DNA from: Marsupella aquatica
Lineage: Eukaryota > Plantae > Marchantiophyta
DNA length: 64,000 nucleotides
Assembly: GCA_973895155.1 (NCBI GenBank)
Contig: OZ316892.1
Span: 26,435,233-26,499,232, forward strand
Reading direction: 5' to 3'
The position numbers were made by a program, and so were the translations under genes. How positions within the stretch are numbered: position 1 is the first letter of the stretch; the number at the start of each line of letters is the position of its first letter. The notes under the pieces were generated by a model that was not told the DNA's origin, did no database searches, and saw only the letters and a list, made by a program, of their open reading frames with translations. Shown here piece after piece: positions 1 to 64,000 of this stretch.

Positions 1-3000
1 TGTTCTTTTCCATGGTCTTAAGTTGAAAGATTGTGAAGAGGCACACATCACTACGTGGATGTCGGGCGACAACTCTGAGATGTGGCCAAGGACATGGTTG
101 GCGGAAACATTCCCCAAAGCTCGCATCATAACAATTTGCTATGATTCTGCTGCAAAAAAGACGAACGGGGTTGAACAGCTAGACATGTTCTTGACGAGGG
201 AAAATCTGTTGTCTGCACTTACAAGTGATTCTGTAAGGGTAGGCGAAGCTCAGTGTCCAATAGTGCTGGTGGGCCATTGTCTCGGAGGTCTTCTACTCAA
301 GGAACTATGTTTGCACGCCAACCAGGTGTTGAGTGAAAAAAGGGGAGGAATACCAGGAATGCAACGCATCCATGATTTTTTTGGGAACTTGAGAGGCATG
401 TTCTTTTATGGAACACCTCATCTTGGATCGCTTCTTGGTGATGAACTCCATGACTGTTTCGATGGTTCACTTCTAGCTGAAATAGAGGTCCTCAATGCCT
501 GGAGCGCAAGGAAGAATGCAAGCTTTAGTGACTTGAAGGCCCGCTACAAATGGATTAGTTATGGAATGGGCGAGTCACACAAAAGCTTCGTGGTACTTCC
601 AACACCATAGCTTTGTCCTATTGGGTGCTCATGCCTGGCTCTTGATAGTTTTTTGGCTTTGTTGAATGTTTCAGTTTGTCATTTGATTTATTTTTTCTGA
701 CCAGGAAGTTGCACAAGCTTGCCTAAGTTTAAGCTGATAGTGTTGGTTAATGGGGTCGAAATGTCTGCAAAAGACATTTTCTCGATTCGATATTTATAGA
801 AGTCTAGTTTGAAGTACTTTGATTTCCATTTTATGTTGATTACCTAGCCTTCATCACTTGTACTCTTTGCTAAAGAAATTACTTGTCATGTAGGATTGCC
901 TCGGAAAATATATCCAGGTTGTCCCTGAAGCATCGAGTAGGGTAGACATGGATGCCTATTATTCTGTTCAAGCAAATCATTTTAACTTATGCAAGCCAGC
1001 GAAGAAGCAAGATAGTGCCTTCTCATTTCTCGTCGATTTCCTCCGCAAGGTATCCATCCTATTTTTAGTCCTACACGAAATAATGTACCGTTGGTGTGTT
1101 GGTCAGGCCTGGCAAGTGTGGCAGCGTGCAATAGAACAGGAAAATTCAAATTTCTAGGTTGGAAAATGTCTATTGCAAACTCCTTAGTAGTAGCAGTAGT
1201 AGTACCGTAGATGTATGGTTTGAGATATAAAGACTCTCAGAGCATTGTGGCGAAGACTCCTGCTGATACATAATTCAGCTCAGGGGAATTTGCGGAGTTC
1301 TCAGCCTTATGGATTGAAAAATTCCATATCCAGACACTACGTGTTCCAACATCATATTTCTAGACAAACATTGAGTTTTACAGTCTTTCTATCTGCTCTG
1401 CTTCTAACATTCAAATCATGCGAAACTCTAGATTCATGGAGAGCATATACTTCGATCAGGGGTCGAGGCTGATCGTATGAGCGGCCGAGGGTATGTTGTT
1501 GACCATCATGGTCGTGCAGACGAAGTCGAAAGCATGTTGCTGAAGCCCAATGCTTATACCGCTTTCATTGTTGGGCTGCCTGGCATCGGGAAGACCACAT
1601 TAGCACAGCAGGTCTTCCACGACATCTCTCATTCTTTTGCAATCAGATGCTTCATAGATCTGGACAATTTCAAAGAACCTTCGAAGTGCCGCAAGGAGGT
1701 TTTGAAGAAGATTGAGAGCGCATTAAAACAACAAGGCAAAGAATGGAGTTATGACTACTTGACTGTGCCTCGTTATTTGAAGGGCAAGAAAGCGTTGATC
1801 GTTCTTGACAATGTACAGTCACAGGTCCAGCTAGATGCTTTGAGTAGAGAAATCTGGCTGGAGGGGAGCAACAGTAGGCTAGTTGTGACCACAACCAATT
1901 CTGACCTTGGCTCCCAGTCAAACACTTACAAGGTCAATTTCTTGGGCGACCAAGAATCGCGAGAATTGTTTTGTCATTATGCATTTCAAAACAGGGCCAG
2001 ACCGGAGTGTCTCGCAAATCGTCTTGAACAAGTAATACAGAGATGCGGAAATTTCCCGTTGTCTCTCAAAATCCTGGGTAGTTATTTGAGTGCAAAGGAC
2101 GTGGATGACCAAAGCCTGTGGAGCGATCTTCTTGTGAAGCTGGAAAATGCGGAAGAAGTTGCTAGCGGTCCTGATTACGGACTATGGGCAAGGTTAAGGC
2201 CCTGCTACTATGCTCTTGCGCCTTCAGAGCAAGAAATGTTTTTGGATGTTTCAGTTCTGTTTAGTGGTTATCCGTTGAACTTGGTAAAGTACATGTGGAG
2301 TGCATGTCGGCAGTGTCCAACCATAGGGTGGGAGAATTTGGAGCGAGGATTTTTGGTCATTGAGGATGGACGGGGGAGAATTTGGATGCACGAATTGCTG
2401 AGAAATCTAGGTCGAAGTATTGCATGTCCTCAAACATTTCCAAATAGCTGTGTTGACAAGTGGAGACGAATTTCTAGCGGATGCTTGGAGAGGGATTTTA
2501 TTGCCAAGTATCAGGTAATTTTACCATTCAGATTATTCGTAGTGTTCAAACTCGGCATTCTCCAATGTTTAGAAAGTGTCCGCTCAACAATATATTAGCA
2601 TTCCAAGAGTTTTCAAGCACTGAGTGTAATTGAGAAGATCGACCATGACTTGCTGGTACTTCATGATGCAGGGTTTTATGGAGTCACTGTCGTTGGAGCT
2701 TCAAGTGCACGACAACGAAAGGTTGACCTTGAGAAATACGACACTAGCACAATATGTGAAGCTTGAATACTTGATCCTGGATGGTGTCGAGATGACTGAA
2801 GGAAGAGTGGAACTCCCCGGGTCCTTGGTCTATTTGAAATGGAAGGGTGCATTATTTGAGACTTGCCCCGTGGATTTCAACGGCTTGAGAAATTTGGCTG
2901 TCCTTGATCTCCAATTCTGCAAGGCCATGACAAGTCTTCCTCCGAGTGTGGTGATAGCAAAGAAGCTGAAGTGGTTGGAGTTGGAAGGTTGCCAATCCCT

Positions 3001-4825
3001 CACAAAGCTGCCCGAAGGTCTGTATGAATTTAGTGGTCTCGAGTACTTGGGCCTGACGATGACAGGCGTGGGCAAGTTGTCAAGCAAGTTGAGAAAGTTG
3101 AAGAACCTGAAGTGGTTTCGAGCTGACCAGACGGGTTTGGCACGAGTTCCTGACGCGATAGGTCGCCTTACGTTGTTAGAGACTCTCGATATCAGCAGCA
3201 CGACTGTGACAGTCCTACCAGAGTCCATTGGGGCTCTCAAGCTCTTGAAAACTCTAAATGCCCGCTACACCTTGTTGAGCTCGTTGCCAGAGTCAATTGG
3301 TGATCTCGAGCTCTTGGAAACTCTAGATGCGGGAAACACATTCTTGAGGGCTTTGCCGGAATCATTGGGGAACGTCGTTGGATTGAAGCACTTGACGTTG
3401 AGGTCCACTCCCTTAGAATCACTACCGGATTCCATTTGTTTGCTCCGCTCTGTCGAAACCCTAGATTTGACTGACACACGAATAAGCACACTTCCGGATG
3501 CATTTGGAGAGCTTGAGAGCTTGAATTCGTTGCACATAAGCGGGTCAAGGGTGAGGTCGTTGCCGGAGACATTCAGCAAGCTCTCCGACCTGCTGTTTCT
3601 TATCTTGACAGTCTCGACAAGTTTGAATGATGGCACACATCCATCAGGCTCAGGGACACACTCCACAATTTCGCGCAGCCGCCAAGATTTCTGGTGTGCG
3701 ATGATGTTTAAGACCCCCTTAGCAGGAGAGAATCTTGAAGTCGAAGAGGAAGGGGAGATACCAGCTATGAGCCGCCAAGATTTCTGGTGTGCGATGATGT
3801 TTAAGACCCCCTTTGCAGGAGAGAATCTTGAAGTCGAAGAGGAAGGGGAGATACCAGCTATGAGCCGCGCTCTTTTCTCCGCTACATTACCGTTGTATAG
3901 AGTCAGGAGGCTGGCGATAGTTGGTAAAAATTTCAGCGAATCTGCACTTCCAACTCTTTTTAATGCATTGAAAGAAATGACCTCCCTTAGTCAATTGACT
4001 CTAAAGGGGTTCAATGAGGTAGAGGCATTCCCTTCTGAATTAGGAACGCTAACTGGTTTAGAGACACTCACAATCGCATCTTGTGAGAGACTACGGGAGT
4101 TGCCTTATTCGTTCAGCTTGCTCGAGTGGTTGACTGACCTAGAGTTAACTAACCTGCCAAGGCTGCGCAGACTCCCGGAGGGTCTAAACTTCGCCTGGTG
4201 CCCTTTTGATTTGACTGTAGTTAATTGTGGAAGTGTGCAGAGCATGCCCAGGTCTTTTGGGCACAAGTCCCCTTTGGACAGAGATTCCTCCCCAGCATGT
4301 TCCGACGAAAGTGGGAACTCCGACTCCAACCCCACTGTGTATCGGTGGCGTAGACAAAGAGTTATTGTTACCGACTCGTGGAGACTCTTGCGATGCTTGC
4401 TAGAATGTCGTACGGGTCAAGGCTACAGCTTTCCCATTAGGTTCAGGATCACGTGTGAGGAGATGAAGACGGCGATGAAGAGGGCAGTGAAATTGAAAGG
4501 GGATTCGGAGGCGGAATTCAAGTTGGCCACGACAGAGTTGAGGAAGCTGTGTTTGGAATGCCAAGTGGGAGATGACGGCCTCCATGGAAGCTTCACACCC
4601 TCCACAATCTGGGCCCCTTTGAACCTCGAGTCAAAATCTAAGATATATTTACAGTGCATGGGATACCATGCTTCGGATTACGCAAATTTTCGTTACCAAC
4701 AGCCATGTAAGATCCACAGATTAGTAGTGAGAGTGCTGGACATGGACGAAGAAGACAGTGAAGGCAAAGATGACAGTAACATACAGGATTCAGACGAAGA
4801 TACAGTGGACAGTGAAGACGATTGA
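1..4825 (+). CDS. HNL immune receptor (alpha/beta-hydrolase-NB-ARC-LRR), copy 1; 5' end outside window, C-terminal tail shortened by an early stop
   Basis: Predicted phase-0 GT-AG exons <1-592, 894-1049, 1432-2514, 2672-4825. Hydrolase motifs LFHGL, GHCLGG, FYGTPH, ANHFNLCKP. P-loop GLPGIGKTT, kinase-2 LIVLDNV, MHE motif, many LxxLPxSIGxL LRRs. TGA at 4823-4825 is TCA in copies 2 and 3. Confidence 0.9.
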
Positions 4826-6038
4826 GACAACATTGAGGAGGCCCAAGACATAGAGGACCAGGATGGCAAGCAAAGTGACGATGAGGAGATCGAGGCAAAG
4901 CACAGGAAATTGAATGATTGGTCAAATGCAGGAAATTCGACATAGAGATGGTTGGTACAGCTCTGAGGCTTCTCCTTCCCTTAAGTCCATCCCTCGTGTG
5001 AGCAGACACTGCCGCAAGCACCACTCTTCTCCATTGGCAATGACTAGTCTAGCCACATTGCTTGACTCAAATTCGGCTATGTAACTTGAGAATATTCAAC
5101 GGCAGGTCCATTATTCCCGACATGCTGTCGTTATGAGATGATTCCTACTGTGCTATTCCACTGAATTCCACTGAATTAAATAAATAAAAGTGCTTGAAGG
5201 GGGTCATTCTTGCAACATTGAGATTGTACCTGAAGTGAGTTGTGCTATTGTTGTTCCTGTGTGAGGCACTTGCCATTCTCTCTCTGCTCTAATGGCAATA
5301 CACTGTATTCATGCCATGTTAAAGAGTACAGCTCCTGCTGCCAGGGTTGGATGGATTTCTGGAAGAAGATCTAATCTTTGTTGCCTTAGAAATTTGCAAC
5401 TGAGACATTGGTAATGGGCGAAAGAAGAAAAGCACCACTATTCTGCCAGAATGACTGGAAGTTCTCTGACAAATTCGCTTGACAACCCAGCACGGTCTCC
5501 ATCCTAAGAGTTTGTCATTTTATTAAGCAAAGCACATAAACTTTCCCCGAAAACAAAGCCAAATTTGCACCAGGGAGTTCATTCCATGTAAGACATTCCA
5601 AAATATGACTCCCATGCAAAACTAACAAATCCTTGCGGGAACCCTCGTCGACAACCACTTTTACTGCTGTGTACAACGGTTGCATCTGGACAAAGCAGAG
5701 TAAAGAGCCTTGTTGTAAAAAAACATTAAATGGAGACATAATGTTGAACTAAAGTAACTGGAACCTTCAACTCAGCAGAGGCTTCCGCTGGATTGGTATG
5801 GCGTCTTGCATCCGAGACAGACCTTCAGAATTGTCCTCATCGTCTTCTTCCCATTCGTTGTCGTCTTCTTCCACATTATCATCTTTATTGTCATAATGAA
5901 GGTCAGCATGCTGTCTCTTTCTGGAACTTCTGCTGAGCCCGGTTTGAAGTTCAGCTGAGGTATTACAGTTACATGCATTCAAGTCAGCAAAAACAAACAT
6001 AGCGTAAGTAAACATATTGTAATTACTCTAGTTGATAC

Positions 6039-6325
6039 CCCGGGGTCCTCATTTCTTTTCTTACTACCCATCAAGTGCGATTAAATATAGTATTTTTTTA
6101 TTGAATTTAATGAAATATTTTTAAATTTTTGTTGAATAACATTAGAGTAATTTTAATCCAATTTTAGGAATTATAAAAAACACTAATTTTTTAAAATAAA
6201 ATATAAAAATATTCTTAAAATATTCAATTAAATTAATTAAAAAAATTATTGACTTAATTTTTAAGGTATTTATTCTCCCAAAATTTGGAGCTTATAAGAT
6301 ACCCCTTGGATTGAGGCCCCCCAAG
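6039..6325. mobile_element. AT-rich MITE with degenerate 8-bp TSD
   Basis: Termini CCCGGGGTCCTCA / TGAGGCCCCCCAAG; flanks GTTGATAC and ATTGCTAC. Absent from the paralogous site at about 54842-54860 (GTTGATACTGGGTTG). Confidence 0.8.
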
Positions 6326-6799
6326 ATTGCTACTGGGTTGCTCAATCTTGAACTTTGAGGAGCTCTTGAGTCACTATCACTCAAGGTACAACAAAGAAAA
6401 TGGAGAGCAAGAGTCATTTTCAGGAGCACGAGCCGAACTGCAATGTATGGAAGACAGAAGGAGAGGAGGGGCTAGGAGCATGAGTCGAACAGTCAGTGTA
6501 AGGAAAGAAAAAGGACATAACAGTGAGGACAAGTCCGACCATGAGATTAACACAGTAGCACTTGGAGGCCACAATGACAATGATGCCTGTAACAAAACCA
6601 TTGCGAAGCAGACCTCGACTTTAGCCCCAATCAATCAAGCAACCCAGAAATTGAAAACTCAACCATCATTCAACCAAAACGTTTTCCTCTTCTCGGTGCG
6701 GTTCGTTGTAGGCACACTCAATATGGAACAACCTTGTCTTTCAACATGGCAATCCAAGGCAGGCTACTACGGAGCCCTTCAAAGCCAAGGCACCAATGA

Positions 6800-7250
6800 C
6801 ACATAAGATGAAGACACAGGAGGACAGCGAAGACGCTTTGGACAACAATAGAGAGGCCCATATAGGACCAGATAGCAATCCAAGTGACGATGAGAAGATG
6901 AATGCAAAGCGCAGGAATTGATTGACTGGTCAAACACAAGCATTCCGAACTTACAGATGGTTGATTAAAGCTTCTCCTTCCCTTCAGTACCTTTCCTCCT
7001 GCCTGAATCACTGCGCTCCTCCATCATAGCGACACACTACTGCCAAACTCAAATCCGCCCATGTATCTTCAAAAATATGTAATTGCAAGTATGTTACCAT
7101 AGGTATTCTACAGTTTTATTGGAGTCATCTTGCACATAGAATTGGCTGTTGCTACAGTCGCTGCGTGTGATTGCCTGAACGTTTATCTTTTTGAGGCGTT
7201 GCCATTTTACGCCATCTTAAGAGTACAGTACCTGCTGCTAGGGTAACTAA
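6800..7250 (+). pseudogene. Orphan HNL C-terminal tail and 3' UTR relic (also at ~55330-55790)
   Basis: Encodes KMKTQEDSEDALDNNREAHIGPDSNPSDDEKMNAKRRN*, like the tail of the inverted pseudogene, followed by 3' UTR-like sequence. Confidence 0.65.
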
Positions 7251-10200
7251 GAATGAATTTCTCGATGATGGTCTATTCATATTGTGCAATCTGAGTCACT
7301 GTGTGACCTTTTGGTGTCAGTGCCATTCTGCAGCTTAGTTGTTTCCACTGCTCTGGTGAAAGCTGTGAACTGCGAGGCCAGCTCTAGCGGATGGTTGGCG
7401 AATGATTTTAACAAAAAAGGGTTTAGCCAATTTTACTGTGTCCTTGCAGCGATTGCGAGTATTGACATGTTGATCTCTAATGCGTTTTGCACACATGGCT
7501 AGACGAATTCAAGAAGTTGGAACGTGCCATTGAGTCCATCGAACCTGAGAAATTGGATTATATGTCGTCCCAATTTCGATGGATTATAAAAGTGTTATCG
7601 AATGTAGAGGAACTTGTTTTAGAGAGTAACAGATAGAATCCTCCATTCTTTCTCCTAATTTGTAGTGAAATTGGAACGAAGAGGTTCAGATTCCGGAAAT
7701 GACTTTTTTTGATTCCGTCACTCTTCGTACATTTTAGTGAATCATTAGACGTATAGCTTTCAATTTTTTGCCTCGAAAAAACTCGTTGAAATTCATCCAA
7801 AAAGCCAGCATACAACATTGGTGGCCCACAAAAGGGATCACCCGGGGGACCAAAGGTCGGGGAGTCAAGGGGACCGGAGAGGCCCGGTACCAGGACAGAA
7901 GCCAGCCCAGAACCCAGGGAGCCAAACAAGACATTCGACTACTGCAGAAGGAGCGACACAACTCCAAAGACCGGCCAGTGGAGAGGTACCGGCAGGGCAC
8001 CAAACAGTGGGTCCATGATATAGCCAAAAGCAATATTATGAGGCTTAAAATCTTCTATAACCACACTCTCGATCAGAATCAGATCTTGATGCGTACATCG
8101 CAGTCTGTGCCTGAGAACTCAGTTCGCATTATCAGAGGTTTACACTTCAACTTCCCCAAAATTGGCTTGAATCCTCTTGAATTTCCATGGTTCCTCATAA
8201 TTGTAGCGCCCCTGCATTCCAGAATTTGATATTCATATGAGAAGATTTGGGGTTTAATTGACATGAACAGCATCGATATCTGTTGCACTCAGCCTGATTC
8301 AATCAGTTTTCGAGGACTCCATTGTAGTGCCCCAAAGATTTGAGTACACAAATCTTAAACGGAGAAGAGATGATCGTGATTATCATGTTGAACAATCGAA
8401 CATTTTACCCAGCAACATGTGAACACAAAACTCACAGCGACCTCCTGAATCATCTCTGGTATAACTCTGTCCAAGTTAAGGTAAATGATCTTGTCCAATA
8501 TTGCTTAGTCCAGGATCTAGATACTCTAGTTCTTTCTCAGTGGATCTAATTTCTAGTGAGGGAGCGAATCTTGCATGTACTAGCGTGGAAGGCATCACAA
8601 CCGAGATTTCGGTCAAGAAATCCAAAATTCGTCGGGAATATCTGAGTCCGCTGAGTTTCGCCCATAGAACCAGACGCGGCGGACTGATTGAGTTTTGGTG
8701 GGCCAATCTCCGCTGAATTTCGGACCGATATTCCCCTCAAAAACTGGAGCTGAAAATCTGGCCGCACGGGTCGATTGAAACTTGGCGATCGGGGCATCCT
8801 GAGTGCGAGGGACTGATACAGTCATCATCCTGGCTCTTCCTTTAGCAATTGTCCCCAAAGTACTGCTCCTTCCAAATTTGCTGCTAACGATTGAGGTTGC
8901 TAACTTAGAGCTGGAATCACAAAGAGGCGAAGGGGTCGCGAAGGATGCTCAAGAATAGAATGGAATCGCCATAATAACAGCAGTAACAGGTAGGGTATAT
9001 CGTGTTCAGTCGGACGTGAAATCTACTGTCCATACCACTTTTTATGTCCAATGGTAACCTAGTGACAAAGTTCTTCGAAGGAATAAACTGGAGAATGGCA
9101 CGTTTTAGCACTTTTAACATGATTACCTTGTCCTCAATTCCACAGGAAACTTCTTTTTATACCACTGAGGAATGTACTTTTTATCACAAAAGTGGATCGA
9201 CAAGTGATCATGGTGTACAAAAATTCTACTGTTGAAGGGTGCTTCCAAACCTCAATGCCCTTTGTCCCAGTAAACAACAAGGTCTGACCCTGCCACCTTG
9301 CCATCATGTTCTAGTTGGAGGATTCCTGGTCCTAGTGGTAGTAAACAGACTGATTATCGTTTACACTCGAACAAGGAATTGATCGCAAAATCAGCATAAT
9401 CTGACCATGGACACCCCGCCCTAGCTACCGCGCCCTCTCGATTACCTTAGTTCAGCATCATGTCTTATAAATAAAGAGGTCACTTTTATGTAGGTCGCCT
9501 TCAGGTATCTATCATGTGTCCAGATTCAAATCACGGCAGCTCAGGGTGCCGCATATTCTGGACTGGACAATAGAGGTCGACTGTCTACGGTAGCTTTCCA
9601 GTCGGTATAAATTCGTGCTTGTCAATGCGCCTCTATCTCAAAGTTCAAGGCTTTAAGGAATTGTTAATTAGCACATCCAAAAAGCAGTCAGCGCGAATCT
9701 ATTCCACCTGTATGATAGTTCGAATTGTCCTACCATGTGCACCGGCAATCAATTGTCTGTCTGAGTTTCTCTCGACCTATCTGATTAAAGGAACTTGTGA
9801 GTAAGCTAGCTGGTCGAAGTCCAGAATGTACGAGCCATGCATGCACGTACTGTCTATTGTAAGTTGAGCTCTGAATTGGTTGTCACAAACTGATTGCTCC
9901 TTATTCTGATTAATCAGATATCAATCAGACCTCGATATGGAATTTTTACTACACCCTCCCTTGCATTTCCACACATTGAAGAAAGCTGTCTTAAGTTTGA
10001 AATCCTTCGGAGTGAAAGAACTGCGAAGTGAAGCCATGAGTGAATTGCTGGAAGCCAGGCCAAGGGAGTATGCAGGGTGAGTACGAGCAGGTGGATGACT
10101 ACCCCGAGCGCACCAGGAGCACGGCAAACACACGTACAGACAATTGTGAAGTGTCCTATTTTGTTTCAATCGGAATTCGAAGGTCGGGACGTCAAGGCCA

Positions 10201-12782
10201 AAAAGTTTTCCGCCCTTTCAATGGAACTCCTCGATCAGTGCCGGCGTCTGGGCTGCCTCAGGAGGGCGTGCCGTCTTGCATGTGAGCGGATATTTTTGAG
10301 TGTACCGCTTACCCGGCCGAACGCTTACATGCAAGACAACCCTAATTAAGCCTGGAGAGTTTTACTGGCACAACTCTAAAACTATATCAATGCACCGCGA
10401 GCCCGCAAGTCAAAGACGATGCCGCACTCAGGGTACCAATTGGACTGTCAGATCACGTTTCCATCGAAGAATCGAAAAAGAGAAGCGAGGTGATTGTCAT
10501 CTAGCAAGTACTATATCCCAAAACTGTAGCAACTTTGACTCTCCAAATTTAGCTTTTCATTTGGGTGACACCCATGTGAGTGATCCCTTTGCTGTTCAAG
10601 CGTGAAGCGTCTTCCAGGTAGGTTTTGCTGTACATTGATTCGCATCAAGCAATTTGTGCTACCCGCGTCCAGAGAGCAAGTTGAGACGGACTGATGATCA
10701 TGATGGACTGTAAGTTGAGAAATTAATGATTTCGGAGTTCGATACAGAACTTTCAAGCAAGTCCGTCCGAAACCTTCCTGGAAAGCCACCGCGACGTTTC
10801 AGACGCCCATGCAAAGACACCTAAATGTGATCATTGCTATTATTGAGCCCGGCTCTAATTGCACGTCAAAAAGCAACAGCATATGGTGTACTTTGCTACT
10901 TTGCAACTACTAATAAGCCAGGCTCTAATTGCGAGTCAAAAAGCAAAAGCAAATGGTGTACATATGGTATACTGTGCTACTTGGCAAGTGTCCACAGCTT
11001 AAAGAGACTTTCCATATCATGATAAACCCCATTGATCTTTAAGTGTCCCCAAATTGAAGGGACTTTCCATATCAATTATCCCGGTTCATTATAAAACCAG
11101 TTGATTTTCTATATCCCTCAGGGTTATTCTTTCTACTTATCCTATTGTAGCCTTTTTATATGCAGTAGTTACCACGACCCTATCAATGCTAGTGGCATGT
11201 CCTGTAAGTTTAGTGGAGGGAAAGCGCGAGGGAATAAAGAAAAGCAAAGCTTTACTCATCGATCTGATCGAACAACAGAGTCAGCTTCGGATGACATGCA
11301 ATCCCCGAATCTGAAGGGACAGGCAAGGCCAAGGATTGTTGGCCATTGACCATAATATCATACACGTTCACACTATGACAGGTTAATCTGTGGAGAGCTC
11401 TCGGCAAGAAAATGATGTCAGCGAGATCCAAGCTAGGTCGCTAATTTGCAGTAGAGAAACCGAGGGGACAGATGACGATCCACTCGGTGCAAGCTTCTGG
11501 ATACAATTTGTACGAGTACATAGCTTAAATCTGGAGCCTGTTGTGAGTGGGAAATTTGGCACCAATTCAGCAACAAATCAGCCGAGGAAGACGGATCAAT
11601 GACGAAGGAATCAGAGTGGCCTGTCCTCTTCTTCATTTTGGTCTCGGAAGAAACTTCGAAGGTCGAGTAAAATGCCATGCAGAATTTTCGAATCAGCCTG
11701 GCTTCCCAAAAAGAAAGCGACCATGCCGCCAAGTAGTCAAAGCACACACTCTAGCATTTGCAGATAGTAGCAACCTGACTGAAACAGAGAAACACCGAAA
11801 CGCTCAGACAGCTACAGCAATCCCAACAAGACTATTCACTTGATCCAAAACACCAGCTATGCCAGTCTTGCAATCCTCGTTTGAACGTGCTATGACAAAA
11901 TGAGCACTTTAATAGCTTTAGCATTTCATGTACACATATGTAAAATGTCTCGTGAACGTGCATCTAAATGGAACCGGCAAATCAGTCCTTCGATCACCAT
12001 CGTATTCTGGACAGAACGCACCGCTGGTCGGATGGTCTGTTCCCTGGCGCCAAGGGTTATATTGTTGGCAACATCTGAGTTACTCGTAAGCTAGGTAGCG
12101 GTCTGAGTCACTCATGAGTTAGGAAGAGGCTGATCCGACTCAGGCTTCCAACGAGGTTTCTCTGGTCCCTTGTGCTCAATCTTCCAAGGTTTAGGATGCG
12201 AACCAGACCTCCTCCTCCTCGTCATTCTCTCTCTGGTTCGATCACAACTTTGAACATGTCAAAATTACTTAAAGGAGCAATGAGTTCACTTCATCTTCTC
12301 CTTCCTTCAAGAGTTGCATCTTTCCAATATCTTATTTTGAAAACTTCTAGAAATGCATCCGTACATGAAATGCTGTACTCTTAACGTACATGGCATGAGA
12401 ACAGAGAGTTATTGCCATTGCAGCAGAGAGAGAATGGCGAGTGCGTCACAAAGGGAAAACACTAACACAAATCATTTCACCTACAATCTCAATGTGCAAG
12501 AGTGACCCCATCCCAGCCCTTTAATTTATTTTATTTAGTAGAATAGTGCAGAAGGGATCACTTCATACTGTCAACATGTCCGATAACGTACCTGACATTG
12601 AATACTTCTCAAGTTACAAAGCCAAATTTGAGTTCGGCAATGTGCCTAGACCAATCGTTCGTCTGAGAAGAGTGGCGCTTGAGGAAGTATCCGCTAACAC
12701 GGGGAAAGCACTTGAGGGAAGTCGAAGCCTGAGAGCAGTACCAACCCTCGTTATCTCGAGTTTATTGCATTTGGCCAATCAA

Positions 12783-15275
12783 TCAATTCTTGCGCTTTGC
12801 ATTGATCTCCTCATTGTCGCCTGGACCGCTATCCTGCTCCAATATGTTTGAGGCCTTAACAATGTTATCCGAATCGTCTTCACTGTCCTCCTGCGTCTTC
12901 ATCTTCTGTGTCTTATCCCAAACCTCTCTGTCACTGTCCTCTTCGGCCATGTCCAGGACTCTCACGAACAATCCGTCGTGGATATCACATGATATATCAT
13001 AAGACGCAACATACTCATTTACGCACTGTACATAACGCGAGGTTTCGACTTGTCCTTCAGAGGGAGCCAAATTGTAGAGGCCGTGAAGCTTCCATGCAGG
13101 CCATCCTCTCCCGCTTGGCATTCCAAACACAGGTTCCTCAACACTGTCGTTGCCACCTTCAATTTCACCTCCCCACCTCCCCTTTGCATTCCACTGCCAT
13201 GTGACTCACCGTCTCCCTCTCCTCAGATTCCAGGCGGAGAATAATGCTGCAGCGTCGACCCGTAAAATTCGCTGAATGTTTTGCCACCAATCACCAGTCT
13301 TTCGATCTACTCGATCGAACGGAATTCTGGGAGAGAGAAAAGCGGGGCTCATAGCTGGTGTCTCCCGTTCCCCTATGACTCCACGATTCCCTCCTCCTCC
13401 CCGTAGACCATCAAAACTGATCTTAAGATTCAGCAACCAACACAGATCTTGGCGGCTGCGCGAAATTGTGGACTGTGCGCCTGAGCCTGAACGTGTTCCA
13501 TCATTCAAAATTGTCGAGACTATCACTTTCATTTCCGTCAACCTAGAGAGCTTGTTGAATGTCTCCGGCAACGACCTCACCCTTTAAAACAGCAAGTCAT
13601 GGTCGCTCCTCTCAATTACACTGAGTGATTGAAATATCTCTAAATGCCTAATGTGTTGTTAAGTAATCCGAAGACTTTCTACACATTGGAGAATGGCGAG
13701 TGCAAGCAACATAGGAATAATCTGAATCGTAAAATTACCTGATATGTGGCAATAAAATCCCTTTCAAAGGATCCGCCAGAAATTCGCCTCCACTTATCAA
13801 CACTACTATTTGGAGATGTTTGAGGACATGCAATACGTCGACCTGGATTTCTCAGCAATTCGTGCATCCAAATAATTCCTCCATCCTTAATGACCCAAAA
13901 TCCTCGCTCCAAATTCCGCCATCCTTTAGTTGGAGACCGCCAACATGCACTCCATATGTACTTTACAATGCTCAAGGGCCACCCAAACAACACAACTGCA
14001 GCATCCAAGAACATTTCTTGTTCTGAAGGTGCAAGAGCGTAGTAGCAGGGCCTTACCCTAAGTCGATCCATAATCAGGACCGCTAGCAACTTCTTCCGCA
14101 TTTTCCAGCTTGACAAGAAGATCGCTCCACAGGTTTTGGTCATCCACGTCCTCCGCACTCAAATAACTACCCAGGATTTTGAGACACAACGTGAAATTTC
14201 CGCATCTCAGTATCACTTGTTTAATAGAATCTCCAACGAATGATCAACGGCGTAATGATCAAAGAGTACACTTGATTCATGCGGGTTCAAGTATCCCACC
14301 GTAAATGTGTTTGATGGGGACCCAAGCCGAGAATCCGTTGTAGTCACAACTAGCCTACTGTTGCTCCCCTCCAGCCAGATTTCTCTACTCAAAGCATCTA
14401 GCTGGGACTGACTGCACATTGTCAAGAATGATCAAAACTTTCTGGCCCTTCAAGTAACGAGGTACATTGAAATGGTCATAATGTGATCCTTCGCCTTGTC
14501 GTTTCAACCCAATTTCAATCTTTCTCAAAACCTCTTCGCTGCTGTTTGAACTTGCTTCAAAATTGTCTAGATGTATGAAGCATGTGATTGCAAAGGTGTG
14601 CGAGATGTCATGGAAGACCTGTTGTGCTAACATGGTCTTCCCGATGCCACTGAGTCCGACAATGAAGATGGTCTATGTATTGGGCTCGACCAATATACGT
14701 CTGACCTTTCTTGTGCGACTATACAAGTCAACAACATACCCTCGACGACTAAGCGCATCAGCCTCATCTCCGGATCGAAGGATAGACTCTACATGTATCT
14801 AGAGTTGCATAATTGCTAGTCAGAAGCAAACAGTAACTCTTCTATCCTGAGCTCTGAGCAATATGCGGCTCACACTAAAAAATCTTGCCATATCTAGACC
14901 AGGCGACTATACGTGACTCGCATGCCTCGATTGGATTTCTCTACGAGTAAACGGATAAGAAATCTCCTCTCCAGGTCTCACACAATATTTTACCACCACA
15001 CAGTTAACGTCAATCTCTGTCCTGTCAACTATTTTCCCTCTCCCAATGCACACTTAAAGGCACGTCCACGAAGACAAATTGCATGATTTACAGGGACACA
15101 AGATATGATACCTGGCTGAGGAACTGCTGAAGAAATGAGACTGAAAGCACTTAGTTGATTGTTTCCCCTTTGGCTTGCATAAGTCAGAATGATTTGTATG
15201 AACAGAATAATACACACCCATGTTCCCCCTACTTGACTCTTCAGGAACCACATGAAGATATTTTCCGAGGAGTTT
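12783..15275 (-). pseudogene. Inverted, degenerate HNL paralog (exon 3, NB-ARC, LRR remnant, acidic tail)
   Basis: Minus-strand fragments VPEESSR..HTNHSDLCKP, GLSGIGKTMLAQQVFHDISH, REIWLEGSNSRLVVTTT, PCYYALAPSEQEMFLD, WMHELLRN, RSLPETFNKL and RVLDMAEEDS...AKRKN, in several frames. Intron 4 is joined directly to a late LRR at about 13585, and no hydrolase exon 2 is visible. Confidence 0.88.
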
Positions 15276-17544
15276 AGTAAAACAATTCTCACTGTGAGGC
15301 TACTAGCAACCAACATAGCTGGAATTACCAATTAACACTAGCAAGGTGGGGGACTATAATACTTGAAACAATGGATGAGCGAATCAATGGAGACATTTTC
15401 TCAAAAGGACTACCAAGCTAGTTTAATAAACCTTGGGGCAATCTAAGGGATCAGTGACCAAGAGTTGCGGAACTCGACTACCTTAACACTTAGTTCCGGC
15501 GTCGCTGACTCCGACGCCGAGTTCCCTTATGGTCCAGGCCCGGATAGGCCATCTGGGGAAGACTTAACATGGGGAGACTTGTGAGCAATGGGAAGTGGCA
15601 CTGGCGAAGGCAAGGCGCCAAGCTAGTGCCACACACTAAGAACCTTGGCTAGCTGAGAGCTGGTCGGGTCAAGGGGGAAATGGGTTGGGCTCAAGGTCGA
15701 CCGTCTGGACCCCGGACGGACTTTGAGTATGAGCTCCTCTTGGGCCCAAGGCCAATGGAGTTGATGCCATGGGCAACGGACGCTTGGGGCGCTAGTTATG
15801 GTCCGATCCGGGTTAAGGCAGTCCGGGGCCTCGAGCGACAATGAGACCTGAGGGCCTAGACATGAGCAATGGGTCGGCCCGATCACAATGGGCTAAGGCA
15901 CTCCGCTTGCGGATGCCTAACAAGAAAGTTATGGGCGTTGCCAATTGGTGGCGCGCCCATTATGCGCAATAGGATTCGGGTTGGAGGCCATATGTTTAGG
16001 GACCAAAGCTGGTCCGGGGGTGACAGGTCTCCAGAAGCATATATGAGGGGAGTGGTGTCTCCCTGGGGGCCAAGGGCAAGCCGAAGTCGTGAGTGGTGAT
16101 CGGACACTAAGGAAAAGCGTTAAACGGAAATGACGATATCTTCCCAATAGGGAGTCTGTTGGAAGACTTCTTGGGTGCGTTGGAAATATCTCAAGGAGGG
16201 CTACGTCCTCCTGATCTCAGCTTAGTCTGGGGGCGCCATAGGTTCTCAGGGTTGGCGGGTGTTAGCTCGCCCGCTTGCCAAATCCTGCCAAACAGCAGCC
16301 AAGCCGCGTTCAGTCTCCCAAGGGAGCTTGCGTTGGGGAGGCAAGGCCAAGTAGGCATGGAGGTTGAGTTCCAAGGGCGCTTGGCCCCTAGACCACCAGT
16401 GGAGCGATAACCGGGAGTTGGTTGCTAGAGTCGGGGTCATTCTGGTCCCGACGTGTTGGGACAAGCTTTAGGACAAGCTGCGCTATTTGGGCCATGAGCA
16501 TGTCCTGGGGACAGGGCGGTCGGTTGGTGATGGATAGGTACGAGGGGGGGACCCGGGCTGCACCCAAGGCAGGAGTTGTTCTGGAAGAACAGTGGGTGTT
16601 AGTTCTGGTCCCGGCTTATGGCATCGGGAGGACCTATTGCAGACCTACTTACCAAATGTCTGTTGAGCTTGAGTCAGGATGCTAGACTTGGGAGATCTAG
16701 ATCCTCATGGGTTACTTACCATATTGCTTGGTTGCTTGTGCAGACAATGAGGACCGTTGAGGGACGGTCGTGTTAGAGAGCAAGTGCGGCTTTGTATGGG
16801 AGGGGCCGTAGGTGGAGTTGAGGGCCCACCAAGTTGCTTGCTCGAGGAGTTTCGTGGAGGCGTTCGGGCACCAAGGGCACTTAGGCATGGGTGTTGGCTC
16901 GGGGGTCTCACTATATGGAGGACCCCCCCATCACCTGCGATGTTTTCATGCCTAGACCCCCATACTTATTAAGTTGAAATTTTTTTTTCCTCCCTCTTTC
17001 TTTCTTCTAAGAGTCTAAAATCCAAATTGTATTGCCCCTATAATTTGTGAAGTAAAGTGTCACATATCAATATAAAATGCCTAGAAAGAAAAGATAAGTC
17101 TATGTCAGTACCTTGCGAAGTCGTATGTCAGACATGGCACGCCCTGCAACAGTTCTTGCACCTTTGTCGACCTTAAACTTTGATCATTTCAATGCATCAT
17201 TTATATTGTGTACCTAAAAGGTCATCCCAATATAAACCTTACGTGCATAAGTGGGATGGCCTTTAAGGTCACAACATAAATAATCCATTCCACCCATTGA
17301 TCACCAATCCCATGCTCCATCCATACTCCATTTAAAACTTATGTTGAGAGATGTAACATGTGACGGAGGGGAATTGAACCCCTAATTGAGAAAGGATCTC
17401 AAGTTGCCAATCCGTCACCCCCTATCCTATCCCACTACACCCACTAATATTAACAAAATAAAACATATATACAAACTCTCAAAAACTAAACAACAAAATA
17501 AAACATATATACAGACTCTCAAAAACTAAACAGTAACATGATAT

Positions 17545-20500
17545 TCATACCATTGTTTGAAGATATTGATCCAAAGCACGTCTATCTATTGGATCCAACA
17601 CATAGATACGATCCATAACCCCTTCTTTCATGGTTAAACTAACACTAGCAATGACCATTTCAATATCCATCCATTTCAAATCAGTGGTATCATATCTGAA
17701 TTCACTTTTGCTCTTACCAATAGGACTATACCAATTTAACAACAGTTCACAAATGTTACCTGATTGCCCTGCAAGTGGAGTTGGCCTATCCATCAAATCA
17801 ATTGGTGACCGACAATTGCCCCACCTACTGCCATACTTCTGTCTCATTTGGACAATCCGACCCAACCAAAAATATTTCTTACCTGCTGAGATTGCCTCCA
17901 CCACAACCTTATTCTTTCCTCCCTTTCTTTTTCCAGATCTAGTACTTGGAGCAGGACTATCATCAGACTCAAATGCAATTGCACAATCAGTGCCAACATC
18001 AACAAAACATGAGTTAGGATTGACTTCTTGCACTTTTCTCTTGCCAGTACTATAGTATAGCACTTGTTTCACCCTTGTCAGCCTATCTTTTGACAAATGC
18101 GGATTTCCTACCAACTGGCTTACCAGAGTGGATTTGTAAATCACCTTGCCTTCATAAGTAACAGTAGGCACTACCTTGGTACGATTCTGTACATTAGTTA
18201 CAGCATGGACAACTGATCCAAACACATGCCGAACTTCATGACCTAATGTCTCAAGCTCATCTGAGGGGTCTACATCAAACTGTATATCATCTCTGTGTAC
18301 ATCATCTGAATGCATCTCAGGAACAACAATGGGATCTGGTTCTGTTAACCATGCATCTATTCTATTCAGATCATCCTCAGGATCTTCCAATTCATGAAAA
18401 TCTCCAGTTGGGCGAGGACCTATGTCTGGTGGTTGGTGCTCTACTTGCTCCTCAGAATCATTGCAAACAATTGCTTCCTTCAGAACCACCTCTAGTGGCC
18501 AGGTCTCACTTTCCACAACCCAAGGACATGTCCACCATCTCTTTCTAGCTGCTGGTAAGGAACTTTGTGGAGACATCTGCAATTGATGCATAAGATCCTT
18601 AGCAGCAACAAAACCTTCTTTAAGGGCTGCAACCACTAATTCATTAGTCTCAATGAGAGAATAGTCAAGTAGATTTGGTGCTTCCTCCCCTTCCCCTATA
18701 GGATGAATCTTCCCCCATACATGATCTTGTTTCTTATGTGAACGACCTATCTTCAAGCCTTCTGGTCCATATTCTAGGGCAGCAAGCCGGTTCAGTCCAA
18801 CAGCACTATCCAACAGAGAGCCAAAATCATAATTCCGCTCATGGCCACTCATGCCTCCTACCTTGCTGAAGAAAATCTCACAACAATCTGAACCTAGCAA
18901 GTGGAAGGGAACACCTAGATGTGGGAACTTATCTCGAAAGGCACAAATTAACAGCACAATGAAATGACATGACATGTTAACATCATGAAAAGCCTGAATA
19001 GACATCATGTCTTTCTCAGTGTGTGCTGCAAAGTTCCCACCCACTGAATGGTCACCAAACCTCAACCACAATCTCCACAAACGTAGAAAGAATGAAACCT
19101 TGGATGCTAACACAATACGGGACCTCAAATCATGAACTGGAGAAAAGAAAATATCTAAGTAATCTGCACAAATCTCCAAGTACAACTGAGTTCCTAAACT
19201 TCGTTCATGTTGTACATCTCTCCTCTCATACATATCTTTCAGACATTGCTGCACTCTTCTTGCTGCTATTCGTTGTGGACCTGCCCAATTCTGCCGGTCA
19301 GTCCTATTCACATCATCCCAAGCCATGCCATGTTCAAAATTGGATAATGATTGTAGACATTAGCTACATAAGATAAAGATGCATGTTGATCTCCTAGCAC
19401 TAGTAAAGAAGACACTCTGTCTAAGGGGTTTATCATCTTTTTCCCATTATGAGGTTGGTCTTGGTCACCAAAGCCATACAAATCTCCATTTGGTAGAATT
19501 GACACAGAGTATGTCCACCCTTCCCACCCAACTCCGTACCTTGGGTATGATCCATTCTGCCCTCTGTAATCTTCCAGCATCAGCTTTCGGCGACGTGCAT
19601 CACCATCACTAGCATGTCCAAGCAAAGGGCCTACCATAGCTCTACAATATTCATCCCAAAAAGCCTTTAACTGGACCCAATGCTCTCGTACCCAAGAAGC
19701 TGTGAACTTATTACAAGTTGGAAGTGCACACACAGCCAATTTAGGTAAGGACTCATGCAGAGGATTCACAATCACAACTCGGGCATACATGCACTTGGGG
19801 CATTGTTCAAATGTACTTACAATTTTATCATACCCCTCATCACCTTCACCTACTAGAATTTCCAAACCATAGGAGCATACATGCTGCTCTGAAGGTCCAC
19901 AGAAACCAATGAGAGTATCATACTTTGCCTCCCACCTGAAACACAGACATGCAATTTTTCAATATCACAGCAATTCCACCCAAGTGCTACTTGTAAAGTC
20001 ATTAAAAAAACAATTGGAAAAATGTCCAGTTCCAATTACCTAGGGCGTTCTTTGATCCTTGTTTCATCCTCAGCAAAGATAACAGGCACATCCCCCTCAA
20101 TGCCCAATGAGTGCTTTGCAGCAGACAACACTCTAGCAATCTCCTGAAAGGTTTCCTTCCGTAACCCGGTTCGAAAAGGTGTGAGTTTTGCTCTATCACG
20201 TTTTAGGGTCACAAGGCTAGGGGCTGTCAAGTTTCGTGCAAAACAATGAGCAACTTGACGGCCCCCAAATTGGAACATAGCCTGAGCAATAGCTCGAGTC
20301 CTATTACTGTAACGATTACCTTTTGGCTTCCTGCCTAAATTGCGAGCTACATCCTTCAAGAAATCCCACAAACCCTCCTTACCACCAAATGCACCATTCC
20401 TGTGTCCATTCAAAATACTCCTAAGAAACAATCTCAAATCCTTCCTGTCTGCTGCAACTCCTAACAACTCCTCTAGTTTTCGTTTCCTGGTGCTCAAGGC

Positions 20501-22120
20501 ACATACTTTCTGAGCCTGCAAAGCTAACAACCAACGCTCTTTTCGTCGCACAGAGTTCAGGTTGTGCACTTGATCTCTTAACTCTATGTTGGTCAAATAA
20601 TCCAAACGTATACCACCAGCAGTGGTTCGGCTCCCTCTGTGGACTACTGCTTCCGCTTCCCTGTGCACCCGTCCACGAAAATCATCTTCTAGTCTTATAG
20701 AATCACATTCACTACAAGTTAGATTTTCAAATCCTCCTCCATTCTGTGATAACCTCAAGCAATCCTTGTGTCTAAAACAGCCTGCTATACTCACAACACT
20801 CTCTCTACTTGGATGGAAAACATCCAAGCAACAACTTGGCTCACAATGCCATGTAATTCCCCCAGACTGATCATCTAAAATGCCAGAAATATCATAAGAT
20901 ATACCCTTCCATAACAGTCGAGGCACACCTCTCTCTACCCATAATCCCCAGCAAAGCAAACTCAGACCAAGATCAACAGATTCACACACACCTGAACCTG
21001 AACCTGAACTGCTGCCTGTCCGGGACCCATCATCTTTAAAGAACTTCAAAATCCCGCTCTGACCAGGATGTAGGTCCCTAGAATCAGTCCTCTTTGGCCT
21101 GCCCCTCTTCCCAGGCCTCAAGGCAAGCATTTTTGTGTCATGCCTAGTCTCCAATGCATCCAAGTGATCTCGACTCACTAAGTGTGTCCTCAAATTGGGC
21201 TCCAAGGTAAGCTTCTTGGGGCACAAGTCAGTGTGAAGCATTCCACAGACAGTACAGCGAACCTTAAACAGGAAAGACCTGTTTACATACTCAGGAGTAC
21301 TGGGATCAGGAACAATAGAGAATAGTTTGCCATCATCCCCAAGCTCAGCATTCAATCGCTGAACTATCTCAACACCTACTTTGATGGCGTCTGCATGATC
21401 ATATTCTGGCTTCTCAGAGATGTCTGCTACCTGAACCAAAGTAGAAGGAATGCCCCTTCTCCGACAATAGTTATCCTTGTGCTTATTGAAGACCAAGTGT
21501 TTGGTCTTAAAATTACTAAAGCAATTGGAGATGGATTTAGGGTTCTGAGAGTTGTCTGCATTGCCATAAGTTTCCCTACATTCAAGACACTCCAGATGCC
21601 CTCGAACATCTGTCCCCTCATCCCAGGTACGAATTCTCCAATTGTGATCACCATAACCCTTCTTATGTACCCATTTCTCTAACCTCATCCACTCATCTTT
21701 CCATAGCTTTGATGGGACATCTCCCATCAATTGTGACTCAAAAGAAGCCCTTACAGGGGAGGGTGCTAGTGCCGTTGGCCCCAGTTGTGGTGTCCCAGTA
21801 TTTGGACCCAATGATGCAGGAGTGCAAGGATGACAGGGTACTGGTGGGATCCTCCCACCATCTCCAAGTTCTTGTTGTACAACAATAACTCTTCCATCCA
21901 GCTCAGACAGATCAATTAATTTCTCATGTACAAGTTTCACTCGACCAGGAAGTCTCTCATCCCAAAAATCAAAGTCAAAGTCTAGAGTAGAGGCAATACG
22001 AGCCCTAAAATCATGTAGGGTGTGTCCTTCTTTGAATGACAAAACACAAATTGGTAAATCAGCCTTGTCATCCCCAACTTTGCGTATTAATTTAACAGAG
22101 TTGGGTTTAGGGGCTGCCAT
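17545..22120 (-). CDS. P-element-superfamily-like DDE transposase (~1490 aa reconstructed), one intron and one 1-nt frameshift
   Basis: Exon 22120-20040, GT-AG intron 20039-19936, then 19935-17545 with a frameshift near 19340. Motifs FAEDETRIK-RWEAKYDTLIGFCG, HASDGD, DQPHNGKKMINPL (DxxH), DRQNWA and LGSDCCEIFFSKVG resemble P/THAP9-type catalytic blocks. The N-terminus has two C2H2-like fingers and an AT-hook (KRGRPKR). Confidence 0.75.
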
Positions 22121-22615
22121 TGCAATACAAATCTAGAACATGCATAGCACCATTGCTTTTGGAGTTGATAACAGAAAGACCTGCACAAATACATTTGAAA
22201 TACACACAAGGGAAACACATTAGGATCTTCAAGAGATGCAATGACAACATACACATTCTCATGTAATGTACATAATGTCAGCATACATTTAACAATAGAA
22301 GTGCTAATAGGCCAAAACACTTTATAATGCAATCCATCATACATGCAAATGTATTCAGTGAAAATCATGATATATCGCTAAAGTTGGATAAAATATCTTT
22401 GGACAAAATATCCTTTTCGCCTGCTTTTCTAACAATTCCCGAAGTTTAGTGCTTCTGCTCATCAAAATACAGCACTATTAGTGACCTTAATTATGACAAA
22501 ATGTCAACACTAATAAAATTGGGTACTACCACCCATGATGCACCTTAAGTATGTGCCTTGCTCATACCCCACTAAGACGTTGAAACCTAAGTAATAGGTT
22601 TGTTCATTATTCAGA

Positions 22616-23290
22616 TCACTGGAGCCATGAAATGTGGTCCCTGATTGGAGTCTTGAGGTGTGGATCAATAGGATGACGGGGGCAATAAAACATCTGTCGC
22701 TGTTGTCCATGTGCTTCATGGTCCCAGATGTCCCTATCATGAGCGAACCCTTTGCTTTTGATCATCTGGAGACAATCTGTATGCCAGGCATTTGGACATC
22801 GTAGACATTGTACCATGTTCTTGACCATCTGACCCTCAAGACTCTGATAACATGTCACACATGTATGCAGTGGGCAGGACTTTGCATCAGCTACCAAACA
22901 CCCAAAGCAATAAAATCGTACACAAAAATGATCAGAGCATTTTCGCACAATTGTAGGTGACGGTCCCACAGTGCGGCACCCATAACACATGGCCTGGTCC
23001 TGGTTACAATTTGGGCAAAACCATGGCTTCCCTCCATGATGGAGGGGAAGGACTACACAGGGGCAAGAGTCATTAGGGGCTTCATCTCCAACCACATAAT
23101 GAAATTGCCTGTGACATGGCCCATCACAAATTACCAACTTCCCACCATGCTCACAAATTGCACAAACATGAGGGCTAGTTTGTAGAATCTCTTGCTCAGA
23201 GAACAACGGAATACGCAATACCTCTTCCAAAGAGGCTCCTCTGTCAGAGGACTGTGTTGCTTTCTTTATGTTTGAAGTCCTTGTCGGCAT
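22616..23290 (-). CDS. EDM2/NSD-type tandem PHD-finger protein (224 aa) inside the transposon
   Basis: CAICEHGGKLVICDGPCHRQFH...WFCPNC...CYGC...CPLHTCVTC...CLRCPNAWHTDCL...YCPRHPIDPHLKTPIRDHISW matches the order and spacing of the PHD cassette of Arabidopsis EDM2 as recalled (CAICDNGG...CPLHKC..C...CRRCPKSYH..C...YC..H.ID..L.TP.RDH). Confidence 0.8.
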   Translation of the reverse strand: MPTRTSNIKKATQSSDRGASLEEVLRIPLFSEQEILQTSPHVCAICEHGGKLVICDGPCHRQFHYVVGDEAPNDSCPCVVLPLHHGGKPWFCPNCNQDQAMCYGCRTVGPSPTIVRKCSDHFCVRFYCFGCLVADAKSCPLHTCVTCYQSLEGQMVKNMVQCLRCPNAWHTDCLQMIKSKGFAHDRDIWDHEAHGQQRQMFYCPRHPIDPHLKTPIRDHISWLQ

Positions 23291-23606
23291 GGTTCAACTG
23301 CAATCATCACAAAGCACATCACATATGAGGGGGACATGATGATAGTGAGCAATCCATAGACAAAGATAAGGTTAATCATAGCACCTGCTCCAATGATCTG
23401 CAAACCTCCCTCCCAGATGAAGTCAACTACACAGTGCAACCTGAACACCCACCAACCAAGACATACATAAATACAATGCCAGCTTGCAAAACTTTGCCAC
23501 ATAATGGGAATGAAAAATATTCTCATATATCATGGATGGTACAATTGCAGCCTTGCAAACAAAGGCCTAGTCATATATGAACAACGCATCCATGTACTAT
23601 CAGGGA

Positions 23607-24005
23607 CTACAATGTCAAGCATCCATGGGTTGTAACCTTAGCTTGATCTGGAATACTATCTGGGGCTACAATATCAAGCTCAGTTGAATGTGGAATACTA
23701 TCAGGGACTACAATGTCAAGCGTGTCCGGGATGACAATCTTGCGTAAAAGACACTCATTTTGAGGCCAAATGGTTGGCCTTATACAAGAGCACTTCCAAC
23801 GACGTGTGACAACTTTGCCATGCTTTCCCATGTATGTCCTAGTAACAAGCCTTCCACGCATTTTCAAGCAGAAGCAATGGAACCATTCAAAATTCCCATC
23901 ACCAACCCTGCACTTGACACAAGGTTCACACCAACAGCATTCATCTGGATGCTGCAGAAGGAGCTTCTCATAATTCGCTTCTAATGTAATGCCCAATATA
24001 GCCAT
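23607..24005 (-). CDS. Cys-rich, PHD-like ORF (ING-type EWFHxxC...WxC) inside the transposon
   Basis: CCWCEPCVKC...EWFHCFCL...RWKCSC, followed by a short repeat (DIVxPDSIP). May be an exon of a larger gene. Confidence 0.45.
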   Translation of the reverse strand: MAILGITLEANYEKLLLQHPDECCWCEPCVKCRVGDGNFEWFHCFCLKMRGRLVTRTYMGKHGKVVTRRWKCSCIRPTIWPQNECLLRKIVIPDTLDIVVPDSIPHSTELDIVAPDSIPDQAKVTTHGCLTL

Positions 24006-24849
24006 GGCACTATTTTTTTATACTCGGTGAATGGCCAGACGATTAGACGTGCAATGACAGGCAACTTACAATTCACTAGGTACACTATGTGTTCTAGCAA
24101 ACTGCTTCACCGCAAGTGTTGGTGCTCACTGCTGCAAGCGCTGATGACAACCTCTACAATTCCTTTTGCAACCTGTGAACAAAATTGAAACCACCATTCA
24201 ATTTCTAAGTTTCAAAAACTTCCCATTACATGAAGACAACCAATTGGCCATGCATGTTACTACAGCAATAAAATAATAACCCAATCGCTCAACAGACCTG
24301 AATAGCTAACCTGAATAGGATCAAGTTCAGAATCCAGAATGGTAATGCCCTTGCCCAGAAGCTTGAGAAACAAAAGAGAATTTAAAATCAAGCACGAGCG
24401 TCATCCACGTCTTGACCAGGCCCGCCACCCAGTATGGCTGGAGGCTGTGGTCCCCCCTGGCTGAGTAAACACTTAAAGAAGTCTTCTCTTCTAGATGACT
24501 TAAAGAAAATTGCAGGAACCAGCCAACGGGACACCAAGGCATGTAATAGAGAACCAGATTTGTGCGGGTGTGTGGGGGACGACAGAAGTCAAGTTACAAG
24601 ATTTTTTTCCTGGGGTCCAGCCCACGGATGGAGATCATGTAAGGTGGTCAATCATGGCAAGTGCAATCATTGGAGACCTGTACTCGCGGTTACTCTAACG
24701 ATGCATCCAAAAAACATGTGCGTCAAGTTGTCAATGCGGACACAGAAGGAGAGATGAGTATGGACAACGTCGAGACAAATGATGACAATACTGAGCTAGT
24801 ATTCGGCTGGGAAGTTGGAGCTGGATCTCAGCAGTGGCTCCAAACCTTA

Positions 24850-24959
24850 TCTGCGAGGGCATGGCGAGCTCTGGAGGACAAAATACTCAAAGAGCTTATC
24901 GCCATTCACGGAGCTCAGAACAGGAATTTTATAGCTGAAAAGCTAAACGGGCAGATCAG
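24850..24959 (+). pseudogene. Captured fragment of an R2R3-MYB first exon
   Basis: Translates as AWRALEDKILKELIAIHGAQNRNFIAEKLNG. After a 1-nt shift it reads RS-G|GT, matching the MYB R2 repeat WRxxEDxKLKELVxxYGPQNWNxIAEKLxGRSG and its usual intron position. Confidence 0.65.
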
Positions 24960-25199
24960 GTGCTTCTCGTCTATGACCGCTACCAGATCGACTCTAGGTG
25001 TGCCATGCGTGATAGATTTGGGCGTCAAATAGTAGCAAGCAAGCAAGTATGATTGTCAAAGTAGGCAGCGCCTACCTCCCGATTGAGCAACGCAGCAATG
25101 CAGCTCCAATCCTGGCACTCCGGTTTGAGATATTGCAACACTCCCTGCAGTAGCCACCTCCCGTTTCAGCAAGCTAGCAGCTCCCGTTTTAGAAAGCAG

Positions 25200-26125
25200 C
25201 AATGCAACACTCTCGACACCCACCTCCCGGAGCGCAACACTCTCGACACCCACCTCCCGGAGCGCAACACTCTTGCTCGATCCTTCACTCCCGGGTTCAC
25301 TTCAAGCAGCAGCGCAGCTGCAAAGTCTCGCTCTCCCCTTCACTCCCGGGTTCACTTCAAGCAGCAGCGCAGCTGCAAAGTCTCGCTCTCCCCTTCACTC
25401 TAATCAGCACACGCAACTGAGAAGTCTCGCTCTCCCCTTCACTCTAATCAGCGCACGCAACTGAGAAGTCTCGCTCTCCCCTTCACTCTAAGCAGCAGCG
25501 CAGCTGAGATGTCTCGCTCTCCCCTTCACTCTAAACAGCAGCGCAGCCAGGAACTCTTGGTCGATCCTTCACTTCAAGCTGCAACGGCAGCAGCACAGCC
25601 GAGAGCGCAACACTCTCGCTCTCCCCTTCACTCCAAGTAGCAGCGCTTCACTCGATCCTTCGCTCGATCCTTCACCGAGAACTCTCGCTCTCCCCTTCAC
25701 TCTCGCTCTCCCCTTCACTCCTTCGCTCGATCCTTCGCCGAGAACTCTTGCTTGATCTTTCACTCCAGCCGCAGCAGCAACGCAGCTCGATCCTTCTCCG
25801 AGAAATCTTGCTTGATCCTTCACTCCAGCCGCAGCAGCAACGCAGCTCGATCCTTCACTCCAGCCGCAGCTCGATCGTTCACTCCAGCCGCAGCTCGATC
25901 CTTCACTCCAGCCGTAGCTCGATCCTTCACTCCAGCCGCAGCAGCAACGCAGCTCAATCCTTCACTCCAGCCGCAGCAGCAGTGCAGTCGAGAGCACAAC
26001 AGGAGTCGATCCTTCACTCCAGCAACAGTGTAGTCGAGAGCACACTCTTGCTCGATCCGACCTTCACTCCAAGTGCAGTCGAGAGCACACTCTCGCTCGA
26101 TCCGACCTTCACTCCAAGCAGGAGC
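25200..26125. repeat. Complex tandem-repeat array near the right end of the transposon
   Basis: Many copies of CCTTCACTCC, CTCGATCCTTC, CTCGCTCTCCCCTTCACT and CAGCCGCAGC in units of about 24-50 bp. Confidence 0.9.
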
Positions 26126-26962
26126 ACAACTGGTTTAGACCCCGTTTAGACCATTTGCTGCAAGGTACAAACAAAAGAGACTCTGTTGAGGCAAAGAGCG
26201 GGTGGGGCCAAAGGGATAGTGGAGGGAAACGACACGGGAGGAGACTGACAAGGGCCAATTGAGGTAAACGAGACACGTTAAACAGAAAAATTTCAAACTT
26301 AATCCCGGTCAAACCCTAAACGTGAGTCCCCATAAAACCAGATCATTCTCAAATTCTTGCCATGTTAACATATTAGAAAAATTAGGAAAATATATTGGGA
26401 ATGTTATGTGTGCCACGTGTACCAATGACATAGTGACACGTGTACTTTACATAGTCCAACACAAAGACCCCCTAACTTCTTTGTATGCCTTCCATCTACA
26501 AAGTCAAAAATATTAATATCCCTATTATTCTTACAAGTTGTCCAACATATAAAGTTGGCCCTATTGTTCTTACACAAATCTTCTTAAGTCTTCCGAGAAA
26601 CCCAATTAACGGACCCTATACTTCGTCGCACGTGATATGAGATTTTCGCGGAGTGAGACCCCCGAGGGTGTTGGGATTGGTGAGGGCGTTGGGTGGCTAG
26701 CTAGGTCCACCACTTGTATGGACACATGGACATCTCGGCTAACCAAAGTGAAAAAAAATTCAAAAAAAGTTTTTTCTCTCTCTCAAGTCTTGAGACTGAA
26801 ACAAATCAAATATTTTTTTCCCATTTTCTTGGGCGTTGCAACTTGGTGGCCTCTTTGAGATGACATGGTAACTATCAGGTCGATTGATATAAGGTCGACT
26901 AATGGAGATGACTAATAACTGATAGGATGGCTGATCTCAAAAAGAGCAACTCCTGTTTGAAG

Positions 26963-27170
26963 CCCTGGGCCCTCAGTCCAAGTAAAATTAGTGAAGTCAA
27001 CCCCCTTGCGATTGTGACCCCGTTGCTTTTACTCCTTGTTATTTCTGTTTTTCTATAAAAGGTTGTCTTGTTATTGATAATATTAATAATTATTAGTTCA
27101 AAATGAGTAAAAACCAACCTTCAAACATTCGCATGTACTCTGCATATTATTTAAGACTGAGGCCTCAGGG
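26963..27170. mobile_element. 208-bp MITE with 8-bp TSD
   Basis: TIR CCCTGGGCCCTCAGTC / GACTGAGGCCTCAGGG; exact TSD GTTTGAAG at 26955-26962 and 27171-27178. Confidence 0.85.
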
Positions 27171-27238
27171 GTTTGAAGGACTTACCAAAGGCCAGAGCTA
27201 GAATTGCGGTGACAGGTTTGCAAGAGGTAGAAAATGAT

Positions 27239-28416
27239 AAACAAAAGCCCGGATGGACTCCTATGTTGGCCCCACCTATCCCCATGGACTATGACAGGGG
27301 ACAGACCATTTTACATCTAATTATGAGACAGCCCAACTGCAATTGGATGATAAATACCCTCATTAATTATTTTTGTCAGCCTAAGAACATTATGTGTTCC
27401 CCTCAAAGTCAAATTGAGAATCTCAATGAAATGGAGTGAAGATGCACATTTAAAATCTTCCACAGCTCCGTCGTGGCAAAGTACTCGAAGTGCTCCTTGT
27501 AACAAGAGGAGCGCTCTCTAAAAAATTGGATTCATATTCAATATTTCCCCAAAAGTTCTCAAGTAGCTCTTTAGCAATAAATAAGTCAAACACTATTTAT
27601 AACAAGAACAATGGTCTCTCAGAAATGGTATTCGACAACAATGCTTATGCAAATTAAAATTAGCTCCACAATGAAAAAAATTATACAGTCTCGATAACAA
27701 AAGCAATGTTATATAAAATACAAGATTATGTAAAAACATTTCTGAAAGTTGTATAGTCATTCCGCAAACTGTCAATGCCCTAGAACCTTAAGAAAATGTG
27801 TAGAAAAATATGAATCCATTTGTAAAAATTGAGGTTATTTGGGCTTTAGATTCGCCCCTTAGCCACCTTGGTGAGAATTGTTTCTTTGGTTCATGAGTTA
27901 TTGTGTTGCTTGCTTCCGCTTTAGGGCGCTTATAAACATTAAAAAATATTTTTGAGTAAATTAAGTTCATTTGGTATTTTACCATTGAGAAAATTACCTG
28001 AGGCAGTATGAGTAAAATGTGAAGCACACAATTTACTCAAAGTTTCATAAACCATGAAGGCCAAATCAGGTATTAATATAAGGACCTAAATGTACTTAAT
28101 TTATATTTCATATTTTTATTGAACTGTGTTGGGGGAATGGATCAAAACTTTCAATTAAAGTGCTTTGGCCTCTGACAAAATATCTTTAAGACATGAGTGA
28201 GGACAGAGTTGAGTTAGTGGCAGGGAGGACAGAGTTAGTGACAGGGAAAGTCTTTGGAGAGAAGTGATGCTTTGGTCATTGACAATGTTTTGTATGGACA
28301 GAAAAGTAAACACTAGTATCCATGCATATTTTTGTGTTTTAGCCCAGTCCATCCAAGTTTCATTTATCCATGGGGGCTTCATGAAGAACCTATTAGTCCA
28401 TCCGGGCTTTAAGTTC
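27239..28416. mobile_element. Non-autonomous TIR element with 10-bp TSD (Mutator-like)
   Basis: Inverted termini share AAAGCCCGGATGGACT. TSD AGAAAATGAT at 27229-27238 and 28417-28426. Empty site at about 42937-42960. Confidence 0.8.
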
Positions 28417-30175
28417 AGAAAATGATGTGCACGTTGATCAATTGGTCCTTGGCGGGATGGTAGTCTTTTTCTTCTATTTTTGAACTGAGGGATAGCCAAC
28501 GCTTTTATGAGGGCAATGTTGTATCCACCCAATGCATCTACTAGATACACCCCCAAAACAAGCTCAACATGCATAAAACTTTCAAATGTTTTTGGGTTGT
28601 GACACTGATCCTCAAAGTGGGTGATTTTAGTGATTTGGGATGACAGAGAATATAGTAAAATACCCCATGGATAAAACGCCCAGACAGAACTCCTTGAGCA
28701 AGCAACTTGGTGCCCTTAGTTATCACTTCCAGCAACAACTCCCATACAAAGTTGCACTTGCTCTTTAACACAATCATTGCTCAACGGCCCTCATTATCTG
28801 CACAAGCAACCCAACACATTGACAAGAAACCCAACATGATCTAGGATCTCCAAGACCATTGTTTTGACTCAAGCTCAACAATTGTTAGTACGTAGGTCAA
28901 TGACTAGAACCTTTCGGGCCCTTGTGGCCTTGCTATAAGCCAAAGCTAGGGCTGACACCCACTATTCGTCTAGAATAGCCCCTTTATCAGGTGCTGGCTG
29001 AGCTTCCCCACTTTCTATCTATCACTGGCTGACCTCCTAGCTTCCAGGACATGCTCATGGCCCTCAACCCTCGCCTCAACCTTGATTCCAAGTGAACCCA
29101 ATTGCGTGGACATGCAACTAACTTGCTATGTCCATAACTTTCTAGTTAGACGTCTGTAAGTATTAAAGTGCCTTATCCCGTTGTGATTGGGCCAACCTGA
29201 TGCTCATGCCCAGGCTCTCAAATCAGAGGTCCCGGTTGACTACACCTGCATGGCGCCGTATCTTATGCGTCAAACGTCTGTTTTGTAGGAAGTAAACTTC
29301 TTTGGCCTTGGGCCCAAGAGGAGCTATCACTCAAGCCCTCAGAATGCAAAGTCAATCTAGGGGTCCAGGCGGTCCACCTTGAGCTCAACATGACCCAACC
29401 AGCTCCCAATGCTAGTCTAAGTCTTTTGTGTGCGTCACCAACTTAGCGCATTCAATTTGCCTTTGCTAGTCCCGTTGCTAGTGCACCGCTTCATTGCCCA
29501 CTACTCTTAGTTCCCATATTTAGTCCCCACTAGATGCCCATTCCGGAGGCCTGGACCATAGAGAAGCTCAACGTTGGAGTCAGCGACGCTGGAGCTAAGT
29601 GGTAGGGTAGTCACTTGAGTTCCATGACTAGAATGAACCTTCAAGTGTGAGCACAAGTTTGTGTGCCTCTTGGGTATACCCCCTCCCATGCATGGCCTGT
29701 GGGTACCTGGAACTCAAACACCTAGCTAGTACAATTATGAAAGTAAATAAGTTATACCCCGAGTTATACTAGAGGCATAACCTAACACATGTGAAGCGGG
29801 ATGTGAAGACAACGTACATCCATGTTTCAAAAAGATCCATTTTTGGTTGCGTCCACCTTTGCCCCCATCTAAACCCATAGAAAATAGCAAGTCTGCGCCC
29901 GAGTCTGTGAAACTAAGGATGTTTTGTCCCTTAATTTCCTGGTTTTGTCGAGCGGTGTCTATTTTTTGTCTCACCGCTTCTGGTCCTTACATGTAAAAGG
30001 CCGCGGTGTATTATGACAGCAGGGAGCAACACATGTTGTGCTCCCGGTTGTGCTCCGCTGACCCCGCTCCTCCCAAGTGGATGCTCGTTCTTCTTGTTCT
30101 CTTTTGTTTGAATTCAAACTGGTTTCTCCTCGTTTGATGTGCTCTGACTCTCTAAGGATGTACTTATGTCCTGGG

Positions 30176-31675
30176 CCCTGGGCCGTCACTAAGGGAAATG
30201 TAATGAGATATACCTATGACCGAAGCCTCCCCAGCCCTGGGGAAACACTTAGGCTAAAACTCCAAATACCCCTGTGAACACTTACATGTTATATACCCCT
30301 TATTAATTTTCATATGGCGAATTTAAAAGACCCTTGAAAAATGTAATAAATAATTTTCAATATATTAAAAATACCCTTGAGTCATTTATAAGTACATTGG
30401 AAACTCATTGTAAAATCACTTGTGTCTTTATAAAGTATTGTGTATGCACTACTACGATATGATGAAGTGCACATGTATAGTTCCTACTTTAACAACTAAT
30501 ACCCTTGTAAAAAATTAAACTACCAATACATGACTTACACTAAGCAAGTGACATGTGGACCAATCCACTGGTGATGCATGACATACACTATGTAATTATA
30601 CCCTTGCATAGAAATAAAAATATTTTGAGATAGGAGTTAATTAATCCCCTTCATTACAAATTTGTGATTATAATTATTAATTGGGTAGGATTTTAAATAG
30701 CCTTCATTTGTTTGCACGTGGTTCTAAGAATCCGACGAGTGATTCCCCAGGGCTCCCCAGGTACCCCTTGTTATATTTTGGAGGAATATATAAATCTATC
30801 TTGTTCGTTCTAAACATAATTTTAGTCCTATTTAAAATCATCCTAAGTTATTATAATCGTTGATATTTTAGGATTTAAGGTGCCCTTCATTTGTTATACA
30901 AACAAGGTTTAGAAGATGCATATAAGCGTCTTCTTCACATCGGGCCGTCCATTGTAGGGCAACCTCCCATTGAACGACTCCAAGAACCCAAAACCCAGGT
31001 TACACCCAAATATGAGAGGATTGGGGGGTTTAGGGTTTGGGGTTCTCATGTGAGAACTGGTACAAGAGACTAACCCTACCTATCATATACCCTAAACCAA
31101 TGAGACTATGACACATGGACCAATCAAATGCTGACACCTATGATGGAGTATTTACATACCCCACCAGCTAATGTAATGGGCAACCAAATCTATTCATTAA
31201 AAGTGTATTTTATCTTGTTCACTTTTTGGCCTCTAAATGTTCACTTTTTGTTCTCTAGATGTACACTTTTTAACCCCAAAAGGTACAATATAGTACACTA
31301 CTCTACACCTAAATGATCAATTGTAAACTTGAGAGTGAAAAAATGATCTCTACTAGAAGGAGTCTCATCCTAGTTTATTTACAAATGATGAACATGGTGG
31401 TACATTTGATGGCAAGCATCTTTATTTCTTGTCCAATTGTACACTTTTTGAAAGCCAAATGTACACTTTTTGTTACCCAAATGTTCATAAATTGAATAAT
31501 AATTCACTTTTAATGAATAGATTGATAGTCTTCATTCCTTCTAACCTATACTACGCATATATGGTGCCCTAGTTCATTCTAACCTTGTTCTAATATTATT
31601 TTCAAAACAAATTAAAAAAAACTCATCGGACGTTCGCATGTATGTTTCGTTATTTCATAAGCTGAGGGCCCAGGG
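30176..31675. mobile_element. Non-autonomous TIR element with 8-bp TSD, containing a nested MITE
   Basis: Termini CCCTGGGCCGTCA / TGAGGGCCCAGGG; exact TSD GTCCTGGG at 30168-30175 and 31676-31683; empty site at about 46734-46745. Confidence 0.85.
30235..30752. mobile_element. ~520-bp MITE with 8-bp TSD, nested
   Basis: Termini CCCTGGGGAAACACT / AGTGATTCCCCAGGG; exact TSD CTCCCCAG at 30227-30234 and 30753-30760. Confidence 0.88.
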
Positions 31676-31933
31676 GTCCTGGGTGACTCTTGGGGAGGCC
31701 AGAGAACAATATTCAATACACAATTTGCAACATTCACTTGGACTCATGACTCAATGTTTACTATCTTGTGTGTATACATTTTGTACTCTGAGTTCTTGAT
31801 TACGTGTGGAGATTTTTCACGTTGTCTGCTGCTTATTTAGTTTTACACTCCCAATCACAAAGTCCCATGTGCAAGTCCTTATACCTGCAATTCACCAAGA
31901 AATTGTAGAAATTCCTAGAATTCAAAAACCAAC

Positions 31934-34900
31934 TGTCGTATGGCCGGAAGAACAGTCACAAAGTAACAATATATCTTTGTAAACTCAAAATTCAGTCCCT
32001 TTAAGAACAGATTTGGAATAGATTGAATGAATTAACACTTTTGAGTAGTTTAGAGCTCTTGCTCCAAAATTTTCAAACTTCTAAAAATGATAAAATTAAC
32101 AAAAGGAAAAGGAAAAGAAGACTCTTGAGTTATGGATCAAAAGGGAGGTTAAAACTGCAATCATTTTTTTTTTAAATTTGCTATTGCCACTCCTTCAGAA
32201 AGGACTATGGTCTTAGTATAGACAAAGGTAAAAATTATCCTACCAGATTCACTATTCTTTTGAGACATAAAAATGTGAAATAAAAGAATCTTTTGCTCAC
32301 CAAACCCAAAGTACATTTCTGGTTGGTTTTACTCAGATATATACTAAAATGCTGTCAACATGGTTTGATTGTCAGCGATTCGCAATTCAAATCAAACTCT
32401 AATACATATGCCAAAGTAAAACAATGGTACTTTGATACTCCGAAAATAGAATCTTGCTCCTTCCAACTCAAATATTTATCCTTGAATTAGCTAGTAAATC
32501 TTGTCACAGCAAGCAGGCCTAGTAGTGAGTTCGATGGGAATCTCATAAGATTGTGATCAAAACTAAATCACCAAAAGTGTCGTATGCTAACAAAAGCAAA
32601 TATCAACAAATATGTGCTAAAACTCGGTGTTCGTTCCTATGGAAGAACAAGAATGGAATGATAAGATGTTTTAAAGTGTTATGAGTGGTTTAGAGAGGAA
32701 ACTCAAACCTCTATCAAATAAACACACAAGAAAAACAAAACAAAATTGAAAGAACTAAGAAAACACAATGAAAATGCTTTTTGTCATAAAGTATGATGTT
32801 TGAGACTTTTCAAGCCAGACTTCAACACTGAGATACCTCCATCACCACTCCTTCAAAAAGGATTATGGCCAATTTTAAGATGTTAGAAAGATACTCCAAA
32901 CCCCTATCTAACTGCTTCTCAAACTCATAGTTACTTTCAATCTCTACAGTTTCCTAGCATTAGCTCACTATACCCACAATGATCTTTCTGGACAAAGTTG
33001 CTCAAGTGGTCAGACCCCGTAAACTGATGGCAACAGGTTTCAACTCACTGGAGATACGCAACTCGGAGTGAAAACTACCGGGCTTTGCTTACACAATGGT
33101 GGTACTAAATCACATGAATATAGACTATTGCCCTAGAGTGTTCAAAAGTAATCCATCTTAAATTCACAGATTTCATAATGACAAAAGTTTGTATAATCAA
33201 TTGTCACCAAATAGAATCTTCAATCATATTACACAAAGAACTTATGAACTATTAGTTTTACTTCATAAGTCAAGCTCCTCAAGGAACTCAACCATGGAAG
33301 GAGTATAGTCTCCTATTGACTACCTAGGAGCGAAATCCAAAATGCATTGGATTTCTCCTTTGGTATCATAGGGACAATCTCTATGACATAGATATGCAAG
33401 AACTAACCTACCTAACTAGTGTATCATCATTCCTTATATAATGCCTCAAGCAAGGATGGTCTAACAAGAAAGATGAAAAGACATCCCTTCAAAGAAAACT
33501 AATTTGTAAAACAAAATAGAACTAATTAAAATTTGATGTAAAATGCAAATATAACAAACATAGACCTGATTAGAAACCAAGTAAACCAACTCCAAAAATT
33601 CTAGAACTTTGCCAGCAAGTAGATTATACTTCAAAGATCATACTTGCAAATTTCAAGCTAAACTGAAGTTCTTGAAGACTTTCAAATAATAGGAGCTTTT
33701 GATGATAAATACATAATAGTGCATTAGACTTGAGCACTTCTCAGGGCATCTTTTATCAAATGGTTGAGGGTCTCTTAAAAGTGTCACATATAAAAGGTTT
33801 GGGCACCATTCACGGAACATCTTTTGTAAAATTTGGGTGATGTCCCTTGTGTAAGTCACCAAAGTATTCAAATGCAATTGAGAAGCTCCCAAAAGCTTGA
33901 AAATTTTGTCATTTCATCATTTCTTCTTCTTTCTTTTAGCATTTCTCAGATAAGTGGTATTCCACAAAAGGAATCTCCTGAATTCATTTGAAAATTATAG
34001 CATATGCTTTACTTCCACACAAGATCTTCTTGTTAAAATGGAAGGTTATTCAGAAATTCCCTTACTGAATAAAGTTGTCCCCCCCCCCAAAAAAAAAAGA
34101 TAATCAAAGGGGTCTTATAAGATTAGAATTCTAGCACAAAGAAAGAACTGAAGAGACATGCCTTTTCAGACCTCAAATCCCTTAAAGGTAATCCTAGAAA
34201 AGATAGAAAAATTAAAGTGTTGGAAATGGATGTTGCTAGAAATGTCGAAATTGCAGTGGATGCTTTGGAAAGCATCTTGGTGGACCCTTTGCAAAGCGTC
34301 GGTGCTTTCGCTAAAAGTACTAAACGGTGACTTTGTCGGAATTATAACTTCTAAACTAAAAGTAGGAATGAAATGAAACGTTTTGAGGGTACTCTACTAC
34401 ATATAATTTCTATGCTGGTAAAGTTTCAGACTTTTCTGAGACCTCTAAATGCTTCAAATAAATAGACAAAAGTGTTGCAAAGTAATAAAAAGGGGAAAAA
34501 CCGGAAAATGTTCATAGTGTTGGAACTTGGCGGACGCTTCACAAAGCATCCAAAATTACAAAGGGACTTTGTGGACGCTTCAGAAAGCGTCGTCGGAAAT
34601 CTCATAGCAATGTCTATCTTTCGGCCTTCCAAGTGGACGCTTTTCTTAAGCGTTGGGTTTTGTGGGATGCTTTACAAACGTCAGTATTGATGTCGCCTCT
34701 GGTGTTGGATGCTTTGGAGTGCTAGTACATTGGTGGCGTCTTTAGTAATGGACGCTTCAGTGGGTGTCGAGGTCTCCAAAATGCTTAAGTCAGCGGTAGT
34801 AGATGGGCGTCGGCTTTGGGCAGCAGACACTTCCGTCAATCGTCTATACTTGGCGGATGCTTCATAAAGCATCTTTCGTTCCTTTGTCAAGCACAGACAC

Positions 34901-35198
34901 TTTAGAAAGCGTCGATTCTTTCGTGGACGCTTTACAAAGCGTCAGGGCATCTTATTAACTTTGGATTGCGGATGCTTCACAAAGCGTCGGTATTGTGATG
35001 GACGCTTTACAAAACGTCGTGTACTTAGTTGCGTTTGGAGTTGGAGACTCTTACAGCGGAGTAGTTTCAGACGGATGCTTCATAAAGCGTTGGATTGGAG
35101 TGGATGCTTTACAAAGCGTAGTCTTTTGCTATCAAAAAGTTTGAAAATTTCCGAAATAAGCTCCAGTTCATGAAATCTGACCAAAATGCCTTTCCACA
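31934..35198. mobile_element. Putative solo LTR (3265 bp)
   Basis: Starts TG and ends CA; 5-bp TSD CCAAC at 31929-31933 and 35199-35203. Empty site AAAACCAACTGAAGAAAT at about 46970-46988. No long ORF. Confidence 0.8.
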
Positions 35199-36439
35199 CC
35201 AACTGAAGAAATAATTCATTGTCTTCACAAGAAAACATTGAGCAATTGTAGGTTGCATCTTGTGGTAGGCTTTGCATTGCTTTGTACTATGCTATTGCCA
35301 TGTGCTAGAGTGTAGGCTGAAATAGTGAACTCCACAATCAGGTACCACATAAGAACTCCACATGCAATTGTGAACTTCACAGGAAGGCAAAACAAGGCAT
35401 TCAATTGCACATCAAAATATGACCATAGACGCCTACAATGTCACTCCTTACCATGATAACCCCATTTATTCTCTGTACATCACTTATTCATTCTACAACC
35501 GTCCAATTACAGGAGTGCGCAAGGCACCACACAAGAACTTGAGTAATTTAATATCAGGGTGCAAACTGTGACAAGATGAACATGAAAAAAGTTGGGGTCC
35601 ATCAGGGCAACTTTTCCACAAGGGTGTCGATCAAGCAATAGTTTTCTTAAAGCGACTGAAGTACGTCCACTCTGACTCTAGCTGATGTTTGACCCTGGCT
35701 GATGTTGTACAGCTTCAGAACAGGTTGCGATCCGAAGAAAGCATAGATCTGGAGGGTTCGTTGGGCTGTTGGGGTATGGCCCGAGCTGAAAACCTCCTGT
35801 AATCGACCGTAGAAAGCTTCTATGTCGTGCCGATATTTGTGTCATGAGGAAGCTAAGATCCGACTCCCTCCGTGAACCATTCAGTTGTGAGTGATGTAAT
35901 CTTCCGGTCCAATTCCGCAAGGTTTCGACTGGAAAGCTGTACTGATTGAACCAAATTGTTCTTAAAGTCGAGTGAAAGTCCATATTCAATACTTGGAAAA
36001 CCAATAGCATACGATTGAGTTGAAAATCCACTAGTCCCAAACTGTGGGCGCGGCGAAATCGGTTCCGATCGTTCCTCCCTTGTAGAGTACTAAGTTGAGT
36101 TGCCATGCGAGATTCCTTTGCACACTCTTTTCAAGGCCCTGGGGACTCGACAGCTTTCTGAGGGGAGATTTCGAACTTACTCTGCCGAGCTGGATTGGGC
36201 TGGCTTGATCTGGCTGCAATGATGATTTCCAGCATATCTCTTCAATGGACCAGGCATCGTAGCCTACCAGGTTGCCGGAAGTGCCGGAAGCTTCAAATCT
36301 GGATTGTTGCGAGTGTTCCGCCAAACCGCGACACATGCTCATGAATTGAAATTGAATCTGGTCCTGTATCCCTGCGGGAATAACAGACTTTTCCAGAATT
36401 GCAGTCTGAAGGTCTGAGTGGAACCAAGGAAAGAACATT

Positions 36440-36701
36440 CTTGGTGCAGGTAAGCTCTGCTTGAAGAATTGAGGGGAGAGTTCGTTGTTTCAAGCATAGA
36501 GCTTATTCGTTTCACGGAGCCATCAGGGCATGCCTTGGGGATGTATAGTCGTCCCAGACAATTTTTAGCAACAGAATATCTCTGCTCCTGCTATCCCACT
36601 TTTTGATAAATGTTGTTTTCAGCTTTGAATCCAGGTTTGCATTCGCCATTTGCTGGGACACATTTTGTTAGTCCGCTCATCATTGTTTGCAAGTGACAAC
36701 T
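36440..36701 (+). other. Possible 5' UTR intron of HNL copy 2 (also ~48255-48514 for copy 3)
   Basis: Strong donor CAG|GTAAGC at about 36450 and pyrimidine-rich acceptors (TTTTCAG ~36622, ATCCAG ~36634) upstream of the ATG; conserved in both copies. Confidence 0.35.
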
Positions 36702-39700
36702 ATGGGTGAAGCTTCACCCAAATCAATCTTTGACCTGTGGTACAAGCTTCAAGCAGTGTTTTGCTCTGCTGCAAGTTCCAGTTGCCCACTGGTTCTACCC
36801 AACCTTCTTGAGGTATCTAAGAAACCAGCCGTTCAAATAAATAAATCGTCTGATCACCCTTGTCATGCATACTGAAAGACCTTCGTAGATGCTATGTTTG
36901 AGTTGTGTAATTTTTAATTGTTCAGTAGAAAGGTGAGAGATCTGTCGTCCATACAATTCCAATCAACTGTCATCGCATGCCCTACAGCTCCATGAAATGG
37001 TGTACGAAGTCTACAGGCCCCCTTTGAAAGAGAAGCCAGAAATTGAAATTGTTCTTTTCCATGGTCTTAAGTTGAAAGATTGTGAAGAGGCACACATCAC
37101 TACGTGGATGTCGGGCGACAACTCTGAGATGTGGCCAAGGACATGGTTGGCGGAAACATTCCCCAAAGCTCGCATCATAACAATTTGCTATGATTCTGCT
37201 GCAAAAAAGACGAACGGGGTTGAACAGCTAGACATGTTTTTGACGAGGGAAAATCTGTTGTCTGCACTTACAAGTGATTCTGTAAGGGTAGGCGAAGCTC
37301 AGTGTCCAATAGTGCTGGTGGGCCATTGCCTCGGAGGTCTTCTACTCAAGGAACTATGTTTGCACGCCAACCAGGTGTTGAGTGAAAAAAGGGGAGGAAT
37401 TCCAGGAATGCAACGCATTCATGATTTTTTTGGGAACTTGAGAGGCATGTTCTTTTATGGAACACCTCATCTTGGATCGCTTCTTGGTGATGAACTCGAT
37501 GACTGTTTCGATGGTTCACTTCTAGCTGAAATAGAGGTCCTCAATGCCTGGAGCGCAAGGAAGAATGCAAGCTTTAGTGACTTGAAGGCCCGCTACAAAT
37601 GGATTAGTTATGGAATGGGCGAGGCACACAAAAGCTTCGTGGTACTTCCAACACCATAGCTTTGTCCTACTGAGGGTGCTCATGCCTGGCTCTTGATAGT
37701 TTTTTGGCTTTGTTGAATGTTTCAGTGTATCATTTTTTAAGATGTTTTCTAACCAGGAAGTTGCACAATCTTGCCTAAGTTTAAGCTGATAGTGTTGGTT
37801 AATGGGGTCGAAATGTCTGCAAAAGACATTTTCTTGATTCGATATTTATGAAGTCTAGTTTGAAGTACTTTTATTTCCATTTTATGTTGATTACCTAGCC
37901 TTCATCACTTATACTCTCTACTAAAGAAATTACTTGTCATGTAGGATTGCCTCGGAAAATATATCCAGGTTGTCCCTGAAGCATCAAGTAGGGTAGACAT
38001 GGATGCCTATTATTCTGTTCAAGCAAATCATTTTAACTTATGCAAGCCAGCGAAGAAGCAAGATAGTGCCTTCTCATTTCTCGTCGATTTCCTCCTCAAG
38101 GTATCCATCCTATCTTTGGTCCTACACGATATAATGTACAGTTGGTGTGTTGGTCAGGCCTGGCAAGTGTGGGAGTGTGCAATAGAACAGGAAATTCCAA
38201 ATTCTAGGTTAGAAATTGTCTATTGCAAACTCCTAGAGCATTGTCTAGAGCATTGTGGCGAACACTCCTGCTGTGACATACTTTAACCTCAGGGAAATTT
38301 GCGGAGTTCTCAGCCTTATGGATTGAAAAATTCCATCTCCAAGGAGAGTCACAGACACTCGTGTTTTAAGATCATATTTCTAGACAAACATTGAGTTTTA
38401 CAGTCTCTCTATTTGCTGTGCTTCTAACATTGAAATCATGGGAAACTCTAGATTCATGGAGAGCATATACTTCGATCAGGGGTCGAGGCTGATGATATGA
38501 GCGGCCGAGGGTATGTTGTTGACCATCAGGGTCGTGCAAACAAAGTCGAAAGCATGTTGCTGAAGCCCAATGCTTATACCGCTTTCATTGTTGGGCTGCC
38601 TGGCATCGGGAAGACCACATTAGCACAGCAGGTCTTCCACGACATCTCTCATTCTTTCGCAATCAGATGCTTCATAGATCTGGACAATTTCAAAGAACCT
38701 TCGAAGAGCCGCAAGGAGGTTTTGAAGAAGATTGAGAGCGCATTAAAACAACAAGTCAAAGAATGGAGTTATGAGTACTTGACTGTGCCTCGTTATTTGA
38801 AGGGCAAGAAAGCGTTGATCGTTCTTGACAATGTGCAGTCACAGGTCCAGCTAGATGCTTTGAGTGGAGAAATCTGGCTGGAGGGGAGCAACAGTAGGCT
38901 AGTTGTGACCACAACCAATTCTGGCCTTGGCTCCCAGTCAAACACTTACAAGGTCGAGTTCTTGGGAGACCAAGAATCGCGAGAATTGTTTTGTCATTAT
39001 GCATTTCAAAACAGGGCCAGACCGGAGTGTCTCGCAAATCGTCTTGAACAAGTAATACAGAGATGCGGAAATTTCCCGTTGTCTCTCAAAATCCTGGGTA
39101 GTTATTTGAGTGCAAAGGACGTGGATGACCAAGACATGTGGAGAGATCTTCTTGTGAAGCTGCAAAATGCGGAAGAAGTTGCTAGCGGTCCTGATTACGG
39201 ACTGTGGGCAAGGTTAAGGCCCTGCTACTATGCTCTTGCGCCTTCAGAGCAAGAAATGTTTTTGGATGTTTCAGTTGTGTTTAGTGGTTATCCGTTGAAC
39301 TTGGTGAAGTGCGTGTGGAGCGCATGTCGGCAGTGTCCAACCATAGGGTGGAGGAATTTGGAGCGAGGATTTTTGGTCAGTGAGCGTCCAACCATAGGGT
39401 GGAGGAATTTGGAGCGAGGATTTTTGGTCAGTGAGCATGGAGGGAGAATTTGGATGCACGAATTGTTGAGAAATCTAGGTCGAAGTATTGCATGTCCTCA
39501 AACATCTCCAAATAGCTGTGTTGACAAGTGGAGACGAATTTCTAGCGGATGCTTGGAGAGGGATTTTATTACCAAGTATCAGGTAATTTTACCATTCAGA
39601 TTATTCATATTGCTCAAACTCGGCATTCTCCAATGTTTAGAAAGTGTCCGCTCAACAATATATTAGCATTCGAAGATTTTTTCAATCAACTCAGTGTAAT

Positions 39701-41934
39701 TGAGAAGATCGACCATGACTTGCTGTTACTTGATGATGCAGGGGTTTATGGAGTCACTTTCGTTGGAGCTTCAAGCGCACGACAACGCAAGGTTGACCTT
39801 GAGAAACACGACACTAGCACAATATGTGAAGCTTGAATACTTGATCCTGGATGGTGTCGAGATGACTGAAGGAAGAGTGGAACTCCCCGGGTCCTTGGTC
39901 TATTTGAAATGGAAGGGTGCATTATTTGAGACTTGCCCCGTGGATTTCAACGGCTTGGGAAATTTGGTCGTCCTTGATCTACAATTCTGCAAAGCCATGA
40001 CAAGTCTTCCTCCGAGTGTGGTGATAGCAAAGAAGCTGAAGTGGTTGGAGTTGAAAGGTTGCCAATCCCTCACAAAGCTGCCCGAAGGTCTGTATGAGTT
40101 TAGTGATCTCGAGTACTTGGGCCTGAGGATGACTGGCGTGAAAAAGCTATCCAGAAAGATTGGGCAGTTGAAGAAGCTGAGGTGGTTTCGAGCTGACCAG
40201 ACACGTTTGGCACGAGTTCCTGACTCGGTAGGTCGCCTTGGGATGTTACAGACTCTCAATATCAGCAGCACGACTGTGACAGTCCTACCAGAGTCCATTG
40301 GTGCTCTCAAGCTCTTGACAACTCTAGATGCCAGCCACACCTTGTTGAGCTTCTTGCCAGAGTCAATTGGTGATCTCGAGCTCTTGACAACTATAAATGC
40401 GAGAAGCACATTCTTGAGCGCTTTGCCGGAGAGGATAGGTTGTCTCCGAAACTTGCAATACTTGGCGCTGGATAAGACCCGTATGGAGAGTCTGCCGGAA
40501 TCATTGGGGAATGTCGTTGGATTGCGGGAATTGACCTTGAGTTCCACTCCCTTAGAATCACTACCGGATTCCATTTGTTTGCTCCGCTCTGTCAAAACCC
40601 TAGATTTGGCTGACACACGGATAAGCACACTTCCGGATGCATTTGGAGAGCTTGAGAGCTTGAGGCGGTTGTACCTAAGCGGGTCAAGGGTGAGGTCGTT
40701 GCCGGAGACATTCAGCAAGCTCTCCCAGCTGAATGATCTTCAGTTGTCAGTCTCTACAAGTTTGAATGATGGCACACATCCATCAGGCTCAGGGACACAC
40801 TCCACAATTTCGCGTAGCCGCCAAGATTTCTGGTGTGCGGCGAACTTTTTCCCACCAGCAATGAGCTGCGCTGGTTCGTCCAGGGGCATTACATTTCCGT
40901 TCTATAGAGTCTGTGGCGTGGAGATAGATGTTAAAAATTTCAGCGAATCTACAATTCCAACTCTTTTTAATGCATTGAAAGAAATGACCTCCCTTCGAAA
41001 CTTGATTCTGGAGGGGTTCAATGAGGTAGAGGCATTCCCTTCTGAATTAGGAACGCTAACTGGTTTAGAATCACTCACAATCAAATCTTGTGAGAGACTA
41101 CGGGAGTTGCCTGATTCGTTCAGCTTGCTCAAGGAGCTGGGTCACCTAGAGTTAAATAACCTGCCGAGGCTGCGCAGACTCCCGGAGGTACTAAACTGCG
41201 CCAGGTGGTTCAATGAGTTGACTGTAGTTAATTGTGGAAGCGTGCAGACCATGCCCAGGTGTTTTGGGCACAAGTCCCCTTTGGACAGAGATTCCTCCCC
41301 AGCATGTTCCGACGAAAGTGGGAACTCCGACTCCAACCCCACTGTGTCTAAAATTGTTACTAACTCGTGGAGACTCCTGCGATGCTGCCTAGAATGTCGT
41401 ACGGATCAAAGCTACAGCTTCGACATTAGGTTCAGGATTAAGTGTGAGGAGATGAAGACTGCGATGAAGGGAGCAGTGAAATTGAAAGGGGATTGGCAGG
41501 CGGAATTCAAGTTGGCCACGACAGAGTTGAGGAAGCTGTGTTTGGAATGCCAAGCGGGAGATGACGGCCTGCATGGAAGCTTCAGACCCTCCACAATCTG
41601 GGCCCCTTTGAACCACGAGTCAAAATCTAAGATGTCTTTAGAGTGCATGGGAGACCATGCTTCGGATGTCGCAAAGTATCCTTCCCTAACACGTTGTACG
41701 ATCCACAGATCGCGAGTGAGAGTGCTGGACATGGACGAAGAAGACAGTGAAGGCAAAGATGACAGTAACATAGAGGATTCAGACGAAGACACAGAGGACA
41801 GTGAAGACGATTCAGATAACATTGAGGAGGCCCAAGACATAGAGGACCAGGATAGCAAGCAAGGTGACGATGAGGAGATCTTGGCAAAGCCCAGGAAATT
41901 GAATGATTGGTCAAATGCAGGAAATTTGACATAG
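36702..41934 (+). CDS. HNL immune receptor (alpha/beta-hydrolase-NB-ARC-LRR), copy 2, complete
   Basis: Predicted exons 36702-36812, 36988-37641, 37945-38100, 38452-39582, 39742-41934. All introns are GT-AG and phase 0, with the reading frame preserved. Same domain motifs as copy 1. Confidence 0.92.
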
Positions 41935-42671
41935 CGATGGTTGGTACAGGTCCGAGGCTTCTCCTTCCTTTAAGTCCATCCTCGTGTGAGCAGACACTGC
42001 CCTCAGCACCACTCTTCTATTGGCAATGACTAGTCTAGCCACATTGCTTGACTCAAATTCGGCTATATAACTTGAGAAATATTCAAGGGCAGGTCCATTA
42101 TTCCCGCCATATTGTCGTATGACATGATTCCTGCTTTACTATTCCCCTAAATCAAATATTAAAAGACCTTGGAGGGGGTCACTCTTGCAACGTTGAGATT
42201 GTAGCTGAAATGATTTGTGTTGTTGTTATTCCTTTGTGAGGCACTTGCCATTCTCTCTCTGCTAGAATGGCAATACACTGTAGTCGTGCCATGTTATAGA
42301 GTACAGATCCTGCTGCTAGGGTTGGATGGATTTCTGGAAGAAGATCTAATCTTTGTTGCTCTAGAAATTTGTAACTGAGACATTGGTAATGAGCAGAAGA
42401 AGAAAAGCACCACTATTCTGCTAGAATGATGGCAAGTTCTATGACAAATAATGGCGGTCTGTAACAAATTCAAAACAATTTTTTCTCTCTCAAGTCTTGA
42501 GACTGAAACAAATCAAATATTTTTCCCCATTTTCTGGGCCTTGTTTGGTGGCCATGTTGAGATGTCGTGGTAACTAATATCAGGTCGATTGATGTAAGGT
42601 CAACTAATGGACATGACTAATAACTGATAGGATGGTTGATCTTGGAAAGAGCAACCTCTGAACATTTGAAG

Positions 42672-42878
42672 CCTTGGGCCCTTGTCCAAGTAAAATTAGT
42701 GAAGTCAACCCCCTAGGGATCGTGACCCGGTTGTTTTTACCCCTTGTTATTTTTGTTTTTCTATAAAAAGTTGTCTTGTAATTGATAATATTAATAATTA
42801 TTAGTTCAAAATGAGTAAAAACCAACCTTCAAACGTTTGCACGTACTCCACATATTATTTAAGACTGAGGACCCAGGG
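42672..42878. mobile_element. Paralogous copy of the 208-bp MITE (inserted before the segment duplication)
   Basis: Same sequence and flanks as 26963-27170; TSD has decayed to ATTTGAAG / GTTTGAAA. Confidence 0.8.
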
Positions 42879-43544
42879 GTTTGAAAGACTTGCCAAAGGC
42901 CAAAGCTAGAATTGCAGTGACAGGTTTGCAAGAGGCAGAAAATGATGTGCACGCTGATCAATTGGTCCTTGGCGGGATGGTAGTCTTTTTCTTCTCTTTT
43001 TGAACTGAGGGATAGCCAACACTTTTATGAGGGGAATGTTGAATCCAGCCAATGCATTTACTATATACACCCCCAATTAAAACAAGTTGAGCACAAATGA
43101 TTTTGGGTTGTAACACATGATCCTCAAAGTGGGGTGATTTTAGTGATTTGGGATGAGAATATAGTAAAATACCCCATGGATAAAACGTCCACACGGAACT
43201 TCTTGAGCAAGCAACTTGGTGCCCTCATCATTTCCAGCGACAACTCCCATACAAAGTCACACTTGCTCCTTAACACGATCATTGCTCAACAACCCTCATT
43301 ATCTACACAAGCAGCCCAACACATTGGCAAGAAACCCATCATGATCTAGGATCTCCAAGACCATACTGACTTAAGCTCAATAGTTGTTAGTAAATAGCTA
43401 GGTCAATGAAATGAACCTCACGGGCCCTTGTGGCCTTGCCATAAACCAAAGCCAGGGCCGGCACCACTATTTGTCTAGAATAGCCCCTCTACCGAGTGTC
43501 GCCTGAGCTTCCCCACTTTCTATCTATCGTTGGCTGACCTCCCT

Positions 43545-45140
43545 CTAGGGGGGTTGACTATCAAAAATCTTAGGAATCACGTGCAACCCAAAATAGTCAT
43601 TTTTGATAGAAATTAGCTAAATGTTTACAAAGCGTAGGAAGCAAAAGAAGGTATTATAAACTCATATTTGTAGACTATTCTCTAACATATCCCTTTTATA
43701 AGAACTTAAAGCCTGGATGGATCTGCACTTTGTCCATGAAGCCCTCATGGATAAACCAAACCTGCATGGACTTGACTGAGACGTAAAAATATGCCTGAAT
43801 AATGTTTTTTACACTTCTGTCCCAACAGCACACTGTAAGCAACCAAATCATCACCTCTGTCCCAGCATTTTCCTTGTCAGTAAACTATGTCACCATTTTT
43901 GTCTTAAAGATACATTGACAAAGGCCAAAGCACTTTAATTGAAGGCTGCTCTTCATTCTTCCAACTCTTTCCCCTCCACACAGTTATTCTAACCATTTTT
44001 TTAGAGTTTAATAAAAAAGATAAAATGTAAAGCACATTTAGGTACTTATGTAATACCTTATCTAACCTTCATGTGAGATGACATTTTGAGTAGATTGAGT
44101 GCTTCACATTTTACTCATACCGCCTCAAGTAATTTGCTCAATGGTAAAAACCAACTGAATCTAATTTACTCAAAAATATATTTTTATGTTTATAAGGCAG
44201 GCAAAAAGGGACTACAGTAACACAATGACTCATGAACCAAGGAAACAATTCCCACCAGGGAGGTTAGGGGGTCAAATCTAAAGCCCAGATAAACTCAATT
44301 TTTCATAAAATGAATTACATTTGTTCTATCTATTTTTTTGAGATTCTAGTGCATTGATAGTTTATGGAATGACTATACGACTTCCAAAAATATTTTTAGA
44401 TGATGTTGTTTTTTTAGAGCATTGCTCTTGTTACCGGAATTATAGTAATTTTTTCATTGTGGAGCCAAGTATATTCCAATTTGCATAAGCATTGTTGTGG
44501 AAATGCTATTTTAGAGACCATTGTTCTTGTTATAAATAGTGTTTTTATTAATTTATTGCTATAGAGCTACTTGAGAATTTTGTGGGGGAGTTGATGAATT
44601 CAATTTTTCAGATGGCGCTACTGAAATTTCTCAGAGAACAACTACAAGTAATTTTTTGGAAACAAAGCTACCAGAAATCATATTTTTCATATAGCGCTGC
44701 TCTTGTTACAAGGAGCGCTTCGAGTATTTTGCCGTTGCAGAGCTACGGAAGATTTTAAATGTGCATGTTCACTCTATCCCATTTACATTTTCAATTTGGC
44801 TTTGAGGTGAACACATAACGTTTTTAGATTGACATAAATGTAGATGAACAATTAATGAGAGAATTTTATCATCCATTTGCAGTTGAATTATCTCATGATT
44901 AGGTGTAAAATAGTATGTCCCCTGTCACAGTCCATGGGGATAACCGGGGCAAATGTGCCAGTCCATCCAGGCTTTTGTTTCCTTTTATAAAGTAAAACAA
45001 GTAATTAATATTGAAAATAAAGAATTTTTTGGAATATTCCCATTATAAAATAGGTGTGTTTATATTAGGCTAGGATTGCACGTGTTACCCCAAAATATAC
45101 ACCAAGTTAACCCCAATATACACTATGTTAACCCCCTGAG
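43545..45140. mobile_element. MITE with 8-bp TSD (~0.3 kb plus nested insertion)
   Basis: Termini CTAGGGGGGTTGAC / GTTAACCCCCTGAG; exact TSD ACCTCCCT at 43537-43544 and 45141-45148; empty site near 29030. Confidence 0.8.
43702..44980. mobile_element. Second copy of the 10-bp-TSD element, opposite orientation, nested in a MITE
   Basis: Reverse-complement similarity to 27239-28416; TSD CCTTTTATAA at 43692-43701 and 44981-44990. Confidence 0.8.
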
Positions 45141-45430
45141 ACCTCCCTACCTCCTGGACATGCTCATGGCCCTCAGCCTTGACTCCAACCCAATTGCGTG
45201 GACATGCAATTAATTTCATATGTTCATATTTTTCTAGTTAGGCGTCCGTAAGTACTGAAGTGCCTTAGCCCGTTGTGATCAGGCCAACCCGATGCTCATG
45301 CCTAGGCTCTCAAATCAAGGGTCTCGGTTGACTACACCTGCGTGATGCCATATCTTATGCGTCAAATGTCCGTTTTGCATGAAGTAAACTTCTTTGGCCT
45401 TGGGCCCAAGAGGAGCTATCACTTAGGCCC

Positions 45431-45956
45431 CCCTGGGGAATCACTTGTTGGATTCTTAGAACCACGTGCGAACAAATGATGGCTATTTAAAATCTTGCCC
45501 AATTAATAATTATAATCATAAATTTGTAATGAAGGAGATTAATTAACTCATTATCTCATATTAATTTTATTTCTATGCAAGGGTATTACCACATAGTGTA
45601 TGCCACGCGTCACCAACAGATTGATCCACGTGTCACTTGCTTAGTGTAGGTTGACCATGTACTAGTAGTCTAATTTTTTGCAACGATATTAGTTGTTCAG
45701 CAGGAACTATGCATGTGCACTTGATCATGTCTTAGTACTGTATATGCAATACTTTATAAAGACACAAAGGGTTTTACAATGAGTTTCCAAAGTACTTTTA
45801 AATGACTCAAGGGTGTTTTTAATATATTGAATTTTGTTTATTATATTTTTCTAGAGTCTTTTAAATTCGCCATACAAAAATTAATAAGGGGTTTGTAACA
45901 TGTAAGTGTTCACACTCAGGGATAGTAGGAGTTTTAGCCTAAGTGATTCCCCAGGG
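45431..45956. mobile_element. Independent insertion of the same ~520-bp MITE, opposite orientation
   Basis: Perfect 16-bp TIR CCCTGGGGAATCACTT; TSD TTAGGCCC / TCAGGCCC; empty site TCAAGCCC at 29331-29338. Confidence 0.88.
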
Positions 45957-48514
45957 TCAGGCCCTCAAAACGCAAAGTCAGTCCAGGGGTTTGGACATGA
46001 CCCAACCAGTCCCAGCGCAATGCTAGTCTAAGTCTTTCATGTGCGTCACCAATTTAGCGCAATCACTTTGCCTTTGCTAGTGCAACGCTTCATGTCCACT
46101 AGTCTCCCCATATTTAGTCCCCACTAGATGGCCATTCCGGAGGCTTGGACCATAGAGAGCTCAATGTCGAAGTTAGCCACGCCGAAGCTAAGTGGTAGGG
46201 TAGTCAAGTTCCGCAACTAGAGTGAATTTTCAAGTGTGAGCACAAGTTTGTGTGCCTCTTAGGTATACCCCCTCCCATGCATGGTATGTGGGTGCCTGGA
46301 ACTCAAACACCTAGCTAGTACAATTATGAAAGTAAATAAGTTATACCTGGAGTTATACTAGAGGCATAACCTAACACATGTGAAGCTGGATGTGAAGACA
46401 ACATCCATGTTTCAAAAAGGTCCACTTTGGTTGCATCCACCTTTGCCCCCATCTAAACCCATAGAAAATAGCAAGTCTGTGCCCGAGTCTATGAAACTAA
46501 GGATGCTTTGTCCCTTAATTTCCTGGGTTTGTCTTGATGTCTATTTTTTGTCTCACCGTTTCTGGTCCTTACATGTAAAAGGCCCCGGTGTATTATGACA
46601 GCGGGGAGCAACACATGTTGTGCTCTGCTGCCCCCGCTCCTCCCAAGTGGATGCTCGTTCTTCTTGTTCTCTTCTGTTTGAATTCGAACTGGTTTCTCCT
46701 TGTTTGCTGTGCTCTCACTGAGGATGTACTTATGTCCTAGGTGACTTTCAGGGAGGCCAGAGAGCCATATTCATTACACGATATGCAACATTCACTTGGA
46801 CTCATGACTCAATGCTTATTGTCTTGTGTGTATGCATTTTGTACTCTGAGTTCTTGATTAGGTGTGGAGATTTTTCACGTTGTCTGCTGCTTATTTAGTT
46901 TTACACTCCCGATCACAAAGTCCCATGTGCAAGTCCTTATACCTGCAATTCACCAAGTCCTAGAATTCAAAAACCAACTGAAGAAATAATTCATTGTCTT
47001 CACAAGAAAACATTGAGCAATTGTAGGTTGCATTGTGTGGAAGGCTCTGCATTGCTTTGTACTATGCTATTGCCATGTGCTAGATGGTAGGCTGAAATAG
47101 TGAACTCCACAATCAGGCACTGCAGAATAATTCCACATGAAATTTGTGAACTTCACAGGAAGGCAACACAAGGCACTTAGCCTTTCTAATTGCACATCAA
47201 AATATGACAATAGAAGCATACAATGTCACTCCATACCATGAAAACCCCATTTATTGTCTTTACATCACTTATTCGTTCTACATTCTATATTGTCGCATTT
47301 TGATGTCCAATTACAAGAATGCACAAGGCACCACACAAGAACTTGACTTGAGTAATTTAATACGAGGGTGCAAACTGTGACAAGATGAACATGGAAAAAG
47401 TTGGGGTCCATGAGGACAAGTTTTCCACAAGGGTGTCGATCAAGCAATGCTTTTCTTCAAGCGAGAGAAGTACGTCCACTCTGACTCGGGCTGATGTTTG
47501 ACCCTGGCTGATGTTGTACAGCTTCAGGACAGGTTGCGACTTGAAGAAAGCATAGATCTGGAGGGGGCTCGTTGGGCTGTTGGGGTTTGGCCCGAGCTGA
47601 AAACCTCCTGTAATTGGCCGTAGAAAGCTTCCTTGTCGTGCCGATATTTTTGTCATGAGGAAGCTAAGATCCGACTCCCTAGTGAACCATTCAATTGTGA
47701 GGTGATGTAATCTTCCGGTCCAATTCCGCAAGGTTTCGACTGGAAAGCTATACTGATTGAACCAAATTGTTCTTAAAGTCGACTGATTCCCCATATTCAA
47801 TACTTGGAAAACCAATAGCATACGATTGAGTCGAAAATCTACTAGTCCCAAACTGTGCGCGCAGGCGAATTCGGTTCCGATCGTTCCTCCCTTGTAGAGT
47901 ACTAAGTTGAGTTGCCATGCGAAATTTCTTTGCACATTCTTTTCAAGGCCCTGGGGACTCGACAGCGCTCTGAGGGGAAGATTTCGAACTCACTCTGCCG
48001 AGCTGGATTGGGCTGGCTTGATCTGGCTGCAATGATGATTTCCAGCATATCTCTTCAATGGACCAGGCATCGTAGCCTACCAGGTTGCCAGAAGTGCCGG
48101 AAGCTTCAAATTTGGATTGTTGCGAGTGTTTCGCCAAACCGCGACACATGCTCATGAATTGAAATTGAATCTGGTCCTGTATCCCTGCGGGAATAACAGA
48201 CTTTTCCAGAATTGCAGTCTGAAGGTCTGAGTGGAACCAAGGAAAGAACATTCTTGGTGCAGGTAAGCTCTGCTTGAAGAATTGAGGGGAGAGTTCGTTG
48301 TTTGAAGCATAGAGCTTATTCTTTTCACGGAGCCATCAGGACATGCCTTGGGGATGTATAGTCGTCCCAGTCAATTTTTAGCAACAGAATATCTCTGCTC
48401 CTGCTATCCCACTTGTTGATAAATGTTGTTTTCAGCTTTGAATCCAGGTTTGCATTCGCCATTTGCTGGGACACATTTTGTTAGTCCGCTCATGATTGCT
48501 TGCAAGTGACAACC

Positions 48515-51500
48515 ATGGGTGAAGCTTCACCCAAATCAATCTTTGACCTGTGGTACAAGCTTCAAGCAGTGTTTTGCTCTGCTGCAAGTTCCAGTTGCCC
48601 ACTGGTTCTACCCAACCTTATTGAGGTATCTAAGAAACCAGCCGTTCAAATCAATCGTCTGATCACCCTTGTCATGCATACTGAAAGACCTTCGTAGATG
48701 CTATGTTTCATTTGTGTAAATTTTAATTGTTCAGTAGAAATGTGATAGATCTGTCGTCCTTACAATTCCAATCAACTGTCATCGCATGCGCTACAGCTCC
48801 ATGAAATGGTGTACGAAGTCTACAGGCCCCCTTTGAAAGAGAAGCCAGAAATTGAAATTGTTCTTTTCCATGGTCTTAAGTTGAAAGATTGTGAAGAGGC
48901 ACACATCACTACGTGGATGTCGGGCGACAACTCTGAGATGTGGCCAAGGACATGGTTGGCGGAAACATTCCCCAAAGCTCGCATCATAACAATTTGTTAC
49001 GATTCTGCTGCAAAAAAGACGAACAAGGTTGAACAGCTAGACATGTTTTTGACAAGGGAAAATCTGTTGTCTTCACTTACAAGTGATTCTGTAAGGGTAG
49101 GCGAAGCTCAGTGTCCAATAGTGCTGGTGGGCCATTGTCTCGGCGGTCTTCTACTCAAGGAACTATGTTTGCACGCCAACCAGGTGTTGAGTGAAAAAAG
49201 GGGAGGAATACCAGGAATGCAACGCATTCATGATTTTTTTGGGAACTTGAGAGGCATGTTCTTTTATGGAACACCTCATCTTGGATCGCTTCTTGGTGAT
49301 GAACTCGATGACTGTTTCGACGGTTCACTTCTAGCTGAAATAGAGGTCCTGAATGCCTGGAGCGCAAGGAAGAATGCAAGCTTTAGTGACTTGAAGGCCC
49401 GCTACAAATGGATTAGTTATGGAATCGGCGAGGCACACAAAAGCTTCGTGGTACTTCCAACACCATAGCATTGTCCTACTGAGGGTGGTCATGCCTGGCT
49501 CTTGATAGTTTTTTGGCTTTGTTGAATGTTTCAGTTTATCATTATAAAAAAAATTTCTAACCAGGAAGTTGCACAATCTTGCCTAAGTTTAAGCTGATAG
49601 TGTTGGTTAATGGGGTCGAAATGTCTGCAAAAGACATTTTCTTGATTCGATATTTATAGAAGTCTACAGTAGCTTGAAGTACTTTGATTTCCATTTTATG
49701 TTGATTACCTAGCCTTCATCACTTATACTCTCTGCTAAAGAAATTACTTGTCATGTAGGATTGCCTGGGAAAATATATCCAGGTTGTCCCTGAAGCATCA
49801 AGTAGGGTAGACATGGATGCCTATTATTCTGTTCAAGCAAATCATTTTAACTTATGCAAGCCAGCGAAGAAGCAAGATAGTGCCTTCTCATTTCTCGTCG
49901 ATTTCCTCCGCAAGGTATCCATCCTATCTTTGGTCCTACACGAAATAATGTACCGTTGGTGTGTTGGTCAGGCATGGCAAGTGTGGGAGTGTGCAATAGA
50001 ACAGGAAAATTCCAAATTCTCCTTAGTAGTAGCACTAGTAGTACCGTACATGTATGGTTTTGAGATATAAAGACTCTCAGAGCATTGTGGCGAAGACTTC
50101 TGCTGTAACATACTTCAGCTCAGGGGAATCTGCGGAGTTCTCAGCCTTATGGATTGAAAAATTCCATATCCAGACACTACATGTTCCAAGATGATATTTC
50201 TCGACAAACATTGAGTTTACAGTCTCTCTATCTGCTCTACTTCTAACATTCAAATCATGCGAAACTCTAGATTCATGAAGAGCATATACTTCGATCAGGG
50301 GTCGAGGCTGATGATATGAGCGGCCGAGGGTATGTTGTTGACCATCAGGGTCGTGCAGACAAAGTCAAAAGCATGTTGCTGAAGCCCAATGCTTATACCG
50401 CTTTCATTGTTGGGCTGCCTGGCATCGGGAAGACCACATTAGCACAGCAGGTCTTCCACGACATCTCTCATTCTTTCGCAATCAGATGCTTCATAGATCT
50501 GGACAATTTCAAAGAACCTTCGAAGAGCCGCAAGGAGGTTTTGAAGAAGATTGAGAGCGCATTAAAACAACAAGTCAAAGAATGGAGTCATGACTACTTG
50601 ACTGTGCCTCGTTATTTGAAGGGCAAGAAAGCGTTGATCGTTCTTGACAATGTGCAGTCACAGGTCCAGCTAGATGCTTTGAGTAGAGAAATCTGGCTGG
50701 AGGGGAGCAACAGTAGGCTAGTTGTGACCACAACCAATTCTGGCCTTGGCTCCCAGTCAAACACTTACAAGGTCAATTTCTTGGGCGACAAAGAATCGCG
50801 ACAATTGTTTTGTCATTATTCATTTCAAAACAGGTCCAGACCGGAGTGTCTCGCAAATCTTCTTCAACAAGTAATACAGAGATGCGGAAATTTCCCGTTG
50901 TCTCTCAAAATCCTGGGTAGTTATTTGAGTCCAAAGGACGTGGATGACCAAAACCTGTGGAGCGATCTTCTTGTGAAGCTGGAAAATGCGGAAGAAGTTG
51001 CTAGCGGTCCTGATTACGGACTATGGGCAAGGTTAAGGCCCTGCTACTATGCTCTTGCGCCTTCAGAGCAAGAAATGTTTCTGGATGTTTCAGTTGTGTT
51101 TAGTGGTTATCCGTTGAACTTGGTACAGTGCATGTGGAGCGCATGTCGGCAGTGTCCAACCATAGGGTGGAGGAATTTGGAGCGAGGATTTTTGGTCAGT
51201 GAGCATGGAGGGAGAATTTGGATGCACGAATTGTTGAGAAATCTAGGTCGAACTATTGCATGTCCTCAAACATCTCCAAATAGCTGTGTTGACAAGTGGA
51301 GACGGATTTCTAGCGGATGCTTGGAGAGGGATTTTATTGCCAAGTATCAGGTAATTTTACCATTCAGATTATTCCTATTGCTCAAACTCGGCATTCTCCA
51401 ATGTTTAGAAAGTGTCCGCTCAGCAATATATTAGCATTCGAAGATATTTCAATCACTCAGTGTAATTGAGAAGATCGACCATGACTTGCTGTCACTTGAT

Positions 51501-53757
51501 GATGCAGGGGTTTATGGAGTCACTTTCGTTGGAGCTTCAAGTGCACGACAACGAAAGGTTGACCTTGAGAAACACGACACTAGCACAATTTGTGAAGCTT
51601 GAATACTTGATCCTGGATGGTGTCGAGATGACTGAAGGAAGAGTGGAACTCCCCGGGTCCTTGGTCTATTTGAAATGGAAGGGTGCATTATTTGAGACTT
51701 GCCCCGTGGATTTCAACGGCTTGGGAAAATTGGCTGTCCTTGATCTCCAATTCTGCAAAGCCATGACAAGTCTTCCTCCGAGTGTGGTGATAGCAAAGAA
51801 GCTGAAGTGGTTGGAGTTGGAAGGTTGCCAATCCCTCACAAAGCTGCCCGAAGGTCTGTATGAGTTTAGTGATCTCGAGTACTTGGGCCTGAGGATGACC
51901 GGCGTGGGCAAGATGTCAAGCAAGTTGAGAAAGTTGAAGAAGCTGAGGTGGTTTCGAGCTGACCAGACGGGTTTGGCACGAGTTCCTAACGCGATAGGTC
52001 GCCTTACGATGTTAGAGACTCTCGATATCAGCAGCACGACTGTGACAGTCCTACCAGAGTCCATTGGAGCTCTCAAGCTCTTGACAACTCTGAATGCCCG
52101 CCACACCTTGTTGAGCTCGTTGCCAGAGTCTATTGCTGATCTCGAGCTCTTGAAAAGTCTAGATGCGGGAAACACATTCTTGAGCGCTTTGCCGGAGAGG
52201 ATAGGTTGTCTCCAAAACTTGCAAGACTTGTCGCTGGATGCGACCCGTATGGAGAGTCTGCCGGAATCATTGGGGAATGTCGTTGGGTTGAGGTACTTGA
52301 ACTTGTGTTCCACTCCCTTAGAAACACTACCGGATTCAATTTGTTTGCTCCGCTCTCTCGAAACCCTATTTTTGGACGACACACGAATAAGCGCACTTCC
52401 TGATGCATTTGGAGAGCTTGAGAGTTTGATTCAGTTGTCCCTAGGCGGGTCAAGGGTGAGGTCCTTTCCGGAGACATTCAACAAGCTCTCCAACCTGAGT
52501 CATCTTATGTTGACAGTCTCGACAATTTTGAATGATGGCACACATCCATCAGGCTCAGGGACACACTCCACAATTTCGCGCAGCCGCCAAGATTTGAATT
52601 GTGTGGTGGGGTTTCACACCTCTGAATTCTTAGAAGGAGAGATTCTTGAAGTCGAAGAGGAAGGGGAGATACCAGCTATGGGCCGCGCTCGTTTCTCCGC
52701 TAAATTTCCGTTCCATAGTGTCATGAGCCTGGACATTTTTGCCAAAAATTTCAGCGAATCTGCACTTCCAACTCTTTTTAATGCATTGAAAGAAATGACC
52801 TCCCTTCGTCAATTGACTCTAAAGGGGTTCAATGAGGTAGAGGCATTCCCTTCTGAATTAGGAACGCTAACTGGTTTGTATAAACTCACAATCAAATCTT
52901 GTGAGAGACTACGGGAGTTGCCTGATTCGTTCAGCTTGGTCATGATGGAACTAGAGTTAACTAACCTGCCAAGGCTGCGCAGACTCCCGGAGGGTCTAAG
53001 CTGCGCCACGTGCTTGAATGAATTGACTGTAGTTAATTGTGGAAGCGTGCAGAGCATGCCCAGGTCTTGTGGGCACAAGTCCCCTTTGGACAGAGATTCC
53101 ACCCAAGCGTGTTCCGACGAAAGTGGGAACTCCGACTCCAACCCCACTGTGTATCAGGGGCGTCAACCCAGACTTATTGTTACCGACTCGTGGAGACTCT
53201 TGCGATGCTGCCTAGAATGTCGTATGGATCAAAGCTACAGCTTTGACATTAGGTTCGGCATTAAGTGTGAGGAGATGGAGACGGCGATGAAGATGGCAGT
53301 GAAATTGAAAGGGGATTGGCAGGCGCAATTCAAGTTGGCCACGACAGAGTTGAGGAAACTGTGTTTGGAATGCCAAGTGGGAGATGACGGCCTCCATGGA
53401 AGCTTCACACACTCCACAATCTGGGCCCCTTTGAACCACGAGTCAAAATCTAGGATATATTTAGAGTGCATGGGAGACCAAGCTTCGGATAACGCACATT
53501 TTCATTACATATCGGGATGTAGGATCCACAGATTACACGTGAGAGTGCTGGACATGGACGAAGAAGTCAGTGAAGGCAAAGATGACAGTAACATAGAGGA
53601 TTCAGACGAAGACACAGAGGACAGTGAAGACGGTTCAGACAACATTGAGGAGGCCCAAGGCATAGAGGACCAGGATAGCAAGCAAAGTGACGATGAGGAG
53701 ATCCAGGCAAAGCGCAGGAAATTGAATGATTGGTCAAATGCAGGAAATTCGACATAG
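48515..53757 (+). CDS. HNL immune receptor (alpha/beta-hydrolase-NB-ARC-LRR), copy 3, complete
   Basis: Predicted exons 48515-48625, 48797-49450, 49759-49914, 50271-51350, 51508-53757. GT-AG phase-0 introns. GHCLGG, GLPGIGKTT, MHE, LRRs, and an acidic tail ending AKRRKLNDWSNAGNST. Confidence 0.92.
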
Positions 53758-56700
53758 AGATGGTTGGTACAGCTCTGAGGCTTCTCCTTCCCTTAAGTCC
53801 ATCCCTCGTGTGAGCAGACACTGCCGCAAGCACCACTCTTCTCCATTGGCAATGACTAGTCTAGCCACATTGCTTGACTCAAATTCGACTATGTAACTTG
53901 AGAATATTCAACGGCAGGTCCATTATTCCCGACATGCTGTCGTTATGAGATGATTCCTACTGTGCTATTCCACTGAATTCCACTGAATTAAATAAATAAA
54001 AGTGCTTGAAGGGGGTCATTCTTGCAACATTGAGATTGTACCTGAAGTGAGTTGTGCTATTGTTGTTCCTGTGTGAGGCACTTGCCATTCTCTCTCTGCT
54101 CTAATGGCAATACACTGTATTCATGCCATGTTAAAGAGTACAGCTCCTGCTGCCAGGGTTGGATGGATTTCTGGAAGAAGATCTAATCTTTGTTGCCTTA
54201 GAAATTTGCAACTGAGACATTGGTAATGGGCGAAAGAAGAAAAGCACCACTATTCTGCCAGAATGACTGGAAGTTCTCTGACAAATTCGCTTTGACAACC
54301 CGGCACGGTGTCCATCCTAAGAGTTTGTCATTTTATTAAGCAACGCACATAAACTTTCCCCGAAAACGAAGCCAAATTTGCACCAGGGAGTTCATTCCAT
54401 GTAAGACATTCCAAAATGTGACTCCATGCAAAACTAACAAATCCTTCGGGAGCCCTCGTCGACAACCACTTTTACTGCTGTGTACAACGGTTGCATCTGG
54501 ACAAAGCAGAGTAAAGAGCCTTGTTGTCAAAAAACATTAAATGGAGACATAATGTTGAACTGAAGTAATTGGAACCTTCAACTCAGCAGAGGCTTCCGCT
54601 GGATTGGTATGGCGTCTCGCATCCGAGACAGACCTTCAGAATTGTCTTCATCGTCTTCTTCCCATTCGTTGTCGTCTTCTTCCACATTATCATCTTTATT
54701 GTCATAATGAAGGTCAGCAAGCTGTCTCTTTCTGGAACTTCTGCTGAGCCCGGTTTGAAGTTCAGCTGAGGTATTACAGCTACATGCATTCAAGTCAGCA
54801 ACAACAAACATAGCGTAAGTAAACATATTGTAATTACTGTAGTTGATACTGGGTTGCTCAATCTTGAACTTTGAGGAGCTCTTCAGCGAGCTAAGGAGTC
54901 ACTATCACTCAAGGTACAACAAAGAAAATGGAGAGCAAGAGTCATTTTCAGGAGCACGAGCCTAACAGCACTCTATGGAAGACAGAAGGAGAGCAGGGGC
55001 TAGGAGCATGAGTCGAACAGTCAGTGTAAGGAAAGAAAAAGGACATAACAGTGAGGACAAGTCCGACCGTGAGATTAACACAGTAGCACTTGGAGGCCAC
55101 AATGACAATGATGCCTTTACCAAAACCATTGCGAAGCAGACCTCGACTTTAGCCCCAATCAATCAAGCAACCCAGCAATTGACTACTCAACCATCATTCA
55201 ACCAAAACGTTTTCCTCTTCTCGGTGCGGCTCGTTGCAGGCACACTCAATATGTAACAACCTTGTCTTTCAACATGGCAATCCAAGGCAGGCTACTACGG
55301 AGCCCTTCAAAGCCAAGGCACCAATGACACATAAGATGAAGACACAGGAGGACAGCGAAGACGCTTTGGACAACAATAGAGAGGCCCATATAGGACCAGA
55401 TAGCAATCTAAGTGACGATGAGGAGATGAATGCAAAGCGCAGGAATTGATTGACTGGTCAAACACAGGCATTCCGAACTTACAGATGGTTGATTAAAGCT
55501 TCTCCTTCCCTTCAGTACCTTTCCTCCTGCCTGAATCACTGCGCTCCTCCATCATAGCGACACACTACTGCCGAACTCAAATCCGCCCATGTATCTTCAA
55601 AAATATGTAATTGCAAGTATGTTACCATAGGTATTCTACAGATTTATTGCAGTCATCTTGCACATGGAATTGGCTGTTGCTACAGTCGCTGCGTGTGATT
55701 GCCTGAACGGTTATCTTTTTGAGGCGTTGCCATTTTACGCCATCTTAAGAGTACAGTACCTGCTGCTAGGGTAACTAAGAATGAATTTCTCGATGATGGT
55801 CTATTCATATTGTGCAATCTGAGTCACTGTGTGACCTTTTGGTGTGCCATTCTGCAGCTTAGTTGTTTCCACTGCTCTGGTGAAAGCTGTGAACTGCGAG
55901 GCCAGCTCTAGCGGATGGTTGGCGAATGATTTTAACAAAAAGGGTTTAGCCAATTTTACTGTGTCCTTGCAGCGATTGCGAGTATTGACATGTTGATCTC
56001 TAATAAATGCGTTTTGCACACATGGCTAGACGAATTCAAGAAGTTGGAACGTGCCATTGAGTCCATCGAACCTGAGAAATTGGATTATATGTCGTCCCAA
56101 TTTTGACGGATTATAAAAGTGTTATCGAATGTAGAGGAACTTGGTTCAGAGAGTGACAGATAGAATCCTCCATTCTTTCTCCTAATTTGTAGTGAAATTG
56201 GAACGAAGAGGTTCAGATTCCGGAACTGACTTTTTTTGATTCCGTCACTCTTCATACATTTTAGTGAATCATTAGACATATAGCTTTCAATTTTTTGCCT
56301 GGAAAAAACTCATTGAAATTCATCTAAAAAGCCAGCATACAACATTGGTGGCCCACAAAAGGGGGTCATCACCGGGGGACCAAAGGTCGGGGAGTCAAGG
56401 GGACCAGAGAGGCCCGGTACCAGGAGAGAAGCCAGCCCAGAACCCAGGGAGCCAAACAAGACATTCAACTACTGCAGAAGGAGCGACACAACTCCAAAGA
56501 CCAGCCAGTGGAGAGGTACCAGCAGGGCACCAAACAGTGGGTCCATGATATAGCCAAAACCAATATCATGAGGCTTAAAATCTTCTATAACCCCACTCTC
56601 AGAATCAGATCTTGATGCGTACATCGCAGTCTGTGTCTGAGAACTCAGTTCGCATTATCAGAGGTTTACACTTAAACTTCCCCAAAATTGGCTTGAATCC

Positions 56701-59635
56701 TCTTGAATTTCCATGGTTCCTCATAATTGTAGCGTCCCCTGCATTCCAGAATTTGATATTCATATGAGGGGTTTAATTGACATGAACAGCATCGATATCT
56801 GTTGCACTCAGCCTGATTCAATCAGTTTTCGAGGACTCCATTGTAGTGCCCCAAAGATTTGAGTACACAAATCTTAAACGGAGAAGAGATGATAGTGATT
56901 ATCATGTTGAACAATCGAACATTTTACCCAGCAACATGTACGTGAACACAAAACTCACAGCGACCTCCTGATTCATCTCTGGTATAACTCTGTCTAAGTT
57001 AAGGTAAATGATCTTGTCCAATATTGCTGAGTCCAGGATCTAGATACTCTAGTTCTTTCTCAGTGGATCTAATTTCTAGTGAGGGAGCGAATCTTGCATA
57101 TACTAGCGTGGAAGGCATCACAACCGAGATTTCGGTCAAGACATCCAAAATTCGTCGGGAATATCTGAGTCAGCTGAGTTTCGCCCATAGAACCAGACGC
57201 GGCAGACTGATTGAATTTGGTGGGCCAATCTCGGCTGAATTTCGGACCGATATCCCCCTCAAAAAATGGAGCTGAAAATCTGGCCGCACGGGTCGATTGA
57301 AACTTGGCGATCGGGGCATCCTGAGTGCGAGGGACTGATACAGTCATCATCCAGGCTCTTCCTTTAGCAATTGTCCCCAAAGTACTGCTCCTCCCAAATT
57401 TGCTGCTAACGATTGAGGTTGCTAACTTAGAGCTGGAATCACAAAGAGGCGAAGGGGTCCCGAAGGATGCTCAAGAATAGAATGGAATCGCCATGTAATA
57501 ACAGCAATAACAGGTAGGGTATATCATGTTCAGTCGGACGTGAAATCTACTGTCCATACCACTTTTTATGTCCAATGGTAACCTAGTGACAAAGTTCTTC
57601 GAAGGAATAAACTGGAGAATGGCACGTTTTAGCACTTTTAACATGATTACCTTGTCCTCAATTCCACAGGAAACTTCTTTTTATACCACCGAGGAACGTA
57701 CTTTTTATCACAAAAGTGGATCGACGAGTGATCATGGTGTACAACAATTCTACTGTTGAAGGGTGCTTCCAAGCCTCAATGCCTTTTGTCCCAGTAAACA
57801 ACAAGGTCTGACCCTGCCACCTTGCCATCATGTTCTAGTTGGAGGATTCCTGGTCCTGTGGTAGTAAACAGACTGAATGTCGTTTACACTCGAACAAGGA
57901 ATTGATCGCAAAATCTGCATAACCTGACCATGGACACCCCGCCCTAGCTACCCCGCCCTCTCGATTACCTTAGTTCAGCATCATGTCGTATAAATAAGGA
58001 GGTCGCTTTTATGTAGGTCGCCTTCAGGTATCTATCATGTGTCCAGAATCAAATCACGGCAGCTCAGGGTCCCGCATATTCTGGACTGGACAATAGAGGT
58101 CGACTGTCTACGGTAGCTTTCCAATTCGTGCTTGTCAATGCGCCTCTATCTCAAAGTTGAAGGCTTTAAGAAATTGTTAATTAGCGCGAACCTCAATCTA
58201 TTTTTGCCTTTAAATACCTTTTTTGGACACATCCAAAAAGCAGTCAGCGCGAATCTCTTCCACCTGTATGATAGTTCGAATTGTCCTACCATCTGCACCG
58301 GCAATCAATTGTCTGTCTGAGTTTCTCTCGACCTATCTGATTAAAGGAACTTGTGAGGAAGCTAGCTGGTCGAAGTCCAGAATGTATGAGCCATGCATGC
58401 ACGTACTGTCTATTGTAAGTTGAGCTCTGAATTGGTTGTCACAAACTGATTGCTCCTTATTCTGATTAATCAGATATCAATCAGACCTCGATATGGAATG
58501 TTTACTACACCCTCCCTTGGATTTCCACACATTGAAGAAAGTTGTCTTAAGTTTGAAATCCTTCGGAGTGAAAGAACTGCGAAGTGAAGCCGAGAGTGAA
58601 TTGATGGAAGCCAGGCCAAGGGAGTATGCAGGGTGAGTACGAGCAGGTAGATGACTACCTCGAGCGCACCAGGAGCACGGCAAACACACGTACACTCAGA
58701 CAAGTGTGAAGTGTCCTATTTTGTTTCAATCGGAATTCAAAGGTCGGGACGTCAAGACCAGAAAGTTTTCCGCCCTTGCAATGGAACTCCTCGATCAGTG
58801 CCGGCGTCTGGGCTGCCTCAGGAGGGCGTGCCGTCTTGCATGTGAGCGGATATTTTTGAGTACCGCTTACCCGGCCGAACGCTTACATGCAAGACAACCC
58901 TAATTAAGCCTGGAGAGTTTTACTGGCACAACTCTAAAACTATATCAATGCGCCGCGAGCCCGCAATGTCAAAGACGATGCCGCACTCAGGGTAACAATT
59001 GGACTGTCAGATCACGTTTCCATCGAAGAATCGAAAAAGAGAAGCAAGCTGATTGTCATCTAGCAAGTACTATATCCCAAAACTGTAGCAACTTTGACTC
59101 TCCAAATTTAGCTTTACATTTGGGTGTCACCCATCTGAGTGATCCCTTTGCTGTTCAAGCGTGAAGCGTCTTCCAGGAAGATTTTGCTGTAGATTGATTC
59201 GCATCAAGCAATTTGTGCTACCCGCGTCCAGAGAGCAAGTTGAGAGGGACTGATGATCATGATCGACTGTAAGTTGAGAATTAATGATCTCGGAGTTCGA
59301 TACAGAACTTTCAAGCAAGTCCGTCAGAAACCTTCCTGGAAAGCCACCGCAACGTTTCAGACGCCCATGCAAAGACACCTAAATGTGATCATTGCTATTG
59401 AGCCCGGCTCTAATTGCACGTCAAAAAGCAACAGCATATGGTGTACTTCGCTACTTGGCAACTACGTACTAATAAGCCAGGCTCTAATTGCAAGTCAAAA
59501 AGCAACAGCAAATGGTGTACATATGGTATACTGTGCTACTTGGCAAGTGTCCAGAGCTTAAAGGGATTTTCCATATCATGATAAACCCAATTGATCTTTA
59601 AGTGTCCCCAAATTGAAAGTACTTTCCATATCATT
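53758..59635. repeat. Duplicated downstream segment of copy 3 (paralog of ~4946-11075 downstream of copy 1)
   Basis: Near-identical colinear sequence; the same small ORFs recur in the ORF track. Confidence 0.92.
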
Positions 59636-60123
59636 TATATTCATTAAAAGTACTTTTAAAAGTCCAAAATATGAACTCTAAAGTTGTTTTTTTCAGGGCC
59701 AATTTTTTAAAAATTATTCCCAAAATTTAAATTTTTTTCAGCCCAAATATGCACTTTTGAATGCCCAATTTTTTTTTTTTTTCACCCAAATGTTTAATAA
59801 TAACTTAAATCATATATTATAATTAATTTATAAATTAAAGTAAATTTGATTCAGTCCAAAAATCAGAGGCCAATACCACTCAGACCATAAATTAAAAAAT
59901 ATCTATGATGATAAATCAAGGGTCATAATGAGATTGACCCACTATATAATTAATAAATTGTCCAGTCCAGGGAGAGAACCTCACACTAAGCATATTCTAA
60001 TTGTTTACTTTACCCTTCGTAGATGCTATGTTTCATTTGTGTAATTTTTAATTGTTCAGTAGAAATGTGAAAGAGATCTGTCGTCCATACAATTCCAATC
60101 AACTATCATCGCATGCCCTACAG

Positions 60124-63100
60124 CTCCATGAAATGGTGTACGAAGTCTACAGGCCCCCTTTGAAAGAGAAGCCAGAAATTGAAATTGTTCTTTTCCATGG
60201 TCTTAAGTTGAAAGATTGTGAAGAGGCACACATTACTACGTGGATGTCGGGCGACAACTCTGAGATGTGGCCAAGGACATGGTTGGCGGAAACATTCCCC
60301 AAAGCTCGCATCATAACAATTTGTTACGATTCTGCTGCAAAAAAGACGAACAAGGTTGAACAGCTAGACATGTTTTTGACAAGGGAAAATCTGTTGTCAT
60401 CACTTACAAGTGATTCTGTAAGGGTGGGCGAAGCTCAGTGTCCAATAGTGCTGGTGGGCCATTGCCTCGGAGGTCTTCTACTCAAGGAACTATGTTTGCA
60501 CGCCAACCAGGTGTTGAGTGAAAAATGGGGAGGAATACCAGGAATGCAACGCATTCATGATTTTTTTGGGAACTTGAGAGGCATGTTCTTTTATGGAACA
60601 CCTCATCTTGGATCGCTTCTTGGTGATGAACTCGATGACTGTTTCGATGGTTCGCTTCTAGCTGAAATAGAGGTCCTGAATGCCTGGAGCGCAAGGAAGA
60701 ATGCAAGCTTTAGTGCCTTGAAGGCCCGCTACAAATGGATTAGTTATGGAATGGGCGAGTCACACAAAAGCTTCGTGGTACTTCCAACACCATAGCTTTG
60801 TCCTATTGAGGGTGCTCATGCCTGGCTCTTGATAGTTTTTTGGCTTTGTTGAATGTTTCAGTTTGTCATTTGATTTAGTTTTTCTGACCAGGAAGTTGCA
60901 CAAGCTTGCCTAAGTTTAAAATGATAGTGTTGGTTAATGGGGTCGAATGTCTGCAAAATACATTTCCTTGATTCGATATTTATGGAAGTCTAGTTTGAAG
61001 TCCTTTTGTTTCCATTTTATGTTGATTACCTAGCCTTTATCACTTGTACTCTCTACTAAACAAAATTATTTGTCATGTAGGATTGCCTTGGAAAATATAT
61101 CCAGGTTGTCCCTGAAGCATCAAGTAGGGTAGACATGGATGCCTATTATTCTGTTCAAGCAAATCATTTTAACTTATGCAAGCCAGCGAAGAAGCAAGAT
61201 AGTGCCTTCTCATTTCTCGTCGATTTCCTCCTCAAGGTATCCATCCTATCTTTAGTCCTACACGAAATAATGTACAGTTGGTGTGTTGGTCAGGCCTGGC
61301 AAGTGTGGCAGCGTGCAATAGAACAGGAAAATTCCAAATTCTAGGTTAGAAAATGTCTATTGCAAAATCCTTAGTAGTAGCAGTAGTAGTACCGTATATG
61401 TATGGTTTTGAGATATAAAGACTCTCAGAGCATTGTGGCGAAGACTTCTGCTGTTACATACTTCAGCTCAGGGGAATCTGCGGAGTTCTCAGCCTTATAG
61501 ATTGAAAAATTCCATATCTAGACACTACGTGTTCCAAGACCATATTTCTAGACAAACATTAAGTTTTACAGTCTCTGTATTTGCTGTGCTTCTAACATTC
61601 AAATCATGGGAAACTCTAGATTCATGGAGAGCATATACTTCGATCAGGGGTCGAGGCTGATGATATGAGCGGCCGAGGGTATGTTGTTGACCATCATGGT
61701 CGTGCAGACGAAGTCGAAAGCATGTTGCTGAAGCCCAATGCTTATACCACTTTCATTGTTGGGCTGCCTGGCATCGGGAAGACCACATTAGCACAGCAGG
61801 TCTTCCACGACATCTCTCATTCTTTTGCAATCAGATGCTTCATAGATCTGGACAATTTCAAAGAACCTTCGAAGAGCCGCAAGGAGGTTTTGAAGAAGAT
61901 TGAGAGCGCATTAAAACAACAAGTCAAAGAATGGAGTTATGAGTACTTGACTGTGCCTCGTTATTTGAAGGGCAAGAAAGCGTTGATCGTTCTTGACAAT
62001 GTGCAGTCACAGGTCCAGCTAGATGTTTTGAGGAGAGAAATCTGGCTGGAGGGGAGCAACAGTAGGCTAGTTGTGACCACAACCAATTCTGGCCTTGACT
62101 CCCAGTCAAACACTTACAAGGTCGATTTCTCCCAGTCAAACACTTACGAGGTCGATTTCTTGGGCTACCAAGAATCGCGAGAATTGTTTTGTCATTATGC
62201 ATTTCAAAACAGGGCCAGACCGGAGTGTCTCGCAAATCGTCTTCAACAAGTAATACAGAGATGCGGAAATTTCCCGTTGTCTCTCAAAATCCTGGGTAGT
62301 TATTTGAGTGCAAAGGACGTGGATGACCAAAACCTGTGGAGCGATCTTCTTGTGAAGCTGGAAAATGCGGAAGAAGTTGCTAGCGGTCCTGATTACGGAC
62401 TATGGGCAAGGTTAGGGCCCTGCTACTATGCTCTTGCGCCTTCAGAGCAAGAAATGTTTTTGGATGTTTCAGTTGTGTTTAGTGGTTATCCGTTGAACTT
62501 GGTAAAGTGCGTGTGGAGCGCATGTCGGCAGTGTCCAACCATAGGGTGGAGGAATTTGGAGCGAGGATTTTTGGTCAGTGAGCATGGAGGGAGAATTTGG
62601 ATGCACGAATTGTTGAGAAATCTAGGTCGAAGTATTGCATGTCCTCAAACATCTCCAAATAGCTGTGTTGACAAGTGGAGACGAATTTCTAGCGGATGCT
62701 TGGAGAGGGATTTTATTGCCAAGTATCAGGTAATTTTACCATTCAGATTATTCCTATTGCTCAAACTCGGCATTCTCCAATGTATAGAAAGTGGCTGCTC
62801 AACAATATATTAGCATTCGAAGATTTTTTCAATCAACTCAGTGTAATTGAGAAGATCGACCATGACTTGCTGTTACTTGATGATGCAGGGGTTTATGGAG
62901 TCACTTTCGTTGGAGCTTCAAGCGCACGACAACGAAAGGTTGAGCTTGACAAACACGACACTAGCACAATATGTGAAGCTTGAATACTTGATCCTGGATG
63001 GTGTCGAGATGACTGAAGCAAGAGTGGAACTCCCCGGGTCCTTGGTCTATTTGAAATGGAAGGGTGCATTATTTGAGACTTGCCCCGTGGATTTCAACGG

Positions 63101-64000
63101 CTTGGGAAATTTGGTCGTCCTTGATCTACAATTCTGCAAAGCCATGACAAGTCTTCCTCCGAGTGTGGTGATAGCAAAGAAGCTGAAGTGGTTGGAGTTG
63201 GAAGGTTGCCAATCCCTCACAAAGCTGCCCGAAGGTCTGTATGAATTTAGTGATCTCGAGTACTTGGGCCTGACGATGACAGGCGTGGGCAAGTTGTCAA
63301 GCAAGTTGAGAAAGTTGAAGAAGCTGAAGTGGTTTCGAGCTGACCAGACGGGTTTGGCACGAGTTCCTGACGCGATAGGTCGCCTTACGATGTTAGAGAC
63401 TCTCGATATCAGCAGCACGACTGTGACAGTCCTACCAGAGTCCATTGGGGCTCTCAAGCACTTGAAAACTCTAAATGCCCGCTACACCTTGTTGAGCTCG
63501 TTGCCAGAGTCAATTGCTGATCTCGAGCTCTTGGAAACTCTAGATGCGGGAAACACATTCTTGAGGGCTTTGCCGGAGAGGATAGGTTGTCTCCGAAACT
63601 TGCAAGCCTTGTCGCTGGATGCGACCCGTATGGAGAGTCTGCCGGAATCATTGGGGAATGTCGTTGGATTGGAGTACTTGAACTTGAGGTCCACTCCCTT
63701 AGAAACACTACCGGATTCAATTTGTTTGCTCCGCTCTCTCGAAACCCTATTTTTGGATGACACACGAATAAGCACAGTTCCGGATGCATTTGGAGAGCTT
63801 GAGAGCTTGAATTCGTTGGACCTAAGCGGGTCAAGGGTGAGGTCCTTTCCGGAGACATTCAACAAGCTCTCCGAGCTGGTGTCTCTTCGGTTTACAGTCT
63901 CGACAAGTTTGAATGATGGCACACATCCATCAGGCTCAGGGACACACTCCACAATTTCGCGCAGCCGCCAAGATTTCTGGTGTGCGGTGGGCTTTTTAGC
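60124..64000 (+). CDS. HNL immune receptor, copy 4; exon 1 absent, 3' end beyond window
   Basis: Predicted exons 60124-60777 (in-frame ATG at 60133), 61081-61236, 61620-62729, 62889->64000. Similarity to copies 2 and 3 begins inside intron 1 at about 60014. Confidence 0.85.

Follow-up and report, generated by a model that had tools for sequence, protein, structure and literature searches.

A P-like DNA transposon family carrying an EDM2-type PHD cassette gene separate from its transposase

In the 64,000-nucleotide stretch of DNA analysed here (the window), a multi-copy P-like cut-and-paste transposon carries an EDM2-type PHD cassette as a putative gene separate from the transposase, and within this element family the PHD ORF travels with the transposase. 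The cassette may be an accessory histone reader that has been retained by the element: the PHD protein would work together with the transposase, whose tail contains a predicted BAH-like barrel, both would engage nucleosomes of the H3K9me2 type, and insertion would thereby be steered into repeat-rich heterochromatin. Binding of H3K9me2 by the cassette, its joint action with the transposase and a bias of insertion are inferences, and we put this reading forward tentatively, with somewhat short of even chances.

The original prediction of a bounded element with TIRs and an exact 8-bp TSD is borne out by perfect 15-bp TIRs, the TSD and empty-site joints (Table 1). The window holds 940 perfect 15-mer inverted pairs, and an 8-bp TSD is present on a single one, the TIRs of the element; ten shuffles gave no 15-mer inverted pair with an 8-bp TSD. 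Public contigs from all four runs examined join across the element, revealing the empty site, and three of these joints skip 9,777 bp, the length of the element plus one TSD. The repeat that hosts the insertion reaches a summed contig depth of 18,000-37,000 in run X1, against about 20-80 in nearby flanks, and an Rfam search of positions 15000-28000 returned no match. Members of the P superfamily produce a TSD of 7-8 bp, are bounded by terminal inverted repeats and typically end in 5'-CA...TG-3'; the termini of the present element are CT...AG, and it is therefore filed as P-like and not as a canonical P element.

Table 1. Coordinates of the element, its parts and its insertion site in the window
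Feature	Position	Strand	Evidence
Very high-copy repeat hosting the insertion	15460..16889, resumes past 26674	.	contig depth, weak paralogs in the window
Left TSD, 8 bp	16890..16897	.	identical to 26667-26674; empty-site joints skip element + 8 bp
P-like element, 9,769 bp	16898..26666		
Left TIR, 15 bp	16898..16912	.	100% complementary to 26652-26666
Transposase exon 2, inferred splice	17545..19935	-	ORFs 19308-19958 and 17545-19359; motifs; 81 homologs
C-terminal BAH-like (SH3-type barrel) domain, predicted	17548..18030	-	structural match of homolog P0007
Transposase intron, GT-AG, 104 nt, inferred	19936..20039	-	boundaries join frames as in homologs
Transposase exon 1	20040..22120	-	ORF, ATG at 22120, homologs; two CxxC...H...H zinc-finger-like patterns
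Stand-alone EDM2-type PHD cassette gene, 224 aa, intron-free ORF	22616..23290	-	PF23004, PF23011; NSD2; EDM2
132-aa Cys-rich ORF, unsupported as gene	23607..24005	-	no significant match
Broken MYB repeat fragment	24845..24990	+	Pfam Myb E 0.0087, under cut-off; motif across two frames
Complex tandem array, inferred 5' end of element	25204..26118	.	TRF; CpG not depleted
Right TIR, 15 bp	26652..26666	.	perfect inverted match to left TIR
Right TSD, 8 bp	26667..26674	.	exact direct repeat of left TSD

The first catalytic Asp motif lies at the end of transposase exon 1, and exon 2 contains the second catalytic Asp motif, the DxxH motif, the insertion domain and the Glu motif; all four motifs (D, D, DxxH, E), which we take to be the signature of the P superfamily, thus occur in order in the window frames. 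The reading frame of the window copy is broken near 19337 and is one base short of the family frame, high-depth contigs carry one extra base at 19336/19337, and the two exons with one base added make exactly 1,490 codons; this frameshift, like the BAH-like C-terminus and the broken MYB fragment, had been missed in the original prediction. Exon 1 resembles sequences of Calypogeia fissa (58%) and Riccia; Pfam reports nothing in it at E<=10, a THAP zinc finger included, but Pfam misses the catalytic core here too; PDB sequence searches with the transposase gave nothing significant, and PF21787 was found in 3 of 36 transposase homologs, which occur in liverworts and one fern. The model of homolog P0007, 62% identical to the window's 3' ORF, stands in for the transposase: its best Foldseek match is 6P5A (probability 1.0), it aligns with the Drosophila P transposase (6P5A/6PE2) over 297 residues (Z 19.7, rmsd 3.8), and among 48,161 chains this is the sole match with Z>=8. 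Together with the motifs, TSD and TIRs, the P-type fold of the homolog upholds the assignment of the transposase as P-like.

The PHD ORF is not confined to the window copy, as contigs of several runs demonstrate. Single contigs of the element have a depth of 386-526 in run X1 and flank contigs one of 16-20, a ratio of 25-29 that corresponds to roughly 25-30 near-identical copies, depth being a rough guide and not a true copy number. The PHD ORF and the transposase have similar contig depth in all five runs examined, which bear three organism labels, and X1 contigs of about 87% identity also connect the 3' end of the PHD ORF to the spacer leading to the transposase; to the two of 30 bins of the PHD ORF that X5 contigs leave uncovered we give no weight. 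Because the copies are near-identical and the main contigs carry the missing transposase base, the element family is young, and target choice and function are therefore directly testable.

As originally described, the 224-aa PHD ORF is uninterrupted and lies upstream of the transposase in the same orientation; it ends 495 bp before the transposase ATG. Its similarity to EDM2 and NSD proteins is clear: Pfam matches are PF23004 and PF23011, NSD2 is matched at E 5e-6, and residues 224-432 of Arabidopsis EDM2 are 31% identical (E 1e-26). The ORF covers the whole 2.5-PHD cassette with a C-terminal extension and consists almost entirely of it, so that the predicted lack of the other EDM2 domains, the RFD and the methyltransferase-like domain, holds, whereas long relatives carry PF12047. 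No recognised DNA-binding or catalytic domain was found in the protein, and specificity would therefore need a partner. An AlphaFold model of the protein (pLDDT 43) was too low in confidence for use. A model in which the two genes share a promoter and the PHD ORF serves as an alternative last exon was also considered; splice scores, too rough to be decisive, place a strong acceptor at 22181 and no strong donor in the spacer.

The claim that the ORF is a captured EDM2 stands for the type of cassette and needs correcting for its origin. In trees of 47 and 25 of the 151 extracted cassettes, the ORF groups in a separate stand-alone clade (support 100/99, with long branches meeting flagged by the tool), and in the unrooted tree EDM2-like paralogues of liverworts lie closer to it than EDM2 orthologues do. 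As judged from these comparisons, it is no fresh EDM2 capture and is a member of an old group of stand-alone proteins of about 220 aa. In this family 18 Cys and 7 His are invariant in all seven sequences, and between the window ORF and two related loci, L001 and L002, pS is 0.67-0.90 and pN 0.33-0.36. A check of selection, proposed with the original prediction, shows that the protein family has long been under purifying selection at the depth of these sequence comparisons, and inside the element family it is only suggestive. There, the main X6 variant differs at 6 of 632 positions of the PHD ORF and at 23 of 427 in the spacer (p 2e-5), a count that leaves out X6 record 31 (17/173 differences); the low PHD divergence may come from mosaic copies, since the minor X6 variant differs at 17 of 173. 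Among the listed family variants (the best-supported 40 of 1,501 and 40 of 181), 3 of 6 in the PHD ORF (p 0.17) and 10 of 11 in the transposase are synonymous; PHD variant 23146, which stems from an unrelated high-depth X5 contig, was dropped, and its inclusion gives 3 of 7.

A different origin has to be weighed against retention by the element, namely that the clade of stand-alone PHD proteins represents a small family of bryophyte host genes, conserved for host reasons, and that the element took up one member in the same way as its MYB fragment. This fragment is likely host DNA captured passively, and being broken it indicates that the element also takes up passive cargo; a stand-alone gene of the EDM2 type, Mp4g03050, moreover exists in Marchantia, and the synonymous excess inside the element family is not significant. 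No transposase match was found beside L001 and L002 (loci of only 1.9 and 1.5 kb) and no fused PHD-transposase form among the fetched proteins, so that the linkage of PHD and transposase is established for this family only, which, like Mp4g03050 and the MYB cargo, counts against an accessory reader. The PHD ORF is nevertheless whole where the MYB piece is broken, its clade is separate from Mp4g03050, and it varies less than the spacer. Its CpG depletion (o/e 0.30) matches that of the transposase (0.28), with 0.34-0.35 in L001/L002 and 0.64 in the NLRs, although the difference in CpG from the NLRs does not reach significance (p 0.10). The two related loci for which DNA is available are both broken, and not one of the 15 stand-alone relatives checked derives from an annotated proteome. 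These broken loci, unannotated relatives and transposase-like CpG values are possible signs that the PHD family resides in transposons, and we infer that past selection acted there; passive uptake of a host gene is, in our judgement, unlikely. A metagenome scan yielded four loci, two short relatives and two SET-domain genes, and no relative of the PHD protein or transposase was found in the viral and prokaryote collections scanned.

Steering by an accessory reader would draw on both proteins. Residues 617-753 of P0007, alignable with the window transposase, match BAH1 of DNMT1 (Z 6.9, rmsd 2.7, 81 aligned) and the BAH domains of EBS, DIM2, ORC1 and ZMET2 (Z 6.3-6.7), with chromo-barrel, Tudor and PWWP domains close behind; all BAH matches have Z<8 and therefore indicate the fold class only. 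Pfam found no BAH match in the tail, an Atlas search with it gave only scores <0.8, and joint modelling of the PHD protein and this domain without alignments was uninformative (score 0.00). The PHD fingers of EDM2 bind H3K9me2 (PMC7472560, PMC9910501), and it has been proposed that TEs which capture readers are helped in chromatin targeting (10.1101/2021.11.30.470311). The insertion of the window copy in a very high-copy repeat and the BAH-like tail were counted in favour of targeting. Against it, an insertion anywhere in a genome rich in repeats may land in a repeat, the mark read may differ from that of EDM2 at 31% identity, and the BAH matches fall below Z 8; with a single insertion site seen, an insertion bias is unproven.

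The same retention evidence would fit a PHD protein that acts as an anti-silencing factor or decoy, occupying H3K9me2 on element copies or competing with host EDM2-type readers, so that full-length transposase transcripts continue across the methylated body and the CpG-rich array serves as a protected control region. The original prediction's tandem array is confirmed by TRF, and its CpG o/e of 0.95, near 1.0, contrasts with 0.15-0.44 in the element body, but young tandem arrays may be CpG-rich without protection. One 9-mer has all 17 of its window copies inside the array, which recalls the VANC targets in tandem repeats described in part of PMC5735166; the PHD protein, unlike VANC in its action, has no recognised DNA-binding or catalytic domain. 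Promotion of heterochromatin read-through by EDM2, as excerpts of PMC7472560 and PMC7529245 have it, also speaks for such a role. An N-terminal RxKxxA motif, which we take to resemble the H3 tail motif, occurs in 9 of 17 stand-alone relatives, in none of 99 long EDM2-like proteins and in none of 81 transposases, but was spotted post hoc and is absent from the window protein and its nearest relative. The missing RFD, the AIPP1-binding part of EDM2, is a further point against. We consider an anti-silencing or decoy role to lie on the unlikely side. Rather doubtful, too, is a broader possibility in which, in an old P-like lineage of non-seed plants, the stand-alone PHD protein and the BAH-like tail would form a two-reader system that reads and mimics or shields H3K9me2 chromatin, giving counter-silencing or targeting at the histone level with no reader of DNA sequence; here it may be observed that many stand-alone PHD relatives are tipped with an H3-tail-like N-terminus.

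A second PHD-like ORF had been proposed at 23607-24005, but this Cys-rich ORF found no support: Pfam gave nothing at E<=1, Atlas no usable match, and the PDB only the ING-type YNG1 at E 7.7. As for the predicted setting in an NLR cluster, the window does hold a hydrolase-NB-ARC-LRR cluster, but the element sits in the very high-copy repeat and not within an intact NLR; an inverted, degenerate NLR copy lies 1.6 kb away, and the next NLR that looks intact 10 kb away. The element could have been kept among these genes because its reader regulates adjacent NLRs, as EDM2 does RPP7, and part of PMC7529245 indeed has EDM2 controlling NLR expression via nearby TEs. The window element, however, belongs to a set of about 25-30 near-identical copies, is nested in a repeat and adjoins a decayed NLR copy; no evidence of a link between the PHD protein and the neighbouring NLRs was found within the 64-kb window. 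Such regulation is highly improbable, and the NLR surroundings look incidental.

With the P superfamily (Drosophila P element, THAP9) the element shares the 8-bp TSD, short TIRs and a DDE core with an insertion domain, but differs in its length of 9.8 kb, a transposase of about 1,490 aa with a BAH-like tail and no THAP match, and the extra PHD gene. The finding suggests that a P-like lineage exists in liverworts and ferns; our literature search found no paper on such a lineage, nor on a P-like transposon with an EDM2-type reader gene. A PHD on the transposase or on a partner protein is also known from the RAG1/RAG2 transposon pair and AcademHP, but RAG2 has a kelch core with a single PHD, and Academ is another superfamily. 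The PHD cassette is common to the ORF and to EDM2 and NSD-type proteins, but EDM2 has 1,297 aa, and the ORF belongs to a separate clade and lies inside a transposon. If the proposed function is true, a separate gene derived from the cassette with which plants carry transcription across silenced TEs would open a new route in the host-TE conflict. The VANDAL/VANC system likewise consists of a DNA transposon that has an accessory gene apart from its transposase and non-coding tandem repeats (PMC5735166, in part), but VANDAL is a MULE, and VANC, the anti-silencing precedent, binds DNA motifs, whereas the present PHD protein, of host origin, is predicted to read histones. Chromovirus chromodomains and PHD/chromo fusions are TE-borne readers with a proposed role in chromatin-state targeting, and in the portions of these sources considered (10.1101/2021.11.30.470311, PMC12477816) captured readers are mostly fused domains, often of retrotransposons, whereas here the EDM2-type cassette appears as a separate gene of a P-like element.

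The P-like transposon of Marsupella aquatica is real and young. Perfect 15-bp inverted repeats close both of its ends, with an exact 8-bp duplication outside; the window contains 940 inverted pairs of perfect 15-mers, of which the element's own is the sole one with such a duplication, and no inverted pair with one arose in ten shuffles. Contigs that span the element without it were present in 4/4 public runs compared, three of the joints skipping 9,777 bp, that is, the element plus one duplication. Repeats, duplication and joints together bear out the bounded element of the original prediction. The insertion target is a GC-rich repeat without an Rfam match, whose contig depth exceeds the flanking depth by a factor of hundreds and whose very high copy number makes it likely that the joints are other copies of the repeat lacking the insertion. 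Within the element, single contigs of the public run X1 are >99% identical to the window and have a depth of 386-526, as against 16-20 in the flanks, which suggests a family of about 25-30 young copies, a rough estimate, contig depth not being true copy number. Between 35 and 81% of sampled words were present in six public runs under three organism labels, and the contig comparison covered five of these.

Features of the window discussed in the text (P0007, a transposase homolog)
Feature	Position	Strand	Remark
Transposon	16898-26666		
Target repeat	15460-16889, resuming after 26674		GC-rich
PHD ORF	22616-23290	-	224 aa
Transposase ORF	ATG 22120 to 17545	-	104-nt intron 20039-19936, inferred
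C-terminal SH3-type barrel, predicted	17548-18030; P0007 617-753	-	homolog model
MYB-repeat fragment	24845-24990	+	frameshifted
Hydrolase-NB-ARC-LRR units, four	1-4822, 36937-41931, 48749-53754, 60052-64000	+	two cut by window ends
Decayed inverted NLR copy	12372-15270	-	

Sequence searches of the PDB with the transposase were empty; in structure, the model of P0007 (pLDDT 71) resembles Drosophila P transposase (Z 19.7), and the window transposase has all of the motifs D, D, DxxH and E. Termini of the P superfamily are typically 5'-CA...TG-3'; as the element ends in CT..AG and no THAP domain was detected in the transposase, the transposon is classed as P-like, not canonical P. The 3' ORF has 81 homologs, the named ones being from Riccia, Calypogeia and Adiantum, and exon 1 shares 58% identity with a Calypogeia fissa protein. 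Taken with the NLRs of hydrolase type, these homologs point to a liverwort as the probable host. The window copy breaks frame near 19337, having one base fewer (19336-19337) than high-depth contigs of four runs, and is either dead through a copy-specific lesion or mis-assembled. Because those contigs hold the base, and its restoration gives exons totalling 1,490 codons, the family as a whole is likely not dead; among the transposase variants listed, 10/11 are synonymous. A strong predicted splice acceptor and three upstream ATGs lie ahead of the transposase start (22121-22181, minus strand). The best structural match of the modelled C-terminal tail is to BAH domains (Z 6.9, rmsd 2.7, 81 residues), with further SH3-type barrels scoring just below, a match that defines no more than the fold class. 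The tail is conserved in most full-length plant homologs in the alignment, and a related one occurs in more distant, apparently animal-type homologs. Two distant homologs (P0082 and P0086) carry a Ulp1 protease domain (PF02902) as a fusion; captured SUMO proteases occur in other TEs.

The 224-aa ORF has its matches among NSD-type PHD families and spans the entire Arabidopsis EDM2 cassette, C-terminal extension included (residues 224-432; 31%, E 1e-26), which agrees with the similarity originally proposed, as does the lack of the EDM2 methyltransferase-like region; the RFD is missing too, and nothing is recognisable beyond the reader cassette and a short basic N-terminus. The proposal of a captured EDM2 has to be revised, the closest relatives being stand-alone proteins of 213-304 aa (44-82% identity), beside which further ones were found. 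These form a separate clade, whose support is 99 in the quick 47-row tree and 100/99 in the more careful one, which has 25 rows and drew a warning about long branches. Unrooted, the clade lies nearer to liverwort EDM2-like paralogues than to EDM2 itself. Among seven sequences of this family 65 columns are invariant, including 18 Cys and 7 His, and pS is 0.67-0.90 vs a pN of 0.33-0.36. Judged from sequence, the family is under purifying selection and the PHD gene is an intact, predicted EDM2-type reader from an old stand-alone clade. The second supposed PHD-like ORF gave no significant match. Two metagenome loci (L003, L004) encode PHD plus SET-like proteins of host type, unrelated to the element.

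The PHD ORF is probably a functional accessory gene of the transposon. It is present beyond this copy, accompanying the transposase at similar contig depth in 5/5 runs compared, and the PHD-spacer junction is kept in contigs of about 87% identity. The main variant of run X6 differs at 6/632 PHD vs 23/427 spacer positions (p 2e-5), a count leaving out a minor X6 variant that differs at 17/173 positions and makes the element copies look mosaic. The selection envisaged by the original prediction is found across the stand-alone family, whereas within the element 3/6 of the PHD variants listed are synonymous (p 0.17). Three observations speak indirectly for a long stay in TEs: 2/2 related loci with DNA are broken, 0/15 looked-up relatives come from an annotated proteome, and CpG depletion of the ORF equals that of the transposase (0.30 vs 0.28; NLRs 0.64, p 0.10). 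Against an element gene count the two short related contigs, on which no transposase was found, the Marchantia stand-alone EDM2-type gene Mp4g03050, which lies outside the clade, and a broken MYB fragment within the element that resembles passive cargo. This fragment, on the opposite strand and undepleted in CpG (o/e 0.9), is likely a later passive capture. Element subfamilies differ around 23231-23381, where an X1 variant at about 1/3 of depth lacks 15 bp, in frame, close to the PHD N-terminus and has indels upstream; one contig carries unrelated sequence past 23381.

The predicted location inside an NLR cluster stands insofar as the window holds four NLR units, but the element lies within none of the intact-looking ones and, as one of many copies, is likely placed there incidentally. 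The tandem alpha/beta-hydrolase-NB-ARC-LRR genes have 5' parts 92-96% identical and acidic tails.

EDM2 PHD fingers bind H3K9me2, according to two reports (PMC7472560, PMC9910501), and the transposon-borne cassette would share this specificity. Since the PHD protein has no recognisable DNA-binding part, specificity for the element would need to come via a partner, most simply the transposase, which bears zinc-finger-like patterns as well as the predicted BAH-like tail; together, the two proteins might guide transposition by chromatin. The need for such a partner, and the sole visible insertion falling in a high-copy repeat, lead us to prefer chromatin-guided transposition, tentatively, over a role in anti-silencing or as a decoy. 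The latter seems rather unlikely; a CpG-rich motif array in the element speaks for it, as does an H3-tail-like N-terminal motif in 9/17 PHD relatives (noted post hoc, in sequences that are not independent), but the window's own PHD protein lacks this motif. The motif, RxKxxA and often ARxKxxAxK, is N-terminal in the stand-alone proteins P0002-P0006, P0088, P0092, P0094 and P0113, and resembles histone H3 residues 1-9; Mp4g03050 holds a similar one internally.

No published account of a P-like transposon with an EDM2-type PHD gene was found, Repbase and subscription journals lying outside the search, so that the P-like family could already be on record. TEs have captured PHD and chromo readers repeatedly, as one study shows (10.1101/2021.11.30.470311), and its list of TE fusions may include bryophyte cases. 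TE-borne chromatin readers and TE accessory genes are already known as kinds, of which the transposon in this liverwort window is a variant with a predicted function.

Follow-up and report, generated by a model that had tools for sequence, protein, structure and literature searches.

The window (the whole 64,000-nt stretch of Marsupella aquatica DNA that was analysed) contains a 9,769-bp element at positions 16898-26666, in which a transposase gene and a second open reading frame (ORF) lie on the same strand (Table 1). The element is bounded by perfect 15-bp terminal inverted repeats that start with CTCGGGGG; both termini are CTCGGGGGTCTCACT, and GGTGTTGG lies on either side of them, so the 8-bp target-site duplication claimed in an earlier, sequence-only reading of the locus was borne out. 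The window has 346 perfect 15-mer inverted repeats whose two arms are separated by under 20 kb, and of these only the element ends are flanked by an 8-bp duplication. No Rfam match was obtained within 14000-32000 of the window.

Table 1. Features of the element and of the transposase encoded in it (window coordinates).
Feature	Position	Strand	Remark
Target-site duplication, left copy, 8 bp	16890..16897	+	GGTGTTGG
Whole element	16898..26666	.	9,769 bp; empty-site joint in runs
Left terminal inverted repeat, 15 bp	16898..16912	+	
Subterminal 8-bp motif, left end	16932..16939	+	Candidate transposase-binding site
Transposase exon 2	17545..19935	-	Most of RNase H core, helical insertion domain, C-terminal domains; frameshifted
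C-terminal beta-barrel, predicted BAH-like	17556..17997	-	Approximate limits
Third catalytic residue, E1046	18877..18879	-	Equivalent of P transposase E531; E in 93/93 covering sequences
W910 of DRQNW	19285..19287	-	Aligned with P transposase GTP-pocket V401
DxxH motif (D853-H856)	19449..19460	-	H in 98/98 covering sequences
Second catalytic residue, D804 (SDG)	19605..19607	-	D in 96/98 covering sequences
Predicted GT-AG intron, 104 nt	19936..20039	-	Putative splicing, from relatives
Transposase exon 1	20040..22120	-	2,081 nt; ends just past first catalytic Asp, D685 (20066-20068)
Helix-turn-helix region homologous to that of P transposase	20170..20353	-	Approximate limits; profile alignment, 6P5A residues 105-247
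Cys cluster (C390, H451, C454, C469, C472)	20696..20959	-	Likely zinc-binding
AT-hook-like GRP motif	21095..21115	-	
Second C2H2-type finger (C289, C292, H313, H319)	21161..21265	-	
First C2H2-type finger domain (C178, C181, H208, H214)	21437..21757	-	
N-terminal domain, predicted beta-grasp (ubiquitin/DIX-like) fold	21860..22105	-	pLDDT about 90
Second ORF, 224 aa, NSD-like PHD-finger cluster	22616..23290	-	Upstream of transposase
Array of nested tandem repeats (12-87 bp units)	25204..26118	.	Near promoter-side end
Subterminal 8-bp motif, right end	26627..26634	-	
Right terminal inverted repeat, 15 bp	26652..26666	-	
Target-site duplication, right copy, 8 bp	26667..26674	+	

The transposase is predicted to be encoded in two exons. 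The N-terminal exon, put at ~690 amino acids from the sequence alone, indeed runs from 22120 to 20040 (about 693 codons), and removal of the intron restores a DETxIKxRxxW block that is unbroken in relatives. In the window copy, exon 2 is broken by the loss of one base near 19336-19338; contigs of all four sequencing runs compared have an extra base at 19336/19337 and lack the frameshift. The read-through protein (1,489 aa, with an X placed at the break) has all the catalytic blocks that had been listed for it: EDETRIK at residue 684, SDG at 803, DxxH at 853-856, DRQNW at 906, and SDxxExFFS at 1042. The protein therefore has a DDE triad whose second D is followed by a D(2)H motif (D685, D804, D853xxH856, E1046), and D685 is D in 89/89 covering sequences among 108 aligned proteins. 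According to PMC8230255, this arrangement defines the P catalytic domain, and the DxxH-to-E spacing of P transposase is 192 residues, compared to 193 in the window transposase.

Sequence matching the element was present in six public runs. A joint corresponding to an empty site, skipping 9,777 bases (9,769 plus 8), was seen in three of four runs; since the element is inserted within another high-copy repeat, such joints may stem from paralogous empty sites. Further insertions with different flanks were detected in five contigs of run X4 (0.52 agreement) and in one contig of X5. In run X1, contig depth, which is a rough guide only to copy number, was 450-530 over the transposase gene and 13.8 on the unique flank. 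A metagenome contig (L003) carries a second complete element of 6,096 bp, with a 26-bp repeat starting CTCGGGG and an uninterrupted reading frame of 1,520 codons, and two other loci, L004 and L006, carry the same end. Both complete elements are flanked by 8-bp duplications (GGTGTTGG and GTTTTCAT). CTCGGGG begins 6/6 ends examined, and all six have a subterminal motif with its first base 33-36 bases from the tip, a pattern that was derived from the same ends on which it was counted. P element termini begin with CA; the departure from CA noticed at the outset thus extends to every end examined.

Instead of a mobile element, a host gene that was domesticated and lies next to an unrelated PHD gene could also produce a long multi-domain protein with chromatin-type modules, and of the 16 variant sites listed for the transposase, 10 were synonymous, as such a gene would have it. 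However, the perfect ends, the duplication, the empty sites and the depth over the gene speak against it, as does a window copy that is frameshifted and lies inside another high-copy repeat. This reading is refuted by the element ends and the other insertions, and we regard it as extremely improbable.

The fold was predicted for an intact relative, P0002 (pLDDT 83), which shares about 41-46% identity with the frames of the window, in place of the broken window copy. The model shows a predicted P-type architecture, with a helix-turn-helix, a split RNase H domain and an all-helical insertion domain, and matched Drosophila P transposase (PDB 6P5A) with a Foldseek E of 5.8e-11 and TM of 0.73, and with a Z of 24.9 (rmsd 3.4 Å, 411 residues aligned). 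The structure prediction that had been proposed as a check thus favoured P. RAG1 followed at a Z of 8.4 and Hermes at 7.8 (rmsd 7.8 Å; Foldseek E 1.4e-2, TM 0.24). The 8-bp duplication and the C/DxxH motif are common to hAT, and Hermes is among the fold matches, as would be expected of a hAT element. Yet the Hermes fold scores lie far below those of P, so the hAT reading is largely refuted; no hAT dimerisation or BED Pfam match was found in any protein scanned, and hAT membership now seems hardly credible. Kolobok, whose target duplication is TTAA, was rejected because the duplications are 8-bp ones. For the P superfamily, PMC3698922 gives a duplication range of 7-8 bp.

In sequence comparisons, the top PDB match of a 108-sequence profile (A3) was 6P5A at an E of 0.0062, which is borderline against the Repbase convergence rule of E below 0.005 in iterated search (PMC4455052), the methods being different. 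A 14-sequence profile (A1) had no PDB match, and a PDB sequence search with the single C-terminal frame gave nothing useful. A profile (HMM) search had also been suggested as a check, and its Pfam part counted against the P assignment: no Pfam P-element family reached cut-off in the three window transposase frames, and the best matches in relatives, below cut-off, were PF21788 (E 0.13, 1/14) and PF12017 (E 0.006, 1/34). Sequence identity with P transposase amounts to 12-15%. By Atlas features, P/THAP9 clusters score 0.91-0.95, and the best neighbour of the transposase core is a mainly basidiomycete cluster, at 0.96. Still, the best profile and fold matches are both Drosophila P transposase and not hAT, as the sequence-only reading had anticipated.

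The family profile was matched by 738 representatives at E below 1e-30; no relatives were found in viral or prokaryotic genome contigs. In trees built from this transposase family only, 41 plant sequences form a clade (local support 0.999) that includes relatives in Riccia, Calypogeia and Adiantum, and the window transposase falls beside proteins of Riccia. Genes of this family bear the label 'hypothetical' in the genomes of liverworts and ferns. A separate clade with its own conserved termini supports the distinct lineage suspected earlier, which is probably a THAP-less and divergent P-superfamily branch of land plants.

The accessory parts of the protein are unlike those of P. Foldseek matches of the N-terminal domain were almost all beta-grasp, but with E above 0.03; by VIA, Z reached 7.8 (rmsd 2.5 Å over 77 residues). 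The C2H2-like fingers, the GRP motif (which we take to be AT-hook-like, and for which there was no Pfam match) and the Cys cluster, all of which had been read from the sequence, are conserved columns in ten aligned N-termini. The putative zinc-binding Cys cluster occurs also in non-plant relatives and received no assignment from Pfam or Atlas; for residues 120-500, Atlas gave no match above 0.79. At the other end of the protein, region 913-1063 of the P0002 model matched BAH, chromo and DNA-methyltransferase BAH domains with middling Z values of 5.5-6.8.

The transposase had been described as lacking a recognisable THAP domain, and the Pfam and C2CH-spacing scans agree. With E allowed up to 1, neither the window frames nor 30 aligned N-termini gave a THAP match in Pfam; the C2CH spacing was missing in the window and in 6/8 relatives, the other two having matches at unrelated places. 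The THAP fold was not among the listed matches of two fold searches with the N-terminal model, which barely covered residues beyond 228. According to PMC7776569, THAP domains are restricted to animals; their absence outside animals is thus expected.

P transposase is the only transposase described as requiring GTP (PMC7776569). Equivalents of its GTP-binding residues (K385, K400, V401, S409, F443, D444, N447, D528) were compared through a sub-threshold HMM alignment and motif registers, and by this alignment the pocket is kept in part only: D444 and D528 equivalents are retained in 38/39 and 29/33 covering plant-clade sequences, and the clade replaces K400 by N, V401 by W (41/41), and N447 by a hydrophobic residue (L, A, M or C). 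GTP use is therefore uncertain. The replacements, the sub-threshold Pfam scores, the borderline profile link and the 738 family representatives could mean that these elements form a separate superfamily, sister to P. They would have a P fold but CT...AG ends and DNA-binding modules of their own, and would process the ends independently of GTP, with the Trp of DRQNW acting like Hermes W319 (a functional Trp of the Hermes insertion domain, PMC8230255). Against this stand the very large fold gap (Z 24.9 vs 8.4), the retained D444 and D528 equivalents, a duplication length the same as that of P, and the variability of the Trp position in sequences from outside the plant clade (among 82, W in 37, V in 19 and F in 13). 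A general Trp-hairpin rule for the wider family was rejected because this position is W, V or F. We consider a separate superfamily unlikely. A fuller version, to which we give equally little credence, would have an old, still mobile and unrecognised plant transposon group, sister to P, that has given up GTP. Its invariant Trp would occupy the site of the GTP base or else power end processing of the hAT kind, and its built-in BAH-like and PHD readers would direct insertion according to histone marks or work against silencing.

The second ORF matches PF23004 above cut-off (E 5.8e-08), and in each of the four runs its depth is similar to the transposase depth. The PHD protein has nine full-length stand-alone homologues (43-82% identical) and no relative in viral contigs. 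The PHD gene is missing from complete element L003 and from all nine loci compared, and is therefore dispensable for transposition. Two further frames were not accepted as genes: 24643-25029, with a Myb match below cut-off (E 0.0087), and Cys-rich 23610-24017, with no match.

Overall, it is probable that the window holds a frameshifted copy of a multi-copy, likely cut-and-paste DNA transposon whose transposase has a predicted P-like fold and belongs to a THAP-less land-plant branch of P. In such a system, intact copies would make an enzyme of ~1,490 aa. Binding of the CTCGGGG tips, and of the motif 33-36 bases further in, likely falls to its plant-specific zinc fingers together with the Cys cluster and a helix-turn-helix of P type, which would stand in for THAP. 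Both ends would be cleaved by the D685/D804/E1046 site and inserted into target DNA with an 8-bp stagger; as in P, the helical insertion domain likely holds the ends in position. Chromatin reading by the BAH-like tail and by the separate PHD protein may affect target choice or blunt silencing; this is the least supported step. For the frameshifted window copy, as for short derivatives, movement would be in trans.

Among known systems, the closest are Drosophila melanogaster P transposase (PDB 6P5A/6PE2) and vertebrate THAP9, the P features being those given in PMC7776569, PMC8230255 and PMC3698922. The plant transposase shares with them the predicted domain architecture, the DDE triad with D(2)H and its near-equal spacing, a coiled region before the helix-turn-helix, an 8-bp duplication, short terminal repeats, and an internal motif at both ends. 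Unlike them, it has no THAP signature, is about twice as long (1,490 vs 751 aa), adds predicted ubiquitin-like, C2H2, Cys-cluster and BAH-like parts, has CTCGGGG ends, altered K400, V401 and N447 equivalents and low identity, resides in plant hosts and, in the window element family, is accompanied by a PHD gene. P elements known from fungi (Allomyces and Pucciniales, PMC5751038) are likewise non-animal members of the superfamily, in keeping with the basidiomycete Atlas neighbour; compared by description only, they differ in being detected by Pfam P domains, which miss the plant family. Hermes, RAG1 and Transib share an RNase H core with a helical insertion (and hAT the 8-bp duplication), whereas their fold scores are about one third of P's (Z 7.7-8.4). 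GingerRoot offers a precedent for DNA transposons found in seed-free plants and aquatic animals and not in seed plants, but has an unrelated integrase-like enzyme and a 6-bp duplication (PMC6839031).

PMC6839031 counts seven DNA superfamilies in plants, and the plant transposable element table in PMC9033089 (Table 1) is without the P superfamily. We found no description of land-plant P elements in the literature searched, though Repbase, Dfam or genome-supplement repeat tables could already list them. Since these proteins escape the standard Pfam P models, liverwort and fern genomes probably harbour a recently mobile, multi-copy family that has gone without annotation. A P-fold branch with a half-changed pocket, together with the apparently intact L003, makes the origin of GTP dependence testable, and the plant family suggests what replaces THAP outside animals. 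A sister-group relationship, if true, would connect the chemistry of P with that of hAT and RAG, and plants would gain one more catalogued superfamily. The element might also serve as a native tagging tool in seed-free plants.

The transposase gene lies on the minus strand, enclosed by a 9,769-bp element that is real, recently mobile and multi-copy. The termini form a perfect 15-bp inverted repeat; an exact search of the window found CTCGGGGG only twice, at the two element ends, and both flanks carry GGTGTTGG, the 8-bp duplication that the sequence-only reading had proposed. A window scan gave 346 pairs of perfectly inverted 15-mers lying less than 20 kb from each other; of these, an 8-bp flanking duplication accompanied one, the element's own. 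From 35 to 81% of its sampled words were present in six public sequencing runs (four studies, three coded organisms). In three of the four runs compared in detail, a contig joined the flanks with 9,777 bases skipped, corresponding to the element plus one duplication copy. The insertion target is itself a high-copy repeat, so the joints represent unoccupied sites in that repeat and need not be the orthologous allele. Different flanks were seen at further copies (five contigs with 0.52 agreement in run X4, one in X5). Contig depth in run X1, which does not equal copy number and is used here solely to indicate many copies and short derivatives, was 450-530 across the gene vs 13.8 on the unique flank, and several thousand close to the right tip. 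The excess in a right subterminal segment, more than ten-fold over the gene, suggests many short non-autonomous derivatives. The element sits at the end of a repeat of very high copy number (depth >15,000 in X1), copies of which stop near 26710 with variable flanks; the opposite end of this repeat was looked for and not found.

Window positions of the element, its genes and neighbouring features
Feature	Position	Strand	Basis
P-like element	16898-26666		
Transposase exon 1	22120-20040	-	translation and alignment
Predicted intron, 104 nt, GT-AG	directly after exon 1	-	sequence and relatives
Transposase exon 2	to stop at 17545	-	translation and alignment
PHD frame	22616-23290	-	
Short Cys-rich frame	23610-24017	-	
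Short frame, sub-threshold Myb match	24643-25029	+	Pfam
Right subterminal segment	26599-26652		
End of host repeat	~16500-16897, 26667-26714		
Hydrolase-NLR array	1-4822, 12372-15270 (inverted), 35198-42449, 46973-54286, 60014-64000		Pfam and self-comparison
Rearranged repeat, two copies	26753-31935, 42463-46980		
Rearranged repeat, fragments	15463-16864		
4.8-kb duplicated segment	6327-11079, 54843-59638		

The transposase reading frame is broken near 19336, where contigs of all four runs have one additional base; the window copy is thus defective, and intact copies likely exist. With X at the break, the read-through protein is 1,489 aa long; relatives of 1,470-1,530 aa align with it over the full length at ~38% identity. 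Ten of the 16 transposase variant sites among the 40 variants listed, of 357, were synonymous.

Pfam gave no match for the three window transposase frames, and its P models matched relatives below threshold only (1/14 and 1/34). A 14-sequence profile had no match in the PDB, while the top match of a 108-sequence profile was Drosophila P transposase (E 0.0062, across the helix-turn-helix and the first Asp); the proposed profile search ranked P first with the larger of the two profiles. In the proposed structure comparison, an AlphaFold model of an intact relative, P0002 (pLDDT 83, pTM 0.79), matched the Drosophila P transposase structure 6P5A in Foldseek (E 5.8e-11, TM 0.73), followed by RAG1 (2e-4) and Hermes (1.4e-2). 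VIA-align against 48,161 chains gave 6P5A a Z of 24.9 (rmsd 3.4 A, 411 residues), with RAG1 (8.4), ProtoRAG (8.1), ISCth4 (8.0) and Hermes (7.8) next. Atlas features agree with a P-type assignment. The catalytic triad and DxxH are near invariant among aligned relatives, and DxxH-to-E spacing is 193 residues in the window protein vs 192 in P transposase (PMC8230255), in line with the P/THAP9-superfamily fit first read from the catalytic blocks. Predicted fold, conservation and spacing together make it likely that this transposase type works like P transposase, and place it within the broad, catalytic-domain definition of the superfamily (P features, PMC7776569, PMC8230255, PMC3698922). Repbase's classification rules (PMC4455052) ask for E < 0.005 in an iterated search as a sign of sequence convergence, and the 0.0062 of the larger profile, from a different method, is borderline on that scale.

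A canonical animal P/THAP9 element was rejected: the window protein has neither a Pfam THAP match nor C2CH spacing, and THAP is stated to be confined to animals (PMC7776569). The exon 1 model (pLDDT 77, pTM 0.30; domains readable singly only) has an N-terminal beta-grasp domain with weak but consistent ubiquitin-like and DIX fold matches. Behind it in the protein lie a pair of C2H2-type fingers, the GRP motif, the Cys cluster, a coiled stretch and the HTH; the fingers, motif and cluster noted earlier in place of THAP are all there. The C-terminal barrel of the P0002 model reached Z 5.5-6.8 to BAH and chromo domains, which may reflect merely a common arrangement, though many such matches are BAH domains. 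With profiles built from plant members and many sequences fragmentary, so that absences are overstated, the ubiquitin-like domain was found in 7/41 plant-clade vs 0/82 other sequences, finger 1 in 9/41 vs 1/82, finger 2 in 13/41 vs 0/82, the Cys cluster in 16/41 vs 20/82, and the barrel in 20/41 vs 21/82. Even so, the cluster and barrel are old components of the family at large; the fingers and the ubiquitin-like domain seem to have been added in the plant clade. Distant members have other add-ons: a C-terminal PTM/DIR17-type Tudor (P0012, P0014), SAP (P0086), C1-like (P0099) and a weak ubiquitin-hydrolase match (P0096).

The family profile collected 738 representatives at E < 1e-30. Named relatives come from Riccia sorocarpa, Calypogeia fissa and Adiantum nelumboides, with a more distant one from the coral Desmophyllum pertusum; all are labeled hypothetical or unnamed. 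A tree without curated P sequences was built from the 164 of 338 proteins with ≥80% core coverage (123 after near-duplicate removal; the coral protein fell out on coverage). It contained a clade of 41 (local support 0.999) comprising all seven retained named plant proteins and 34 others, as expected of the distinct lineage suggested earlier; the window protein clusters with four Riccia proteins (0.985), which points to a liverwort as the probable host. A metagenome scan yielded nine related loci. One of them, L003, is a complete element of 6,096 bp: its 26-bp repeat begins CTCGGGG, its duplication is 8 bp long and its frame runs uninterrupted for 1,520 codons; the termini of L004 and L006 share its end motif. 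A related 8-mer begins 33-36 bases from the tip in 6/6 ends, the same six from which the pattern was derived (background 14 per 128,000 positions), and is a candidate transposase binding site by analogy with P's internal sites.

Upstream of the transposase, on the same strand, the element holds a 224-codon frame with NSD-like PHD fingers (PF23004, E 5.8e-08). Nine stand-alone homologues of similar length (123-394 searched) are 43-82% identical. Its depth tracks that of the transposase in 4/4 runs, so the gene travels with the window element's family. Neither L003 nor any of the other eight metagenome loci, most of them partial, contains it. The PHD gene is optional cargo, and its protein may act in chromatin targeting or anti-silencing. 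Several homologues (P0213, P0216, P0218) have a short basic peptide at the start; in P0213 it resembles the histone H3 tail, a likeness largely lost in the window copy. Two further short frames, the Cys-rich one lacking a Pfam match, are possibly decayed cargo.

Around the element, at least five genes or pseudogenes combining an alpha/beta-hydrolase exon, NB-ARC and leucine-rich repeats form an array (identity 88-95% among direct copies, about 74-79% to the inverted copy); hydrolase-NLR immune receptors are typical of liverworts. Segments of the rearranged repeat are 74-89% identical, in mixed order and orientation, and the duplicated segment (95% identity) lies downstream of NLR copies.

Repbase reportedly includes P elements of Chlamydomonas. 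They are also known from Allomyces and rust fungi (PMC5751038). Plant DNA-transposon lists in the available parts of PMC9033089 (Table 1) and PMC6839031 do not include P, the consulted sections of PMC5718144, PMC12477816 and PMC10045372 hold nothing about land-plant P elements, and no description of such elements was found in the literature searched (Repbase, Dfam and supplements lay outside its scope). P transposase contacts GTP through K385, K400, V401, S409, F443, D444, N447 and D528 (PMC7776569). Placed by sub-threshold profile alignment to 6P5A and motif registers, the plant-clade equivalents of D444 (38/39) and D528 (29/33) are kept, K400 is N and V401 is W in 41/41, and N447 is a hydrophobic residue. 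Beyond the clade, the Trp position holds W in 37, V in 19 and F in 13 of 82 sequences, and the D444 position varies. Hypothetically, the plant-clade Trp could stand in for the GTP base or act like Hermes W319. The replaced contacts would suit a GTP-independent sister superfamily to P, which we regard as improbable; with the two aspartates kept and a predicted fold that matches P, a divergent branch of the P superfamily is the probable placement. The element is a new P-superfamily variant: its land-plant clade is defined, its ends are distinctive and its GTP pocket is altered.
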